A stretch of 58,259 bases of DNA, the filler included, from Jimgerdemannia flammicorona (lineage: Eukaryota): assembly GCA_003990765.1 (NCBI GenBank). It is 3 parts of 3 records of this genome, joined end to end, with 100 filler letters (N's around TTAATTAATTAA, not from the genome) between each part and the next. Parts side by side here need not be neighbours in the genome. Positions count along the whole stretch, not along the records: positions 38,911 to 58,259 come from RBNJ01001959.1; 2 more parts are not named here. One strand, given 5' to 3'. The notes under the pieces were generated by a model, which saw nothing but the letters and a program-made list of their open reading frames with translations, was not told the DNA's origin and did no database searches. Positions within the stretch are counted from its first letter, which is position 1. Each line of letters begins with the position of its first letter. The translations under genes were made by a program, and so were the position numbers. This document shows, one piece after another, positions 1-58,259 of this stretch.

Positions 1-63
1 AAACAAAGAACCAAACCAATAAAATTCCATGGGACATGAGTCCATTAAAACAAAAAAAAAAAA
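1..63 (+). mobile_element. 3' end and poly(A) tail of a non-LTR retroelement related to the 1.19-kb family, inserted in LTR1
   Basis: GGGACATGAGTCCATT(A)n matches the tails GGGACTTTGAGTCCATT(A)n (~28848-28895) and GACATTGAGTCTGTT(A)n (~6048-6087). LTR sequence resumes at ~63. Confidence 0.6.
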
Positions 64-104
64 GGAATTAATCTGGATTATTATGGAAAATAAAATACCA
101 AATG

Positions 105-146
<42 letters not shown>

Positions 147-896
147 GATACCAGAACTCTTCTATCTTATTATTATTGAGAGTGATAGTGGACTGGACTT
201 CTATAGCTACCATGGCTTCTAGTATATTGATATGGTGGGCTGACAGATCCCTGAAGTCTGAGACTCTGATATATTCTAAGTTGGAGATTAACCATAGTAC
301 ATGTCTGAAGATTTGATGAATCTTCTTGGCTGTCCTTATTTCATATAGATTTATGGGAGTGACATCTTGTAGCTCTTGAGGGCTGGCTTGAGGGAATTTC
401 TGATAGAGGTGGTTTCCTATTTCATATTCTTGCCATATCTGGAGACATTCAGTAGTAATAGTAATTTTTATTTCCATCTCACAATAGTAGAGAATATAAT
501 GATAAGAGTCATCAGTACCCAGGTTGACACTAGGAGTCCTTATGGTGTAAGTCTCTATAGCTCTTCAGATGTCTTAGAATATCCTTTTCTGGACTGAGGG
601 GTCTTGGTGGTTCTTTGATCTTGAGGTTTGGTAAACAGTAGGCATTTTGTTTATAATAAGTCTTTGAGCTATTTCAGGATTAGTGAGTCTTGTTAAGTTA
701 CTACTACTGTGATTTCTTGATCCTTCTTTTATATTCCTCAAGATATTTGTATTGTGGTCCCAATGACTTATAGTTGGTCATCATTGCTCATCTTGTAGCC
801 TGGGTAAGTCATGCTATATAATCTCCTTCTGATCTGATAGCTTATAAAGAAGGCTATCTCCTGTACTAATATCATCATTCTGAGGTCACTATTATA
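63..896 (-). repeat. 3' LTR (partial) of element A
   Basis: High identity to ~8585-9365 and to 11415-11615 plus 18590-19192. Ends GTCACTATTATA, a decayed ...GTTACA. Confidence 0.9.
101..143 (+). mobile_element. Extremely 5'-truncated retrocopy: 7 nt plus (A)36, flanked by an 11-bp TSD
   Basis: ATAAAATACCA (90-100) and ATGGGATACCA (143-153) flank it. The other LTR copies carry this sequence once, with no insert. Confidence 0.65.
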
Positions 897-1439
897 TCTT
901 TCTCCTGAATAAGAATCTTCTTAAACGTCCTTATTCATTAGTCTAGTCCTAAAAAATTTGCTAATCTCATAATCTCTGGCAAGGGGTCAAAAAGTGATAT
1001 TTATGGGCTGGTGTCTTCTCTATGTATTTTGGCATCATGGTGAAGGGTTGCTCCCTTCATATAGAGCAAGGGCCTGATTCTGATCTTAACCAATCAGTTG
1101 ATAGTTTGAACTCCTCTAGCTTTGAAAGTCTCATGAATAAGTAGTTGCTGGTGCTGTATCTTTTAGAGAATGGTCAGACAGATTGCCTGCTGGTCATAGA
1201 ACATGCTGTTATAATTTGCAGACTAGAACCTCATGGGCAGTCATCATATTTTGTTTCTCTTATATAGGTTCATGGTACTTCTTGAGTCTGTTCCTGTATA
1301 CCATGGTAGGCAGTATAGTCTCTGAGAGTTTTCTAAGTCAGAAGGTAGTTTCCTTAATACATATCTTGCACATAGAAGAGTTCTTCCCATTTAGGCTACA
1401 GTTTTTATAACTATGAGGCCTCTACTATATTTTGATATA

Positions 1440-2300
1440 GTAGAACCTTTTCTCTAATTTGGATGGATTCTAGGGTCTTGTAGTTCTTTTCTGCATTCTT
1501 TCTTATCAGTGCTTGTAACTTGATGATATAATCTTCAGCCTTCTTCCTGATTTGATATAGTCTCTAGATTTCTGAGTAAACTCATCTCCAAGTTAGATCT
1601 AGATTTGTAGCTGAGGTTCCATCAGAATCTTCTTCTCTAAAGAGCAGTTCTCTTGGGGTAAAGTGTATACTCTGTGATCATATATCTCATAGGATAGAGA
1701 GGGCAGTTGGGAAGTAGTTATCCCAATTCTCATATGTGTCTGAGATCTTCACAAGAATGTTCTTGAGGGTCTTGTTAGTTCTCTCTATCTGTCCATTTCC
1801 TTGAGAGTAGTACACAGTGGTCTTATGAATCTTGTATTTCTGATATATTATCTTATAGAATTCATTGACAAATTCTATACTATGGTCTGTAGTGATTTGC
1901 TTTGGTGTCTTATAGTGGCAGATGATTTCTCCATATAGAAAGTTGGTTATAGAGAGGGCATTGGCTTCTTGTAATGCTCCTGCTTCTATTTATTTGGTAA
2001 AGAGGTCTACAATAACTATAATATAGTAGTTTTCTGATAGTGTTACTAGTAGTGATCTAATGATATCTATTGTAATGTGGTGGAAGGAGATAGGCTCAAT
2101 TCTTGATGACCCAAGTGCCTGATCTTGCTGATCTTGTTTCTGTTTTTGACACTTATCACACCCTTTAACAAATTGGCACAAATCTTCTTCCATCTTGAGC
2201 CACTATATGATTCTTCTTGTCTTATTATATGTTGATTCCTCCGAGGTATCCTTGTTTATATACTTCCTTCATTACTTGATACTTCTTATATGTATTTGGA
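1440..2300 (-). pseudogene. pol: Integrase of element A
   Basis: FVKGCDKCQKQK zinc finger, HHITIDII, YIIVIVDLFTK, PKQITTDHSIEF and YYSQGNGQIERTNKTLK. Confidence 0.9.
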
Positions 2301-2499
2301 TATTATAAACTTTTCTCTTTTTTCTGAGTATGGTGTTGTCTAGTTCAAACTGTTTCCAAGTCTGATTGATGATGGTGATTGTCCAGGGTTCAAGGTGGTT
2401 GAGCATCTTCTACTACCTAAGATAGCTGATTAATCCATAGTATAACTCCTTATTCATATTGAATAGTCTTGATAGAGATATTTCATAGTATCCTTGAGA

Positions 2500-3720
2500 G
2501 TGCATCAGTATTGGCATTGATTCTTTCTGGATAGTGCTTGATAGTATAGTCATACTCTTGCAACCTGTAGATCCATCTGGTATATATTTCTTTGGGGTTC
2601 AGAGTGTGGAATAGCCAGGCAAGAATGAAATGATCTGTTTGAATAGTGAAGTATTTCCCAGCTATATAGTAGTGGAACTTGTCTACTGCCCAAACTACTG
2701 CTAAGCATTTGAGCTTGTATAACTCATAGTTCTGTTCTACTCTATAGATACATCAGCTTACATAGGAGATGACATATTTATATCCATCTTTCTTCTGAGC
2801 TAGAACTGCTCTAAGTCCTATAGTACTTGCATCTGTCTGCAGGATGAACTCTAGATTCCAATCTGATCTTCTGAGGATGGATGCTTCAGTCAATCTAATC
2901 TTGAGGTCATTGAAGGTTTCTTGGTATTCCTTAGTCTATTCAAATTTGGTCTCCTTCTTCAGTAGCTCATAGATAGGTGCTATAATATTAGAGTATTCTT
3001 TGATGAATCTTCTATAGTAGGAGGCCAGTCCAAGGAAGGCATGGACTTTTATAGTTATTCTGGGTCTTGGATAGGCTGCAATAGCCTCAATATTCATGGG
3101 GTCTGTGTGGATTCTGGTCTGGTTGATGAGGTGTCCTAGGTAGGTAATTTCCTGAGCTACAAACTTGCACTTCTTGGGCTTGATGTAGAGGTCATACTCC
3201 TTTAGCTTCTTAAGGGCTAGCTGTATATAATTGATATATTCCCATACAGTATTACTGAAGATAATCATATCATCAATATAGACAAAGAGCCATTTTCCAA
3301 TTTCATTACTGAAAACTCTGTTTATCATTCACTGAAAACTTACTGGGGCATTGTACATTCTAAATAACATTCACAGATAGATATAGATAACATCAGGTAT
3401 GATGAAGGCTGATTTCTCACTGGCATCTTGAGTGAGACCAATCTGATAGAAGCCTGAGAATAGATCTAAGGTGGTGTAGTATTTTGCTTTGCTTCCAAGG
3501 GTGATAATGATTTCTTGAATATTTTTCAAGAGCTATCTATCCTTTTTGGTGATTACATTGAGCTTCCTGTAGTCAATACAGAGTCTTTGGGCAAACTCTC
3601 CAGGCTTGCTTACTTTCTTTAGGACAAGAACAATGGGTGAAGCCCAGGGACTGATAGTTTGCTTGATGATTCTGACTTCTTCTATTTCCTTGCATTCTGC
3701 TTGCAGCCATTCTCTGTAGG
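2500..3720 (-). pseudogene. pol: Reverse transcriptase and RNase H of element A
   Basis: PWASPIVLVLKKVSKPGEFAQRLCIDYRKLN, VYIDD, FLGLASYYRRFI, and RNase H FILQTDAS... Confidence 0.93.
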
Positions 3721-3969
3721 CAGGTGGTATAGGTCTGGCTTTCTGATAGATGGGCTTGGTATTACCAGTATCAACTTCATAGTAGTACTTGAGTTCTTGA
3801 TTGTGGATATTCCTGAAGTCTGTAGCAAGTACTCCTTTATTCTGATGTAGGATCTTGAGAAGTTGTTCTTCCAGGGGAATATTTTCTCCAATAGTATATA
3901 TGTGCTTGTTCTGGTTCTTGTCTTTCTTGTACTCAAGTTTGGTAATCTTGATGGCAGTATAGACTCTTC

Positions 3970-4400
3970 TTCCAATAGATCTAAAGTCTTATTCTCCTCT
4001 CTTGATCTTGATGAGTTCAATGGCTTTGGTGATCTTAGGCTTCTTGATTTCATAGATCAGCATCTGGCCAATCTTATCATACTTCTTGACTTCAAATGGT
4101 ATGGTGGAGTTGTGATTTCTGACTATAAGGAAGATCTTGCCAGTATAATTAGGATCAATTACTTCTCTTACAACTGAGATTTCACTTTTGGCCAAACTAC
4201 TCCTGGTCTTAATAATTCTGGCATAGTTCTCTAGCAACTTGACTCCAATTCTGATACCAAGTAGAGTAGTGGTCTGTAGTTTGAGAGTAGTATCTTGAAT
4301 ACTGGCAAGGTCCATTCCTATAGTTCCTTTAGTTTTGTATTCTGAGATCTTGGCTTTGGGGTGAAACTTCTTAACCTTGAGAGTGATGTCTAGTTCTTGT
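3970..4400 (-). pseudogene. dut: dUTPase domain between protease and RT (element A)
   Basis: Trimeric dUTPase motifs in ORF 3989-4315 and its flanks: GMDL (I), RSSLA (II), EVIDPNYTG (III), KIGQ (IV), RGE*DFRS (V, decayed). Confidence 0.88.
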
Positions 4401-4759
4401 TCCTCCTCATAATTACTGTTAGCTTAAAGCTCTGGAGGCTAGTCATCTTCTTCAGCTTTCCTTTTTGCTTTAGCAGCTTCTTGCTCATGCTTCTGTTGGT
4501 GGATTTTCCTGACTTCACTGATACAGGACCAGCAGCCATTCAGGTGTTCAGAGTAGTACATCCTAGTACCATGAGGGCATCTTCCTTGAGGAGCATAGCT
4601 ATTGATGATCTTGTTGTACTACTGCTCATCTGTGAGCTTGGGTGTCTTATTCTTATTCTTATTCACCAAGTATATGAAGACTTCTGTGTTCTCTTCATTT
4701 TCTTCCTCTATGTCTGATAGAACTCTTTTGTGGACATTGATAGAGACTCATACTTTTCT

Positions 4760-6280
4760 TCCTCTATAGTTGATCTGCATCTTCTAGGCATTGAGGTCAA
4801 TGATGGCCTTGGCTTTGTGAAGCCATTGGTTGCCAATGAGGATATTATAATTGGTAGTGCTTATAACAATCACATCTACTGAGATGGTAGCTCTGCCTCT
4901 TTCTCCACTATCTTACCAGTTACAATGGTTTGGGAGGCAACCTTCTGAGTCTACTTTCCACAAATATTACCCTCTCTACCTCAGGTTGGTTTGCTATATC
5001 TATTGCAGGGCAGTGGGAGAGAGGCAATGGTGATGAGTTATCCTTTTATTGGTGTCCAATTAGTGTTTTCTCCACTTTTTCATGGATTCTGCTGCCTTTA
5101 GCTACATCTGGAGTATATTCATTTTGGTGCAGTGCCTTCTTCCTTTTGTTATTACCAATAAGGTATTGTCTCAGTATATTATGAGTTATATAGGAAGTTG
5201 GCTGACCTTGGGCATCAAGTGCCCAGTATAGGTTACTTGTAGGTTCTCAGTACCTGTGGTAGAGCCCTCTGGCTTTGGCGATCTTCCCAGTGAGCATGGT
5301 TCTGGCATAGGTGACTGTTTTTCAAGTGTTGTTGGAATTGGAGGGGAGATGGTCATCACAGATAGGAGGAAGAGTGATTATGGTAAATTAGTAGAGTGCC
5401 AGGCTGGGGGCAGTCATCAGGGCTGGGGTAGGTACTACTTTGGTGGGGCCTTTTGATTAATGCAGAGTAGTTAGATAGTAGGTATTACTCTTGGCTTCTT
5501 TTGGTGATTTGGTGGGTTGGGCCCTGGTCATTAGGGGGATTGGGGGACCTGAGGCTACTCATTTTAGATGTCTTAGCTATACTCAACTGGAACTGAGAGC
5601 TGATATAGCAATATGATCAAGGCCCACAGACTTGAGTAGTGGAGTATTGGGGGTTTCCTCCTACCTCACATATAAGTCCTTTACTCACCTCAACTGGGAG
5701 AACCAGGCTCTAACCACTATAATGTACTTTGATGAGGGTTTTTCTTTACTTATCATCCTTCTTGGAGTGGTAGGGGCTATTCTATTCAGCTTAGGTATAG
5801 CTTTATATATATGTTGGAGTCTTGAGCATGTGCTTTCAGTCATTGACATATGGTTGGGTTCTCCCTGGTAGTAGGAAGAGTATGGTGTGTAGAATAAGAT
5901 ACAGACCACTATAGGTCCTACTGTACCTGGCATAGTTGAGCTGCTAGACAATAGCTAGTCTAGGTTAATGAGGGGCAGTGCTTGATAGGTGGTGGGGGAG
6001 GGTTTTGGCCTATATAGTCTAGGTTCCCTTCTAATAAAAATCTGCAAGACATTGAGTCTGTTAAAAAAAAAAAAAAAAAAAAAAAAAGATAGTAGCTCCT
6101 CCTATCTTGATGGGGACTTCTTAGATTTTGCTAAGAAGGATAGCTTATATACTATCTGCTGTGACATAGACTATCTTGGTGGACTCTTTAATGTTTCAGC
6201 CTAGGCAGTCAATTGTCTTCTTGCTCATAAGGCATCCTCTAGCACCAATATCAATGATGGCATCAAAGATATAATCTTTA
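4760..6280 (-). pseudogene. pol: Aspartic protease of element A, split by the 1.19-kb insertion
   Basis: AIIDIGA (decayed DTG) near 6250. EVPIKIGGATISVDVIVISTTNYNILIGNQWL reads across the insertion point. Confidence 0.8.
4894..6086 (+). mobile_element. 1.19-kb poly(A)-tailed non-autonomous retroelement, copy 1
   Basis: Poly(A) at 6063-6087. TSD AGATGGTAGCTC (4882-4893) / AGATAGTAGCTC (6087-6098). Homologous to 13862-15050 (reverse) and 28530-28895. Confidence 0.88.
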
Positions 6281-6859
6281 ATCTGATATGGAGTATAGGC
6301 TGATGTCTTGTACTGGTCTTCATATTCTTTGCCTGGATCTTCAGATTCTTCCTGTATATTGTGAGCTTCTACAATCTTGTACTCTTGATTCTTGGCAGTA
6401 GTTACAAGTCCTACTCACAACTGCTGTCTGAAGGTAGGGACTTCAGCTAGTTGTTCAAAAGTAGCATTGATCTTCTATTCCTTGAGGTTCTTGTAGATAT
6501 CATACTGGTAGATCTTGGTCTTGCACAGCTTCTGTTTCTTCTTGCTTTTACTTTCTTCTGAGACTGGAGTAGTATCTTCAATAATTTGGCAGACAGTTTC
6601 ATCTAACTCCATATCTTGATCAATCTCCTTAGATTGGGTCTTACTTTGAATAGTAACAGCTGGAGTCTTCTTTAGTCTTCCAACTAACTTACAGTTGCTC
6701 TTCTTATTATAGAGCTTGGACTAAGTTCTGGTATCTTCAGTGATAGGGTAGAATTTAGGCTCCTTATAGTATTCTTCATCATTAGTATTACCAATCTCCT
6801 CAATGATTACTATATTAGTTTGTTCTCTGGTTCTGATAGCATTACTTGGTTGGACTTTG

Positions 6860-7720
6860 TGTCTTGTTTCAGTCATGTAACTTTTTGCATAGTGGCCTTT
6901 TTCTCCACATCTAAAGCATATGATATTGCATTTTTCTGTAGTAGCTACAAATCTCTGTACTGGTCTTCTGTTGGTGCTTCAGACTTCTCTAATAATATTA
7001 CCAAAATGTGCAGTCATCTTGGCAAACTGCTTGGTGAGTTCCTCCACTGGGTCAGCTTTGGCTATCTTGGGAGTAGGTGGGGATAGTTATCTGTTTATAA
7101 CTGTAGTGGGTATGATATTAGTTGGCTTTGATGGTTTCATCTTTATACTAGTTATTTTCTCTATTGAGTGTTTGGTGGGGTGTCTGGTAGTCCAATATTT
7201 CTGTATAAAGACCACTTTTTGATCAAGGGTCAGTATAGCTGGGGTAGACTAGATTGCTAGGGCAATTTTAGGGTAAACTCCTTTGAGGAAGCTTGAATCT
7301 GCTATTTGTTCCTTGAGGTAGTCTTCATAGCTAACCAAGACAATCTGGTGGCAGATTCAGATATAGAATGAGTTGGGATCTTCACTGAGTCTCTGACAGA
7401 TAGTGTTGAGTTGATCCTTGAGAGCTTGCTTGATCTCTTCAGTATAGTATATAGTTCTGAGGAAGGTCTTCATGTTGGCAAGTCTGGCTGCACCAGTATC
7501 AGCAATGGTGGCTGTATTGAACTTGTCTCTGGTAGGTCCTCTGAGGCTGACTGGTAGAAGGGCCAATTGTGCATCCATGTTAAGGGCTCATACAGCAGTG
7601 AAATGTTCAAAGTCTTCAATGAAGGTCAGGATTGACTCTTCAGTAGTATATCTATAGAATGTGAAGGGACATATTTCCATCTTGTCTTGAATTTTTGCAG
7701 AAGTAACTCTTGTAGTCAGA
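6860..7720 (-). pseudogene. gag: Gag of element A with CCHC zinc knuckle
   Basis: Capsid-like LRTIYYTEEIKQALKDQLNTICQRLSEDPNSFY. CFRCGEKGHYAKS(Y/C) at ~6876-6925. Confidence 0.8.
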
Positions 7721-7799
7721 TAGTTATTGTAGTAGTTGTTTGTTTTTTAGCTTGAAAGTGAGGGATTCATCTTGAATCACCAGTCAATAGATACCAAGT

Positions 7800-9365
7800 T
7801 GTCACATAGTGATCACTAAGTCCTTCAAATATATTAGATTCTCTTCAAAGTATATCTCTTAGACTAACTCAAGTTTGTTATAAGCAAGTTCTTGTTAGAG
7901 TGCCTTCTTAAGGTCTTATAGTCCTCAAACTTCTTATCTTTAAACTGTCTTATTATCTCTTAGATTGCTTGCAAGAAATTGTATATAAGTGAACTTGACT
8001 AACTTTATTTTGAAGGAAATAGGAGGAGTATTTATATAAAATGTAATTCAATGGTTGCTAAGATATAAAGCTAAATATAAATTCAAATAATCAAATAAAA
8101 TACTAGAACACAGAAAGCTGCTAAGTTTCAGTATTGGTACAGATGGTTGCATAGATTCAGGATACTGGTATAATTTCAGTAATACAGAAAAAGGGTGCTA
8201 GAATAATTCTGAGTCATATAAGATTAGAACACTAGTAGAGAAATAGCTGTTATACTGGAAAAGAATACCAGTGTAATTCAGTATAACCAAGGAACCTAGA
8301 GCAGAATGTTTAGGACCATGGGGGCTTCATCCTTGTCATCACTGAAGGAGATGAGATCTACAAATATTTTAGTCTCATTATGTAGGTCATGCATTTCATA
8401 TATATTATATGAGATGATATCATTACTGATGATGTCATTATATTCAGCAGTGGCAGGGAGAGTGAGGAGATCTGGGGCTCTCTAGTCTATGAGGTTCTCT
8501 TTTACAAAATAAGGGATAAATGTGGGATCTTGAGAAGATCTAACCTGGATACTTGGGCCTTAGAATACTGAGATCAATCTTTGCAGGAATTGATCTGGGT
8601 TGTCCTGGAGGATGGAATATTAGAACTCTTCTATCTTGTCACTATTGAGGATGATAGTGGACTAGACTTCTGTAGCTACCATGGCTTCTAGTATATTAAT
8701 ATGGTAGGCTGACAGATCTCTGAAGTCTGAGACTCTGGTATACTCTAAGTTAGAGATTGACCATAGTGCATATCTGAAGATTTGATAAATCTTCTTAGCT
8801 GTTCTTATTTCATGTAGATCTATGGAAGTGGTATCTTATAGCTCTTGAGAACTGGCTTGAGAGAATTCCTAGCAGAGGAGGTTTTCTATTTTATATTTTT
8901 GCTATATCTGGAGACATTTGGTAGTAATAGTAATTCTTATTTCTATCTTGCAGCAGTAGAGAATATAATGATAAGAGTCACCAGTACCCAGGTTGACACT
9001 AGGAGTCCTTGTGGTGCAGATCTCTATGGCTCTTCAGATGTCTTAGAATATTCTTTCCTGGACTGAGGGGCCTTAGTAGTTCCTTGATCTTGAGGTTTAG
9101 TAGATAGTAGGCATTTTGTTTGTAATAAGTCTTTGAGCTATTTTGGAATTAGTGGGTCTTGTTGAGTTGCTACTACTGTAGTTTCTTGATCCTTCTTTTA
9201 TATTCCTTGAGATATTTGTATTGTGGTCCTAATGACTTATAGTTAGTCATCATTGCTCATCTTATAGCCTAGGTGAGTCATACTATATGATCTCCTTCTG
9301 ATCTGGTGGCTTATAAGAAAGGCTGTCTCCTGTGCTAATGTCATCATTCTGAGGTCACTGTTATA
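7800..9365 (-). repeat. 5' LTR of element A (~1.57 kb) containing a decayed sense ORF
   Basis: Termini TGTCAC...GTTATA (decayed TG...CA). The PBS is adjacent. A TATA-like TATATAAATACTCC lies at rc ~8025-8038. Confidence 0.9.
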
Positions 9366-10638
9366 TTATATAGAGAAATATCTAATATACAAAATTACAA
9401 AGCTCAAAATATATAATTACTGATAGATTGCAGAGAAATTAACTATTGAAATAAAATTTAAAAAAGTAAAATTTCAAAATATAATAATCATATTGATAGA
9501 TAGATTTTATACTAACTAAATTTCAGAAATCTAGAGATTGTTTTCTTATAAATATATAATATATATTTTAGAAAAATTAAATTCTATTACTAAAATAATT
9601 AATATATATATATATACAAAATTAATATACTCTGACTAATATTATTTCTTCAGATATTATATATATTTAGTAAAATATAACTCTATAATTATATAGAGAA
9701 ATATCTAATATATAATATTACAAAGCTCAAAATATATAATTGCTAATAGATTGTAGAAAAATTAACTATTGAAATAGTATTTTATAAGATAAAATTTTAA
9801 AATATAATAAACTGATCTGATCTCATTAGTAGATAATCATTTCATACTAACTAAATTTCAGAAACCTAGAGATTGTTTTTATATATAATATATTTTAGAG
9901 AAATTAAATCCTATCACTAGAGTAATTAATATATATAGAAGCAAAATTAATATACTCTGACTAATATTATTCCTTTAGATATTATATATATAGTAAAATA
10001 TAACTCTGTAATTATATAGAGAAATATTTAATATATAATACTATAAAGCTCAAAATATATAATTGCTAATAAATTGTTGAAGAATTAACTATTAAAATTA
10101 TTTTATATAGAAAAATTTCAAAATACAATAAGTTGATCAAATCTCATTAATAGATAGCAATTTCATACTAACCAAATTTTAGAAACTGAGAGATTATTTT
10201 CTAATATATAATATATTTTAGAGAAATTAATATGTATAGAAGCAAAATTAATATATTCTGACTAATATTATTCTTTCAGATATTATATATATTTAGTAAA
10301 ATACAACTCCATAATTATTTAGAGAAATATCTAATATATTTTATTACAGAGTTCAAAATATATAATTGTTGATAGATTGTAGAAGAATTAATCATTGAAA
10401 TAATTATTTTATATAGTAAAATTTCAAAATACAATAAGTTGAATAAATCTCATTGGTAGATTATTTTATATTAATCAAAATTTGGAAATCTAGAAATTGT
10501 ACTCTAGTAATATATTTTAGAAAATTTAAGACCTGTTACTAAATATAATATATATAATTAATATATATTAATTTATCTTGATCAATACTATTCTTTTAGA
10601 TATCATATATATTTAGTAAAATATAATTCTATAACTAT
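9366..10638. repeat. Very AT-rich tandem array, unit ~303-323 bp, 4 units, continuing at 19193-19330
   Basis: TAGAGAAATAT anchors at 9371, 9694, 10017 and 10320. The fifth unit is split by the solo LTR. Confidence 0.85.
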
Positions 10639-11749
10639 TATTACATAGTAGTTGCTGAGTCCTTCAAATATATTAAATTCTCTTCAAAGTGTATCTCTTA
10701 GACTAACTTAAGTTTGTTATAAGCAAGTTCTTATTAGAGTGTCTTCCCAAGATCTTATAGTCCTCAAACTTCTTATCTTTAAACTGTCTTGTTATCTCTT
10801 GATTGCTTGCAAGAAATTGTGAATAAGTGAACTTGACTAACTTATTTCAAAAGAAATAAGAGAGGTATTTATATAAAATATAATTCAATAGTTGCTAAGA
10901 TATAAAGCTAAATATAAATTCCAATAACTAAATAAAATACTAAAATATAGAAAACTATAGTTATTGATATAGATTCCAGTATTGGTACAGATGGTTGCAT
11001 AAGTTCAGAGTACTGGTAGAATTCAGTAGTACAGGAAAAGGATACTGAAAGAATTCTAAGTTATACAAGATTAGAATGCTAGTGGAAGGATTAACTGTAT
11101 ATGGAAAAAGGATACTGGCAGAATTCAGTATCACTAAGAATTTTAAAGCAGAATGTTCAGGACCATGGGGGCTTCATCCTCATCATTGCTGAAGGAGATG
11201 AGATCTATGAATATTTCATTTATCTCATTATATAGATTATGTATTTTGCATATATCACATGGGATGATGTCATCACTGATGATGTCATTGTGTTTAGTGG
11301 CAGCAGAGGCTCTCTAAACTATGATATTCTCTTTCACAAAATAAGGAACAAATGTGGGGTCTTGGGGAGGTCTAATCTAGATGCTGGGGCCTTGGAATAT
11401 TGAGATCAATCCTTGCAGGAACTGATCTAGGTTGTTCTGGAGGATAGGATACCAGAACTCTTCTATCTTATTACTATTGAGGGTGATAGTAGACTGGACT
11501 TCTGTAGCTATCATGACTTCTAGTGCATTGATATGACAGGCTAACAGATCTCTGAAGTCTGAGACTCCAGTATACTCCAAGTTGGGAATTAACCATGGTA
11601 TATATCTGAAGATCTTTTTTTTTTTTTTTTTTTATAGTCACTCAGACTTTACTATTTATTATAAGTCTATAGATAAAATTACACAATCTTATAAAAACCT
11701 ACAACCCCTCAGCTAATGCCCCTGAGTTCTCTTACTATACTTACTCTCT

Positions 11750-14700
11750 CTCTTTACCAAAGGACCACCCAACCACCCACTATCTAAACCCTGCCACTAC
11801 TCTTCTTACAAATACAATTCACTAGTTTCCTATAGCCTCTCCCACTTGATCTCCATCCTCTCCACCAACCATTCAAAATATCCAATACCAACTATTCCCA
11901 ATATACTACCTTAGCCCCAACCTCAACCCACCAGCCCTCTTCAAAGACATGAAGCCAATAACTAGCCATTCCTACCCAAATCACCAGGACCCACCCCAAA
12001 GTCAGCCTTTCATTCCCAATCCCACCCACTAACCTTTGCCAAAATTCCCCCCATCTCTCTCCTTCCCCCTCCACCAGAGGCTACAAACTCAATTTAACCA
12101 TAATATTGTATCAAAACTTCCCCAAAACTTCACACTCCCCTAGCCAATGTTCAGGCATTTGTACCACTCTCCCCTCCTGACCAATGTCTATACATTCCTT
12201 ATACTCTAATATACTATCTGCCACCAAGTACTCTGACTGATAGTTTAGCATCATATTCTGCCTAAGGAATCTCCACTAAATTATCCAAAACTTGGGAGGA
12301 ATCCATCACATTGTCCTCTTGCTTCAAGGCCAAATCTCATTCCAATTCCACTCCTTACTAATTCCCACCCTTTGTTATGCTTCAGGTCGTATATCTCCTC
12401 CAAGCTCCTGTATACATTCCATTTCATTACTAAGCTGAAAATCTTCCACCAATGAACCTCCCAGTAGTAACCTGTCCCAATACTACATCTGCAGTCCCCA
12501 GTCCTTCTCTCCCTCCACACTCTGCCACTGAAGTCTAATTCTCCTTGCACTATCTACCACTCTCTATCAAAAACCTTTATACCACATCCTCTTACTCCCA
12601 TCTATGGCCACCATTGTAAGCAGGTCATCTGTTGCTCTATAAGGGGAATACTGAACTTTCCACAACCTCTGCATGAGTGGTACCCACTCCTGGCCCCTCA
12701 ACTTACTTATGCTCTTCAGCCACCATATATATAGGCAATGAAGGTACTTGGTAAAGTCCACCAAACCCAGCCTGCCCCTGTCAACAGACAGAGTGAGAAC
12801 CTTCCAGCCTATCTGACTTTACTGCTCAGCCCAGATCCATGATCTTGTTATCTTCAGAAGTTACCTGACCATCTATACCAGAAAGTCCAAATAGTACTCC
12901 ATATATCACAACTTTGGTAGCCAATATACTTTCAGCACTATCACTCTTCCTACCAAGGATATATACTGACTACTCTATCTTAAGAGAACATTCTCCCATG
13001 CTAGTAGCTATTGTTCCCACCATATATAGGACAGGAGGGACCCATATACTGAAAAGAAGATTTCTAAGTATCTGACCAGTTCTCTTGCTAGAACCACTGT
13101 CTCAATCACATTACCACCAACTATTCTGTCACCTAGCACCAGAGTCTCACATTTGTACCAGTTGAGTTTAGCACCTGAGCCCCTCTCATATCATTCCACA
13201 GTACTCCTTAATTCCTCCATATCCTTTAATGAACCCAGGCTAACCACTATGTCATCTACAAAAGCCCCACCTTCCAGTTAATCTCCAAAATGTCCAACCC
13301 CCCTATTTAATGACAGATTCTATCCAATAGGGACTCTAAAGAAAGGATATAAAGGATGGGTGACAAAGGGTCCCCTTGTGGCACTCCTTGACCTAGTAGA
13401 AAGATCTCACCCCTGTATCTATTCACTACTAATGCCACTTGACTGTTTTCCAAAAGACTGATATATAACCTTCTGAACTCTGGGAGAATACCTACATACT
13501 TCAGCACTCCCTCTAGCCAGACTCTCCTTATCCTATTATATGCCTTTTCCTGATTCAGAAACACTAACTGACCATCCACTCCAGCTACACAAGCTCCTTC
13601 AATTACCCCATAGACTCAGGTAGTTCCATCTCAGATTAACCACCTATAAACAAATCCTCTCTACTCTACTCCTAGTATCTGTTGTGCAATCTCCTATAGC
13701 CTAGTTACTAAGATCTTTGTCACCAGCTTATAGTCTATGTTTAGGAGCATAATCAGCTACCAGTTCTTCTAATCTTCCCTTCTCTCCTTATCCTTATAGA
13801 GTAAGGAGACCAGCCCTAGATGCTGGCCCCCAATCTAAGTTCTAGATCAAAGAATCTCATCTTTTTTTTTTTTTTTTTAATGAACTCAATGTCCCACAGA
13901 TTTTTATTAGAAGAAAACCTAGACTATATAGGTCAAAACCCTCCCCCACCACCCATCAAGCACTGCCTTCCCATTAACCTAGGCTAGCTATTGTCCAGCA
14001 GCTCAATCATATCAGGCACAGCAGGGCCTATATTGGCCCACACCTCATTCTGTATACTATGCTCTCCCTACCACCAGAGGAAACTCAGCCATATACTAAT
14101 GACCAAAAGTATATACCTGAGATCCCAACATATACAATACTATGTCTGAGCTAAATAGAAGAGCCTCTGCTACCCCAAAGAGAATGACAGACAAAGAAAA
14201 ACTCTTATCAAAGTATATCACAGTGGGTAGGGCCTGGTTCTCCCAGTCAAGATGAGTAAAGAACTTATATATGAGGCAGAAAGAGACTCCCAATATCCCA
14301 CTACTCAAGCCTGTGGGCCTTGATCACATTGCTATATCAGCTCCTAGTTCTAGTTGTGTATAGTCAAGATGTCTAAAATAAGTAGTCTCAGGCCCTCTAA
14401 TTCCTCTCAATAACCAGGGCTTAATCCACTGAATCACTAAAAGAAGCCAAGAGTGATACCTACTATCTAACCACTCTATACTAATCAAAAGGCCCCACCG
14501 AAGCAGTACCTGCCCCAGCCCCAATGACTGTCCCCAGTCTAGCACTCTACTAGTTCACTGTTATCACCCTTCTTCCTATCTGTAATGGCCATCTCCCCTC
14601 CCATCCCAATAATATCCAAAAAACAGTCACCTATACTAGAACTATACTTGCCAGGAAGCTCACCAAAGCCAGAGAGCCCCACTATAGATACTAAGGACCT

Positions 14701-16560
14701 GCAGGTAACCTACACTAAGCACTTGATGCCCAAGGTCAGCTGACTCCCTATACAGTCCATAATATATTGAGACAGTACCTTATTGGTAACAGCAAAAGGA
14801 AGAAGGTACTGAACCAAAACAGATATACTCCAGATATAGCTAAAGACACCAGAAACCATGAAAAAGTAGAGAAGACACTGATTTGACACTAATAAAGGAG
14901 CAACTCATCACTATTGCCTCTCTCTCACTGCCCTGCAATAGGTATAGCAAACCAACTCGAGATAGAGGGGGTAATAATTGTGGAAAGTGGACTCAGAAGG
15001 TTGCCTATCAAACCATTGTGACTGATAAGGTAGCAGAGAAAGGAGCACACATTGAAGGACCTCATCACACATTGCTGTCATCTCCTTCAATACTATCTCC
15101 ACCCCAGCTATCTTCTTCCAAAAATCCCAGAGGAGTCCATCCTCTCCTGGAGCTATCCCCTTACTCATCAAAGCCAAGACCTTAAGTACTTCCTCTCCCT
15201 GCACTTGGGCTCTCAATGACCCCAGACCCAGAGCTGGGTCTGGATACCAATTCTCCAATTATAGTTCAATGTTCCAGATATTCTCACCCCCTTCTTCATC
15301 ACTCTATAAGTTCCTCCAGCAAGTCCTTAGTAATTCCAAAATCTTAGGAGTCCCTGCCACTATCTCCTTATTCACATCTAGAATACCATCCCACTGCTAT
15401 CTGATTCTCTAAGCTTGGAGCAATTGTGAAAGAAATCTAATGAGTCTCTCCCCTCCTCCAACCCCTGCCACCATAACCTCACCACTATCCTCTTTAGCTA
15501 AACCTCTTTCTCTATTTATAGCACTTCCTTTAGCTCATTGACTTTCTTTTGTATCTGCAGAATATGCCAATCTGCCTCCCCTCCATCCTCTAGTTACCCC
15601 ACCCACCCCTCCAGAAGTGCTGCCAATCTCTGTGAAGCTCATTGCACTTACTGCTGCTGTTGAACACTCCTTCCTTTCCCTGTCTCCCTCCAGTACCTTT
15701 GAGTATACAATTTCAGCCACTACCAGTGATCTCCAATCAATAATCTCTATTCCTGCTACCTACCAATCTTTACAATAATCTCCACCTCCCAGTCTGTCTA
15801 TAAGGAACTCTCCTCCAGCAAAGAAGAGTTCAGATGCCAATGTCCAGGCCCATCCCCACTTCCCCCAAATCTCTCACTTCCTAACAGCCCCCAGTGATCT
15901 GACCATGGGCACCAAACTACCTCTAATGTGTCTCAGACCTTTACTCTCCAATACTCTGCTATCAATACCCAGTCTATTCTAGAGCCCAATTCTGCTATCT
16001 AGTGAGTATAAATTCAGTACTACACTCATAACTAATATCCCAAGTCTACCAAGGAGCTCAACCTCTCAATCTCCATCCAATCATCTAACCCACCACTTTT
16101 GCCTCTCATTCCTCTCCTACTGTTAGTCCTGTCCACTCCATTATCTCATACTATATTGAAATCACTCCCCAGGTAATCAATCCTGGCCTCCCCTATAACA
16201 CCCACCTCTCTCAAGTCTCTGATCTAATCAACATGTTCCTGCCTCTTCACTGGGCAGTAGTATGACCCAATAGTCAAAAAGTTCCACCCAGGCCTCTTCT
16301 ATACTCCCTACACCAACCTACTCTACCTCTCTAATATCCCCCATCCTCTTTTGAACCAGAATTCCCACCTGCCCAGTCTATACCACTGCCTCTTCCTATT
16401 CTTTAGTCTAGTACATCTATCTCATATTGCATATCTTATAGTAAGAAGAGATCTGCATCTAGTCCTTTTAACCAGCTAAATATATTCCTGTGCTATACTA
16501 CTCCCCTCAACCCATTCACATTTAAAGAAAATATTCTAGTTGTACTGTTTATATTGAATA
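11750..16560 (-). pseudogene. LINE ORF2 (endonuclease and reverse transcriptase), fragmented
   Basis: RT motifs in ORF 13307-13579, APE motifs at 15830-16545, numerous stops. Confidence 0.88.
13862..15050 (-). mobile_element. 1.19-kb poly(A) element, copy 2, inserted in LINE ORF2
   Basis: Poly(T) at 13862-13878. Decayed 16-bp TSD ATCAAAGAATCTCATC (13846-13861) / ATTGAAGGACCTCATC (15051-15066), differing only by transitions. Confidence 0.85.
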
Positions 16561-16599
16561 ATGTTTGATATTGAGAACTCAGCCTAGAATTCCATGTTC

Positions 16600-18530
16600 A
16601 TCTCATCACCAGATAGATCCAAGCATTTCTCTGCCTCTAACTCACCCTCCACTACTGCTTGAGCATCCAGTGCTTCCAAGATTTCCTGATACTTCACCCC
16701 ATCTACAATCTCTATTTCCATCTGATAGTCTGTATACACTACTCTCTACTTCTCCAACCTCTTTCTCAAATTCCACAAATAAGCTACCTGATTATTCACA
16801 ATCTCTCAAAAGGCTTTCTCTCTCTGGTCATCTACTTGATATTCCTCTGACTCTAAGAGCACTGCCAGTATCTCATTTCTATTCATCTTCAGCACCTTCT
16901 CTCCATGGATAATTTCCTTCCAATATCTATCACTTAGGACCCAGAAGTCCTCTCTTCCCAGCTTCTCAGCTACCACCCCCTCCAGGGTCTTCCACAGCTA
17001 CTTCTCTTCATCCACCACCTCAGCAACACTCCTGGCAACTCCTTTAACTTCCACCACAGGGTCCACCAAGACATCTCTCCTCTCTGACTCATCCCACTTC
17101 TCCTCCAATATATCCAGTAGTTCCTCCTCTCTACCTGCTCTACTTGGGACTCTATACTGAGAGTAGACTTTCTCATCCATTTTGGTATCCACCACCATAT
17201 CACTCCTTCCCTCCTTACTCAAACCACTCTGGACCACAACTTGAGTCATTCTGTACTCCTCTGTTCAAGCACTCTCCCTCAGTCCAACACCCCCTTCTTC
17301 TGTCCTGCCATCTGCCCTACTCTCTCCCATCTTCTCCAGCAGCTCCTTCTGTATATATCTCTCCTGCATCTTCTCCTAGGCCCTCTTATCCATCCTGACC
17401 TTCTTTCTATCTATAATCTCTACCACTATCTTGACTTCATACTCCTTCCAAGTCAATCACCTCCTCTCTACTACTTCTGCCAGATTCTCAAGAGTCTTCA
17501 GCAAGTCTTTCTCCTCCTCTGGCATCTCTTTTACCTGTGAGACCTTACACTCTACCAGTCTCCACTTAAGAGTCACTAGTCAGTCCCTCATCTTCCCTAT
17601 ATTCTCCTTTCCAACCAGTCTCACCTGGATGTCAACATCTCTAGTCCAGAGCTTAGTACCCTTCCAGACTCTGAACCTGATGTCCATGATCTCTCCATAC
17701 TCCTTGACTACCTCCACAATCAACTCTCTGGCCCTCTCCCTTGACACTATAAGAAGATCTAACACTATCAATTATATCACTCTAGGGTCCAGGTATATGC
17801 ACCTAGTTATAGAAACTACTACTCTACCCACTATTACCCCCTTCTCCATAGTCTCCAACATCAATATCTCTTCCTTAAATTCAATCTCAACTTCTTCTTT
17901 CCCCTTCAAGAACTTCACCAAAGCCACCCCCTTTATCTCCTGCACCACCAGCCCTAAAATCATCCTTGCAGTCACCACCAAGCTCCAGAAGTACAATATG
18001 ATGACAAATTTCAATCTTGATTTCTTGAGTAATAGTATTGATACCATGTCTGTCACACCATCAGCCAGGTCTCTGGGCCTCATGCCCACCCTCTGCCCTG
18101 AACTGTCAACCATTATCATATCTAGATTTTTTTTCCAAATCTCCAGTTACAGCTCCATCAGCAGTCACATCTCCAGCCCCTACTCTCCCCCCTCCTCTAC
18201 TGTCTGACTCTCCCATGGGGGCCCCTTCCTATCTCTCAACTAAAGCTATTGATGCCTTCCCCAGTTCCAACTAACTATCCAGCCCAGATGTCATTCTCTC
18301 TATCTTGACCTTGTTAGCAAAGGTCATTCTCTCTCCTCCTTGTTGCTGCAGTCTACCTCTCTCTCTACCACCAGCACCATGACCAGCCATAGAGGGCCCT
18401 GGTATCCCCAAACTATCTCTCCACCTCCTCTCTACATACTGCTAGTCAAAGATACTGCTGCTCTCCTGGTTGACATACTCACCAGTATATTTATTGCTAT
18501 CTATATTGATAGTCTCCTTTCATCAAAAAC
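16600..18530 (-). pseudogene. LINE ORF1 (RRM-like region, charged C-terminal part), decayed
   Basis: ORF fragments 17772-18119, 17580-17771 (KEYGEIMDIRFRVWKGTKLWTRDVDIQV) and 16998-17249, lying upstream of ORF2. Confidence 0.7.
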
Positions 18531-19335
18531 ATTATAAAAAGTATTGTCTGAGTCTTGTATTATCTGAATGTTACTGGTGAAAGGGGATATATATATCTGA
18601 AGATCTGATGAATCTTCTTGGCTGTCCTTATTTTATATATATCTATGAGAGTAGTATCTTGTAGCTCTTGAGGGCTGGCTTGAGGGAATTCCTAGTAGAG
18701 GAGGTTTCTTATTATATATTCTTACCATATCTGGAGATATTTAGTAGTAATGGTGATTCTTGTTTCCATCTCACAGTAGTAGAAAATATAATGATAAGAG
18801 TTACTAATATCCAGGTTAACACTAGAAGTTCTTGTGGTATGGATCCTTATGGCTCTTCAGATGTCTTGGAATATTCTTTCCTAGACTGAGAGGCCTTGGT
18901 GGTTTCTTAATCTTGAGATTTGGCAAGCAGTAGATATTTTTTTTATAATAAGTCTTTGAGCTATTTTAGAATTAGTGGGTCTTATTGAGTTACTACTACT
19001 ATAGTTCCTTGATCCTTTTTTATATTTCTCAAGATATTTGTATTGTAGTTCCAATGACTTATAGTTGGTCATTATTGCCATCTTGTAGCCTGGGTGAGTT
19101 ATGCCATATGATCTTCTTGTGCTCCAATCTAGTGGCTTGTAAGGAATTACTGTCTCTTATACTGATGTCATTATTTTGAGATTACTATTATACTATATAG
19201 AGTAATAACTAATACATAATATTATAGAGCTTAAATATATAACTACCTACAGATTACAGAGAAATTAACTATTGAAAGAATATATTATTTCAAAATATAA
19301 TTAATTAGAAGATATATCTTGAATTGCATTATCAA

Positions 19336-19355
19336 TTTTTTTTTTTTTTTATAGT
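19336..19355 (-). mobile_element. Poly(T)-ATAGT: tail of another copy of the same LINE at the contig end
   Basis: Same as the LINE 3' end (T)nATAGT at 11615-11638. Confidence 0.55.
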
Positions 19356-19455
19356 NNNNNNNNNNNNNNNNNNNNNNNNNNNNNNNNNNNNNNNNNNNNT
19401 TAATTAATTAANNNNNNNNNNNNNNNNNNNNNNNNNNNNNNNNNNNNNNNNNNNN
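19356..19455. other. Artificial contig linker (N44-TTAATTAATTAA-N44)
   Basis: Six-frame stop linker, exactly 100 nt, repeated identically at 38811-38910. Confidence 0.98.
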
Positions 19456-21230
19456 ACCCTATTCACCGAACTCCTTGCACTACACCCAGCAAGTCAAGAC
19501 GAAGAAGGTCTTATTGAAGCCTTCTTTACTCTTCTCAACAAGAGTTTTGTCAGCTCCACAAATCCGAGCGACCTAGGACAACTAGCAGCAGTCTTTCTAG
19601 CCTTAGTTCCTCATGAAGCCCAAGCCTCTGTAGCCAAGTGACTCAACTCTACCAACTTTCACCATACCAGGACTAAGACTGCCTTATACTACCGATTCCA
19701 GAACAGCAAGGCCCGCCATATCCTCAAAGAAGAAGCAAGAGAAACCCTTCATCAACTACCTGACCCCGAACCTGAAGCAGGCCCTGCTACAACCCTACCT
19801 GAATCTGAATCCAATACCGAACCTGAACTTGACTTTGAATTAAGTCCATCTGAAATCAGATATATAACTGATTCTGTCTACTTTGATGCCGAGCAAACCC
19901 AATTACACGGGGACCAAACTGAAGAAGAGGAGGAGTATCTTACCAAATTTGATCCCGGATACACCACCGAAGGAGACACACATCCATCAGGACAGAATAC
20001 ACCTACACAGCAACAAACAGCTATCTATCAAGCCCTCACTCCAGATCTACAACTACTACTTCAGCAACTTACACAGACCCAAAGAACCCCATCACACTCT
20101 GCACCAGTACCTCAAGTAGTACCAGTAACACCACTACCAGCAGTCCAACTATCTCCAGTAAACAACATGGCGAACCAACAGATTCTAGACCTTACAGCCC
20201 AAGTAGCTATAATGGCAGCAATCATTACTGCCTTAGCCAAACAGACCCGACCTACCAAAAATCTGAGCCTACCTACCTTCAATGGTACTGCACAAGAAGT
20301 CCAAAGCTTCATTAGTGTAGTTGACACCAACTTTGAAGCCAATCAATGGACCAATGAATGAGTTGCTGACCACGTTCTGATAAACAATCAAGACCACACC
20401 CTAGAACAACTCTTTGCTACAACTACAGCCTATGTCCGCTGAGTTGTTATATTCTTCCAAGGACCTGCCGAAGAATGGTGGCGAACCCTTCCTGAAAAAC
20501 CCCTCACATGGGATACCCGACCTGCAGTAGTTGCTCAGAATGCAGCAAACAATACCCCAGGATATGGAGCCCATCCTGCAGCCCCTGGACTCAAACAACT
20601 CATGATTGTCCAATATCACAGCGAGACCATGATTGCTGAATCTCAAGTAAAACTCCGCAACCTCAAATTTGATGTACATGGCAAAGAAGAATTTGAAACC
20701 TTCTGTATAAACCTCGAGTCACTCCTGAACACTGTTGGCCTAGGATATATTGCCAATGACAAAGCATGAAATGGTACAAGAGCAGACCATTTATTCGATG
20801 CCCTGCCTGAATGGCTTACTAGAAAAATCTGAGAACAAGGCCGTCCAGTTGGTTGTGATCACCAACAATGGTGCCTGGCAAGAATCAAGACCATGGTCAA
20901 GCGAATCCTAACAGCTGGACCAATTCTGCCCCGAAGACAATTCAACAACAAGAAAAAGACTTGGACCAAGAAAGAAGAACCCAAGCATGAAGCATCTCGA
21001 GCTCTCTCCACATCCACCTCTTGGACACCCAGAAATCATGAACCCAGCCAGCCAAGCACCTTCAAGAAACTCACTGAAGGTGAAAGGAATAAACTTCGAA
21101 GAAGTGGAGTATGCTTCTATTGCCGAAAGATAGGACACATGGTCAGTGCCTGCCCCAACCGAAAACCCCGAACAGTAACACGAGCAACTGTTACCACTCT
21201 GCACCACCTCAATAATCTGACCACCAGAAC
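19456..21230 (+). pseudogene. gag: Gag of element B, with >230-aa acidic/Pro-rich N-terminal extension and CCHC knuckle
   Basis: In frame from 19456 through LPTFNGTAQEVQSFI to CFYCRKIGHMVSAC. Confidence 0.85.
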
Positions 21231-21640
21231 ACTAGACTTTGTCAAGTTAAGACAAACTGCTAAGGCCCCAACCAAAGGAAGTCAAAAAGCAGCTGGATAT
21301 GACCTGTATGTAGCCGAAGAGCTACAGTTTCCAACTGAGAAGTCAAACAAGTCTATACAGGAATCAGTATCCAAATCCCTGAAGGACATGTTGGAAGAAT
21401 ATGCTGTCACAGCAGCCTAGCGCTGAAAGGACTCTCAGTAGAAGGAGGAGTCATTGACGAAGATTATACAGGCGAAATCATTGTCCTCATTCGAAACCAC
21501 AGTTGGACACCCTTCAAGATCCCTATTGGCTTCTGCATTGCCCAGATCCTATTCGAAAAAATCGAGTCAACCCTCACAGTCAAAGAAGTCCCTGAACTAC
21601 TACCCACCATCTGAGGATCCAAAGGATTTGGCTCATCAAA
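21231..21640 (+). pseudogene. dut: dUTPase fused directly after the nucleocapsid (element B), with a 1-nt frameshift near 21320
   Basis: AAGYDL, (H/R)SSLA, GGVIDEDYTG, (C/R)IAQ and (R)GSKGFGSS. Confidence 0.92.
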
Positions 21641-21849
21641 CAAAGCCCCAGCTCAACCTACCATGAGCAAAGAAAAACAATTATACAAGAAGATTGAAGA
21701 TGGATATGTACCAAGTGGCTGATGCCCTCATGGTATTGGAATGTACTCTTCCTGAATGATCGATGATTGCTTTTCTTGTGTCAATGAACTGGCTCAAAGA
21801 AGAACCAACAGAAGGAAAGCTCCTATAACTGAAATTACCAGCATTGGAT

Positions 21850-24800
21850 CAGACAAACTGCTTACCCTTAAAGCCTTTGTCAACGGAGCACCTGTCAAGA
21901 TTATGATAGACAGTGGTGCCTCAGGCAATTTCATCAATAAGGAGACAGCCAACAGACTCGAGGTCTTCACCTCCCCAGTATAGCAAACTCAAGCAGTTGC
22001 TACAGCTGATGGAACCTCACATGTTATTAGCAAAGAAGTCTGCAATCTACCCTTCTGAATTGGCGACTACCGAGTACATGTTACCCTCCAAATCGTACCA
22101 CTTCCTGACAATGAAATTATCCTTGGAACTCCATGGTTAAAACAAGAGAACCCCATGATCGATTGGGTAAACCATTCTCTGACCATCAAGAAAGGACGCC
22201 ACAACTTCAAACTACAAGGCGAGAAGGACCCACTCAATACTAGTGCCCCAGGACCAAAGATCACCCACATCAACAAGCTACAACTCAAGAAATTGGCCAA
22301 GAAATGCCCTCTCTTCGTCATCTCCATCCGACCATCCAAAGGAGAACCCGAGAACTCTGAAGAAGATTTTTCCAAAGTGGACAGCCATGTCAGACCACTA
22401 CTCCAGAAATTCCGAGACATATTCCCAAAGAAACTCCCGAAAGGCCTACCTCCCAAACGAGCAGTAGATCATGCCATCAAGACTATCCCAGATGCCAAAC
22501 CAGCCTTCAAGTCAATCTACCACATGTCTCCGAGAGAAATTGATGCACTCAAGAAGGAAATCGACGAACTCTTAGAACAAGGATTCATCAGGCCCAGCGT
22601 ATCACCCTATGGTGCACCAGTCCTCTTTGTTGTTAAAAAAGGAGGAGACCTGCAAATGTACATTGACTACCATGACCTCAATGAATAGACCATCAAGAAC
22701 TGTTGCCCACTACCGAGGATTGATGAAATATTCAATAGGCTCACCAACCCACAATTCATGAGCTCTTTTGACCTACGAAATGGTTACTGGCAAATTGCCA
22801 TGAAAGAAGAAGACATCTACAAGACAGCTTTCCGAACTCGCTATGGACACTTCGAGTTCCTGGTTATGCCCTTTGGCTTAACCAATGCTCCAGCAACCTT
22901 CCAGACACTGATGAATACCATTCTGCATCCATATCTGGACAAATTCGTTGTTGTCTACATTGATGACATCCTAGTCTTCAGCAAAACCCTAGAAGAACAT
23001 CTTGAACACCTCGAACTAGTACTACTGAAACTCCAAGAAAACCGACTCTTTGCAAAACTCAGCAAGTGCGAATTTCTCCTGAAAGAAATTCAATTCCTTG
23101 GACACATTGTCACTCCAAATGGAATCAAAGTGGACCCCAGCAAAATCTCTGCAATCAAAGATTGGCCCAGACCGAAGAAGCTGAAAGACCTCCAGTCATT
23201 CCTGGGATTAGCAAACTATTACAGGCGATTTGTTGCCAACTTTGCTAAAATCGCTACCACCCTCACCCAAATGACCAAGCACAGCAAGAAACAAGAATAA
23301 CCCTGGACCATGAAACAAGAGAAAGACTTCAACAATCTTGTAAATTGGGGACCTGAACAAGATACCGCCTTCCAAGCACTAAAAGATGCCCTGATAACCA
23401 CACCAGTACTTCAAGCGGCAAACCCTGCCCTACCATATGAAGTCACCACTGATGCCTCTGACCTAGCTTTTGGAGCAGTGCTCATGCAAGAAGGACACCC
23501 TGTGGCCTATCACTCCCGTAAGTTCAATGATGCCGAAATCAACTACGCAACTCACGAGAAGGAAATGCTAGCCATTGTAGACACTCTGATCAAATGGCGA
23601 CCATATCTAGAAGGAGCACACTTTACCATATTGACTGACCACAAGTCATTAGTCAACATCAAGACCCAGGCTACCCTTTCTCGAAAGCAAGCTAGATGGA
23701 TGAAAGTCCTCACCAACTTTGATTATGAAATCCAGTACCGCCCTGACAAGGAAAATATTGTTGCCAATGTAATCTCCAGACCACCAATCGAAGAGGTTAT
23801 CCAAACCCTAACCTTGGTTACCAATACTATCATGGAACAAATCATCACAGCATGTGTAGATAATAAAGAAGCTCAAGCACTCCGAGAAATCCTGAACAAT
23901 GATGATACTGATAAACATACCCAGTACAACCAATACCAACTCAAGGACAATGCTATCTACTATAAGGACAGACTGTATGTTCCGAACAACCGAGATCTCC
24001 GAAGGACTATCTTATTCAAATGTCATGATGCCCCTACAGCTGGACATTTAGGATTCGATAAATGTTACAAAGTTATCTCCCGAAACTTCTATTGGCCCCG
24101 CATGGCAGATCAGCTCAAAACCTACATCACTTCCTGTGATACCTGCCAAAGAAACAAATCCTCAACACTAGCAAAACCCGGCTTACTCCACCCTATTCCA
24201 GTACCATCTGCAAATTGGAAACAAATCTCTATAGACTTCATTGTACAACTACCCCGAACCAAGAACGGAAAAGATACAATTGTTGTCTTTATGGACTATC
24301 TCAGCAAACAAGCCCACTTTGTATCTACTACCACTACTGCAACAGCACCAGACATAGCCACACTCTTGTTTGATAATATCTTCCGCTATCATGGTCTTCC
24401 CAAGATCATTGTTAGTGACTGAGATCCGAAATTCACCAGCCACTTTTGGAAAGCCCTCCATGCGCACCTTAGAACAAAACTTGCACTATCCACAGCCTTT
24501 CACCCTGAAACCGACAGCCAAACCAAAAGAATGAACCGAACTCTGGAACAAATGCTAAGGAACTATGTCTCCTACAGACAAGATGATTGGCATGAACATC
24601 TCACCGCAGTTGAGTTTGCCTACAACAACAGCAAGCAAGCCTCTCTTGGAATGACCCCATTCTTCGCCAATACTGGACAAAACCCAAACACCTCTTTGAC
24701 ACTTATCCGAACTACTGAAGAACCCTCCACAGTCGAAGCAGTTGAAGAATTCCTACTCCGAATGCGCAATCTAAGCCAGATCGCAATTGAGAATTTATCA

Positions 24801-25302
24801 CGAGCTCAAGAACAACAGTCACAGTATGTTAACCAACACCACCAAGAAGAAACTTTTGATATTGGAGAAAAAGTCCTACTAGACATCAGAGGATACCAAT
24901 TTGACAACCTCAAGCACAGACCATCTACAAAGCTGAACAGCAAGTTCATTGGACCATTTGAAGTCATCACACAAGTCTCTCCAACCTCCTACAAACTGGC
25001 ACTACCGGACACCATTAAGATTCACCCAGTCTTTAATGTTCAACGTCTCAAGTGATACAATGATATGTAATAATGACGAGCTATTTCCCAACCGGACCAC
25101 CAAACCACCTGCACCTATTATTATTAATGACCAAGAAGAATATGAAGTTGAACAAATCCTCAACAAACGTGGCAACAAGAACCATCCCAAGTACCTTATC
25201 AAATGGAAAGGTTACCCGATCCACAATGCAACCTGGGAACCCAAGACCAATCTCCAGAATGCTACCAACCTAGTTCAGGAATATGATTCCTTGAACAACT
25301 AG
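21850..25302 (+). pseudogene. pol: Pol of element B: protease, RT, RNase H, integrase (GPF), chromodomain
   Basis: [47 protein letters not shown]...SD; GPF; chromodomain EYEVEQILN...YLIKWKGY...TWEP. Confidence 0.96.
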
Positions 25303-25711
25303 AACCAAATACTCTGCACCTATCCATATATACCATATATTATCCTCCTGAACATTATAATTATTGTGAATCAAACCAAGACAAGAATACCGACCCTCTG
25401 GAAAAATAGCAAAACTGAAAGCAAGCCTATTCCCCCTATACCACTGGTGGGAAATGAGGCATAGACATTTAAGAAGATTCCTTAGAGGAAATTCTCCAGC
25501 AGTGAATGACGTCAGAATCACTTCCGGTGCATGGCATTGAACACATGACCCTTTAATGTGTGAATCCAATGCGTTAGGCAACTGTACTACAAGCATGTCA
25601 CTTTCTGAGAAAATGGACCTTACCAGACTTTTGACCTCCCAAATAGTGTAACAACACTAGAACAAATTAGAAGGCCCTGACAAGGACGTTGAAAGCTAAG
25701 AAGGGGAGAGT

Positions 25712-27775
25712 TGTAAGTGCACAACCCCCAAGCCACTGAAATTACACGTCACCCTCTGAACAAGCCACTGAAATCACACATGACCTCCGAACAAATCTGG
25801 AAATCACCTGCATGATCATAGAGCTGAGTCAAACCGAAGTCACAGTGCACAAAGCTGAGTCAATATGAAGTCATAGAACACAAGATCTACACAAACGGAA
25901 CCTTACCAATCAGGACCAAATGCATATATACCGAGCACTGAGATGCGTCAAATCAGAGAACCAAAACAAACAATAACCACAACTTCCAAACACACAAATA
26001 TGATCACTGAGATCTACAACCGCATCCGCGCTGACATTTGGAATGCTATTATCAACCGAGCCACACCCCCTCTGCCCCTCATGAATATCCATAGCCTGGC
26101 ACCCCTCTACTTCGTGGAAGCCAGATGGAATGCCCTGAACATGCTTAACGAGGCCCACCGAATCGGACAAATCTCAAGCTACTATCAGATCGGCCGCCTC
26201 CTGGAAGATATGGTTGAACACCACCATGATACAGACATTACCCAGATGTCTCAACACCAGAAGCTCATCACCCGCAAACATCGAGAACTCTTCTATGAGT
26301 ATAACACCTTTATTCTCCGCCTCCGAGTTACTACTAGCGAAATGGTTGCTACCCTGTCCTATGGCCAAATCGATGACATGATACAAGAACTCAACCACAA
26401 GTACCTCGAATATGTCCAGACCACCTACAGAACCTTCCCGCACCCTGACGACCATATCCTGCAAATGCCTCAAGTCGGATACACCATGAAGGATGTCTAT
26501 GATATAATCCACTTCGATGAAGATGAAGCAGAAGACAATGATCCCTCTGACGCCGACATGACCTCTAGCCAAGGATCTCTGCCAACCCTGATCACTCCGC
26601 CAATCTTGCCAATGAACTTACAACAGTTCATAACTACATATGAGACCTATTGGGACAATGACCACTGGCACGAATACTAACCTGCGTTTACCCCTGACTA
26701 CTTCAACTATAATGAAGAGACCGGAGAACACAACCTGTACCTCCAAACAACCCTAGAAATCGAACCAACAACCCCACCACCTGAGTACGAGCGACTCGAA
26801 CCACAGCCGCCAGCTTACTACAACCCCGCGACTCATAGTGCTGTAACTTATAGAAGGTATGCAGACAGCGAATCCAATGAAAGCGAAGACAGTACACCCA
26901 TCCTTCGCCCACCAACACCTTATCCAGCATACGAAACAGACGATGCTATCCTATGGGATGGAGATGAAGTCCCAATGTATTACTACCTTAGCCAACAAGG
27001 AGAAGTAATCCACGAACCACTCTTCCTAGACGACTACTTCATCAGAGATGATGCAATCGATGGTGATGTCATCGAAGACTAACCAGATAGTGCCTAAATC
27101 TATAAATAGTCTAGCAGTCATAGTATAGTTAGATTAGCCTTGTACGACGTGACTGTGAACTGACTCAGCAGTCAGATGATCTCTTGACATGTCAGATCAC
27201 ACTTATACTACATAACTACATTCCGACTCAGTAAGGCACTTAGTGCTACATCTATATTCAGCATAGTCCAGATAGCCCCTCACTAGTATAAATACCCCCT
27301 CTCCCAGACCTCAGAATCTCAGACTTGAACAATCTGAACACAACTCCTGAGCACTTCCCCACAATACCCCTTCATACAAATACTCCTAGTATAGCAATAT
27401 CATGAATAGCAAATAAACCTATTCCATAAACCACAAACCACTCTTAAGTAAATCCGCTCACTGTTAGGTCCTACTCCTAACCCTGTCACGAAACTTCCTA
27501 ATTGGGTATTGTCTGCAGCGATATGCCAATTCAACTAAGCTGGTCTTAGTTTCTTGAACTTCCTGAAATACGGAAAATCCTGAACATCCAGAACTAGTCT
27601 GGAAAAGGACTTTGGTTGAGATGTTAACCCGATCTTGAAATCAATAAGTGTAGAGGATGTACTCCATACAAAATTGATCTTGACCATAAGAAAACGGTCT
27701 TCCGGAACATCCAGAATATCCAGAAAACCTTTCCAGAACTACATAACGGTCACCCTAAAAAGTAACCCTCTGACA
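25712..27775 (+). repeat. 3' LTR of element B (2064 bp)
   Basis: TG...CA termini directly after the PPT. TATAAATACCCC at ~27288 and AATAAA at ~27412. Confidence 0.88.
25943..27082 (+). CDS. LTR-encoded accessory ORF of unknown function (245 aa, plus an in-frame ~133-aa continuation after one TAA)
   Basis: ORF 25943-26680 stays open in the same frame to 27082. Homologous decayed copy at ~30470-31640, and a motif match to the family-A LTR ORF. Confidence 0.7.
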
Positions 27776-28529
27776 ATAGGGACCACTTCTCCACCCACCA
27801 CTACTCTCTTCTCCACAGCTTCCAACAATGATATCTCTTCCTCAAATCCAACCTTGACCCCTTCTTTCCCCTTCAAGAACTTCACTAAAGCTGCCCCCTT
27901 TACCTCCTATGCCATCAGCCCCAAAATCATCCTCACAGTCACTGCAAAGCCTCAGAAGCACAATGTGACTGCATATTCTAACCTTGACTTTTTGAGTAAT
28001 AGTGCTGACACTATGTCTATCATGCCATCAGCCAGGTCTCCAGGCCTCATGCCCTCCCTCCCTCTGTCCTGATCTGCTGACAACTGTCATATCAGGATTT
28101 TTTTCCAGATCCCCAGTTACAGCTCTATCAGCCATTACACCCCTAGCCTCTACACCCCCCCCCCCTACTGCCAGACCCTCCCATGGGGGCCCCTCTCTGT
28201 CCCCCAGCTGAAGCTATTGACACCTTCTCCAATCTCAGCCAACTATCCAGACCAGATGTCAGTAAAGGTCATCCTCCCTCCTCCTTGCTGCCTCATTCCA
28301 CCCCTCCCTCCACTACCAACATTATAGCCAACCATAGAGAGCTCTGGTATCTCCAACCTGTCTCCTCACCTTCTCCCAACCTGCTGCCAGTCAAAGGCCC
28401 TATTGTCCCTCTGGCTGATACATGTATCAGTATACTTATTACTGCCCATATTGATAGTATCCTTTTATCAAAAACATTGCAAAAAGTATTGTCTGAGTCT
28501 TGTATTATCTGAATGTTATCAGTGAAAGG
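27776..28529 (-). mobile_element. 5' end (UTR and ORF1 start) of a second copy of the LINE
   Basis: High similarity to 17809-18584, including the 5' terminus. Confidence 0.88.
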
Positions 28530-28860
28530 TGTGTTCCACCATAATGTACTTTGATGAGAGTTTTTCTTTGTCCATCACCCTCTTTGGGGTGGCAGGGGCT
28601 ATTCTATTCAGCTCAAGCATGGTCTTGTATATATGTTGGGGTTTTGGGTATGTGTTTTTGATCATTAGTGTATGACTGAGTTCCCTCTGATAGTAGGGAG
28701 AGCATGGTGCACAGAATGAGATGCAGGCCAACATAGGCCCTACTATATCTGGAATTGTTGAGCTACTGAACAATAGTGAGTAGTGCTTGATGAGTAGTGG
28801 GGGAGAGTTTTGTCCTATATAGTCTAGATTCTCTTCCAATAACCTTGGGACTTTGAGTCC

Positions 28861-28895
<35 letters not shown>
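28530..28895 (+). mobile_element. 3' part of the 1.19-kb poly(A) element, copy 3
   Basis: Matches 5715-6087. Poly(A) at 28864-28895. Confidence 0.85.
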
Positions 28896-28899
<4 letters not shown>

Positions 28900-31784
28900 C
28901 TATGGCTATACTTCCTTAGCTTCTCTATTATTTACTGGATGTGCTGCAGATGTTCTTTGGCTGTCTTCCTGTAGATGATAATATTATCTATATAAACTAT
29001 CATCCATCTTCCCATATCATAGTGGAAGATATTATTCATCATTCACTAAAAGTATGCTGATATATTATACATTCCAAATGGTATTCACAGATAGATATAG
29101 ATTTTATCTGGAGTGATAAAGAATGATTTTTCACTTGCTACTTTGGTGAGGCCAATCTGGTAGAATTCTGAGTATAAATCCAAGATACTCTAATACTGTG
29201 ATTTATCTTACAGAGTTACAAGGATATTACTGATGAGAGATAGTAATTAGTAATCCTTCTTTATAGACAGTTTGAGCTTCCTGTAATCAGTACAGAATTT
29301 TGGAGCAAATTCTCCTAGTTTGCTTTCTTTTTTCAGGACTAATATGACTGATAATGCCTAAGAACTGCTGGTTTCTTTGATGATACTGACTTCTTCCATC
29401 TGCTTGATTTCTTCTTTGAGCCATTCACAATAGGCTAGTGATTGGTCTTGTTTTTTGGTAGATTGGTTCAGTCTCCCCTATATCTATATTATGGTAATAG
29501 TGTGGAGTTTTTTCCTTAATATCCTTGAAGTCTGTAGCCAGTACATTCTCAAATTCATTTGAGTTCCTTCTTTAGTAAGAATTTATTTCCAATAGTATAG
29601 CTGTGCTTGTTTGTAGTTTTCTCCTTCTTGTGATCTAGTTCAGTGGTCTTCATTTTGTATTGAGCTGATCCTTCAGGACTTACTTGATCTCATCTGTATA
29701 GTAGGTGGTTTAAAGCCAGATCTTCTGTACTGTAGACATGATATCATCATCATTTTCCACATGGGTTGCAGCTGTGAATACTACTCTTACTGGTCCTTAG
29801 AGACTAAAGAGTATGAGAGCTACTTGCTGTCTTACTATCAGAGTTCTTATAGTAGTATACTGCTTGAAATCATCAATAAAGGTGATGATTAATTTATCTG
29901 AAGTATATCTATGGAATACCAGTGGTCTCGTATCTATCTTATCTGAATATCTTGGTTCAATTTGTATGGTTATTTAGATGGTAGCAGTTGTTCATTATTC
30001 ACCCTGAAAGTGACAGATTTATCTTAAATTATCAGCCAATAGGCACTAAGTTGTAATGTAGCAGATACATAACTATATAAGTATATCAGATTTCTGTATC
30101 TTGAAAACTTGATCTTTGTTGACTCTGTAGAGTCATTGGTTACAGGGGTGGGTAAGTTCAAAGTATATCTGCCTGCAGGCTTACTAGTTCTCATATTTTC
30201 TCTTTGCTTTGAACTATTTTGATATGAAGTTTATTTACTCTAGATACTGAGGATATCTATACAAGTTTGCTAGCTATAAGGTGGCTAAGTTATGTATCAC
30301 TTTTCACATATATTGAATCTTTTGACATCTGCTAAATCTTTGATAATTACCCAAATTTTAATATTTGTAAGGAGTTTAACATTTGCTAAAACTTTAATAT
30401 TTGTGAAATAACTGCTATTTGTAAGGCTATACTATATTTGGAAATCAGATTTAAGTACTATGATTAAATGTCTATTCTTCTGATTCATGTTTCTAATTCA
30501 GATCAATGATTATATCATCTAGAAAAAGTAATTCTTGAATTATTCATATTTTTCTATTTATTTATATAGTAATATATTGGAATAAAATGATTATCTTATA
30601 GGATGACATCATTTGTTTCATAAGCTAGATATAATATTATTTATTAGAGAAAAGGTACTTTATCATCACTTTTATCAGATTTACTATCAGTATACCTTTG
30701 ATAGGTTATGGTACTATATATTGCACATTTGTAGAATACTAAAGATTGTTCTTTATATCATTTATATTCAGTAGATAGAGTTATTGGTTCTATCTCAAGA
30801 GTTGTCTAGAGGTATAGATTATATTCATCTGTTTCTTTATTATAGTTAAAGTAGTTTAATATAAATATAGATTAGTACTTATACTAATGGTCATTATTTC
30901 AATAGTAATTATAGATAGTTATAAACTATTATAAGTTCATCAGTAGGGCTAGCAGAGTGATCAGAGTTGGTAGAGATTTTTGATTGAAAAGTATCTCAGT
31001 ATTAGAGAGATCATTGTTTTCTGCTTCATTATTGATAAAATAGATTTTATTCTCAATTTCCTTTATGGTATATTTAACTTAGAATATTTACAGATTATAG
31101 TTATCTAAATATCAGAAGGGTGTTTCAGAAGTTTGAATATACTTGATATATTTTTGATTAAGTTCTTATACTATATCATCAATTTGGCCATAGGTCAGAG
31201 TGGCAAACATTTCAGCAGTAGTAACTTGGAGGTATAGAATAAAGACACTATACTCATAAAAGAATTCTTGGTATTTATATATAATGAGTTTCTGATATTG
31301 AAATATTTTGATAATATTGGTAATATAGTAATAGTTAATTATATAGCTTTAAAAAAATATCTAATTTGATAGTAGTTTGAGATTTATCTAATTTTGTAGA
31401 CTTTGCTAAGTATGTTTAGAGTATTCTATCAGACTTTTACCAAGTAGAGAGATGCTAGGCTATAGATATTCATGAGAGATAAGAGTATTATTGTGTAGTT
31501 TATAATAATATTCCAAATATCAGCATAGATGCAGTTATAGAATTCAGTGGGCATATCTTGATATATATTGAAGATTATGATTATTTGTTATAGTTCTCTG
31601 TTTTGATATATGTACTATATGTCTGGTATATATATATATAATCTTAATTAGTAAATTTCTATTTGTTTATAAGTCTTATATTCTATATCTTTATATTAAC
31701 TCAAGTTTATGATCTTATATATGCTTTCTAGATTTGTTCTATAGTGATGTACAATATTGGTAGCTTGGAGGTTGTACACTTACT
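28896..31784 (-). mobile_element. Internally deleted Gypsy element C (clade-A gag/RT; 5' LTR 30052-31784 with a B-type U3 ORF)
   Basis: RT KKESKLGEFAPKFCTDYRKL and VYIDN. Gag YYTDEIK*VLKDQLNT is fused to the pre-RT region near 29655, so PR and dUTPase are deleted. PBS is homologous to element A. The LTR start matches TGTAAGTGCACAACCCCCAAGCC. Confidence 0.78.
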
Positions 31785-32900
31785 GGAGCTGAGATCTTAG
31801 ATTTCATTCTTATTCTTCTACTATTCTTTTATAGTTTCCTTCTCTCTTAAATATCTCTAGAGGAATTCTTAAAGACTCTTAACCATGAGATTTTTCTTGT
31901 CTTCTTTCTTATAGTTATTTTAAGTAATTTCTTACTTGATATCAAAAAATTCTTAGACTACATATACTTACTTATCAGGTTTCTTAATATCAAGAGTGTG
32001 GATATATTGCATAATATTGAGAGGAATTCTATTCTTAAAGGTCATTGTACTAACAATATCTTTGTTAGCAGTATTAAATCTTGCAATATGTATTCACTTC
32101 TAAATTCTTGTAAAAAATACACATAGGGATTCCTTAATATCTATAATAGATTCTTAGACTTTGTAGCAAGATTCTGTTCCTATATACTTCTCAATAAGCT
32201 AGTGAGAGATGGCTTAATATTGTTTAGCATTATAGTATATATCAGCTATAACTTATTCTAGATTGGAGTTGGGATCATTTGATATTTTAATGAAGATTAT
32301 TTTAGCTCACTCTCTTATTTTATATCTTGAAGACTATAATATATCTCCCAGAAGTAAGGTCCTTTAGAGTTATAATTCTTTCAAAAGTATCTAAGAATTC
32401 CTTTAGGTCTTCTTCTGGATACTCTGCAAATATTGATAGTATACTGTCATTTTGTTATCACTATCTTCTAGTTCTTCTTTAGATCCTGAATCTATTTCAC
32501 TTGTTGAAGGTATACTAAGTCTGATTGGGCTACTGAGAGTTAAAGAATATATTTGGTCTTTGGAGTACTGGGATACTTCTTGATATTCTTGAAAATACTA
32601 AACTTATAGGATCTGCTGGCTCAGATAAGGGTGAGATAGAAAGAGAATGAAAATCTGACAATATGATCTTCAAGTTCTTATAAAAGTTTATTAAAATTTT
32701 AGATAGAGTTTTTTATATTATCTAATTGATCTGACTGGATCAGATCTTTTAGTAATAAGTGTGCTAGTATTTCAGAAGTGTTTACAAGCTGAACTCTTAG
32801 TAATTAAACTAGTGGTTAAGGATTTTCCATATACTATACTGATCTCTGGTTAGAATTCTTCTGATACTAGACAGTTGGTGAGTCTTAAGATAATTACTTC
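31785..32900 (-). pseudogene. Heavily decayed gag-like sequence of a further LTR element
   Basis: LSIFAEYPEEDLKEFLDTFERII near 32430 resembles the Gag capsid N-terminus. No CpG remains. Confidence 0.45.
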
Positions 32901-35900
32901 TCTTCTTGTCCAAATACTACTAATTTAATTCTCCTTTAGTAATTAAGATTGGTGCTATATCAAAGACATTCAGTTTGACTGTTGGGCTCTTGAAGCTAAA
33001 AATTCATATAGATTTTCAAAAAAATCTTATTAGTTAAGCCTCAAAATATAATATACTGCTTCAATAGAAGCAAACTATAAGATTGAACAGCTATATAGAT
33101 TGGATTGAGCCCTCAGTTACTTGGTCAAAAAGTAACATAATATTCAAAGGTTTTAATTCTAAAGGTGCAAGTTCTGTTGTTTATATTATAGATGATTTTT
33201 AGTAACTTTCTTAATGGGTGAATTTGATATAATATGGTACATTTGGTAAATATCTCTAGATGATATAGATTATTAAATATGGATTTTGCATAATACAGCA
33301 AGTTTGGTAGATTTCTTTAAGTATATTGTTCTTCAGATTTTATTTGGTAAGTAAATCAAAATAGTAGAGTCTTTAAATTTAGGCTTAATTGATAAGTAGA
33401 CCAAAATGGGTAGATTTTTTTGGCCCATCAACTGCTTTATTTGTACTAACAAGTTTAGTTTAAAAGTGCATCTGACTGACTAGCTTTAGTCAAAGTAGGG
33501 TGGACCTCTCTTTAGGCTTAATCTAAGAAGTAGACCAAAAATATAATGGATTTTTTAAGTTCTTCTGGCTTAGTCTGTCAAGTATACCAAAATATAAAAG
33601 ATTTCTCCTCTAGCTTAGTCTGGTAAGTATACTTTAATCAGATCTTTTTTATATCAGAAAGTGGACCAGAGTAGAAAAGAAAGCTTACAACTTCTTAGTA
33701 GTGGCTTATTGGCAGAAGTTCTCCTCCTAATATACCAGATAATTGGCTTTTGCTTTTTGAACTTTTCAGACTGAGGTGTATTTACTTAAATCTCTGGGAT
33801 ATTTTTTACAAGTGTGGTTGCTATCTGGTTACTATCTGGGTAATTATAGTATATATAGTAATGCTAATTGAGGAAGGTATTCCTGTTGGGTAGGGGTGTA
33901 TCTATTGGGTATAGGTGTAACTGAGCAGCATAAGTATTCCAGGTAGAAATGGAATTTGTCCTAATTTAGTATTTTAGGCTATTTATACAATGAGCATTGC
34001 ATAAAAGTAACTATAGGGGTAACTATGCTAGGTATTTTGTACATCATCTGGTTATACTGTAAAGTTTGCTTGTCACAATATAATGTAATCCTATATTTCG
34101 TATTGGATTTCGGATCATCCGATTCGATTCAATCGTCACAGGCAGTCGCTCGATGCAGTTATTCAGTTTGCAATCCGTGGATAATTTTAATTTCCGTTTT
34201 GTGGTCATTAAAACATCCTTTACTTACGAATTGTCAGAGATTATTGAGTGCCTACTATATGTATGAGAGGTTTCATTAGAAATCGCAGGAGGAATGTTCC
34301 GGACGCCGTATAGACGGCGCAAGGGTTTCGGCATGGTGTAGGTCTTTGGCGCCAACATGCTCACTTTTGTATTAGCTAGGAAGCGCCTCCCTATCATGCT
34401 GTCCAACCATCGCATCTGGTTTCACTCAAATACATACGCTTTACACATATACTCAGCATGCGTACCCATTTTCGCTACCTCCCTCCCTCCCGTCTTCTGT
34501 ACATTTCGATTTTTGTTTTATGTACCATTGGTTCTGGGCTGGTTTTGTTCATCGCATCCACTCTTCTCGCGCCTTTTTCTCTTCCCAAATATATGAACAT
34601 TGAACTTCAATCATGGTTTTTCTCTTCGCTGTTGTTCCGATGTCTGCGAGTTGGGTTCAAGTGGTTCTTCACGATGCAACTTTACTCGAGGAGAAGCGTA
34701 GGGTTCAAACATTACAGCTAGACATTGAATATCGTTTAATCTCGGGATTTGACTGTATAATCACTATAATGATATTTTTTCTTTATATTCGTGAATTAGC
34801 GGCGAGGGAGAATCGTGGGTTATATAATCTCGCTCGGCAGGCATCGAAATACGAGGATGACAGATGATCCATTCTATTGGTACAAATCAATAAGTGTCAC
34901 TATGTCTTCCCATGTAAATGCTGTCCACCTTATTATCTAAAGAATAGATATGTGGTACTCAAGGTGGCGACCTCGCTCTCCATCTTGAGGCGGAGGAAGA
35001 TGGGGAAAGCAAAGCGGCCGATACCATCAGAGCATCATCCATAGTAAGGAGGTCGACTTCGTGGGTTGAGTTTGGATAGCTTTTGGAGGAAATGAGTATA
35101 TATTGAATTACAGAATACACTTTCAATATCGGAGCAGTCGTCTTCATCCATTAGATTATGTAAGGAGGCTTAGGTATTGTCTACGCCGGTCATTGGCGGG
35201 AAGGAAAGTAATTTCAATTATAAGCCACAAGGGGATCACGTTCCAATGCTCTTGCACAAAAAACGGCCTGCAAACTATATCTTCCACTAAAATGTTGTAC
35301 TGCCCGTTTCCTTGTTTCATATTTGCCTCAGAATGATAGGCCCCCTTGCTGTTTTCCGGGCCATGATGGTTAATTTTCTCTCGTTGATTTGGGAATAATT
35401 GTCATTCTACTCTCAATAATCGCTGGGTGATTATTTGTAGCTCTGCGTTTGATCGTTGTTTGATATCCGAAATTTGGATAAGAAGCAACCCGATCCGAAA
35501 ATAATAAACTGACCAAATATATACGTGTTTAAATAGATCCTATCCCATCCGATCCTTTCCGAACCTTTAAGTCAAATTACACATTAAGCGGCACAGAAAT
35601 ATAATTGCGTCGAATCATGGCTTAAAAAAAAAAATGAAAGAGGTAGAGATAAGTATTAAAGGTTGAACCTTTTATACTCGGGTTTAGTAGATGGAATACC
35701 ATTTCCTTCTCTGCGTCTGCAACATCGGAATGAGCAACATCTCGTTTCGCACCCCTACTATTCCGAATCATATTGCAAAAGCAGTCATTCTGCCTCCTAA
35801 GCAATGGCGGCAAACCTCAGGTTCAACATTACAATGATTGAATACTTTATTTCATGTGACCTTACCCAAAACTCAACAGCCATCCAATGTTCCACAGCGA

Positions 35901-36564
35901 ATATCTTCTGCTAGCATCAAAATCTGGTGATTTGATGATTGGCGAAGTGATTGCTTTTTGGGGGTCACGTATATACTCGAGTTAAAGATTTGATGACTAC
36001 TGTTCGTATGAAACGAAGCTCAGACTGCCGTTGACGTTTTGCTTGTGACCGATAATTACCTCATTATTTGTATTCTTTGTTCATGTGTTGATACAGCCTA
36101 GCACTTGAATCATTCCGCCTGCGCCCCTGACCTTCAATTTCTTCTTCCCTTCTGCAGCCAAATTTTCTAAAATAAAATAACTTCGACTCAACATGTCTAT
36201 TTTGTTTATTACTGTCAGGTCAGGCATACATGGAAGAGAAATTGTATGGGCTGCTGTTATGACAGCTTGCCTTTCCGAAACATGCAAATATGTTGAGACT
36301 GCAGCATAATGATCCCACACACAAAGACGGCAAAAATCCACAAAAAAACGTCCATAATAGATCATTGGTATTCGTTCTATCAATCTCGCAATACAAATTA
36401 CTTCGCAGGAGCCGCGAAAAAATCGCGAGCCCAAAACCCGACTCACCCAATTCTTCAACGCACAACCCTATATTTAACAATGCCAATGCCCATCGGCCTC
36501 CTGTTCTTTCATATAATGAAGGGCGACCTCGATCATATCATAAATCCTAAGCAATATGGCTCAT

Positions 36565-36756
36565 CAAGCACCACGGCTGCTAGGTTATCAAGCACCACGG
36601 TGGCTAGGTTATTGAGCACCACGGCGGCTAGGTTATCAAACTCCACGGCGGCTAGGATATCGACCGCCACGGCGGCTAGGTTATCGAGCACCACGGCTTC
36701 TAGGTTATCAAACTCCACGGCGGCTAGGTTAACGAGCGCCACGGCGGCTAGTTTAT
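36565..36756. repeat. 24-bp minisatellite, 8 units, CpG intact
   Basis: Consensus CRAGCACCACGGCGGCTAGGTTAT. Lies in ORF 36309-36773 as SSTTAARL repeats. Confidence 0.92.
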
Positions 36757-37359
36757 TGCCGACGTTTGCGTAGGCTGAAATCGTGTCACTTGAAGGCTTT
36801 TTGTATCCGTCAGCAAAAATTCGTCATGGTTCTGTACCGCGTTGTAAATGCACGGAGTTTTTTCACGAGTTCGGTTGAGTCTGCTTTGTGGGCACGAAAA
36901 GGGAGAAGATATTAAAAATTTGTGGGGAAAATGAAGTAGAGGCTATTGTTACCCCTGCGACGTTTAAAGTAAGGTTCTTTGTGATGACGAGGAGTGGGTT
37001 GACGATCACGCGATAGCAAACTGCTCGCGGGTTCCCTGCATAAAGAAGAAAGATTGGCACGGTCAGAATGGCTGGAAAAAAATTATCGCAATTTATGTAT
37101 CCCAAAAAAATGCAAAAAACAAAAAACAACAAACAAAAAAATCCCCACGATTCCCAAATGCACTCAATCTTTCCTCTTCTACACTACGTACCAATGTTGA
37201 CGCACAATTGTCCAAATAGATGCTCCAAGCAGCCTCCACGCACCATCCTTGGGGGAAACACTACCCGCTCGTTTTTAATCTTCAATACAAAATATGATTC
37301 AACGAGGAACTTCATCCCGTGGAGCATATTATCGATGTAATCGGCCGCCTCGGTCCAGC

Positions 37360-38290
37360 AAAGATGTCGCCCAAGCCGTGCACCGTGTCCACAACTCTCC
37401 GCCGATGTTTTTCCTGATAACAGCGTGGAAGTAAGCATGCTTACGTAACGCTTTACTCGCAGAAGGCATGCCATAGAGTCGTAGAAAGCCTTGAAGCTAT
37501 CTTTCTGAATTCCCCACCTCACGAAGTCCTTCCTACCCTGTGCCATTCATAGCGGAACAACGGTCCGCCGCAGTTCCTCCTACTCACAACATAGAAAGAT
37601 GCATCCTTCGGCAACGCCATACACGCAATAGGTGGAGATTGCTGCCCTAAGTGATGTACACTGAATCGGAGGAAACAGAGTCGGAACCTTCGTCCTGAAT
37701 TCTCCACCTCAAAGTCCAGTCCAGCCGATGCCGTTCACAGCGTCACAACTGTCCGTCGCGGTTCCTCCTATTCACAGCAAGGAAACGTGGTTCCTTCGGC
37801 AACGCCACACAGCAATAGGTAGATTTTTGCCCTACGGGACGCAGACTGAATCGACGAAAAAAGTCGTGAATCGATCTTTTTGAATTTCCCACCTCATAAA
37901 GTCCTGCCTAGCCAATTCCGTTGACTGCATCACAAATGTCCGCCGAGGTTCGTCCTAGTCCCAGCATGGAGGGATGCATGCTTCGACGACGCCATACTCG
38001 CAGCAGGTGGAGTTGTTGTAACAGCATTCGCAACGTGATATACTGTGAGTGGAAGAAACAGAGCCGGAAAGATGACCACACCAAGTCCTGCCTAGCCTAT
38101 GCCGTTCGCAACGCCCGCAATTTTGTGCTGAGGTCCTAGCATTAATAGGCAGAATTCTGTAGCTGCGATGTACACCGAGTCAAGAAACCGAGACGATAGG
38201 GAGGCGTCTATCACAAGAATGTCACCATGTCCTAGCCTATGCCGCAGAACTGTCAGCCGATGTTCGTCCTGTGTTAATAGCGGAAATAGA
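37360..38290. repeat. Diverged ~187-bp tandem array, about 5 units
   Basis: AAGTCC anchors at ~37524, 37712, 37899 and 38084. CGGCAACGCCA-like anchors at ~37609, 37797 and 37984. Confidence 0.7.
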
Positions 38291-38810
38291 GTGAGATTTG
38301 CTAGAAACGTCACATGCGAAGTTACCATGATGAAATGACTCAAACCTTACCGTGTCAAATGTGGCGAAATTACTAAATAAATAATTGAATAATGAATAAA
38401 TAAATGAAAAGAAAGTGTTTCAACACCCAATGTTCCCAGGAACATATGTAGGGTTAAAGTCAAAATAAATAAATATCATAGTGTGCCCGCACACAAATGT
38501 TCGCAATAAAAAAAGTAATAATAATAAATAAAAGGGAAATGCTTCGCCACTCATATATATGAATGGCGGCAGAAACTAAAAATTAAAATTAAAATAAAAA
38601 AAGGGGGTTTGGAGCGCAACGTTCGCAATATATAAATAAATAAATAAAAGAATATATAATAAATGGGAAGTGTTTCGACAGTCAATGCTCAAAAAGGTAT
38701 ATGGATGACGATAGAAAGATAAATAAGTGTTTTGCACGCAATGTTCGCAATGAATGAAGCACCTATACGGATGGAGACAGAAAGCCAAGAGAAAAAGGTG
38801 GTGGGGGGGG

Positions 38811-38910
38811 NNNNNNNNNNNNNNNNNNNNNNNNNNNNNNNNNNNNNNNNNNNNTTAATTAATTAANNNNNNNNNNNNNNNNNNNNNNNNNNNNNNNNNN
38901 NNNNNNNNNN
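38811..38910. other. Artificial contig linker
   Basis: N44-TTAATTAATTAA-N44. Confidence 0.98.
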
Positions 38911-40697
38911 ACTTCATCTTTGTCACTTTTTTTTGTAGTCTCTTAGACTCCTTCCTTTATTAATATACCTATCTATTCAATATAAATACATTGAGCCCAC
39001 CCCTATCTGATCCCCCTAGGGGGCCCTCCTCCCCCCACCCCTTTATAATTAAAGATCACTAGATCATTAACCATCACAACCTGCCCATAACTCTGTTTAC
39101 AGATTCCTTCTACTAGATGGCAACAATGCCCATCCTGAGGACTCCAACCCATCCACCACTCTGTCAATAAATCTCCCATCAACCCCTCTCATCTTAACAA
39201 CTTCTCTTGTAGATCCATCTGTTGCCCCTCCTTAAAAACAAAGAGCTAATGTCCAGCCAGCCCTACCTATATAGCTAAAACCCACCCTACAGTGAGTCAT
39301 TCATTACCCACACCTCCCACCAACCTAGTTCTTTAATCTTTCCATCAACCTCTCTCCCCATCTAATCTTCTCTTGACTCCCAACAATTTACCTACTGCTA
39401 ACCAAAAGTTCCCCAGAACCTCACACTCTCCCAGCTAATATTCTGGCATCTGTACAAATCCTCCAACTTGTCCAACATTGTAATACTTCTCACAATCCAG
39501 TTGCTCACTATCTACCAGATGCCTAGCATGGAAATTCAACATGATATTCCTCCATAGCATCTGCCACCATACTACCCAGAACTTAAGAGAAAGCCACCTT
39601 CTTACCTTAGCACTCTATGACCAGACTCCTGCCCAGTCCCACTCCTCACCAATCCCCACTGCTTGCCAACTATTAGGCCAAATATCCTAATCCAGCCCCC
39701 TCTGACACTCTACTCCATCACCAATATTGAACTCAATAAGTGGAGTGCCCCTCAATAGCAGTCTGTCTCATCTCCATATCACTGATCCCCACAGTATCTC
39801 TCCTTTATTGCTATATCAGTATAAGCCAATATGATAAGCTCCATCTACTACCCTCTATAAGAAGTCTTTATATCTTAACCAATGGCTCTCACCCAGACCC
39901 ACCAGTGATAGCAAGTCTCCTGAGGACTCTCTTGGAGAGAATCTCATCTCCCACACCTTCTGCATCAGTGGCACCCATCTTCCTCTCTACAGTTCAACAG
40001 CTCACTTCAGCCACCAAGCTCTCAGATAGTGCAGCTTCTTAGAAAGATCTACCAGTCCTAGCTCCTCTCTAACTATAGGTATGGAAAGGATATCCCAACT
40101 GATCTGAGACTGTCTCCTAGCTCAAATCCAATCTCTAGTCAGCTTCATCAGTCTCTTCACTACCCAAGCTGAGAAGTCTAAGTGATATATAATATACCAC
40201 AGCTTAGGGAATCAGTAGACATTCAGAATTGATACCCAGCCTGCTAGGGAGATGTGGTGACCTCTCCAACTTCTAAGAGCCTCCTCCAGATGGTTACCCT
40301 CCTCTCCCACTATACCTGTGGTAAGACAGATCTATATACTGAGAGGAAGATACCCAGGTACCGCACTGCCTCTTCTGTCAGGACAATTATTATAATGATA
40401 TCTCCTCTTACTAGTCTATTCTCCAACACCATTGTCTCATACTTATGCCAGTCGAGTTTCACTCCAGAGTATGTCTTGTACTATTCCACTATCTTCTTAA
40501 GTACCTCAACATCTGTTACTGATCTAAGTTTAACCACTATATTATCTGCAAAGGCCCTCACCTTCCATACCACTATAGATAGAGAGTTCTGCTATCTTCT
40601 GGCAAATTCTATCCATCAGAGGCTCCAATGAAAGAGTATATAAAATAAGAGACAGTGGATCTCCCTCTCCCCAAGAGAAATATCAGACCTCGGTGAC
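38911..40697 (+). mobile_element. CpG-depleted repeat remnant, probably a non-LTR retrotransposon fragment
   Basis: CxxC...H-C-like stretch (PHCLFCQD...QHHC) near 40360-40435. 39078-39195 is homologous to the reverse of 58120-58230. Confidence 0.35.
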
Positions 40698-40824
40698 TGT
40701 AATAGAATGAATGAGTGAATAGATGAGATGTGATGAGTGATCATGTGACTCAGCAATGACATCATCATACAATTGAGCATGATATATGGGGCATGCTACA
40801 ACAAAACCAGACAAAATGAACATT

Positions 40825-41830
40825 TTACATCACTCAAGTATTAGGCTCTCATTTAGCCAGTAACCTTTTAATGATTCAATATTCACCATATAAAATAATT
40901 GCCATAAGCAAGCCAAAAGTATAACCTAATGCTCTCTGCTTTCATACTTCTCTTCTTCCTCCTTCTTGTTTGATATTCTGATTCATTTTATATTCCTGAG
41001 TAGCTTTAGTAAAATCTTCATCTTTGAGATCACTAACACTAGTTTCTAAGTGATAGATATTAGGTTTTTGTAGTTTTCTATTAACTTTGTAATTAGGTAA
41101 AATATAAATCTTATCATTTTTGTTAATATGTTTATTTGTTTGCTCAATTATAGATTTTTTGTCATCAATAAAAATATCAAAGTCAGGACAAAGTATGTTT
41201 ATCTTTTCTTAATAATCAGGATACCACTTACTTTCCTCATTTTGTTTGAGTTCAGTTAATTCAAATCTGTTTTGGTCAAACTTACCAAATGTTTTAAATT
41301 TTTTTTTTGTATTTTTCCTCATTGTCTAATTTATCTTTTAGAATGCCTACTTTGTCCTCTGATTAGGAGAATGAACTTATAATTAGTAAGTCACTAATAA
41401 AATCCTCTTTAAGAGCCAAAAGTAAATCCTCTGCAATTGTAGTAAAAAGAACTTTGAATCTTTCTTCAACTCTATAAACATCCATAAATTTACTTCAGCC
41501 AATATCAGGATTATTTTTTATGGTTGTTCTAACCTTTTCAAGTTCTTTGATAGTTTCTCTTTGTTTTTCATCATCAAAATCAAGTGAGATTAAAATATCT
41601 TTTACTTTTCCTCCACTACTAGTAGAAGGCTCTATAATAGCATCTTCTCAGAATATTTTAAAAAATAAATCAAAAGGAATAGTAGTTTTTGAAAATCTAT
41701 GAATTATTGCTGGTTTTAATAGTTGTAAACAATCATCTCAATTGACAATGATTTTCACCTTTCTCTCTTTAAGTTTGACTTGTTCTTTGATGAAAGAATG
41801 GAGGTGATTGATTTTGTTATAATTATCCAT
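40825..41830 (-). pseudogene. Intronless HAD-like phosphatase/nucleotidase with C-terminal TM segment, Mollicutes-like (UGA=Trp?)
   Basis: MDNYNKINHL...KIIVN[TGA]DDCLQ (HAD motif I-like)...DFDIFIDDK (motif IV)...LGYTFGLLMAIILYG. About 335 codons, AT-rich, with one extra A in a homopolymer. Confidence 0.7.
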
Positions 41831-41844
41831 ACTAATAATATAAT

Positions 41845-43599
41845 TTATTTATTGATAGTATTGATTGGGCTTGGACAAGTGATATCTTTGAATTCATCCT
41901 AGGCAAAGGAGTGAATATTGTGATAAAGGTATTTCTGGTATTTCAATTCTATAGGAGGAGGCACTAGCACCGAAAATGACAAGGCTTTGATTTCTTTTGA
42001 AGCCTTGGGTTTACTACTTTTTAATAGTTTAAATTCTTAGAATAGACTATTTGTGACTTCCTGAGCTTTGATCACCTCAGGCTGAGAACAAGTAAAAAGG
42101 AAATGTTGAAACTTTTGTATACTAGGCAGCTTCTTGAAGTATATTTCTAAACTACTCAGAATGTCAAAGTATTGAAAACCTTTGCTACCTTTGTAATGCC
42201 AAGGTTTATTTAGTCCAGCAATGCTAGACTTTTTTACTACATCCATAACATGATCTATACAATCCACAGTCATTTTGCAATAAAGCCTTTTAATTAGGCC
42301 AAAACTACCATCACACTTAAATTTAGTATGGCCCAGAACTATGAAGTTCAATTCAATACTTTCATAGTACCTGCAAATTACCAAGTATATGTAAAACTAA
42401 AGAGTAGTATTATTTTTGTTTTACCCACCTACATTATCGCAGGTAATCTTCAAATGCTTTTCACTTCTATTCAATTGCTTAATTCTATTGAAGACTAGGC
42501 TAAGCGTACCATTTGGACCCTTCTGGAGAAGTTCATTCTCATCCAGTATGTAATTAATTTATTTATACACTGCTTCATCCTAGATCTCAAACAATTGTAC
42601 TTTGCAAGTACTAAGATAATATACCTTGCTAATTTGTTGATCGGAATGAAGTACATAGATATTTTGTGCTCAGTCATAACTGTAATAGGTAACTGCATCA
42701 GTGTTGCAGTAGGGTATCTTACCTTCGACCACTGAATAATTCTGCTCAATGAGTTTTTGGTGTTCTTCAGCCAACTTGGTATTTTTGTTATAATAATTTC
42801 ACTCCAACTTGGCCTTGGCTAAATGTTCTTTATACCTCTTTAATAAGTCTTGGGCCTCTTCCTATTTATGAGCTTTGAATTGCAAGTCATTCCACAAATG
42901 TTGACAGGTATCATATAAATTGGTTTGAGGACTCATGACTTGAATGTATGAAGTTAGTTGATGCCACAATTTGTAGAATGCATCATACTTCAGGATACGC
43001 AATTTACTATCTTCTTCCAGACCAGCTAGAAAGTTATGGTGAACAGACTTATAGCTCAATTCTGCAGATAAAAAGATAATTGATTGGGTGACTCAATTAA
43101 TATTTCTAACTGGGCTAGGTAATCCATGAACTTCAGCATAATTTACCAAAAAATTCTTAATGGTGATAGCAATATTAATATTGATGACCATCTTGGTTTT
43201 TCACTGTGGCATTCTCTTTACATTACCATGTACTCATGATAGAAGACCATTCTTGAGCAAGTGATTTCAGATATTTTCAAAATAATTGCAGCCAATGCCA
43301 AGCATATTGAGATAAGTTTTTTGGCAAATAGGGGTATTACGATTCCAGCAGTAGATAGTTCTCTTATTGACATGAGTCTTGTTCTTGAGACATTGACTAG
43401 TATTGATCACTCCTCCATCCATGGAACTGAGTTGGGCCATTAAAAAGATGTCTTGTTCTGACTTAGAGAGAGCTTGAAAGGCTTCCCACAATTCGGCAAA
43501 CTCTTCTCTAGGCACTTTGTCGGAGCAACTGCAATTGCATCCCACTTCTAAAAATTGGAGCACTTTCTGGTATTCGGTTATAATTGTATCATTTACCAT
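41845..43599 (-). pseudogene. Sola1-like DDD transposase (~585 codons), decayed
   Basis: PICQKTYL, YDTCQ (CxxC), KGPNGTLS, ITCDNVGG*NKNN and LGHTKFKCDGSFGLIK are Sola1-type motifs. Confidence 0.82.
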
Positions 43600-43739
43600 A
43601 TATATATTTATGTTCAGTTTGTCTGGTTTTTTAAAATTTCCTAATGACCATAATTAAATCTACTATGGAGCCCAAACTACAGCACTTTATGCTCTATTAC
43701 GCCAACATGACTCTCTTTTCGCGTCAGGCGTCCACCCAA

Positions 43740-46095
43740 CTATTCTTCAACACTATTCTTGCGCACTTTTTTGACTGGCGTTTCTGGTACCGTCCCGAAA
43801 CATCCGCCTACTTCAGATAGTTGATTTTCATTCCTCTTGCGATGCGCTCGCGAATGTGCCAGAGCTATGTTGTTCACATGTTCACGCATGATCTTGATGG
43901 TCGCCTAAAATTAAATGAATATACCAATGAGAATAAGGAACAAGACAGCGATAAAGCAATGATTGCGGTAGTTTATATAGTACCATGAGGTCCGACATAG
44001 CGACGAAAAACTCCTCCAAGCACGGAAGCGTTGTGACTGTGTTTGGAAGCCTAGATTGGCGAAGTCTTCCGAAACGCATTATATTGGTTGCTTTACAGTC
44101 CATGGCGTATATCTCATGAACCCAACCTTAGTATTGAGGAAGGTAAGTCGTTAAGACATGATTTTAAAATTGATCACCGAGTTCGCCATAATCGCATATT
44201 TACCCCACGACTGCATGCCAATAACGAACGTCTTATGCAGATCGTCGTCTTGTGCCTTCGAATTGTATATAAAGAACTGGCAGATGATGTCACGAAGTGT
44301 CACCGATAAATCGATACGATCCTCAAAGATCTTCCTTCGATGGGTTTCGGGAAGCCCACCACTACGTAGGCCGATCAGAGGCTCAAAGTTGTTGATACTC
44401 TTTTTCATTGTTCCCCGCAAATCGCACTTCTGCCCGACACGAGCACGGAGGAGGATGGACCGACCAACATTGCGACGTTCGGCTGATGCCCAGCATGCGA
44501 TCTCACCACTAACGAATTGTGAAGAGGAAGAGTGAATATAGTGAAAAAACGAGCCTATCTTCTGTGTTTATACATACACGTCAATCTTTAGTTCCTCTGG
44601 GTCAAGGCACCGCTTTACCAGCATGTTTGTGAATGCGTTGTCAAAAGCGGCTTCGGAGACCGGAAGGTCAACGAAACGTAGGTTCTCAGCACTGGATGAT
44701 GATATGGTAGATACTATGAAGTGATATGAAGCGAAATATTAACTGATGATTGCCTGTGATGCTGCACTCACTATGTTACAATGGCGCGTCTAATGGTCGC
44801 GATATCTTGATCCTTGGCATTGAGGTTGACACCATCCTTGTTAATTGACTCCGGAAATATTCGTTCGATAGCCGTGACGACGTCATCGTCCCCCTGGGCC
44901 TTGACAACCTGAAGGCGTGCGGATTGATATCGTAAGAACAAATCTATTTCTGTCAAGGCAAACCTATCGTCACTTGCCTTCTCGAGCTCGTCAAAGAAAC
45001 GCAGCACGCCGTCTGAGATATCCGACTTCACCAACTTCACTTCTTGCTCGAAGCTCGCAACCATCTCCGCCCAGTCGTCCTCTGAAAAGATGCATTTGGT
45101 CTCAAAATGATTGCCTGTTAAATCCAGGATATTCCAATACACCGGGCTGCAAAAAAAAAAAAAATTCAATAAATCAATCATTACCAGAAATGCCACGAAG
45201 GTGTATGCAAATGAAGACTAACTTCAGAAATTTCTCCGCATTCGGAATTGTCTTCGCGTACGCCGCTAGAACATCTCCAACATTTGTTCCACTCGACAAG
45301 ATCCATGATCTCTGACGACATGATGTCTGCCGGCCTTCGACGCACTCTATATATTTGTTGCAAATCTTGTCGATCTTGGCGTTGTCGACATCATCATCGA
45401 CAATCTTGCTATCTTTCTTGCTAAAGTTGTCGTTGCCGTCATCGTTGTTCTTGTCCTTACCGCTGTCACTAGTGTCTTTCTCCAGTACAACTAACTCCGC
45501 ATTGTTCATAGTATCGTTGACGTTGTTACTGGTATGCCCACCCTCAAGAACAGACTTCAAGCGTTTTCCCACAGACTGCGAAATAGAACAAAATAAACTG
45601 CAAGCTCAACCGAACCATAGATATGTCATGAATGAGATAACAATACTTGCTGTTATATATTTTTTAGAGGTCAGTTCCATTGTAGCCGATTTTTCCGCAA
45701 CAATGCTTAATTCAACGTCAGTGCTATACAATTTCTACGAAATGCACTTGCATTAATATTCGTTGATAATCAGAACATTCCACAAGAAACGACCTTCTGT
45801 GACTTACCTCAGCATATTTTAGATCTTGAGTCTTAAGAAATTCTTTGACCTCTGGCCGATCTAGCGTTGACGTTAAGCTTTCACAGATTTTTAGAGCTTT
45901 CCTTTGCACTGATTTGGTGAATGTGTTGCTCGTGGATCTAATCTGCATATGTTGCAAAAACACGTCACAGATTTCTAGAAAATTTGCACTTGTGTAGCTA
46001 ATATTTTCTGACAGATATTGCATAACTCCCAGCAGACTCCAATTGGTATATGGAGTAGCTTCCAGGTACTTCAGCGTATAAACTTCAAAGGTCAT
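43740..46095 (-). CDS. Apparently intact multi-exon (~9) gene with a C-terminal PD-(D/E)xK/REase-like domain (Mucoromycota Crinkler-like effector family)
   Basis: ORF pieces are joined by GT/GC-AG introns with no internal stop found: MTFEVYTLKYLE...SWILSSGTNV...SEAAF...GEIACWASAERRN...GQKCDL...LIGLRSGGLP...EDRIDL...RD...VIGMQ...SRLP, ending TAG at 43740. CpG content is normal. Confidence 0.75.
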
Positions 46096-46181
46096 TCTGT
46101 GGAAAGAAAGAAAGAAAATAAATAAATATTAGAGCAGGCTATAAACAAGAGAAAAATAGACAACTGAAAAAAACTTCGTTT

Positions 46182-46527
46182 AACGTAATACTTCTGGTAG
46201 AGAGAGCGGAAGGGTAGGCTACTAAGAGGAAGCCGTCCAAAAGGGCGAACCGCGTCAAAGAGGGGAGCTCCCGCAACTCTCTACCAAACATCAGCCGCAG
46301 GGGTTGCTAAGCACACTGAGCACTTAGCTCGGCACATACGGGTGTAGGAAGTATTACGTTCAGTATGCTAGACACAAAGTCAAAGGAGTAGGCTACTAAG
46401 AGGAGGCCCGTTCAAAAGGACGAACCGCGTCAAAGAGGGTATGCATTTGGCCTTGCGCTAAACAGCAGCCGCAGGGGTCGCGAAGCATCAGGTGCTAAGC
46501 TCGGCCGTACACGGGTGCCGGATACTG
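46182..46527. ncRNA. Two head-to-tail structured units (179 and 167 nt); candidate novel ncRNA/ribozyme
   Basis: Invariant 17- and 19-nt cores. Enclosing stems differ in sequence but stay paired, and hairpin changes are compensatory. Confidence 0.6.
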
Positions 46528-46802
46528 TGGATCGCAGGAATTATAAATTGTCAACTTCCCTGAGTATACCTGAAGTTTGGTTTTCTGGGTGATAACGGTT
46601 CGAACAATCTACAGGTAACAACGCACATATTAGAACAACGAACGTGCGAATGGAAGACAAACTGGCAGCACTATTAATACCACTCACGATATCGACTGGC
46701 AACAATGAACGCGAAAAAGAGAAGCGTACGCAACGCGTCAAAATTTTCAAGGCAACGTCACCCTCATACCAAGCCACACATCAGTTCACTTTTTTTCCTC
46801 AG

Positions 46803-47268
46803 TGTGATGGTAGTATTGGTCTGATTAAAAGGCCACAGCGATGCTAGACCTTTTTACCACATCTGCGACGTGATCTATACAGTCCACCGTGGTTTTACAA
46901 TAAATAAAGCTCGGCATTATAATGGTAGCAAAGGTTTTCAATACTTTGACATTCTGAGTAGTTTAGAAATATACTTCAAGAAGCTGTCTGGTATGCAAAA
47001 GTTTCAACATTTCCTTTTTACTTGTTCTCAGCCTGGGGTGATCAAAGCCCAGGAAGTCGCAAATGGTCCATTCTAAGAATTCAAACTATTAAAAAGTAGT
47101 AAACCCAAGGCTTCAAAAGAAATCAAAGCCTTGTCATTTTTGGTGTAAGTGCCTCTTTCTATAGAATTGAAACATCAGGAATACCTTTATCACAATATTA
47201 GCCCCTTTGTCTGAGACGAATTTAAAGATATCACTTGTCCAAGCCCAATCAATACTGTCAATAAATAA
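46803..47268 (+). pseudogene. 3' third of the Sola1-like transposase (right arm)
   Basis: CDGSIGLIKR...GFQYFDILSSLEIYFKKLSGMQKFQHFLF; inverted copy of 41845-42315. Confidence 0.85.
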
Positions 47269-47282
47269 ATTATATTATTAGT

Positions 47283-48276
47283 ATAGATAATTATAATAAA
47301 ATCAATTACCTCCATTCTTTCATCAAAGAACAAGTCAAACTTAAAGAGAGAAAGATGAAAATTATTGTCAATTGAGATAATTGTTTACAACCATTAAAAC
47401 CAGCAATAATTTATAGATTTTCAAAAACTACTATTTCTTTTGATTTATTTTTTAAAATATTCCGAGAAGATGCTATTATAGAGCTTTCTACTAGTAGTAG
47501 AGGAAAAGTAAAAGATATTTTAATCTTACTTAATTTTAATGATGAAAAACAAAGAGAAACTATTAAAGAACTAGACAACCATAAAAAATGATCCTGATAT
47601 TGGCTGAAGTAAATTTATGGATGTTTATAGAGTTGAAGAAAGATTTAAAGTTCCTTTTACTACAATTGTAGAGAATTTACTTTTGACTCTTAAAGAGGAT
47701 TTGATTAGTGACTTACTAATTATAAGTTCATTCTCCTGATCAGAGGACAAAGTAGGCATTCTAAAAGATAAATTAAACAATGAGAGAAAATACAAAAAAA
47801 AATTTAAAACATTTGGTAAGTTTGACTAAAGTAGATTTAAATTAACTGAACTTAAACAAAATGAGGAAGGTAAGTGGTATCCTGATTGTTAAGAAAGGAT
47901 AAACATACTTTGTCCTGACTTTGATATTTTTATTGATGACAAAAAATCTATAATTGAGTAAACAAATAAACATATTAACAAAAATGATAAGATTTACATT
48001 TTACCTAATTACAAAGTCAATAAAAAACTACAAAAATCTAATATCTATCACTTAGAAATCAGTGTTAGCAATCTCAAAGATGAAGATTTTACTAAAGCTG
48101 CTCAGGAATATAAAATGAATCAGAATATCAAACAAGGAGGAGGAAGAAGAGAAGTGTGAAAGCAGAGAGCATTAGGCTATACTTTTGGCTTACTTATGGT
48201 AATTATTTTATATGGTGGGTATTGAATCATTAAAAGGTTACAGGCTAAATGAGAGCCTAATACTTGAGTGATGTAA
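47283..48276 (+). pseudogene. Second copy of the HAD-like cargo gene (right arm)
   Basis: Inverted copy of 40825-41830. ATG is mutated to ATA, with a small deletion near 47570. Confidence 0.75.
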
Positions 48277-50419
48277 AATATTCACTTTAGCTGGTTTTGT
48301 TGCAGCACACCCCGTATGATATTATAAATGACAAATATAATGAACAATATGAATAATGCAAATAAATGATATCTAGCTTACCTCTAGTAATCAGTATCAC
48401 AGTATGGCACTATATCAACCAATAATGTAGTATAGCACTATAGTAACCAGCAATGCAATATAGCACTGTAGTAATTAGTACTATAGTAACTAGTACTACA
48501 GCAATACTACTCATTGCTTAGTAATAGATGTCATGATTACAAACCTTACTATAGTTACCAAATTAGTCACTTATTCTTAGTCAGAAATCATAAACCAACT
48601 TATATAAATACCCCCAGTTTCTATTCAAAATAAAGCAGTTTTAGTTTAGTCCTTGATATAAGAATCAAGTTTCCCTTCCATATACACATTCTCCTGAGTC
48701 TTAGTAATGATATCTAAGTGACTTTAGTGTTTCTGATTAAACTCCAGAAGTCTAGCTAACTTCTGCCAGAACTGAGACTAGTATATAAATTCCCAAAGAC
48801 TTAAGTAAACCCATTGAATCTGAATTCCAAGGCAAATTCAGTATGTGTATAGCAAAGAACAAGATCTCTGAAAGATAAGATAAAAGAGAAAGACCTTTGA
48901 AAGATAAGGCACTACCACTACAATTACTGTTAAGTGAGCACTTCCTCAAACTGAAGGCTTCTTGGTACACATTGTATACTAAGTCTTTAAGTAATAGTCT
49001 TACTTCCCTAATTATCCAAAGGATAAGAAAGGGGTAGAAGTAAGAGTTATTACAACTTGGTAGCAGCTGTTTACCAGTCAAGAAGGCATCAAGAACATAC
49101 TCCTGAGAAGTTGGAACAAGACTAACCTTGGATAGGAGTAACCCTAAAACCAACTGTGGATCTCCAAATCAGAGCCAGAGAAGCCCTTACCATTAGGACC
49201 AAGTGGTACCAGAAAACTACAGATCTAGGGACTAACCAGCTTATAATTGACCAGACTTATAAGGATCTATACCAGGCTTTTAAGACTTACCACCCAGGAC
49301 TTAGGAATATAGTTAGCTACTATAGGTTCTACAAACTTCTCTATAGATATATTGGAACCACTAGGACCCCAGAATCTACTGCTGCAGTCATTCAGAATTT
49401 TCTAGATTATATCTCACCTCTTACTGTAAAAGAAGCAGCTACTGAGTAGATTACCTCTGACAGATATCATCATACTCCTATCAAGACCTCTCTCTACTAT
49501 AGGCTAGTTGTATACTATGCCTCTACCATAACTAGGTATGAGAATGAGCAAGCAGGCCACCCATCTCCTACTGCTGAACAAGAAGCAGACCCATCTTATT
49601 AACTAGAAACTGATATTCTCTTTGAAGGACCTAGTCAGTATGAGGATGCACTATCTCATCAGGGAAGGGAGTCAGATGAAGACTCTACAGATTACTAGTC
49701 TGATAATAGCCAACAAGGAACAGCAGGCCTAGGAATTTACTAAAGAACTATAGGTCAAGAAGATAGGACCCCAGAACCAACTCAGCCACCTATCAGAGGT
49801 TTGGTTTACTGTCTCTCACAGGACTCTTTAATCAGATATTTGGGAATCAAGTAACTCCAAGTCATACAGCACCACAACCTCATCAGACAGAACAATCTTC
49901 AGGAGAATCTATCCCTACAGGACCACAATCAATAGTCAACACAATGGTAGATGTCAATATTGCAGCACTAGTGCTCTGAACAGATGGAGTTGATTCAGAT
50001 TCAATTCAATTCAAATTCATCATGTGATGGATTCGAATCAACTCAGATTGGTCTCATGATCTGATCTAGATTGATCTAGATTGATCCAGATTGATCTATC
50101 TGGATTGATCCATCTGGATTGATCTGGATTGGTCTATTTGGATTGGTCCATCTAGATTGGTCCATCCAGATTGATTCATCCGAATTGAAATCTTTGGTGA
50201 TATTATCCTTTCTTTTGTTCATTTCACTCTTGTTTTTTTTTTCCTGCTGTACTTTGGTAACATCACTCTTTTCTTTTGCTCTCTCTCTTCTTTTGTTCTT
50301 TTCTTTGTTCTTTTTCTTTGTTCTTTTTCTTTGTTCTTTTCTACCACATCATGAGTAAACAAAACAGCAGCCCTTAATTTGTATGTTGGTCCAGTCTACT
50401 CATTTTTCACCCTGCAATG

Positions 50420-52491
50420 ATCATCAAAAGAGGGAGTATTCAAGGTGGAAACACACTCTCTACTGATAATGTTAGATTCTTTCTTATATGGACAGTACAC
50501 AAGCTGCTCATCAAGAGCCAAAGGGGTGACAGCAGTGGCAGTGGTGATGGTGATAGTGATGGCAAGGATGAGGGAGAATTCCGGCAACAACTCACAGCGG
50601 CCCTTCAGACTTTGGAATTCACAGACCTCACAACTATGTATGCAGCAGTCTTTTTGAAGTAGCCAATAGTAGATGTAGGTTGCTTACTCAGCTGCCACTT
50701 GTTTACTTGTATTTATTTAAACTTCTCCAGCATGACCCAATTTACCTTATACTTTTCTTAGGGTCAACAGCTCTATGGTGAGATCTGCCAACTTTATTCA
50801 CAACATCTGGTCAAGATGAAGAAAGGCTGGTAGACATTGTGGAGCATACCTTTGGTGGCTGAGCTGTTGAGTCAATGTATCGTATGGTGGAGGTCTCAAA
50901 AGGAACAGAAGTAAGCCTTCATGAGCAATCTTATGCAACTTGTGCAACTCATCAGCATGTAACTCGTCAGCATGCAGCTTACTCACTCACTCACTCATGC
51001 TCTTTTTCTGAAATACTCATCTTCATGTTTTATTTAATTTCAATTTTATGTAGTCTCTCCTTAAAAAATACCCACACTTGCACACAACCTGTCTGCACAT
51101 AACCCACCTGCATGCAACCTGCCTGCATGCAACCTGCCCGCATGCAACCCACCTGCAACCCGCCTGCACACAACCTGCCTGCATGCAACCCGCCTGCACG
51201 CAACCTGCCTGCATACAACCCATCTGCATGCAATCTGCATACTTATCTCAGTCTCTCAGATCAGGGCTCAGTTCTATTGGAAAGGAGAGTTCAAAGTTAC
51301 CCAAGTTCAATCACATCTGACATCTGATCAAATAGAGAAATTCGAGGGCAAGATGTTTAGCATGAGTAGTACCAGCATCATTATCAAGGCTTGAGAGTCT
51401 ATATTTGAATCAGAGCCAATCATACTCGACCAAGGGGTCCATTGGTCAGCAGGAGTAACCAATGACAAAGAGAACTATATCTTTATTAATGAACATGGAG
51501 AGGTGGTTGCAATGGTGGTAAGGAACTTCTATGGTGATGAGCTTCACCACCATATCAACAAGATTTGCAAGGATTGCATCAAATACTGGGTAGCAGGAAA
51601 GAGGGGGTGAAAAAAGCAAGGAGGGGGGGTTTGGATGGAAATTGGGTATACTGCAATACTGGCAAAGGGTGGGTTCTGGAGTTCCGAAATTCCCTGCACT
51701 CATCTCCCTTTTTTTTTAACCCCTCCCCAGATAAATCATACTCTTCACTGATATACTCTTTTTGACACAATTCTAGAGATGCACAAGATTCTGTACCCTT
51801 ACTGGAACTTTAGAAGTACCGTCAAAGAGCAAACTACATGTGAGCATAACATGGCCTATGCGGCGATAGTGGCTATGATCTGGGGTTCTTTGAGCAGATT
51901 GGTAGAGCATATGGCAGGCCAGCTTGGTGGTGATCTTAGCATGGCTGTATGTATATTCTTGGTGCAATTTAGCATACCATATGAGGTGAGGAGCTCCACT
52001 TTTTCAAGGTATTACAGCCTGGGGGGTTTCTGCCCCCCCACACACAAAAAGGACTGACCAGTTGCCATCCATTTCAGCAGGTTTCTAAGCCGGGGCTCCC
52101 AGGGCTGAACTAAGGGCAGGCATCCACCAGCACAGCCTGGTAGTATAAAGTCCTGGGCCAAGGGTTCACTCAACCATATACTCATGTCATATCAGGATAC
52201 GTCAGGTATAACCTTTCTCTACCCATACACACAGATAACAATATCACCCTGGTAATGTTTTACATCTCAAAAAGGAAGGGCCTAACCTGGGAGGATAGTG
52301 GCAGAGTCTGGTATGACCTCATCTACAGTTTCGGGGTCCTGTTTGCAGCCAACACAGCTATTCTATTCCAACCACATGATCACCACAGCACTGTTGTCTT
52401 CAAGCAGAGCTCGGACATAACAGTCATCACACTTACAATAGATGATAGGCTCATTAAGGCCTGGGACCGGCAGGTGGAGCAGTTTTTGTAA
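50420..52491 (+). pseudogene. Decayed intron-containing cargo gene ending in a 2OG-Fe(II) dioxygenase-like (TET/JBP-like) domain
   Basis: Frame 52144-52491 reads YNLSLPIHTDNNITLVMFY...GRVWYDL..FGVLFAANTAILFQPHDHHSTVV (HxD...H). Confidence 0.45.
51085..51240. repeat. 15-bp minisatellite (TGCATGCAACCTGCC)n
   Basis: About 10 degenerate units. Confidence 0.85.
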
Positions 52492-52794
52492 GGGTTAGGC
52501 AATCTTTCATGAGGGTTAGACAATCTTTTGTGAGAGTTAGGCAGCCATTTTGTGCAGGTTGGACAGTTTTATATCAGGGGGTTGGACCAGGCACCTCTTA
52601 TGTAGTACTAGCTTAGCCATTATGTAGGGCCCTACCAGCCCCTCAGCCCTGCTCTGTAGTGTTACCAGTGCGGCACTGCGGTACAGGACCGGGGTACCCT
52701 TGGAATCTGAACTGGCAACTTTGACCACCAGAAATGCCCCCTGACTGCCAGAAGTACCCTCTGACCACCAGAAGCACCCTCTGCTCCAGACTCC

Positions 52795-53250
52795 TTGGCG
52801 GCTTGGGGCTGCCCCTATGCTACTGGCAGAGGGCCGCAAATTTTGCATGCTCCCTCTGCCTGCCCTGCCCATCCTGGACACTTGTAGCTTGGGGCTGCCC
52901 CTTGCTGCTGGCAGAGGGCCACAAATTTTGCATGCTCCCTCTGCTGACCCCATGCCCGCCAACCCACCAACTGACTCCACCCACTGACCTGGGTGCTGAC
53001 AGCTTGGGGCTGCCTCTCACTGCTGGTGGAGGGCTGCAAATTTTGCATGCTCCCTCTGCCTACTCCTCTGATCTGGACACTTGCAGCTTGGGGCTGCCTC
53101 TTACTGCCAGCAGAGGGCTGCAAATTTTGCATACTCTCTCTGCCGACCCACCAACCTGCCCACCAACCTGCCCACTGACCCAGGCACTAGTAGCTTGGGA
53201 CTGTCCCTTACTACTGGCTGAGAGCTGCAAATATTGCACGCTCCCTCCGT
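52795..53250. repeat. GC-rich ~85-120-bp tandem repeat, about 5 units
   Basis: Recurring GCTTGGGGCTGCC...GGCAGAGGGC..CAAATTTTGCATGCTCCCTCTGC. Confidence 0.85.
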
Positions 53251-53401
53251 CACCACCACGAACCCCACCCCACTTGGGCCACAAACTCCAGGCTGAGTCC
53301 TCAGGTTTTTTTTTCCTTTTTTATTATTTTGAAAGGTATTAATTTGAAAGGTATTAAATATTCTACAAGGCCAACCAACTTATCCATAGACCCACCAAAT
53401 T

Positions 53402-56076
53402 TTAGCAGCCTGAGCCCCACCAAGACTTCAGACACATATATGCCCGGATTGTCTCAGCATTCAGTGCACACCTCTTTGGGGCAATGAGGTCCACCCCACT
53501 TGAGAACACCTGCTCGATGGGAGTGCTAGAGGCAGGAATCACCAGGTAGTCCCAAGTCATACCATATAGGCTGGAGAAGTCCATTTGATGCAGCTACATA
53601 CCCTGATAGGTAGAGTAGTAGTTAGATTGATGGGTTAAATTGACTCAATGCCCACCTGACAATGCCCATCTGAGAACCCACCTTCCACCAGTTGAGCACC
53701 TCCGCACCCTCCAGCAGGACCACGTAGTCACTGGTGAGGTAAATGGTAAGTTTGTCTATTGATGGCAGCTCTTTCACTGATGGCTCCCTCTTCCTCTTTC
53801 TGCTAAAGTAAATGTGGGACAGGAGAGATCCCTCGGCATATTCATCCAAAGTTTAGCTGGAACCTTGCAATAGTGCATAGTTTTTCCGGTATACTTCGAT
53901 TATGGCCTGCTTGGTTCTCTCAATGAAGTGCTGCTCTCAGCCCTGATCTTTATGGTATTGTAGCTTTAAGTGTGGGTCCAGCACTGTTTGAAGAAAGAAG
54001 AGTGAGTTTTTGCAGAGTTTCCTCTGTTTTGGAAGGGGCAATGGTCACATGCCAACATTGATATACCTGTACTGATTGAGTATACAGCAGTATCTGTTTG
54101 GGAGTAGTACTTCCTAAGCTTGCTTAGAGTAACCTCTACAGCATCTCTCTGATCTGGGCTTAACCATAAATCACTGCAATCCTCCAGCCTATCCTCGAGC
54201 TTGTCCTCTAGCTGGTCAATCAGAAGGTTGTATACTGGTATCATAGAGCTTATTGTCAGAGTCGTTTGTTTGACTATATCCTTCATACAATTATCGAAAC
54301 ACTGGCAGTTATATATGGTGAGGTGTTGCATTGTGCAGAGGCAGACAAAATGAGTGTAGAGCCAGAGCAACCACCACTTACTTCCAAAACTCTGACAACA
54401 TTCCTAAGTACATCTCACTTGCTTTTACCTAGAGACTCAGCCCATATTTCCTTGTCGGCAGCCATCATTGAATCTATTGGCTTTTTTTTTTTTTTTTTTT
54501 TTTTTTAAATAAATCTTCCATCATCCGAAACAGTTGCTTCAGCCAACCGAAGAAAAAAAGAATGCATACTACAGCAAACTCCAGTGCATGCTGGATCATT
54601 GCAAATATTGAGTTCCAATATATACAGACATCCAATATAAGCTCTTTTGGGGCTAAACTGATTGCCCTACACTGCACAGCGAATTTGTCTCATCATTGTG
54701 GGGATGATCGGACTGACACAATTAGTTTGCATAGCTTGGAAATTATACTCAGGGCCCCTCCTTTCTCGGATATTTTGTCTATGTGTGTAAGATAGTCCTG
54801 AATAGCAAGGTTCAGTATGTGGGCCTAGTATCACATATGGTAGCTTTCTGTACCAAAGGCCACATTTTCCTGTTTGAGGCTGACCGCTAAAACTTGGAAA
54901 AATGTTGAGTTGTTTGTGGTATTGTCTATCATAATGGCCAAAATCTGTACTTGAAATATTCAGTTGGCGAATTATGCGAAAATAAATAACCAATAAAATC
55001 TGTTTTGTTTAAGGACCTCCCTCAAAATACTGACCTGACAGCAAGTCCTCCTTTTTTTACCTTGGTTGTGATCCCAAGCTCCTGGATACAACTAATAAAA
55101 GTATCTGCAATGTTATCTCCAAAATGAGGGCCAGCAAGTTTGACGAAGTCAAGGGTGAGAGATTTAAGCTGCCAATCAAGGTCAATCCAATGACTGGTAA
55201 TGCCCAGAAATGAAATTGTATTGAGAGATGTCCATGTGTTGATTATAAATGAAATTTTGCCTGCCAAATTCTGCTTATTGAATGTAAGGTTAAATTGATG
55301 AGCTCTTTTATATAATTCAGCTTGCAAAGGTCATAGTGCTGCTCTTATTTTATCTGAAGTGTCTGGCAGAGATTATTGTGCTCCTTCCTATAGGCCTCCA
55401 GGACATCTTTGCAAATAGTATCAGTACTTGGCAAATATAAATCATGCTTGAGGAGACCAAAGATACTATGTAACTGATCACTCTCAATAGTTGTGAATGG
55501 CTGATCTGTGCATACAATCCAGCGAATGAGCCGATTTCAAAATTCTGCCAAAGAGTATAGCTAAATATTTTTGATTAAATGGCATTGTTGATACAGAAAT
55601 GGTTGGGCAATCAGATAAACATACCCACCACAGCTTGGATGTCGATTTTATTTGTCTCTGTGTTCTTTTTGATTTTGTCAGAGTGCTTGTCTTTTATGTG
55701 TTGATTCATGTTTAAGGTCATACCACCAAGCATTTTGAACTTCTGGCTGGTGCAGTTTATGGGGGTAGATGAAACAATATCATGTGTATGTCAAACAAGT
55801 CAATAGGTGCATCTTAATTTTTTACCTGCAATAATTACAAAAAACATCATCTCCTATCTTAGTATAATGTTGCCAGATTTTGGAGTGAGAATTGTATGGA
55901 AGGTGTGGAACTATCAGGGATGTTTGACTTGAAGCATCATCAGTACTGTAAACTGTTGAAGACTGATCTGTCGACATGTGTGTTTGCATGTTTGCATGTG
56001 TATGTATGTACATGTGTATGTATTGTATATACATGTGTGTGTATTGTGTTGTAGAGGTGTCCAGCATATGAGTCAT
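53402..56076 (-). pseudogene. hAT transposase (BED finger, DDE core, dimerisation domain), with introns
   Basis: KIWQHYTKIGDDVFCNYC (BED); ISFIINTWTS...FLGITSHWID; CLAHILNLA; LDVCIYWNS; DYLVIPASSTPIEQVFSSG...KRCALNAETIRAYMCLKSW. Confidence 0.9.
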
Positions 56077-57449
56077 GTGGAGGATTTGGATTGGAGGATT
56101 CAGTTGAAGGATTCGGATGAGGATTTGGATTGGAGGATTCGAATTAGAGGATTTGAATTGGAGGATTTGAATTGGAGGATTTGGATTGAGTGATTTGGAT
56201 TGAGTGATTTGAATTGAGTGATTTGGATTGAGTAATTTGAATTGAGTGATTTGGATTGGGGTAGTTTGGATGGGTGATTCAGATGGGGTGATTCAGATGG
56301 GGCAATTCAGATTAATCCGAGTTGATTTGGATGGCTTCAGATTTGAGATTTGGATCGAACCATCATGTGACGAATTGAATCCGGATTTGATTTAAATTGA
56401 CTCATTTGGAGCACTATGCAGTACTGACTACCCAGCTAGTGGTACTAGCAGAGATAGTAGAACAAATTACTGAATAGAACAAACCAATCAAGATCTTGCG
56501 AATTCCAACATTCAGTGAAAAAAACAGTAACATTAAAAACTTTATCAATATAGTTGATACAGGTTACTAAGCAAACCAATAGAATGACAACCAAGTACCT
56601 ACAGGAATGCTCACTCATAACCAGAACAACACCCTTCAATAGCTGTTTGCCATAACAGTAGTACAAGTGGAAACAGTAGCCACATTCTTTACTAGAACTG
56701 TAGCCGAATTCTGGTATATCTTGGAACAATACCCAGTAATCTGGGAAGACTGCTATCAAGTTGCAGGTCAAGTATAAGCCCATAACAGACCAGGATGGAA
56801 TGATCATAAAGCAGGCCCAGGACTCAAGACCCTGCTACTGACTAAATTCCAAAATATAGCCTATATACAAAAAACTTAGAACAAACTAGCCCAGATGAAG
56901 TTCCACAAGAATGGCGAGGAGGATCTAGAAACCTTTGCAATCAGAATGGATACCTACCTCAAAACTATTAGACTTATCTACCAGGAAACCAATTTGGCCA
57001 TCAATAGTACTAGAGCCAACCATCTCTTTACAGTCCTACCAGACTGGCTCACCTAGAAGATTAAGGAACAAGACCTTCCCCAAGGATGTTCCCACTACTT
57101 ATGGTACTTTGTCTAAGTACAAAGAAGAGCCCATAAAATCCTTGCTGCTCAGGCTCCATGAAATCCAGAACACAAGAAGGAACACCAAGATAGAAGAAAT
57201 CTCACCAGAAGAAATAATCAAAGAAGTGACCAAAGAAATGATCAAAGGAATCAGCAAAACCCCAGAGGACTAAGACCTCTCTCTGAGGATGAAAAGAAAC
57301 AGCTTTGTAAAAAAGAATTGTGCTTTATCTATAAGAAGGCAGGATACATCTCATTCAAATACTCTGAGAAGAAAAACAAATCAGGTGAACCCAGTAATCA
57401 GAACATTACTGTCATTGAAGAAGGTCCAGGAAAGAAGAATCCTGAGAAT

Positions 57450-57865
57450 ATTATCAAAGTACAGAAAATATAGTATAAGGCTACTATCCCCACTAAGGCC
57501 TATTCCACTGATGCAGGATATGACCTCTATAGTAGCCAAGACCTCACCATCCCACCAAGTACTATTGCTACAGTGTGAACAGAGATTGCAATACAAGCTC
57601 TCAAAGGTACATATATCTACCTTGCTAAGTAAAGCAGCCTAGCCAAAGAATTCAACATTGGGCTAGGAGGAGGAGTAGTTGACTAAGGATTTACTAGCAA
57701 AATCTATGTTATCTTGCAAAATTGTGGAGATACCTTATTTGAAGTCAAAGTAGGCCAAAGAATTGCCCAAGCAATCATTGAAGAAATTTGTCAAGATCTC
57801 ACTATTGAAGAAGTCCCCAAGCTCTCCCAGACAGACTGTGGTAAGAAAGAGTTTGGATCAACCAA
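57450..57865 (+). pseudogene. dut: dUTPase after the nucleocapsid (element D)
   Basis: DAGYDL, *SSLA, GGVVD*GFT, QRIAQ and CGKKEFGST. Confidence 0.88.
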
Positions 57866-58110
57866 TAAACCTTCCAGTCAGAAGGTCACCACTATGAAGA
57901 AAGATGATGAAAACAGATATAAGAGAATTGCAGATAGTTATGCACTATATAAATGATACTCTCATTCTATCCAAATGTACTGCATGGAACATATTGGTGA
58001 ATGCCATACATGTCTCTCCAAAGTTTTCAAAATTCAATCTGAGAAGTATCAAGTCCAACAGACTAAGGAACCTAAACAAGACCACCCTCCTTGTGAAGGA
58101 TGAGAAGAAA

Positions 58111-58259
58111 CTGACTTGGAAGAGACTGATAGTAATTGGAACAACTGGGTGGTGGGTGGGTTGGGGTCTCCAGAGTGGGTGATATCACCATCTGATAGAA
58201 GGGATCTGTGAACAGAGTGGTGGGCAGGTAGAGATAGTGTTTGACAAAGTAGTCTTTCA
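58111..58259 (-). repeat. Fragment of the repeat family seen at 39078-39195, truncating element D
   Basis: The reverse complement aligns with CCTGCCCATAACTCTGTTTACAGATTCCTTCTACTAGATGG... Confidence 0.6.

Follow-up and report, generated by a model that had tools for sequence, protein, structure and literature searches.

The open reading frame (ORF) at positions 25943 to 27082 of the window, a 58,259-nucleotide stretch of Jimgerdemannia flammicorona DNA to which all coordinates refer, is probably a genuine accessory gene of a dUTPase-bearing Ty3/gypsy chromovirus, here called element B, and lies wholly in the U3 region of its 2,064-bp long terminal repeat (LTR). The features of the element and of a second LTR fragment, copy 2, are as follows.

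19357 to 19455, no strand: two N runs (19357-19399 and 19413-19455) over the 5' LTR, PBS and gag start of element B
19456 to 25302, plus strand: gag-pol of element B, Ty3/gypsy chromovirus, from Pfam matches; degenerate, its 5' side cut by the N runs
25698 to 25710, plus strand: polypurine tract (PPT), 13 purines immediately 5' of the LTR, from sequence reading
25712 to 27775, plus strand: 3' LTR of element B, 2,064 bp with TG..CA ends, from sequence, contig joints and copy 2
25712 to 25713, plus strand: TG at the LTR start, from sequence reading
25943 to 27082, plus strand: LTR-borne ORF, from frame reading, shuffles and inter-copy transversions
26678 to 26680, plus strand: internal TAA, interpreted as a Gln codon mutated to a stop (Q in the relative P0002)
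26774 to 26788, plus strand: PPPEY, the first PPxY motif, absent from P0002 and copy 2
26807 to 26818, plus strand: PPAY, the second PPxY motif, absent from P0002 and copy 2
27287 to 27294, plus strand: TATAAATA, presumed TATA box of the LTR promoter, from sequence reading
27412 to 27417, plus strand: AATAAA, presumed polyadenylation signal in R, from sequence reading
27774 to 27775, plus strand: CA at the LTR end, from sequence reading
30515 to 31783, minus strand: copy 2, a hypermutated (RIP-like) LTR fragment carrying the ORF, from a strict-scored alignment

The gag-pol region of element B contains a CCHC motif, dUTPase, protease region, RT, RNase H, integrase and chromodomain. Pfam matches had E-values of 1.1e-20 for dUTPase, 4.2e-32 for RVT_1, 1.2e-34 for RT_RNaseH, 6.3e-22 for Integrase_H2C2, 9e-17 for SH3_Tf2-1 and 9.6e-17 for Chromo, and the last five follow one another in this order along 22689-25302, which is the chromovirus order. 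The TG..CA ends of the LTR and the PPT ahead of the 3' LTR are likewise those expected of a chromovirus. The closest pol relative, which is unnamed, was merely 49% identical. The gag frame is open from the first base after the N runs (19456), and gag-pol is interrupted by in-frame stops at 19639, 22686, 23298 and 24420, the last of which reads C in other copies, and by frame changes inside dUTPase and near 25055-25068. Because of these stops and frameshifts and the TAA at 26678, this copy of element B is dead.

The order along the element is the end of pol (25302), the PPT (25698-25710) and the ORF (from 25943), which places the ORF outside the interval between the pol stop and the PPT. The whole frame falls between the 5' end of the LTR (25712) and the TATA box (27287), that is, in U3; we infer an LTR layout with U3 at about 25712-27320, R at about 27320-27435 and U5 extending to 27775. 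Among the contigs of run X2, two joints reach 25711 and 25712 from elsewhere in the element, in contexts other than the PPT, and one joint departs from 27775; each of these three terminus joints is a single low-depth contig, placed at a permissive setting of at least 80% likeness. Homology to an unrelated repeat family starts at 27776, directly past the LTR end. The direct repeats at 17809-18584 and 27776-28529 (75.6%) were rejected as an LTR pair of element B, as they belong to another family flanking it. A partner 5' LTR was not found in the window by blastn or by transition-tolerant Smith-Waterman alignment, and the N runs at 19357-19455 cut the element.

Copy 2 was aligned with strict transition-tolerant Smith-Waterman scoring, under which shuffles scored 31-46. 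Its homology begins at the equivalent of 25713, i.e., at the 5' end of the LTR, with unrelated DNA upstream; tblastn detected no pol beside it, and nothing within 29000-42000 matched 19456-25711 at the nucleotide level. The homology ends at the equivalent of 27033, 49 nt short of the ORF stop, and extension past this point failed (score of 40 versus a shuffle maximum of 38), so that copy 2 is not a complete LTR. Copy 2 shows 175 C>T changes, and 57% of its CpA sites are hit. The ORF is thus seen in LTR sequence beyond the 3' LTR of element B, without adjoining pol. Signals, joints and copy 2 together support the first-pass annotation, which had placed the ORF 3' of the PPT and LTR start and 5' of the TATA box, in U3.

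The frame at 25943-27082 comprises 380 codons including stops, and the TAA at 26678-26680 is its sole interruption. Read from stop to stop, it falls into pieces of 267 aa (25877-26680) and 133 aa (26681-27082) that follow directly on each other without a frame change; the earliest ATG is at 25943 and the terminal TAA at 27080-27082. All six frames were scanned in 1000 dinucleotide-preserving shuffles of the 2,064-bp LTR, and none reached the ORF length: the longest shuffled open frame had 207 codons, compared to 267 observed. When one stop was tolerated, the shuffle maximum was 244 codons versus 401 observed (0/1000). The earlier description of a frame of about 380 codons with a single TAA at 26678 was therefore confirmed by frame reading and shuffles. 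Its extent, 25943 to 27082, holds for the frame; the conserved start is probably ATG 26000 (360 codons) rather than ATG 25943, since the relative P0003 begins there.

To see how the frame has evolved, transversions between element B and copy 2 were sorted by codon position. They numbered 21/12/42, compared to an expected 23.9/25.4/25.7 (p=1.4e-4), and 29 of the 75 were synonymous, against an expectation of 17.3% (p=9e-6). Synonymous transversions accounted for 11/30 in the N-half only (p=0.004) and 17/36 in the tail only (p=1e-5). Because the transversions are mostly at third positions and synonymous changes are in excess, the ORF evolved as a protein, and both copies diverged under purifying selection on that protein, in the N-half and tail alike. 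The relative P0002 is open over 247 codons, with 66% identity to the ORF protein, and from position 26000 onward seven differences from other copies are listed, four of them synonymous. The first-pass annotation had allowed that the ORF might not be conserved among copies; the coding signal between element B and copy 2 shows that it is.

At the level of sequence, the ORF protein is an orphan without detectable relatives outside the element family. An exhaustive HMMER search of 1.84 billion representatives returned two matches, both unnamed metagenomic fragments, and a word-index search returned one match among 1016 candidates of near lengths and one among 62 of shorter lengths. No Pfam family was found at E up to 10, save a meaningless TMEM51 match (E 7.3); a search of PDB sequences to the same E limit gave 0 matches, and nothing usable for the N-part came from the ESM Atlas. 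These results do not bear out the likeness to expanded Glomeromycotina proteins that had been proposed. The protein showed no likeness to the gag of element B, and no relatives were found among viral contigs or prokaryote genome contigs in either scan, or among metagenome contigs in the first scan. Two metagenome-contig loci from the second scan proved to be copia-type gag (Retrotran_gag_2, E 7.6e-9), matched via one seeded 8-residue word with an identity of 27/94 including the seed, and were rejected as chance.

Both AlphaFold runs predicted five helices in the N-half (residues 2-145 from ATG 26000) at unusable confidence; without an alignment, the mean pLDDT was 34 for the whole protein and 44 for the N-half. 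The N-half has a net charge of -4 and is not basic, and a known DNA-binding signature is absent from it. The tail (residues 166-360, 195 residues) has a net charge of -39 and is Tyr/Pro-rich and aromatic-rich; by composition alone, its 40-residue windows have a net charge of -5 to -11 and contain 6-15 W/F/Y/L/I/M. Of the helical N-domain and acidic linker described in the first-pass annotation, the acidic part therefore stands, while the helices remain predictions at unusable pLDDT. The ORF protein contains no cysteine, no basic run and no membrane segment (maximum KD19 of 0.86; longest hydrophobic run of 4 residues), and an env-like signal/TM pattern was not found.

Two other accounts of the frame concern its location and its origin. 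Summed contig depth over 27081-27690 was 4.6-10.9x that of pol (21591-25250) and about 2x or more that of the ORF part in 4/4 runs, a rise that could mean that the LTR boundary was miscalled: the LTR would then be shorter, about 0.7 kb from about 27081, with the ORF ahead of it as an internal 'ORF3' after pol. The 5' LTR is hidden by the N runs, the homology of copy 2 stops near this point, at the equivalent of 27033, and LTRs of just about 0.75-0.87 kb flank the window's other gypsy element, all of which would fit a short LTR. We nevertheless consider it unlikely: the interval 27083-27286 offers no purine run as a PPT, whereas the 13-nt PPT abuts 25712; the two contig joints arrive at 25711/25712 from non-PPT contexts; and the match to copy 2 opens at 25713, preceded in copy 2 by unrelated DNA rather than pol. 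The summed depth of the ORF part itself (25861-27080) was about twice that of pol (1.9-2.7x, 4/4 runs), a weak sign in the same direction, as depth is not copy number. Because depth rises past 27081, many LTRs with the shared promoter/R/U5 part may lack the ORF. It is very unlikely that the ORF is a captured host gene fragment or a neutral passenger riding in the LTR. Gene capture by LTR retroelements is documented in the available parts of two reports (PMC4299795; PMC5408684), and the ORF protein has no retroelement domain. However, no host-like homolog appeared among the 1.84 billion representatives, and the strand composition of the ORF is A-rich and G-poor as in gag-pol (GC skew -0.28, AT skew +0.21). 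Since synonymous transversions are in excess between two element lineages, selection acted while the element replicated, which a passenger would not explain.

The internal TAA and the PPxY motifs raise separate questions. The aligned codon of copy 2 likewise reads TAA, as would a conserved read-through or recoding site that controls how much of each of the two parts is made. P0002, the sole relative covering the site, has Q there, which points to a TAA in place of a Gln codon, as had been asked earlier. An independent CAA>TAA change is expected in copy 2 given its hypermutation, and the gag-pol of the same copy of element B holds four further in-frame stops, including the one at 24420 that is C in other copies; conserved read-through is therefore highly improbable. 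PPxY is a motif of late domains and of Rsp5/NEDD4 adaptors. Both PPPEY and PPAY, noted previously in the tail, are present in this copy, with PPEY and PPAY at residues 279 and 289 (from ATG 25943), 10 residues apart. At least two PPxY motifs arose in 1.5% (whole protein) and 1.7% (tail) of 20,000 composition shuffles. Two such motifs in an acidic, Pro/Tyr-rich, probably disordered tail under purifying selection resemble known late domains and adaptors and could point to a protein that hijacks a ubiquitin ligase as an Rsp5/NEDD4 adaptor, with an anti-silencing role, or that provides a late domain for budding. Unlike in those systems, the motifs are kept in neither of the two relatives: P0002, with a frame otherwise open over 247 codons, has PLSEY and PLAY, and copy 2 has L-S-T-E-Y and S-L-V-F. 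Every P>L/S difference in P0002 is of the C>T type, so the prolines could be older, but P>T and Y>F in copy 2 are transversions beyond the reach of C>T/G>A hypermutation. PTAP, YPxnL and LPxY motifs are absent from the protein, and fungal LTR retrotransposons are not known to bud. We thus regard an adaptor or budding role as unlikely, and PPxY does not hold as the functional core of the protein. A short striking motif in a single dead copy is not functional evidence until other copies are checked.

If the ORF is an accessory gene in U3, as we favor, its protein would be made from a subgenomic message, because U3 is the 3' end of the genomic RNA. This message may be a spliced RNA, or it may start inside the LTR 5' of ATG 26000 and end at the LTR poly(A) signal, with about even chances for the two. 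Of the 22 sequencing runs listed with this sequence, none is recorded as RNA, which speaks neither for nor against expression. The protein would most likely act in trans for the element: the predicted helical N-half could be a binding or oligomerisation module, and the acidic, aromatic-rich tail could recruit host machinery like an acidic activation domain. Acidic, aromatic-rich tails are associated with activation domains. On composition, the protein might tentatively be seen as a factor that transactivates the LTR promoter or counters its silencing. The gene may have entered the LTR when plus-strand priming moved to a PPT upstream of a formerly internal ORF. Rather improbably, each LTR could be a self-contained gene, with a promoter in its first 250 nt and its own poly(A) signal, and the trans-acting protein could serve the whole family. 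In that case, both LTRs and every solo LTR would keep making the protein after recombination, and the retrotransposon would spread a regulator in the part that survives element loss.

Among known systems, MMTV sag is similar in that a frame of about 320-380 codons lies inside U3, so that each LTR copy brings it along and its expression requires a subgenomic message. The Sag protein sits in the membrane with type II topology, whereas the ORF protein lacks a membrane segment and shows no sequence likeness to it (no Pfam match); MMTV is also a betaretrovirus, in contrast to a chromovirus in a fungus-like genome with a putatively expressed ORF. Foamy-virus tas/bet and lentiviral nef are retroviral accessory genes that overlap U3, and in Tas, which is expressed from an internal promoter of its own, a binding domain is joined to an acidic activation domain. 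They are alike in lying at a 3' genome end that reaches the LTR, and the architecture of Tas is that inferred for the ORF protein; however, they merely overlap U3, whereas the ORF is wholly within it, and no homology was found.

The literature on the 'LTR ORF', as far as its available parts go, almost wholly concerns MMTV sag (e.g., PMC2118998). Extra ORFs of LTR retrotransposons include rice Retrosat2/RIRE ORF0 upstream of gag-pol (PMC3485330), bdelloid ORF3s (PMC5408684), Cer1 CERV (PMC10309623) and a fungal gypsy 'add. ORF' (PMC2864245). In the accessible sections of these papers, such ORFs are likewise lineage-restricted orphans that evolve faster than pol, with function mostly unknown, and the Retrosat2 LTRs are long (over 3.2 kb); apart from the fungal 'add. 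ORF', they are described as internal, in contrast to an ORF located 3' of the PPT and inside the LTR. Element B shares gag-CCHC, dUTPase and the order PR-RT-RH-INT-chromodomain with dUTPase-bearing fungal chromoviruses from Postia, Phanerochaete and Tuber (Tmt1), for which the available parts of the report make no mention of an LTR-borne ORF (PMC2864245). A protein gene inside a fungal retrotransposon LTR was not found in the literature, with figures, supplements (Additional file 1 of PMC2864245) and subscription journals outside the scope of the search.

LTRs are usually regarded as regulatory DNA that encodes no protein, and both LTR annotation pipelines and age estimates take their neutral evolution for granted. 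A selected 360-codon U3 gene in a retrotransposon would be one of the few counterparts of MMTV sag beyond the retroviruses, and accessory genes could ride in the duplicated part, which persists as a solo LTR once the element is lost. The ORF is a testable candidate for the dealings of a chromovirus with its fungal host, be it in transcription, silencing or hypermutation defence.

The frame at 25943-27082, within the 3' LTR of element B (a degenerate Ty3/gypsy chromovirus copy), was translated and found to be open for 380 codons, an internal TAA (26678) and the terminal TAA excepted, as the first-pass annotation had described. The LTR was shuffled 1000 times with its dinucleotides preserved, and no shuffle gave a frame as long: the observed 267 codons compare with a shuffle maximum of 207, and, when one stop was allowed, the observed 401 with a maximum of 244. 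The 379-residue product (25943-27079) contained no cysteine, no hydrophobic stretch exceeding 4 residues and no cluster of consecutive basic residues. Counted from the probable start ATG at 26000, residues 166-360 carry a net charge of -39, and the final 133 residues include 17 P, 16 E, 14 D and 14 Y. Two AlphaFold runs predicted five helices in the N-domain, where a helical domain had been proposed earlier, at a mean pLDDT of 34 and 44, too low to give a fold.

The ORF had been placed downstream of the PPT and LTR start and upstream of the TATA box. This anatomy was supported, short of an intact 5' LTR, which lies outside the view because N runs (19357-19399 and 19413-19455) cut element B inside the open gag frame. 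With that LTR out of view, four lines of evidence support an element B LTR of 2,064 bp. Its features are as follows.

Features of the element B LTR
13-nt purine tract, immediately before the TG at 25712
25712-27775: LTR, with a short imperfect inverted terminus
25943-27082: LTR ORF
27287: TATAAATA, 3' of the ORF
27412: AATAAA, 3' of the ORF
27774-27775: CA, LTR 3' terminus

No purine tract was found in the LTR sequence 3' of the ORF. Contigs from four public runs, two from soil metagenomes and two from an organism designated A, were aligned to 19456-28600 at a likeness of at least 80%. Three contigs of one run, X2, jump back within the element: one goes from about 26509 (with 29 diverged letters added) to 25711, one from 27405 to 25712 and one from 27775 to 23602. 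These joints match the predicted LTR termini exactly and are of the kind expected from copies inserted into other copies. As each comes from one contig of low depth, they are suggestive evidence for the termini. The match to the flanking repeat family begins exactly at 27776; the right-hand repeat thus starts where the LTR ends, as an insertion of element B into that repeat would leave it. This Ser/Thr/Pro-rich family lies on either side of element B (17380-18584 and 27620-28529). The direct repeats 17809-18584 and 27776-28529 were considered as the element B LTR pair and rejected; they belong to this other family (75.6% between copies).

Summed contig depth, which is not equivalent to copy number, exceeded that of pol by a factor of 1.9-2.7 over the ORF part in each of the four runs, and dropped 15- to 20-fold past 27690. 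The promoter/R/U5 part (27081-27690, within the final 0.6-0.7 kb of the LTR) reached 4.6-10.9 times the pol depth and at least about double the depth of the ORF part, again in all four runs. This greater depth makes LTR variants without the ORF possible; such LTRs, or related families with the same promoter/R/U5 part, may exist.

The window DNA was eukaryotic and rich in repeats. No tRNA genes were found in the window, and Pfam matches in its larger ORFs were transposon-related only. Pfam identified 19456-25302 as a Ty3/gypsy chromovirus coding region.

Element B gag-pol: domains in order (Pfam), then in-frame stops
CCHC knuckle, just below cut-off
dUTPase, E 1.1e-20
RT, E 4.2e-32
RNase H, E 1.2e-34
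Integrase zinc-binding and SH3 domains
Chromodomain, E 9.6e-17
19639: TGA
22686: TAG
23298: TAA
24420: TGA

This copy is dead. Frame shifts were also present, one within the dUTPase and another near 25055-25068; in other copies from the public-run contigs, position 24420 is C and the 4 bases at 25064-25068 are missing. The spacer from the pol stop to the PPT (25303-25663) differs among copies, with 76-453 bases skipped in contigs of three runs (joints 25300>25377, 25300>25664, 25446>25664 and 25185>25639). Among 5.8 billion protein clusters, the closest pol was an unnamed metagenomic protein (49% identity) that also has a dUTPase, and the named relatives, which come from fungi, algae and plants, were 34-43% identical. 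Gypsy elements with dUTPase are reported in Postia, Phanerochaete and Tuber (PMC2864245). Other repeats in the window are listed below.

Other repeats in the window
143-9485, minus: second gypsy element (dUTPase 3992-4423, RT 2939-3529) between direct repeats (about 143-896 and 8612-9485, 87%)
18590-19301: third copy of that direct repeat, immediately left of the N runs
9281-10428: tandem repeats, about 303-323 nt, 4 copies
37524-37998: tandem repeats, about 188 nt, 3 copies
40784-42212 and 46901-48317: inverted repeats, about 1.4 kb, 93-94% complementary, about 4.7 kb between
42040-42396: DUF7869 ORF overlapping the end of the left inverted-repeat arm
49267-49596: gag N-terminus-like stretch, 6.8 kb upstream of the third gypsy gag
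56424-57833: third dUTPase-bearing gypsy gag, continuing past the window end, 25-40% identical to element B gag segments

The inverted-repeat unit (40784-48317) may be a DNA transposon whose terminal inverted repeats are long. Neither the third gag nor the gag-like stretch had the LTR ORF beside it.

A second LTR copy that carries the ORF (copy 2; 31783-30515, minus) is homologous to element B 25713-27033, and the loss of homology past the equivalent of 27033 indicates truncation or rearrangement. The DNA upstream of copy 2 was unrelated to element B and had no adjoining purine tract; tblastn found no pol beside it, and 29000-42000 held no nucleotide match to 19456-25711 on either strand. This context, without pol or PPT, indicates that the ORF is joined to the LTR 5' end outside a 3' LTR as well. 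In copy 2, C>T changes relative to element B outnumber T>C by 175 to 16, and G>A outnumber A>G by 105 to 15; its GC content is 24% versus 47%, and its most-mutated sites are CpG (73%) and CpA (57%). It sits in an AT-rich block (29500-34000, GC 0.25-0.31) with a one-directional C>T/G>A load, a RIP-like signature suggestive of a fungal host.

Since the hypermutation process makes no transversions, these report the earlier divergence of the lineages. Transversions at codon positions 1/2/3 numbered 21/12/42, against 23.9/25.4/25.7 expected from base-specific rates (p=1.4e-4), and 29 of 75 were synonymous (17.3% expected; p=9e-6). The excess was seen in the helical half (11/30, p=0.004) and in the tail (17/36, p=1e-5), and was absent from the short linker (1/9). 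P0002, an unnamed metagenomic relative of 247 residues, is open throughout, with 66% identity over 244 residues. Among the best-supported 40 of 1939 differences in other copies, seven fell at or after 26000, four of them synonymous. The strand composition of the ORF resembles that of gag-pol. Conservation among copies, on which the first-pass annotation had staked the ORF, was thus borne out as coding constraint between element B and copy 2. The synonymous excess, the open P0002 and the composition together indicate that selection kept the ORF protein-coding during replication of the element family.

The internal TAA had been raised as a conserved read-through site, a proposal that did not hold because P0002 has Q there. 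This Q and the other stops in element B speak against a recoding signal, and in view of those stops the TAA at 26678 is best read as a nonsense mutation. Copy 2 also has TAA at the aligned codon, where an independent origin is expected because hypermutation has changed 57% of the CpA sites in that copy.

Both PPxY motifs are present in the element B tail (PPPEY, 26774-26788; PPAY, 26807-26818), and at least two arose by chance in 1.5-1.7% of composition shuffles. They had been proposed to point to an Rsp5/NEDD4 adaptor or a budding factor. That interpretation found no support: neither relative compared keeps the motifs, P0002 having PLSEY and PLAY, and copy 2 L-S-T-E-Y and S-L-V-F-Y. The P>T and Y>F changes in copy 2 are transversions, beyond the reach of hypermutation. 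In P0002 every P>L/S change is of the kind that C>T produces, and a manual count found its differences from element B to run more often in the C>T/G>A direction; from this direction, Pro may be the older state among the three sequences compared. Conservation between P0002 and the element B product lies in acidic-aromatic clusters rather than in PPxY, and recruitment of Rsp5 through these motifs appears quite improbable. A suggested likeness to Glomeromycotina proteins was likewise unsupported: the only relatives among 1.84 billion representatives were two short, unnamed metagenomic fragments, and Pfam, PDB and Atlas gave no match.

In position, the closest known counterpart is the MMTV sag 'LTR ORF'; the accessory genes of foamy viruses and lentiviruses that overlap U3 are also near. 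Retrosat2 ORF0 (PMC3485330), bdelloid ORF3 (PMC5408684), Cer1 CERV (PMC10309623) and, per a figure legend, the fungal 'add. ORF' (PMC2864245) are described as internal extra ORFs of LTR retrotransposons in the texts consulted, whereas the element B ORF lies inside the LTR. No protein gene within a fungal retrotransposon LTR was found in the main text of the openly available literature.

Because the genomic RNA carries U3 at its 3' end, the LTR ORF protein would need a separate message, made either by splicing or by transcription that begins within the LTR and terminates at its poly(A) signal. The ORF may once have been internal, and a shift of plus-strand priming to a purine tract upstream of it could have brought the gene into the LTR. 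The predicted architecture, a helical module with a long, strongly acidic, aromatic-rich tail apparently under selection and lacking membrane, zinc or basic features, would best fit a trans-acting adaptor. A role as transactivator or anti-silencing factor for the LTR promoter is favoured over PPxY/Rsp5, and is put forward tentatively, as a possibility still on the doubtful side.

Follow-up and report, generated by a model that had tools for sequence, protein, structure and literature searches.

Two inverted 3' ends of one DNA transposon family enclose a host gene in the genome of Jimgerdemannia flammicorona, and the region that they bound, 40784-48317, is a genuine chimeric unit which is old and can no longer move. 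That this 7.5-kb unit moved to its present place as one piece is plausible, with a probability of roughly 40%. The window, that is the whole stretch of 58,259 nucleotides analysed, consists of three contigs linked by N44-TTAATTAATTAA-N44. The unit is made up of the following parts:

40788..43725, minus strand: left element, a near full-length, dead DUF7869-type (Sola1-like) DNA transposon without the far 5' region
46801..48313, plus strand: right arm, an inverted copy of the element's last ~1.5 kb, from about transposase residue 430
43607..46589, minus strand: transcribed region of the cargo gene, covered by the spliced contigs X1 and X2 and by further contigs

Two element ends thus stand in inverted orientation around non-element DNA, which is one of the features expected of a composite transposon or macrotransposon. 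The inverted arms, already described in a sequence-only reading of this DNA, were confirmed by aligning 40784-42212 with 48317-46901, which are 92.7% identical over 1429 nt; similarity continues beyond this block to 42317 and 46801, giving arms of 40784-42317 and 46801-48317. Differences between the arms over 40784-42212 comprise 84 transitions and 8 transversions, indicating decay after a common origin. The same reading had placed CpG-normal DNA between the arms, and indeed the ~3.07 kb enclosed there show an observed/expected CpG ratio of 1.11 (43733-46800), compared with 0.17 in the left element, 0.24 in the right arm, and 0.04 and 0.03 in the flanks; the cargo is the sole CpG-normal island of the 19-kb contig. 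Inside the right arm, 35 nt from its inner break, a 69-nt micro-inversion (46836-46904) is accompanied by small junction losses. It is specific to this arm: all relatives matching both pieces (L038, L044, L057, L068, L069 and L074) have the orientation of the left element.

The left inner junction (~43725) is crossed without a single difference by an RNA-derived contig (X1 record 1), and the right outer junction (48313/48314) by a soil-metagenome contig (X3 record 12). Runs X1 and X2 were taken as RNA-derived from their spliced contigs, and the second RNA run also holds a contig beginning within the transposon part, at 43626. No contig bridging the left outer (~40788) or the right inner (46801) junction was found among the matches listed.

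At the outer ends of the unit, the following features were located:

40788..40832, minus strand: conserved 3' terminal sequence of the left arm, matched by the L003, L021 and L062 3' ends at 89-95% identity
40784..40787, no strand: ATAT, the 4 nt adjoining the left terminus; candidate target-site copy
48314..48317, no strand: GTAT, the 4 nt adjoining the right terminus; 3/4 match to the left ATAT
40779..40785 and 48316..48322, no strand: ATGATAT, a 7-mer direct repeat that contains TGATA and is offset 2 nt from each terminus

Sequence comparison shows that the unit is closed on either side by a true 3' terminus of the DUF7869-type family, in keeping with the earlier claim that two inverted transposon 3' ends bound the unit. 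Among 13 distinct soil-metagenome relatives, every 3' end stops at ...GCAGCAYGCCCC and is followed by A-W-W/G-T; these ends read (C/T)CCC followed by ATAT (10), AAAT (2) or AAGT (1), and both arms in the window end alike (L032 and L053 break off earlier and stand outside this count). Since each terminus adjoins the usual ATAT-type 4-mer, each outer junction was presumably made by a transposase. The ATAT and GTAT flanks are no proof of a single event, because the family nearly always adjoins ATAT. TGATA does occur on both sides (40780-40784 and 48317-48321), as had been noted; it is probably not the target-site duplication (TSD) of 5 bp it had been taken for, given that the symmetric A...T pattern beside CCCC spans 4 nt, not 5. 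For the flanking ATGATAT repeat, we roughly estimate a chance of ~1e-3 even given the preference for ATAT. Contigs of X1 and X2 have the arm terminus and 4-7 nt of flank in common, reaching 48320 and 48323, and differ from there on.

The left element carries an ORF (42037-42396) matching Pfam PF25273 (DUF7869; E 3.4e-8), and the transposase P0024 of this family matches DUF7869 as its only Pfam entry (E 5.5e-17). In a tblastn alignment, residues 3-589 of P0024 run along 43602-41848 in one frame at 72.5% identity, with 13 in-frame stops. Matches to the left element were found by blastn at no fewer than 40 metagenome loci; soil metagenomes contain 215 confirmed relatives among 360 pattern matches. 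In L001, an uninterrupted match spans 589 codons at 99%. Residues D390 and D432 are invariant in the family alignment (A1), and an AlphaFold model of P0024 (alignment A3) was too poor for a fold search (pLDDT 40.6). Sola1 transposases are said to have been classed as DDD type by Bao et al. in 2009. On these sequence matches we assign the family to DUF7869 with Sola1-type target sites, and place it in an Endogonales fungus. The earlier Sola1-like label stands in so far as the A-W-W-T 4-mers beside the termini fit.

On the 5' side of the element, two further features matter:

43653..43725, plus strand: fragment of a small accessory ORF (MEPK...), on the strand opposite the transposase, as also in L042; end of the homology to the transposon family
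43611..43630, minus strand: 20-nt motif within the element that repeats the 3' subterminal motif in inverted form, directly upstream of the transposase ATG (43599-43597)

The element had been thought to end at 43630 in the remnant of a 5' terminal inverted repeat (TIR). The inverted match itself is sound, as 19 of the 20 nucleotides in 43611-43630 agree with 40804-40823 read in reverse complement, but it is a normal internal motif that intact relatives also possess: without the outer part, it occupies the same place ahead of the transposase in L001, L003, L038, L042, L044 and L057, relatives carrying it extend ~330-370 nt farther upstream, and homology to relatives reaches ~43698-43725. The motif (~20-24 nt) thus occurs twice in inverted orientation, 13 nt from the 3' terminus and just before the transposase ATG, and the 5' and 3' ends of the family are very different. 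The accessory ORF fragment was recognized by blastn to L042, L001, L037, L061, L056, L021 and L062; the position and orientation of this small ORF differ among subfamilies. In L021-type elements the 5' end has a conserved start, TAAAA..., next to unrelated flanking DNA. As a 5' terminus, 'TATAGGG...CCCTATATAAAA' was rejected: L003, L026 and L079 have it in common together with upstream sequence, and it is internal in other elements. Metagenome contigs may be chimeric, since L018 and L024 are alike on the 3' side and differ on the 5' side. The subfamily of the left element looks about single-copy, with an arm depth close to cargo depth in X3, and no other copies were found in the 58 kb.

Between the arms lies a complete gene, so the claim of a trapped host-type gene holds. 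Its coding sequence has 9 exons, runs from 46095 to 43743, is closed by a TAG stop codon at 43742-43740 and encodes 585 aa. Spliced contigs that lack the 8 introns come from X1 (1892 nt, without a difference) and X2 (1853 nt), and other contigs extend over 46067-46221 and 46192-46589. One Jimgerdemannia flammicorona protein matches the product at 99.8% identity; Glomeromycota proteins are 42-67% identical to it, relatives occur in chytrids, and 297 cluster representatives score at E <= 1e-3. It had been described as effector-like; at 585 aa, conserved from chytrids to Glomeromycota, and with an N-terminus that by eye has no hydrophobic stretch and no signal peptide, it is an ordinary housekeeping-type gene, not an effector. 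No Pfam match above the cut-off was obtained for the cargo exons, their orthologues or distant relatives, an ESM Atlas search returned only unnamed Mucoromycota clusters, and the AlphaFold model of the orthologue P0001 (alignment A2) was too poor for a fold search (pLDDT 43.2). An Ambispora protein combines a cargo homologue with an NPR3-like part; the window holds no NPR3-like sequence. One cargo contig per RNA run was found among the matches listed and no paralogue in the window or among 80 related loci, which fits cut-and-paste of a single-copy gene.

Both inner junctions lie close to the gene. Most of its 3' UTR, including the end point of the RNA contigs, comes from the truncated 5' side of the transposon, and the right arm adjoins the promoter side with its inner end, which is still CpG-rich. 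Upstream of the start codon, we noted one repeated feature, covered by RNA-derived contigs and matching neither Rfam nor tRNA models:

46210..46487, no strand: two CpG-rich units of ~105 nt (46210-46313 and 46383-46487), 80.6% alike, transcribed

The flanks are CpG-dead repeats at high depth in X3. They had been read as one long terminal repeat (LTR) joined across the unit, a view we could not uphold: the junction region has no second copy in the window, none of 27 flank ORFs reaches a Pfam cut-off, no flanking tRNA was found, and Rfam yielded only sub-threshold miRNA-like matches (50065-50138). A flank-continuity test (TRF plus k-mer) gave 14 shared 6-mers against a control mean of 6.9, a value reached or exceeded by 4.5% of controls. 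A 27-mer IUPAC pattern of the right flank had no match in metagenome contigs, and no clean empty site was found in the window or in that 27-mer scan. A single 151-nt soil-metagenome contig unites 40730 with 48375, with 21 nt on its shorter side; its depth is 2.5, next to 2-2.6 for cargo reads in the same run, and it skips 7644 nt where 7526-7537 would be expected. A copy of the left-flank repeat at 12547-13416 (63% identity) matches up to ~40694 and then continues unlike the right flank. Close to the junction, the soil run has a depth of ~6 at the left flank, compared with ~160 at the right flank.

In the history that we regard as the likeliest, the block would have taken shape elsewhere in the genome, around the gene; transposase supplied in trans would have paired the two 3' ends, the whole block would have been cut and pasted as a macrotransposon into low-complexity repeat DNA, and C-to-T decay would then have killed the arms. 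Movement as one piece is favored by the 7-mer directly flanking the unit, by the joint contig at near-cargo depth, by the cargo alone being CpG-normal between decayed arms, and by independent bridging of two of the four junctions. Against it stand the lack of a second copy, donor locus or clean empty site, the off-expectation skip and short 21-nt side of the joint contig, and the ATAT/GTAT match, equally expected from two separate insertions; the sequel of the left-flank copy and the unequal flank depths count against it as well. Moreover, a 4-bp TSD combined with the 7-mer repeat would need a tandem ATGATAT-ATGATAT target, and the 5' and 3' ends of the family are so dissimilar that pairing of two 3' ends is uncertain; outward-facing inverted 3' arms occur at 0 of 80 related loci. 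Likewise, neither the donor locus nor the same arm-cargo-arm unit with other flanks was found in the window or among those 80 loci, and the unit looks single-copy, so that the proposed route for spreading genes is not borne out. The fuller version, a true composite transposon in a eukaryote, from the Sola superfamily, in which like-end (3') pairing relocated a whole, single-copy, conserved gene with the transposon providing 3' processing signals, is put forward only tentatively; it would make the unit the first macrotransposon described as moving a gene among Sola elements and in early-diverging fungi.

Two same-family copies might instead have inserted separately at ATAT-type sites around a resident gene, 5' ends inward, with later deletions trimming both inner ends as far as the gene in a block that never moved. 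Cut-and-paste elements often re-insert locally, matching 4-mers are expected independently when ATAT adjoins 10 of 13 relatives, and the single-copy, complete gene, the left-flank copy without a right-flank-like continuation and the unequal flank depths all agree with this history. It would, however, take at least four events, every one sparing the gene, in a subfamily that appears about single-copy (X3 depth; no other copy in 58 kb), and it leaves the 7-mer repeat and the 40730-to-48375 joint contig unexplained; we consider it rather unlikely.

A single insertion downstream of the gene, after which aberrant transposition or template-switch repair copied the 3' 1.5 kb, inverted, to an upstream ATAT-type site while the gene stayed, would account for a right arm that is broken off within the transposase gene (~residue 430) and has a precise terminus at its outer end. 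The micro-inversion unique to that arm is typical of complex repair, and linked Ac ends yield comparable composite insertions, according to excerpts of PMC9910405 and PMC4270019. The micro-inversion could equally have arisen during composite formation elsewhere, no specific pathway was derived for exactly this product, and again the 7-mer and the joint contig are left over; we consider this course of events unlikely. Finally, it is highly improbable that the inverted arm or a junction stems from mis-joined repeat copies: the short-contig assembly is fragmented, with three contigs in the window and two junctions unbridged among the matches listed, but the arms, being 7% divergent, do not collapse into one, and the RNA-derived and soil contigs described above support the left inner and right outer junctions.

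Should movement of the unit as one piece be true, fungal cut-and-paste transposons would be able to relocate whole functional genes, promoter included, like the Ac macrotransposons of maize, and two like ends would suffice for the DUF7869-type family. Even without movement, a dead transposon provides the larger part of the 3' UTR of a conserved gene, and a DUF7869 family with Sola1-type target sites, abundant in soil metagenomes, occurs in an Endogonales fungus.

Bacterial composite transposons of the Tn5/Tn10 type have whole IS copies as arms and symmetric ends. Like them, the unit consists of two inverted copies of one element bracketing cargo, with like outer ends; it differs in its arms, a 1.5-kb fragment and an element without the far 5' region, and in the unlike 5' and 3' ends of its family. 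Elements with gene capture of the Pack-MULE type usually have a 5' and a 3' TIR with duplicated pieces of genes between them. Like the unit, they are non-autonomous DNA transposons with host sequence between their ends, whereas the unit holds a whole, intron-bearing, expressed gene whose donor copy was not found. Sola1 elements, in turn, are marked by a 4-bp AWWT/AWDT target, which the 4 nt beside the termini here fit, with GTAT at the right arm; the transposase is ~590 aa long here, compared with a 630-aa Sola1 ORF (excerpts of PMC3845634). The TIR given for insect Sola1 MITEs (GGACCG...) is unlike the 3' end of this family. Sola1 has been reported in Rhizophagus, and a 2017 Mucoromycotina sample is given as lacking Sola1-3 in the excerpted text of the same study (PMC5751038). 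A search of the literature for 'DUF7869' found no mention, and 'Sola' in the supplement of PMC3985635 hit only solani, solanacearum and Solanum among the matches listed (10 of 57). A further parallel comes from maize, where blocks of host DNA between Ac ends are able to excise and to insert anew in one piece, flanked by a TSD (PMC9910405, in excerpt), and where linked Ac ends give rise to composite insertions through alternative transposition. Ac macrotransposons resemble the unit in having host DNA between their ends, in being non-autonomous and in arising from aberrant events at linked ends. They have one 5' and one 3' terminus and a movement shown genetically, whereas the unit has two 3' termini and a putative movement; and Ac belongs to maize, the unit to a DUF7869/Sola1-like family in an Endogonales fungus.

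The arm-cargo-arm structure in the third contig is genuine and unusual, and several details of the sequence-only reading are corrected here. Its inverted arms were borne out: 48317-46901 matches 40784-42212 with 92.7% identity across 1429 nt, the differences within 40784-42212 comprising 84 transitions and 8 transversions, a pattern that we read as C-to-T decay following a common origin. The match extends to 42317/46801, with 46836-46904 in direct orientation relative to 42216-42284. This 69-nt micro-inversion is confined to the right arm: in the retrieved relatives, both pieces are arranged as in the left element. The unit is made up of the following parts.

40788 to about 43725: left element, transposase on the minus strand
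43653-43725, antisense to the transposase: fragment of an accessory ORF
46095-43743, minus strand: coding region of the cargo gene, stop codon TAG at 43742-43740
46801-48313: inverted right arm

The window consists of three separate contigs with artificial linkers (N44-TTAATTAATTAA-N44) at 19356-19455 and 38811-38910, and nothing should be inferred across these points. CpG observed/expected is close to 0 over the greater part of the window, rising to about 1 in a few islands, indicating that the repeats are CpG-stripped. The cargo (43733-46800) reaches 1.11 and the innermost 150 nt of the right arm 0.84; by comparison, the left element stands at 0.17, the outer portion of the right arm at 0.11 and the two unit flanks at 0.04 and 0.03. 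The cargo gene forms a lone CpG island, bordered on both sides by CpG-dead, low-complexity sequence rich in ATGA. Outside the unit, the remainder of the third contig is CpG-depleted repeat DNA, including an ORF judged by eye to resemble a hAT transposase (55022-55330, minus strand, HWIDLDW...) and, at 50065-50138, a short repeat of GATTGATC type, tandem or hairpin-like, whose sub-threshold matches to plant miRNA families (28-32 bits versus gathering scores of 80-95) are probably due to chance.

An ORF at 42037-42396 (minus strand) matched Pfam DUF7869 (E 3.4e-8). A word-based search yielded 47 proteins at E <= 1e-3 out of 78 candidates, from soil metagenomes, Ambispora, Diversispora and Geosiphon, 41 of them carrying PF25273. 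Compared with P0024, a full-length family member of 589 aa, the left element aligns over residues 3-589 in a single frame (43602-41848) with 72.5% identity and 13 in-frame stops, while the right arm retains only residues ~430-589, with 3 stops; both copies are dead. When metagenomes were scanned using an alignment of eight family members, 360 stretches matched, 215 of which were confirmed as relatives; the best 80 of these were retained (L001-L080).

Among these 80 loci, the conserved 3' sequence (...AATGTTCACTTTGTCTGGTTTTGTTGCAGC..) was found in 15 ends, 13 of them distinct as two were duplicates of the same locus, and all stop at (C/T)CCC. The next four letters are ATAT in 10, AAAT in two and AAGT in one (n=13), followed by unrelated sequence; two further ends (L032, L053) stop short of CCCC. 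Both window arms terminate like their relatives; reading outward, the left arm is followed by ATAT and the right arm by GTAT. The pattern is symmetric, opening with A and closing with T in the fourth place, which is what a target-site preference should produce. An excerpt of PMC3845634 gives 4-bp target-site duplications (TSDs) of AWWT or AWDT as the Sola1 hallmark. Together, the relatives' 3' ends, this symmetry and the Sola1 hallmark place the GGGG/CCCC termini at 40788 and 48313 and give a likely TSD length of 4, with ATAT and GTAT as the unit's flanks. The 5-bp TGATA originally proposed as TSD fits less well, since the symmetry is that of a 4-mer and a shift by one letter to a 5-mer leaves A at the end in only 6/14. 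A tail-to-tail pair of family 3' ends around a spacer of ~320 nt occurs in L018 (6328-7401) and in L024 (5087-6255); this side is common to both loci and their 5' sides differ, as would be seen if the metagenome contigs were chimeric or the haplotypes recombinant.

The stretch at 43611-43630, previously described as a partial 5' TIR, does repeat the 3' subterminal motif in inverted orientation, but it is not a TIR remnant, as six relatives (L001, L003, L038, L042, L044, L057) carry the same motif, without the outer GGGGC..., directly before the transposase start. Another 330-370 nt upstream are common to L001, L003, L044 and L057, including a small ORF starting MEPK(D/N)Y, which lies upstream of the transposase in sense orientation in these four loci, upstream and antisense in L042 and the window, and downstream and antisense in the L021 type (L021, L037, L056, L061, L062). 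This accessory ORF of the DUF7869 family has its own TATA-like upstream sequence, its place and orientation varying by subfamily. Only its first ~60 nt, with the ATG at 43666, are present in the window, where homology peters out at ~43725 rather than ending at 43630. Because the motif is internal in relatives and homology continues this far, the left element is 5'-truncated ~95 nt beyond the boundary first assigned, with a break that does not fall within a TIR.

The stretch 43607-46096 is represented in contigs from two RNA-derived sequencing runs (X1, X2) that lack eight introns, each of which reads CT..AC along the plus strand or can be shifted to do so; this identifies the contigs as spliced RNA. 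One of them, 1892 nt long, shows zero differences from the window, and further contigs span 46067-46589. The spliced model encodes a 585-aa protein. Two Jimgerdemannia flammicorona hypothetical proteins match it at 99.8% and 99.4% identity, a paralogue in that species at 75% and Glomeromycota proteins at 42-67%, and its C-terminus aligns end-to-end with proteins of both groups. On these matches the window derives from J. flammicorona or a species very near to it. A profile search retrieved 297 cluster representatives at E <= 1e-3, the named ones including the chytrids Geranomyces and Borealophlyctis. Pfam gave no match, and the structure model was of poor quality. The cargo is a conserved fungal gene and not the effector-like candidate initially suspected. 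Its stop codon lies ~15 nt from the transposon boundary, and transposon sequence accounts for ~119 of 133 nt of its 3' UTR. Two CpG-rich units of ~105 nt (46210-46313, 46383-46487), 80.6% alike and lacking Rfam or tRNA matches, precede the start codon within the transcribed region.

We assign a probability of roughly 0.4 to insertion of the unit as one piece. Counted in its favor are the 7-mer ATGATAT directly flanking the unit (40779-40785, 48316-48322), a soil-metagenome contig connecting 40730 with 48375 at single-copy depth, and the isolated cargo CpG island between CpG-dead flanks. Other points are neutral or count against it. The 7-mer sits at an offset to the unit termini, so that under a 4-bp TSD a tandem 7-mer would be needed in the target, and the 40730-48375 joint skips ~110 nt too much, its shorter side measuring only 21 nt. 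Likewise, the left-flank repeat (39838-40694) has a counterpart with 63% identity in the first contig (12547-13416), from an old, diverged family, and this copy does not continue into right-flank-like sequence. The ATAT/GTAT flanks bear weakly on the single-event question because most family members adjoin ATAT. Two separate insertions with deletions afterwards seem unlikely. A single insertion combined with a local aberrant event is improbable, and an assembly artefact highly so.

Also on the neutral or opposing side, neither a second copy of the unit nor a donor locus was found in the window or the 80 related loci, leaving the suggested route for spreading genes unsupported, and a metagenome-contig scan for the flank 27-mer gave zero matches. 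Nor did window repeats and Pfam searches of flank ORFs reveal the LTR pair or retroelement domain expected had the flanks been an interrupted LTR. RNA-derived contigs from X1 and X2 contain the right-arm terminus plus 4-7 nt of flank (to 48320 and 48323) before diverging into unrelated sequence; candidate explanations are insertions elsewhere, allelic variants, and products of splicing or chimerism.

Passages of PMC5751038 report Sola1 in Rhizophagus and sampled Mucoromycotina without Sola1-3; if the family is Sola1, its occurrence in an Endogonales fungus would widen the range given there. Among described systems, the maize Ac macrotransposons and composite insertions come nearest; according to an excerpt of PMC9910405, Ac 5' and 3' ends delimit them, and their excision and reinsertion were demonstrated. 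The present unit, in contrast, has two 3' ends and belongs to another family in another host, and its one-piece movement is putative.

Follow-up and report, generated by a model that had tools for sequence, protein, structure and literature searches.

To our knowledge, fungi have a single described class of riboswitch, that for TPP, and we know of few eukaryotic RNAs with complex folds and large invariant cores beyond the classical ones. In the fungal TPP riboswitch, helices in the 5′ region of the pre-mRNA decide splice-site availability, and both isoforms coexist. Invariant cores with rewritten outer stems are the signature behind the discovery of bacterial riboswitches and ribozymes, and tandem aptamers are exemplified by the glycine riboswitch. 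The ToxI repeats of type III toxin-antitoxin systems are bacterial, 36 nt long and near-identical, and are cut into units by ToxN. Control of splicing by fungal TPP riboswitches has been described, for example, for Neurospora NMT1 / NCU01977 (PMC3597705), and tandem riboswitch and aptamer architectures have been described in bacteria, with ligands and expression platforms (PMC9481103). Structured motifs of fungal 5′-UTRs were identified by comparative genomics, giving 15 motifs, in a study that combined structure with alternative-splicing information and in which the SDC motif represses translation (Li and Breaker 2017, PMC5640933).

Here, we analyze two adjacent units in a window of 58,259 nucleotides (the whole stretch of DNA studied) from Jimgerdemannia flammicorona, situated upstream of the coding region of a minus-strand gene, gene A. 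The closest working analogue of the units is the fungal TPP riboswitch that controls splicing, although they do not belong to the TPP class. As in that system, a domain with a conserved core lies in a fungal 5′ region, a splice site lies in a helix, and spliced and unspliced forms are found. Unlike that system, there is no Rfam riboswitch match, the gene is not metabolic, the modules are two in tandem, and the donor is inside the closing helix itself. Like the tandem aptamers (PMC9481103), the units are two adjacent paralogous domains within a single leader, alike in their core and unlike in their peripheral helices, but the architectures described there are bacterial and have known ligands, whereas the units sit in a eukaryotic leader. 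The motifs of PMC5640933 are also conserved structured elements in fungal leaders, where they lower expression in cis, but none of the 15 is named as tandem or tied to the gene A family in the abstract or outline of that study. A sequence-only reading of this locus had suggested a loose analogy to type III toxin-antitoxin arrays, in which the units would be an antitoxin of the adjacent nuclease. The likeness to ToxI/ToxN lies in the tandem RNA repeats directly upstream of a nuclease-like gene, but the analogy breaks down in unit size, in context and in protein family: at 167-179 nt and 81% identity, and with stems unlike each other, the units form part of a eukaryotic leader that is spliced, and the gene A protein has no ToxN-like family match.

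Unit 2 abuts unit 1 without a spacer and is closed by CAGTAT/ATACTG, and unit 1 is closed by the perfect 13-bp inverted repeat AACGTAATACTTC/GAAGTATTACGTT (Table 1). These features, and all five invariant cores that had been claimed for both units, are present. The units are identical in 113 of 183 aligned columns. The mean column identity in a MAFFT alignment is 81%, with blocks of perfect identity alternating with blocks of zero similarity. Core CGAACCGCGTCAAAGAGGG has two matches in the 58-kb window against 0.01 expected, core GTAGGCTACTAAGAGGA has two exact matches in the window and one elsewhere with three mismatches, and core CAGCCGCAGGGGT has two matches, a number also reached in 6 of 100 shuffles. 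Cores AGCTCGGC and ACGGGTG are aligned and identical in both units (MAFFT). A two-unit profile searched against the window with nhmmer recovered the units at E 4.7e-54 and 1.7e-49, followed by a match at E 1.5, and thus revealed no third copy in the 58 kb. The upstream ORFs of the two units read the cores in different frames, so peptide conservation does not explain the cores. When the 50-aa upstream ORF that covers unit 1 was searched against a protein index, it gave no candidate, an uninformative result. Core A contains a near-palindrome, GTAGGCTAC.

Table 1. Positions of the two units, their helices and the surrounding features in the window.
Feature	Position	Strand	Remarks
Unit 1	46182..46360		179 nt; minus-strand transcribed within exon 1
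Unit 1 helix P1	46182-46194/46348-46360		
Unit 1 helix P2	46195-46209/46271-46286		
Unit 1 helix P3	46217-46220/46231-46234		
Unit 1 helix P4	46235-46238/46243-46246		
Unit 1 helix P5	46294-46297/46330-46333		
Unit 1 helix P6	46306-46311/46323-46328		
Unit 2	46361..46527		167 nt; cores as in unit 1; helices weaker
Unit 2 helix P1	46361-46366/46522-46527		
Unit 2 helix P2	46369-46385/46445-46460		
Exon 1 (untranslated)	46192..46589	-	at least this long; run X1 398-nt contig, 0 differences
Leader intron	46097..46191	-	95 nt; GT..AG; spliced and unspliced records in run X1
Exon 2	45808..46096	-	start codon 46095-46093; residues 1-101 of P0048 = 46095-45793
Second intron	45735..45807	-	73 nt; spliced out in runs X1 and X10; joint 45734->45808; ends CT..AC
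Gene A coding region	43743..46095	-	about 506-560 aa, several introns; uncharacterised family, PD-(D/E)XK-like C-terminal fold
DUF7869-type ORF	41848..43602	-	13 in-frame stops; decayed copy
Inverted repeat, left arm	40784..42317		about 1.5 kb; pairs 91-94% complementary
Inverted repeat, right arm	46801..48317		contains + strand fragment of DUF7869 C-terminus

The outer helices of the two units, P1 and P2, are unrelated in sequence and yet both pair, as the sequence-only reading had noted for the second stems. In a structural alignment that was built by hand from window coordinates and fitted to the structure, and which leans towards the structure for that reason, 45 of 49 P1 and P2 cells are Watson-Crick, 11 pairs are changed on both sides and 8 are unchanged. 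Standard pairs occupy 46 cells on the + strand and 47 on the minus strand, whereas in a slid control, in which the 3′ partners were moved by 1-3 columns, just 15-20 of 41-47 cells were still standard. Because the variable stems are misaligned by MAFFT, RNAalifold on the MAFFT alignment was of little use. The consensus fold has 58 pairs with 14 both-side changes on the + strand and 59 pairs with 13 on the minus strand, the two strands being equally good. The P1 duplex of unit 1 has a predicted energy of -15.3 kcal/mol, and P2, a bulged 9+4-bp helix directly after P1, reaches -20.4 kcal/mol on the + strand and -21.5 on the minus strand; none of 2000 arm shuffles was as good for either helix. The whole of unit 1 folds with z -5.4 (+) and -5.2 (-) relative to shuffles. 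Unit 2 is weaker. Its 6-bp P1 is equaled in energy by 16-54 of 2000 shuffles and its P2, of around 14 pairs including two to three non-standard ones, by 36-78 of 2000. Taken as a whole, unit 2 does not exceed its shuffles in stability (z -0.3 to -0.4). Each unit stays a closed domain in a 504-nt minus-strand fold (z -2.56).

The inner helices P3 (GGCU with AGCC or GGCC) and P4 (GUCC/GGGC, four pairs, in unit 1; CGUUC/GGACG, five pairs, in unit 2) pair in the manner claimed for them. P5 is formed by GCCG/CGGC and, like P6, is near-invariant between the units. Since P3-P6 are nearly invariant, covariation neither supports nor refutes the inner helices. The proposed long-range helix ACC-G-CGU/ACGGGU is invariant too, so that covariation says nothing about it either way; it is possible that this pseudoknot joins the two domains. 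Overall, the units look like an uncatalogued conserved RNA structure.

The absence of a recognizable consensus in the sequence-only reading was borne out by cmscan of the whole window against Rfam 15, which gave no matches at gathering thresholds. At E ≤ 10, the region 45900-46800 returned only snoR25 (E 1.8, 46139-46201) and bxd_4 (E 4.5), which are at chance level and lie outside or at the edge of the units. Neither the window nor the E ≤ 10 scan gave a match to the Rfam self-cleaving ribozymes (hammerhead, HDV-like, twister, twister-sister, hairpin, pistol and hatchet), the TPP riboswitch model had no Rfam match at gathering threshold or at E ≤ 10, and ARAGORN found 0 tRNA genes in the window. 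We also compared the units to individual classes by their defining features. Hammerhead ribozymes have a three-way junction with the catalytic core CUGANGA ... GAAA; on the minus strand, unit 1 reads CUGAUGU, against CUGCUGU at the aligned place in unit 2. H/ACA snoRNAs are organized as hairpin, H box (ANANNA), hairpin and an ACA 3 nt from the 3′ end. The + strand of the units has ACAUCA/ACAGCA between the two domains, but the spacing of the ACA after the second domain differs from unit to unit, the invariant ACGGGUG and the P1 arm come after it, a related organism has a 2-nt deletion near that ACA, and no Rfam snoRNA matches within the units. tRNAs and tRNA-derived SINEs are characterized by a cloverleaf with internal A and B boxes; beyond the empty ARAGORN result, the minus strand contains only partial B-box-like (GGTTCG) and A-box-like strings by eye. 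An introner-like element or intron was rejected since the contig over 46192-46589 is continuous with no joint within the units, although contigs could miss rare isoforms. The idea that the variable stems serve as guides was dropped, as the window holds 10 further 11-mer matches against an estimated 12 or so expected. By eye, Pol III boxes, RNase P/MRP and internal splice signals of the U12 or ordinary type were too weak a fit to keep, as were hammerhead and H/ACA.

The searches for homologues were confined to metagenomic, viral and prokaryotic sequences, and the absence of homologues is thus weak evidence. A short 17-mer query matched at least 120 metagenomic loci; among the matches listed, 0 of 120 contained two or more of the other core motifs, and 11 contained one 8-mer at one mismatch, all at chance level. 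A two-core pattern had no matches in viral contigs, and a looser two-core pattern had two in prokaryotic genomes, which is about the chance number, neither with the other cores. In the literature outside subscription journals, we found no papers on non-coding RNA of Jimgerdemannia, no such element by title among the papers listed on Mucoromycota ribozymes, and, likewise among those listed, none on a riboswitch, ribozyme, structured RNA or non-coding RNA from Endogonales.

The units occupy the untranslated exon 1 of the minus-strand mRNA of gene A, and not an intron. In the minus sense, exon 1 holds all of unit 2 and unit 1 minus its last 10 nt. The evidence comes from public-run contigs over 45600-47200, above all those of run X1, which was taken as RNA by guess only and contains spliced forms. 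The 5′-UTR intron proposed previously (46569-46097) is not seen in a contig that is unbroken over 46192-46589; the intron seen is 46191-46097. Its canonical ends, the second spliced intron in run X1 and the annotated start codon agree with this leader intron. A 1892-nt contig skips the second intron, whose CT..AC ends are GT..AG on the minus strand, and ends at 46096. The spliced path is represented by a 60-nt record with a depth of 9.1 that joins 46096 to 46192 with 30 letters per side, one short of the bridging rule of thumb, and the unspliced path by a 155-nt record (46067-46221) with a depth of 5.26. The 398-nt exon 1 record, the first 30 letters of which are common to the spliced and unspliced junction records, has a depth of 13.4, approximately the sum of the two. 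This bubble in the assembly graph, built of contigs that carry no strand, end or abundance information, is the pattern expected for a partly retained intron. Spliced and unspliced leader forms coexist in run X1.

The leader intron has the donor GAA/GTATTACG and the acceptor TTTCCACAG/AATG (slashes mark the exon borders). The donor is inside the 3′ arm (minus sense) of unit 1 P1, and its GUAUUA bases have a predicted pairing probability of 0.98-1.0. After splicing, just 3 of the 13 P1 pairs are still possible in the leader, and a perfect P1 can thus be meaningful only ahead of splicing, in transcripts that keep the intron, or on the opposite strand. The position of the donor inside P1 could be a coincidence. 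The leader as a whole is about 400 nt long, highly structured, and contains four upstream AUGs. As a separate lead, the stop codon of the last upstream ORF in the spliced form overlaps the main AUG (AUGA).

The evidence on the acting strand is mixed. G-U pairs had been taken to favor the + strand, and this stands for P3 and P4, which carry three U-G pairs on the + strand that become A-C mismatches on the minus strand. It does not stand for unit 2 P2, where two A-C mismatches on the + strand become G-U on the minus strand (-11.9 kcal/mol on the minus strand against -8.8 on the +), nor for changes in a related organism: of the four listed interspecies changes at Watson-Crick pairs of P1 and P2, three (at 46209, 46360 and 46459) produce a G-U pair on the minus strand, compared to none on the + strand. 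The conserved unpaired stretches of structured RNAs are usually rich in purines and A; those of the units have this composition on the + strand but consist mostly of U and C on the minus strand. The mRNA is transcribed in the minus sense, and P1 is complete only on the + strand or ahead of splicing. In our preferred reading, the minus strand would be the acting one.

A related organism (run X10) carries both units. Its unit contigs cover 46169-46423 (10 differences, 1 gap) and 46406-46564 (12 differences, 2 gaps) and stop matching the window before 46169 and beyond 46564, just outside the units; no run X10 contig spans both units and gene A. By eye, the 30-letter loose end beyond 46564 can be read as a deletion across the putative 46569 donor. 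Run X10 also covers coding exons, which differ at 25 of 236 nt and at 7 of 84 nt, and the second intron is likewise removed. Within the units, 10 substitutions and 2 indels are listed in 346 nt, compared to 32 substitutions in 320 nt of coding exon (Fisher P 0.0002). The table of differences omits those near contig ends, and in the worst case, with all unlisted differences inside the units, the comparison becomes 21/346 vs 32/320 (P 0.064). The 22 listed exon 2 changes are spread 8/7/7 over the codon positions (2 listed exon 3 changes excluded), so exon 2 seems to evolve nearly neutrally. Of the 10 unit changes, only 2 fall at columns that are identical between the units, which make up 65% of residues (binomial P 0.0045). 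This pattern of divergence indicates that the cores are under present constraint. Within the limits of a sample of two paralogues from two closely related organisms, the data support the view that the units are copies of an uncatalogued RNA module with a complex fold.

The adjacent gene had been called nuclease-like on sequence grounds. The queried exon of gene A (113 aa) is 100% identical to two hypothetical proteins of Jimgerdemannia flammicorona, and gene A shares 49-72% identity with a Paraglomus occultum protein. The family comprises 151 clusters at E ≤ 0.001, 67 at 1e-10 and 21 at 1e-30; no relatives were found in viral contigs. The protein matched no Pfam family and no PDB sequence. Its AlphaFold (AF2) model is confident over residues 135-490 (mean pLDDT 72.5), with pLDDT >90 across most of residues 360-480, and Foldseek against the PDB gave no match to it at E ≤ 0.001. 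PD-(D/E)XK superfamily proteins have a restriction-endonuclease-like alpha/beta core with D...(D/E)xK active-site residues. Superposition of residues 282-470 on PD-(D/E)XK domains with VIA-align gave BpuSI at Z 7.8 (rmsd 3.3, 144 aligned), DrdV at Z 6.6, HsdR at Z 5.8 and NucC at Z 4.9, values in the range that the tool grades ambiguous. Two mitoribosomal chains scored Z 9.3, but with an rmsd of 12-14. The family has near-invariant E, D and G residues. The nuclease label is therefore backed in part, by the modest PD-(D/E)XK fold match, and lacks a Pfam, PDB sequence or Foldseek counterpart; a nuclease-like gene A protein is plausible from the predicted structure.

Tentatively, we read the units as a cis-acting structured leader module that gates splicing or translation of the nuclease-like gene, which we regard as a serious possibility, short of a probable one. 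The units would act in cis on the pre-mRNA or mRNA of gene A. The 13-bp closing helix of unit 1 would bury the 5′ splice site of the 95-nt leader intron, and whether the module is folded or not would decide between splicing and intron retention. Folding would perhaps depend on the invariant core binding a protein or a small ligand. The structured leader of about 400 nt, with its four upstream AUGs, would also limit translation by scanning. Both the control of splicing by the helix and the binding of a factor to the core are steps that we infer.

The surroundings of the locus offer a different explanation, namely that a structured repeat, mobile or associated with a transposon, is present here in two copies as a mere passenger, without function for the host gene. 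Such a repeat could be a SINE-, MITE- or introner-like element or a DUF7869 subterminal repeat, the stems being relics of the element's own life cycle, as RNA or as single-stranded DNA. The window is transposon-rich, with a Ty3/gypsy element at 20.8-25 kb, and inverted repeats of about 1.5 kb frame the whole locus, the inner edge of the right arm being 274 nt from unit 2. Gene A sits in a decayed DUF7869 transposon-like repeat. The DUF7869-type ORF downstream of it (E 3.4e-8; 72.5% to P0011) has named relatives from Glomeromycota (Ambispora, Diversispora and Geosiphon), and no papers on DUF7869 were found in the literature outside subscription journals. The weak fold of unit 2 and the balance of G-U and A-C evidence between the strands, as expected without strand-specific selection, also fit passengers, and the near-palindrome of core A could be a protein-binding DNA site. 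MITEs combine terminal inverted repeats with a target-site duplication and many dispersed copies. Unit 1 has TIR-like 13-bp ends, but by eye there is no flanking duplication, and the 58 kb hold no other copy. In DNA-like contigs, the depth of the unit is that of the neighboring exon (6.5 vs 6.9 in run X3; 2.0 vs 2.6 in run X4), so the units are not a high-copy near-identical repeat. They are also not spliced out in contigs, and cores that are 100% identical, between stems that are unrelated and with interspecies changes that avoid the cores, speak for present constraint. We therefore consider passengers rather unlikely, though well worth keeping in mind.

It is somewhat harder to credit, and in our opinion improbable, that the locus encodes one or two independent + strand non-coding RNAs with their own promoter, antisense to the leader, the overlap with the mRNA being incidental or regulatory. 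This would account for the U-G pairs of P3 and P4, found on the + strand only, for the A/G-rich conserved loops (AAAA, ACUAAGAGGA and UCAAAGAGGG), for a P1 that is intact only in unspliced or + strand RNA, and for the + strand fold of unit 1 (z -5.4). A TATAAA at 46141-46146 lies 36-41 nt upstream of unit 1, but this string is common in AT-rich sequence, and the interspecies stem changes fit the minus strand better. The depth of 13.4 over the units, against 9.1 plus 5.26, leaves no extra RNA, although a poly(A)-selected library would miss such a transcript. A separate + strand RNA, processing at the unit borders, self-cleavage and an antitoxin role all find no support here. The sequence-only reading had also raised a ribozyme. 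Tandem units with invariant unpaired cores and variable outer helices are typical of ribozymes. The units abut in this manner, a pseudoknot between the domains (ACC-G-CGU/ACGGGU) is possible, and the abutment would mark the cleavage sites if each unit belonged, on one strand or the other, to a new class of self-cleaving ribozyme. Against this, there is no Rfam ribozyme match even at E ≤ 10, the minus-strand CUGAUG of unit 1 has CUGCUG as its counterpart in unit 2, and the run X1 contigs are unbroken over both unit borders, although cleaved RNAs would be bridged in an assembly; covariation is no test of the candidate core helices, all of which are invariant. We regard a ribozyme as very improbable. 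The most far-reaching idea is that the units represent a novel kind of RNA switch in eukaryotes, with tandem aptamer-like domains set by a metabolite or by the nuclease-like protein that hide or free the donor, or else a new class of self-cleaving ribozyme. This is a long shot.

The module is around 175 nt long, with six helices, about 110 invariant positions and two paralogues with fully rewritten outer stems, and a donor in the closing helix together with the presence of both splice forms provides a concrete handle on it. If the link to the splice site fails, the units would be one more transposon-associated repeat. If the switch reading is true, they would be a second kind of fungal splicing riboswitch besides TPP. 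And if the link holds, the leader of gene A would be a simple system for structure-controlled splicing in an early-diverging fungal lineage.

An inverted repeat with arms of about 1.5 kb each (40784-42317 and 46801-48317, 91-94% complementary) encloses the nuclease-like gene (gene A), the two abutting structured RNA-like modules in its leader (units 1 and 2) and a DUF7869-type ORF. Within the arms, one piece of 69 nt (42216-42284 versus 46836-46904, 81%) has its two copies in the same orientation instead of inverted, and is therefore a small inversion inside the repeat. The DUF7869-type ORF (41848-43602, minus strand) aligns collinearly with a 589-aa relative (72.5%) and contains 13 in-frame stop codons. 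Its relatives are many, with the named ones coming from Glomeromycota only. The non-subscription literature searched yielded no paper on the type of element that DUF7869 marks.

The window also contains a Ty3/gypsy-type retroelement, a separate dUTPase-bearing ORF and three tandem arrays, listed below. The retroelement is split into stop-to-stop pieces. The array with the 303-nt unit sits where the GC content of the window is lowest (20-24%). GC skew is strongly negative over 12001-18000, a region of 42-46% GC, where five of its six 1-kb windows have values between -0.37 and -0.59 and the sixth, 14001-15000, has a weaker -0.21. The one ORF tested in this region (17380-18207) was without a Pfam match.

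Retroelement, dUTPase-bearing ORF and tandem arrays in the window
Feature	Position	Strand	Description
Separate dUTPase-bearing ORF	3989-4423	-	Opposite strand to the Ty3/gypsy-type retroelement
Tandem array	9497-10638		AT-rich 303-nt unit, 3.6 copies, 79% matches
Ty3/gypsy-type retroelement	20833-25055	+	Zinc knuckle, RT, RNase H, integrase zinc domain, Tf2-type SH3
Short-period tandem array	36563-36758		24-nt unit, 8 copies
Short-period tandem array	51079-51240		15/30-nt CAACCTGCC-type unit, ~11 copies

In the spliced leader of gene A, the last upstream ORF on the minus strand starts at 46291 and runs for 34 codons (window positions 46093-46098 with 46192-46291), its stop codon overlapping the main start codon in the sequence AUGA. 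In the unspliced leader, this ORF stops at 46139, 44 nt ahead of the main AUG. The leader intron also contains a TATAAA on the plus strand (46141-46146), 36-41 nt ahead of unit 1, and seven consecutive A residues (T on the minus strand; 46168-46174), 8-14 nt past the unit 1 end.

A 15-mer, ACGCAACGCGTCAAA, matches core B, one of the blocks identical between the units, at 13 of 15 positions. It lies at 46728-46742, about 200 nt upstream of unit 2 in the minus sense, and nhmmer detected no more unit-like similarity around it. Core A, another such block, opens with the near-palindrome GTAGGCTAC, found at 46214-46222 and 46388-46396. The copies in unit 1 and unit 2 could pair with each other at eight of nine positions; alternatively, they could constitute a putative DNA site for a dimeric protein.
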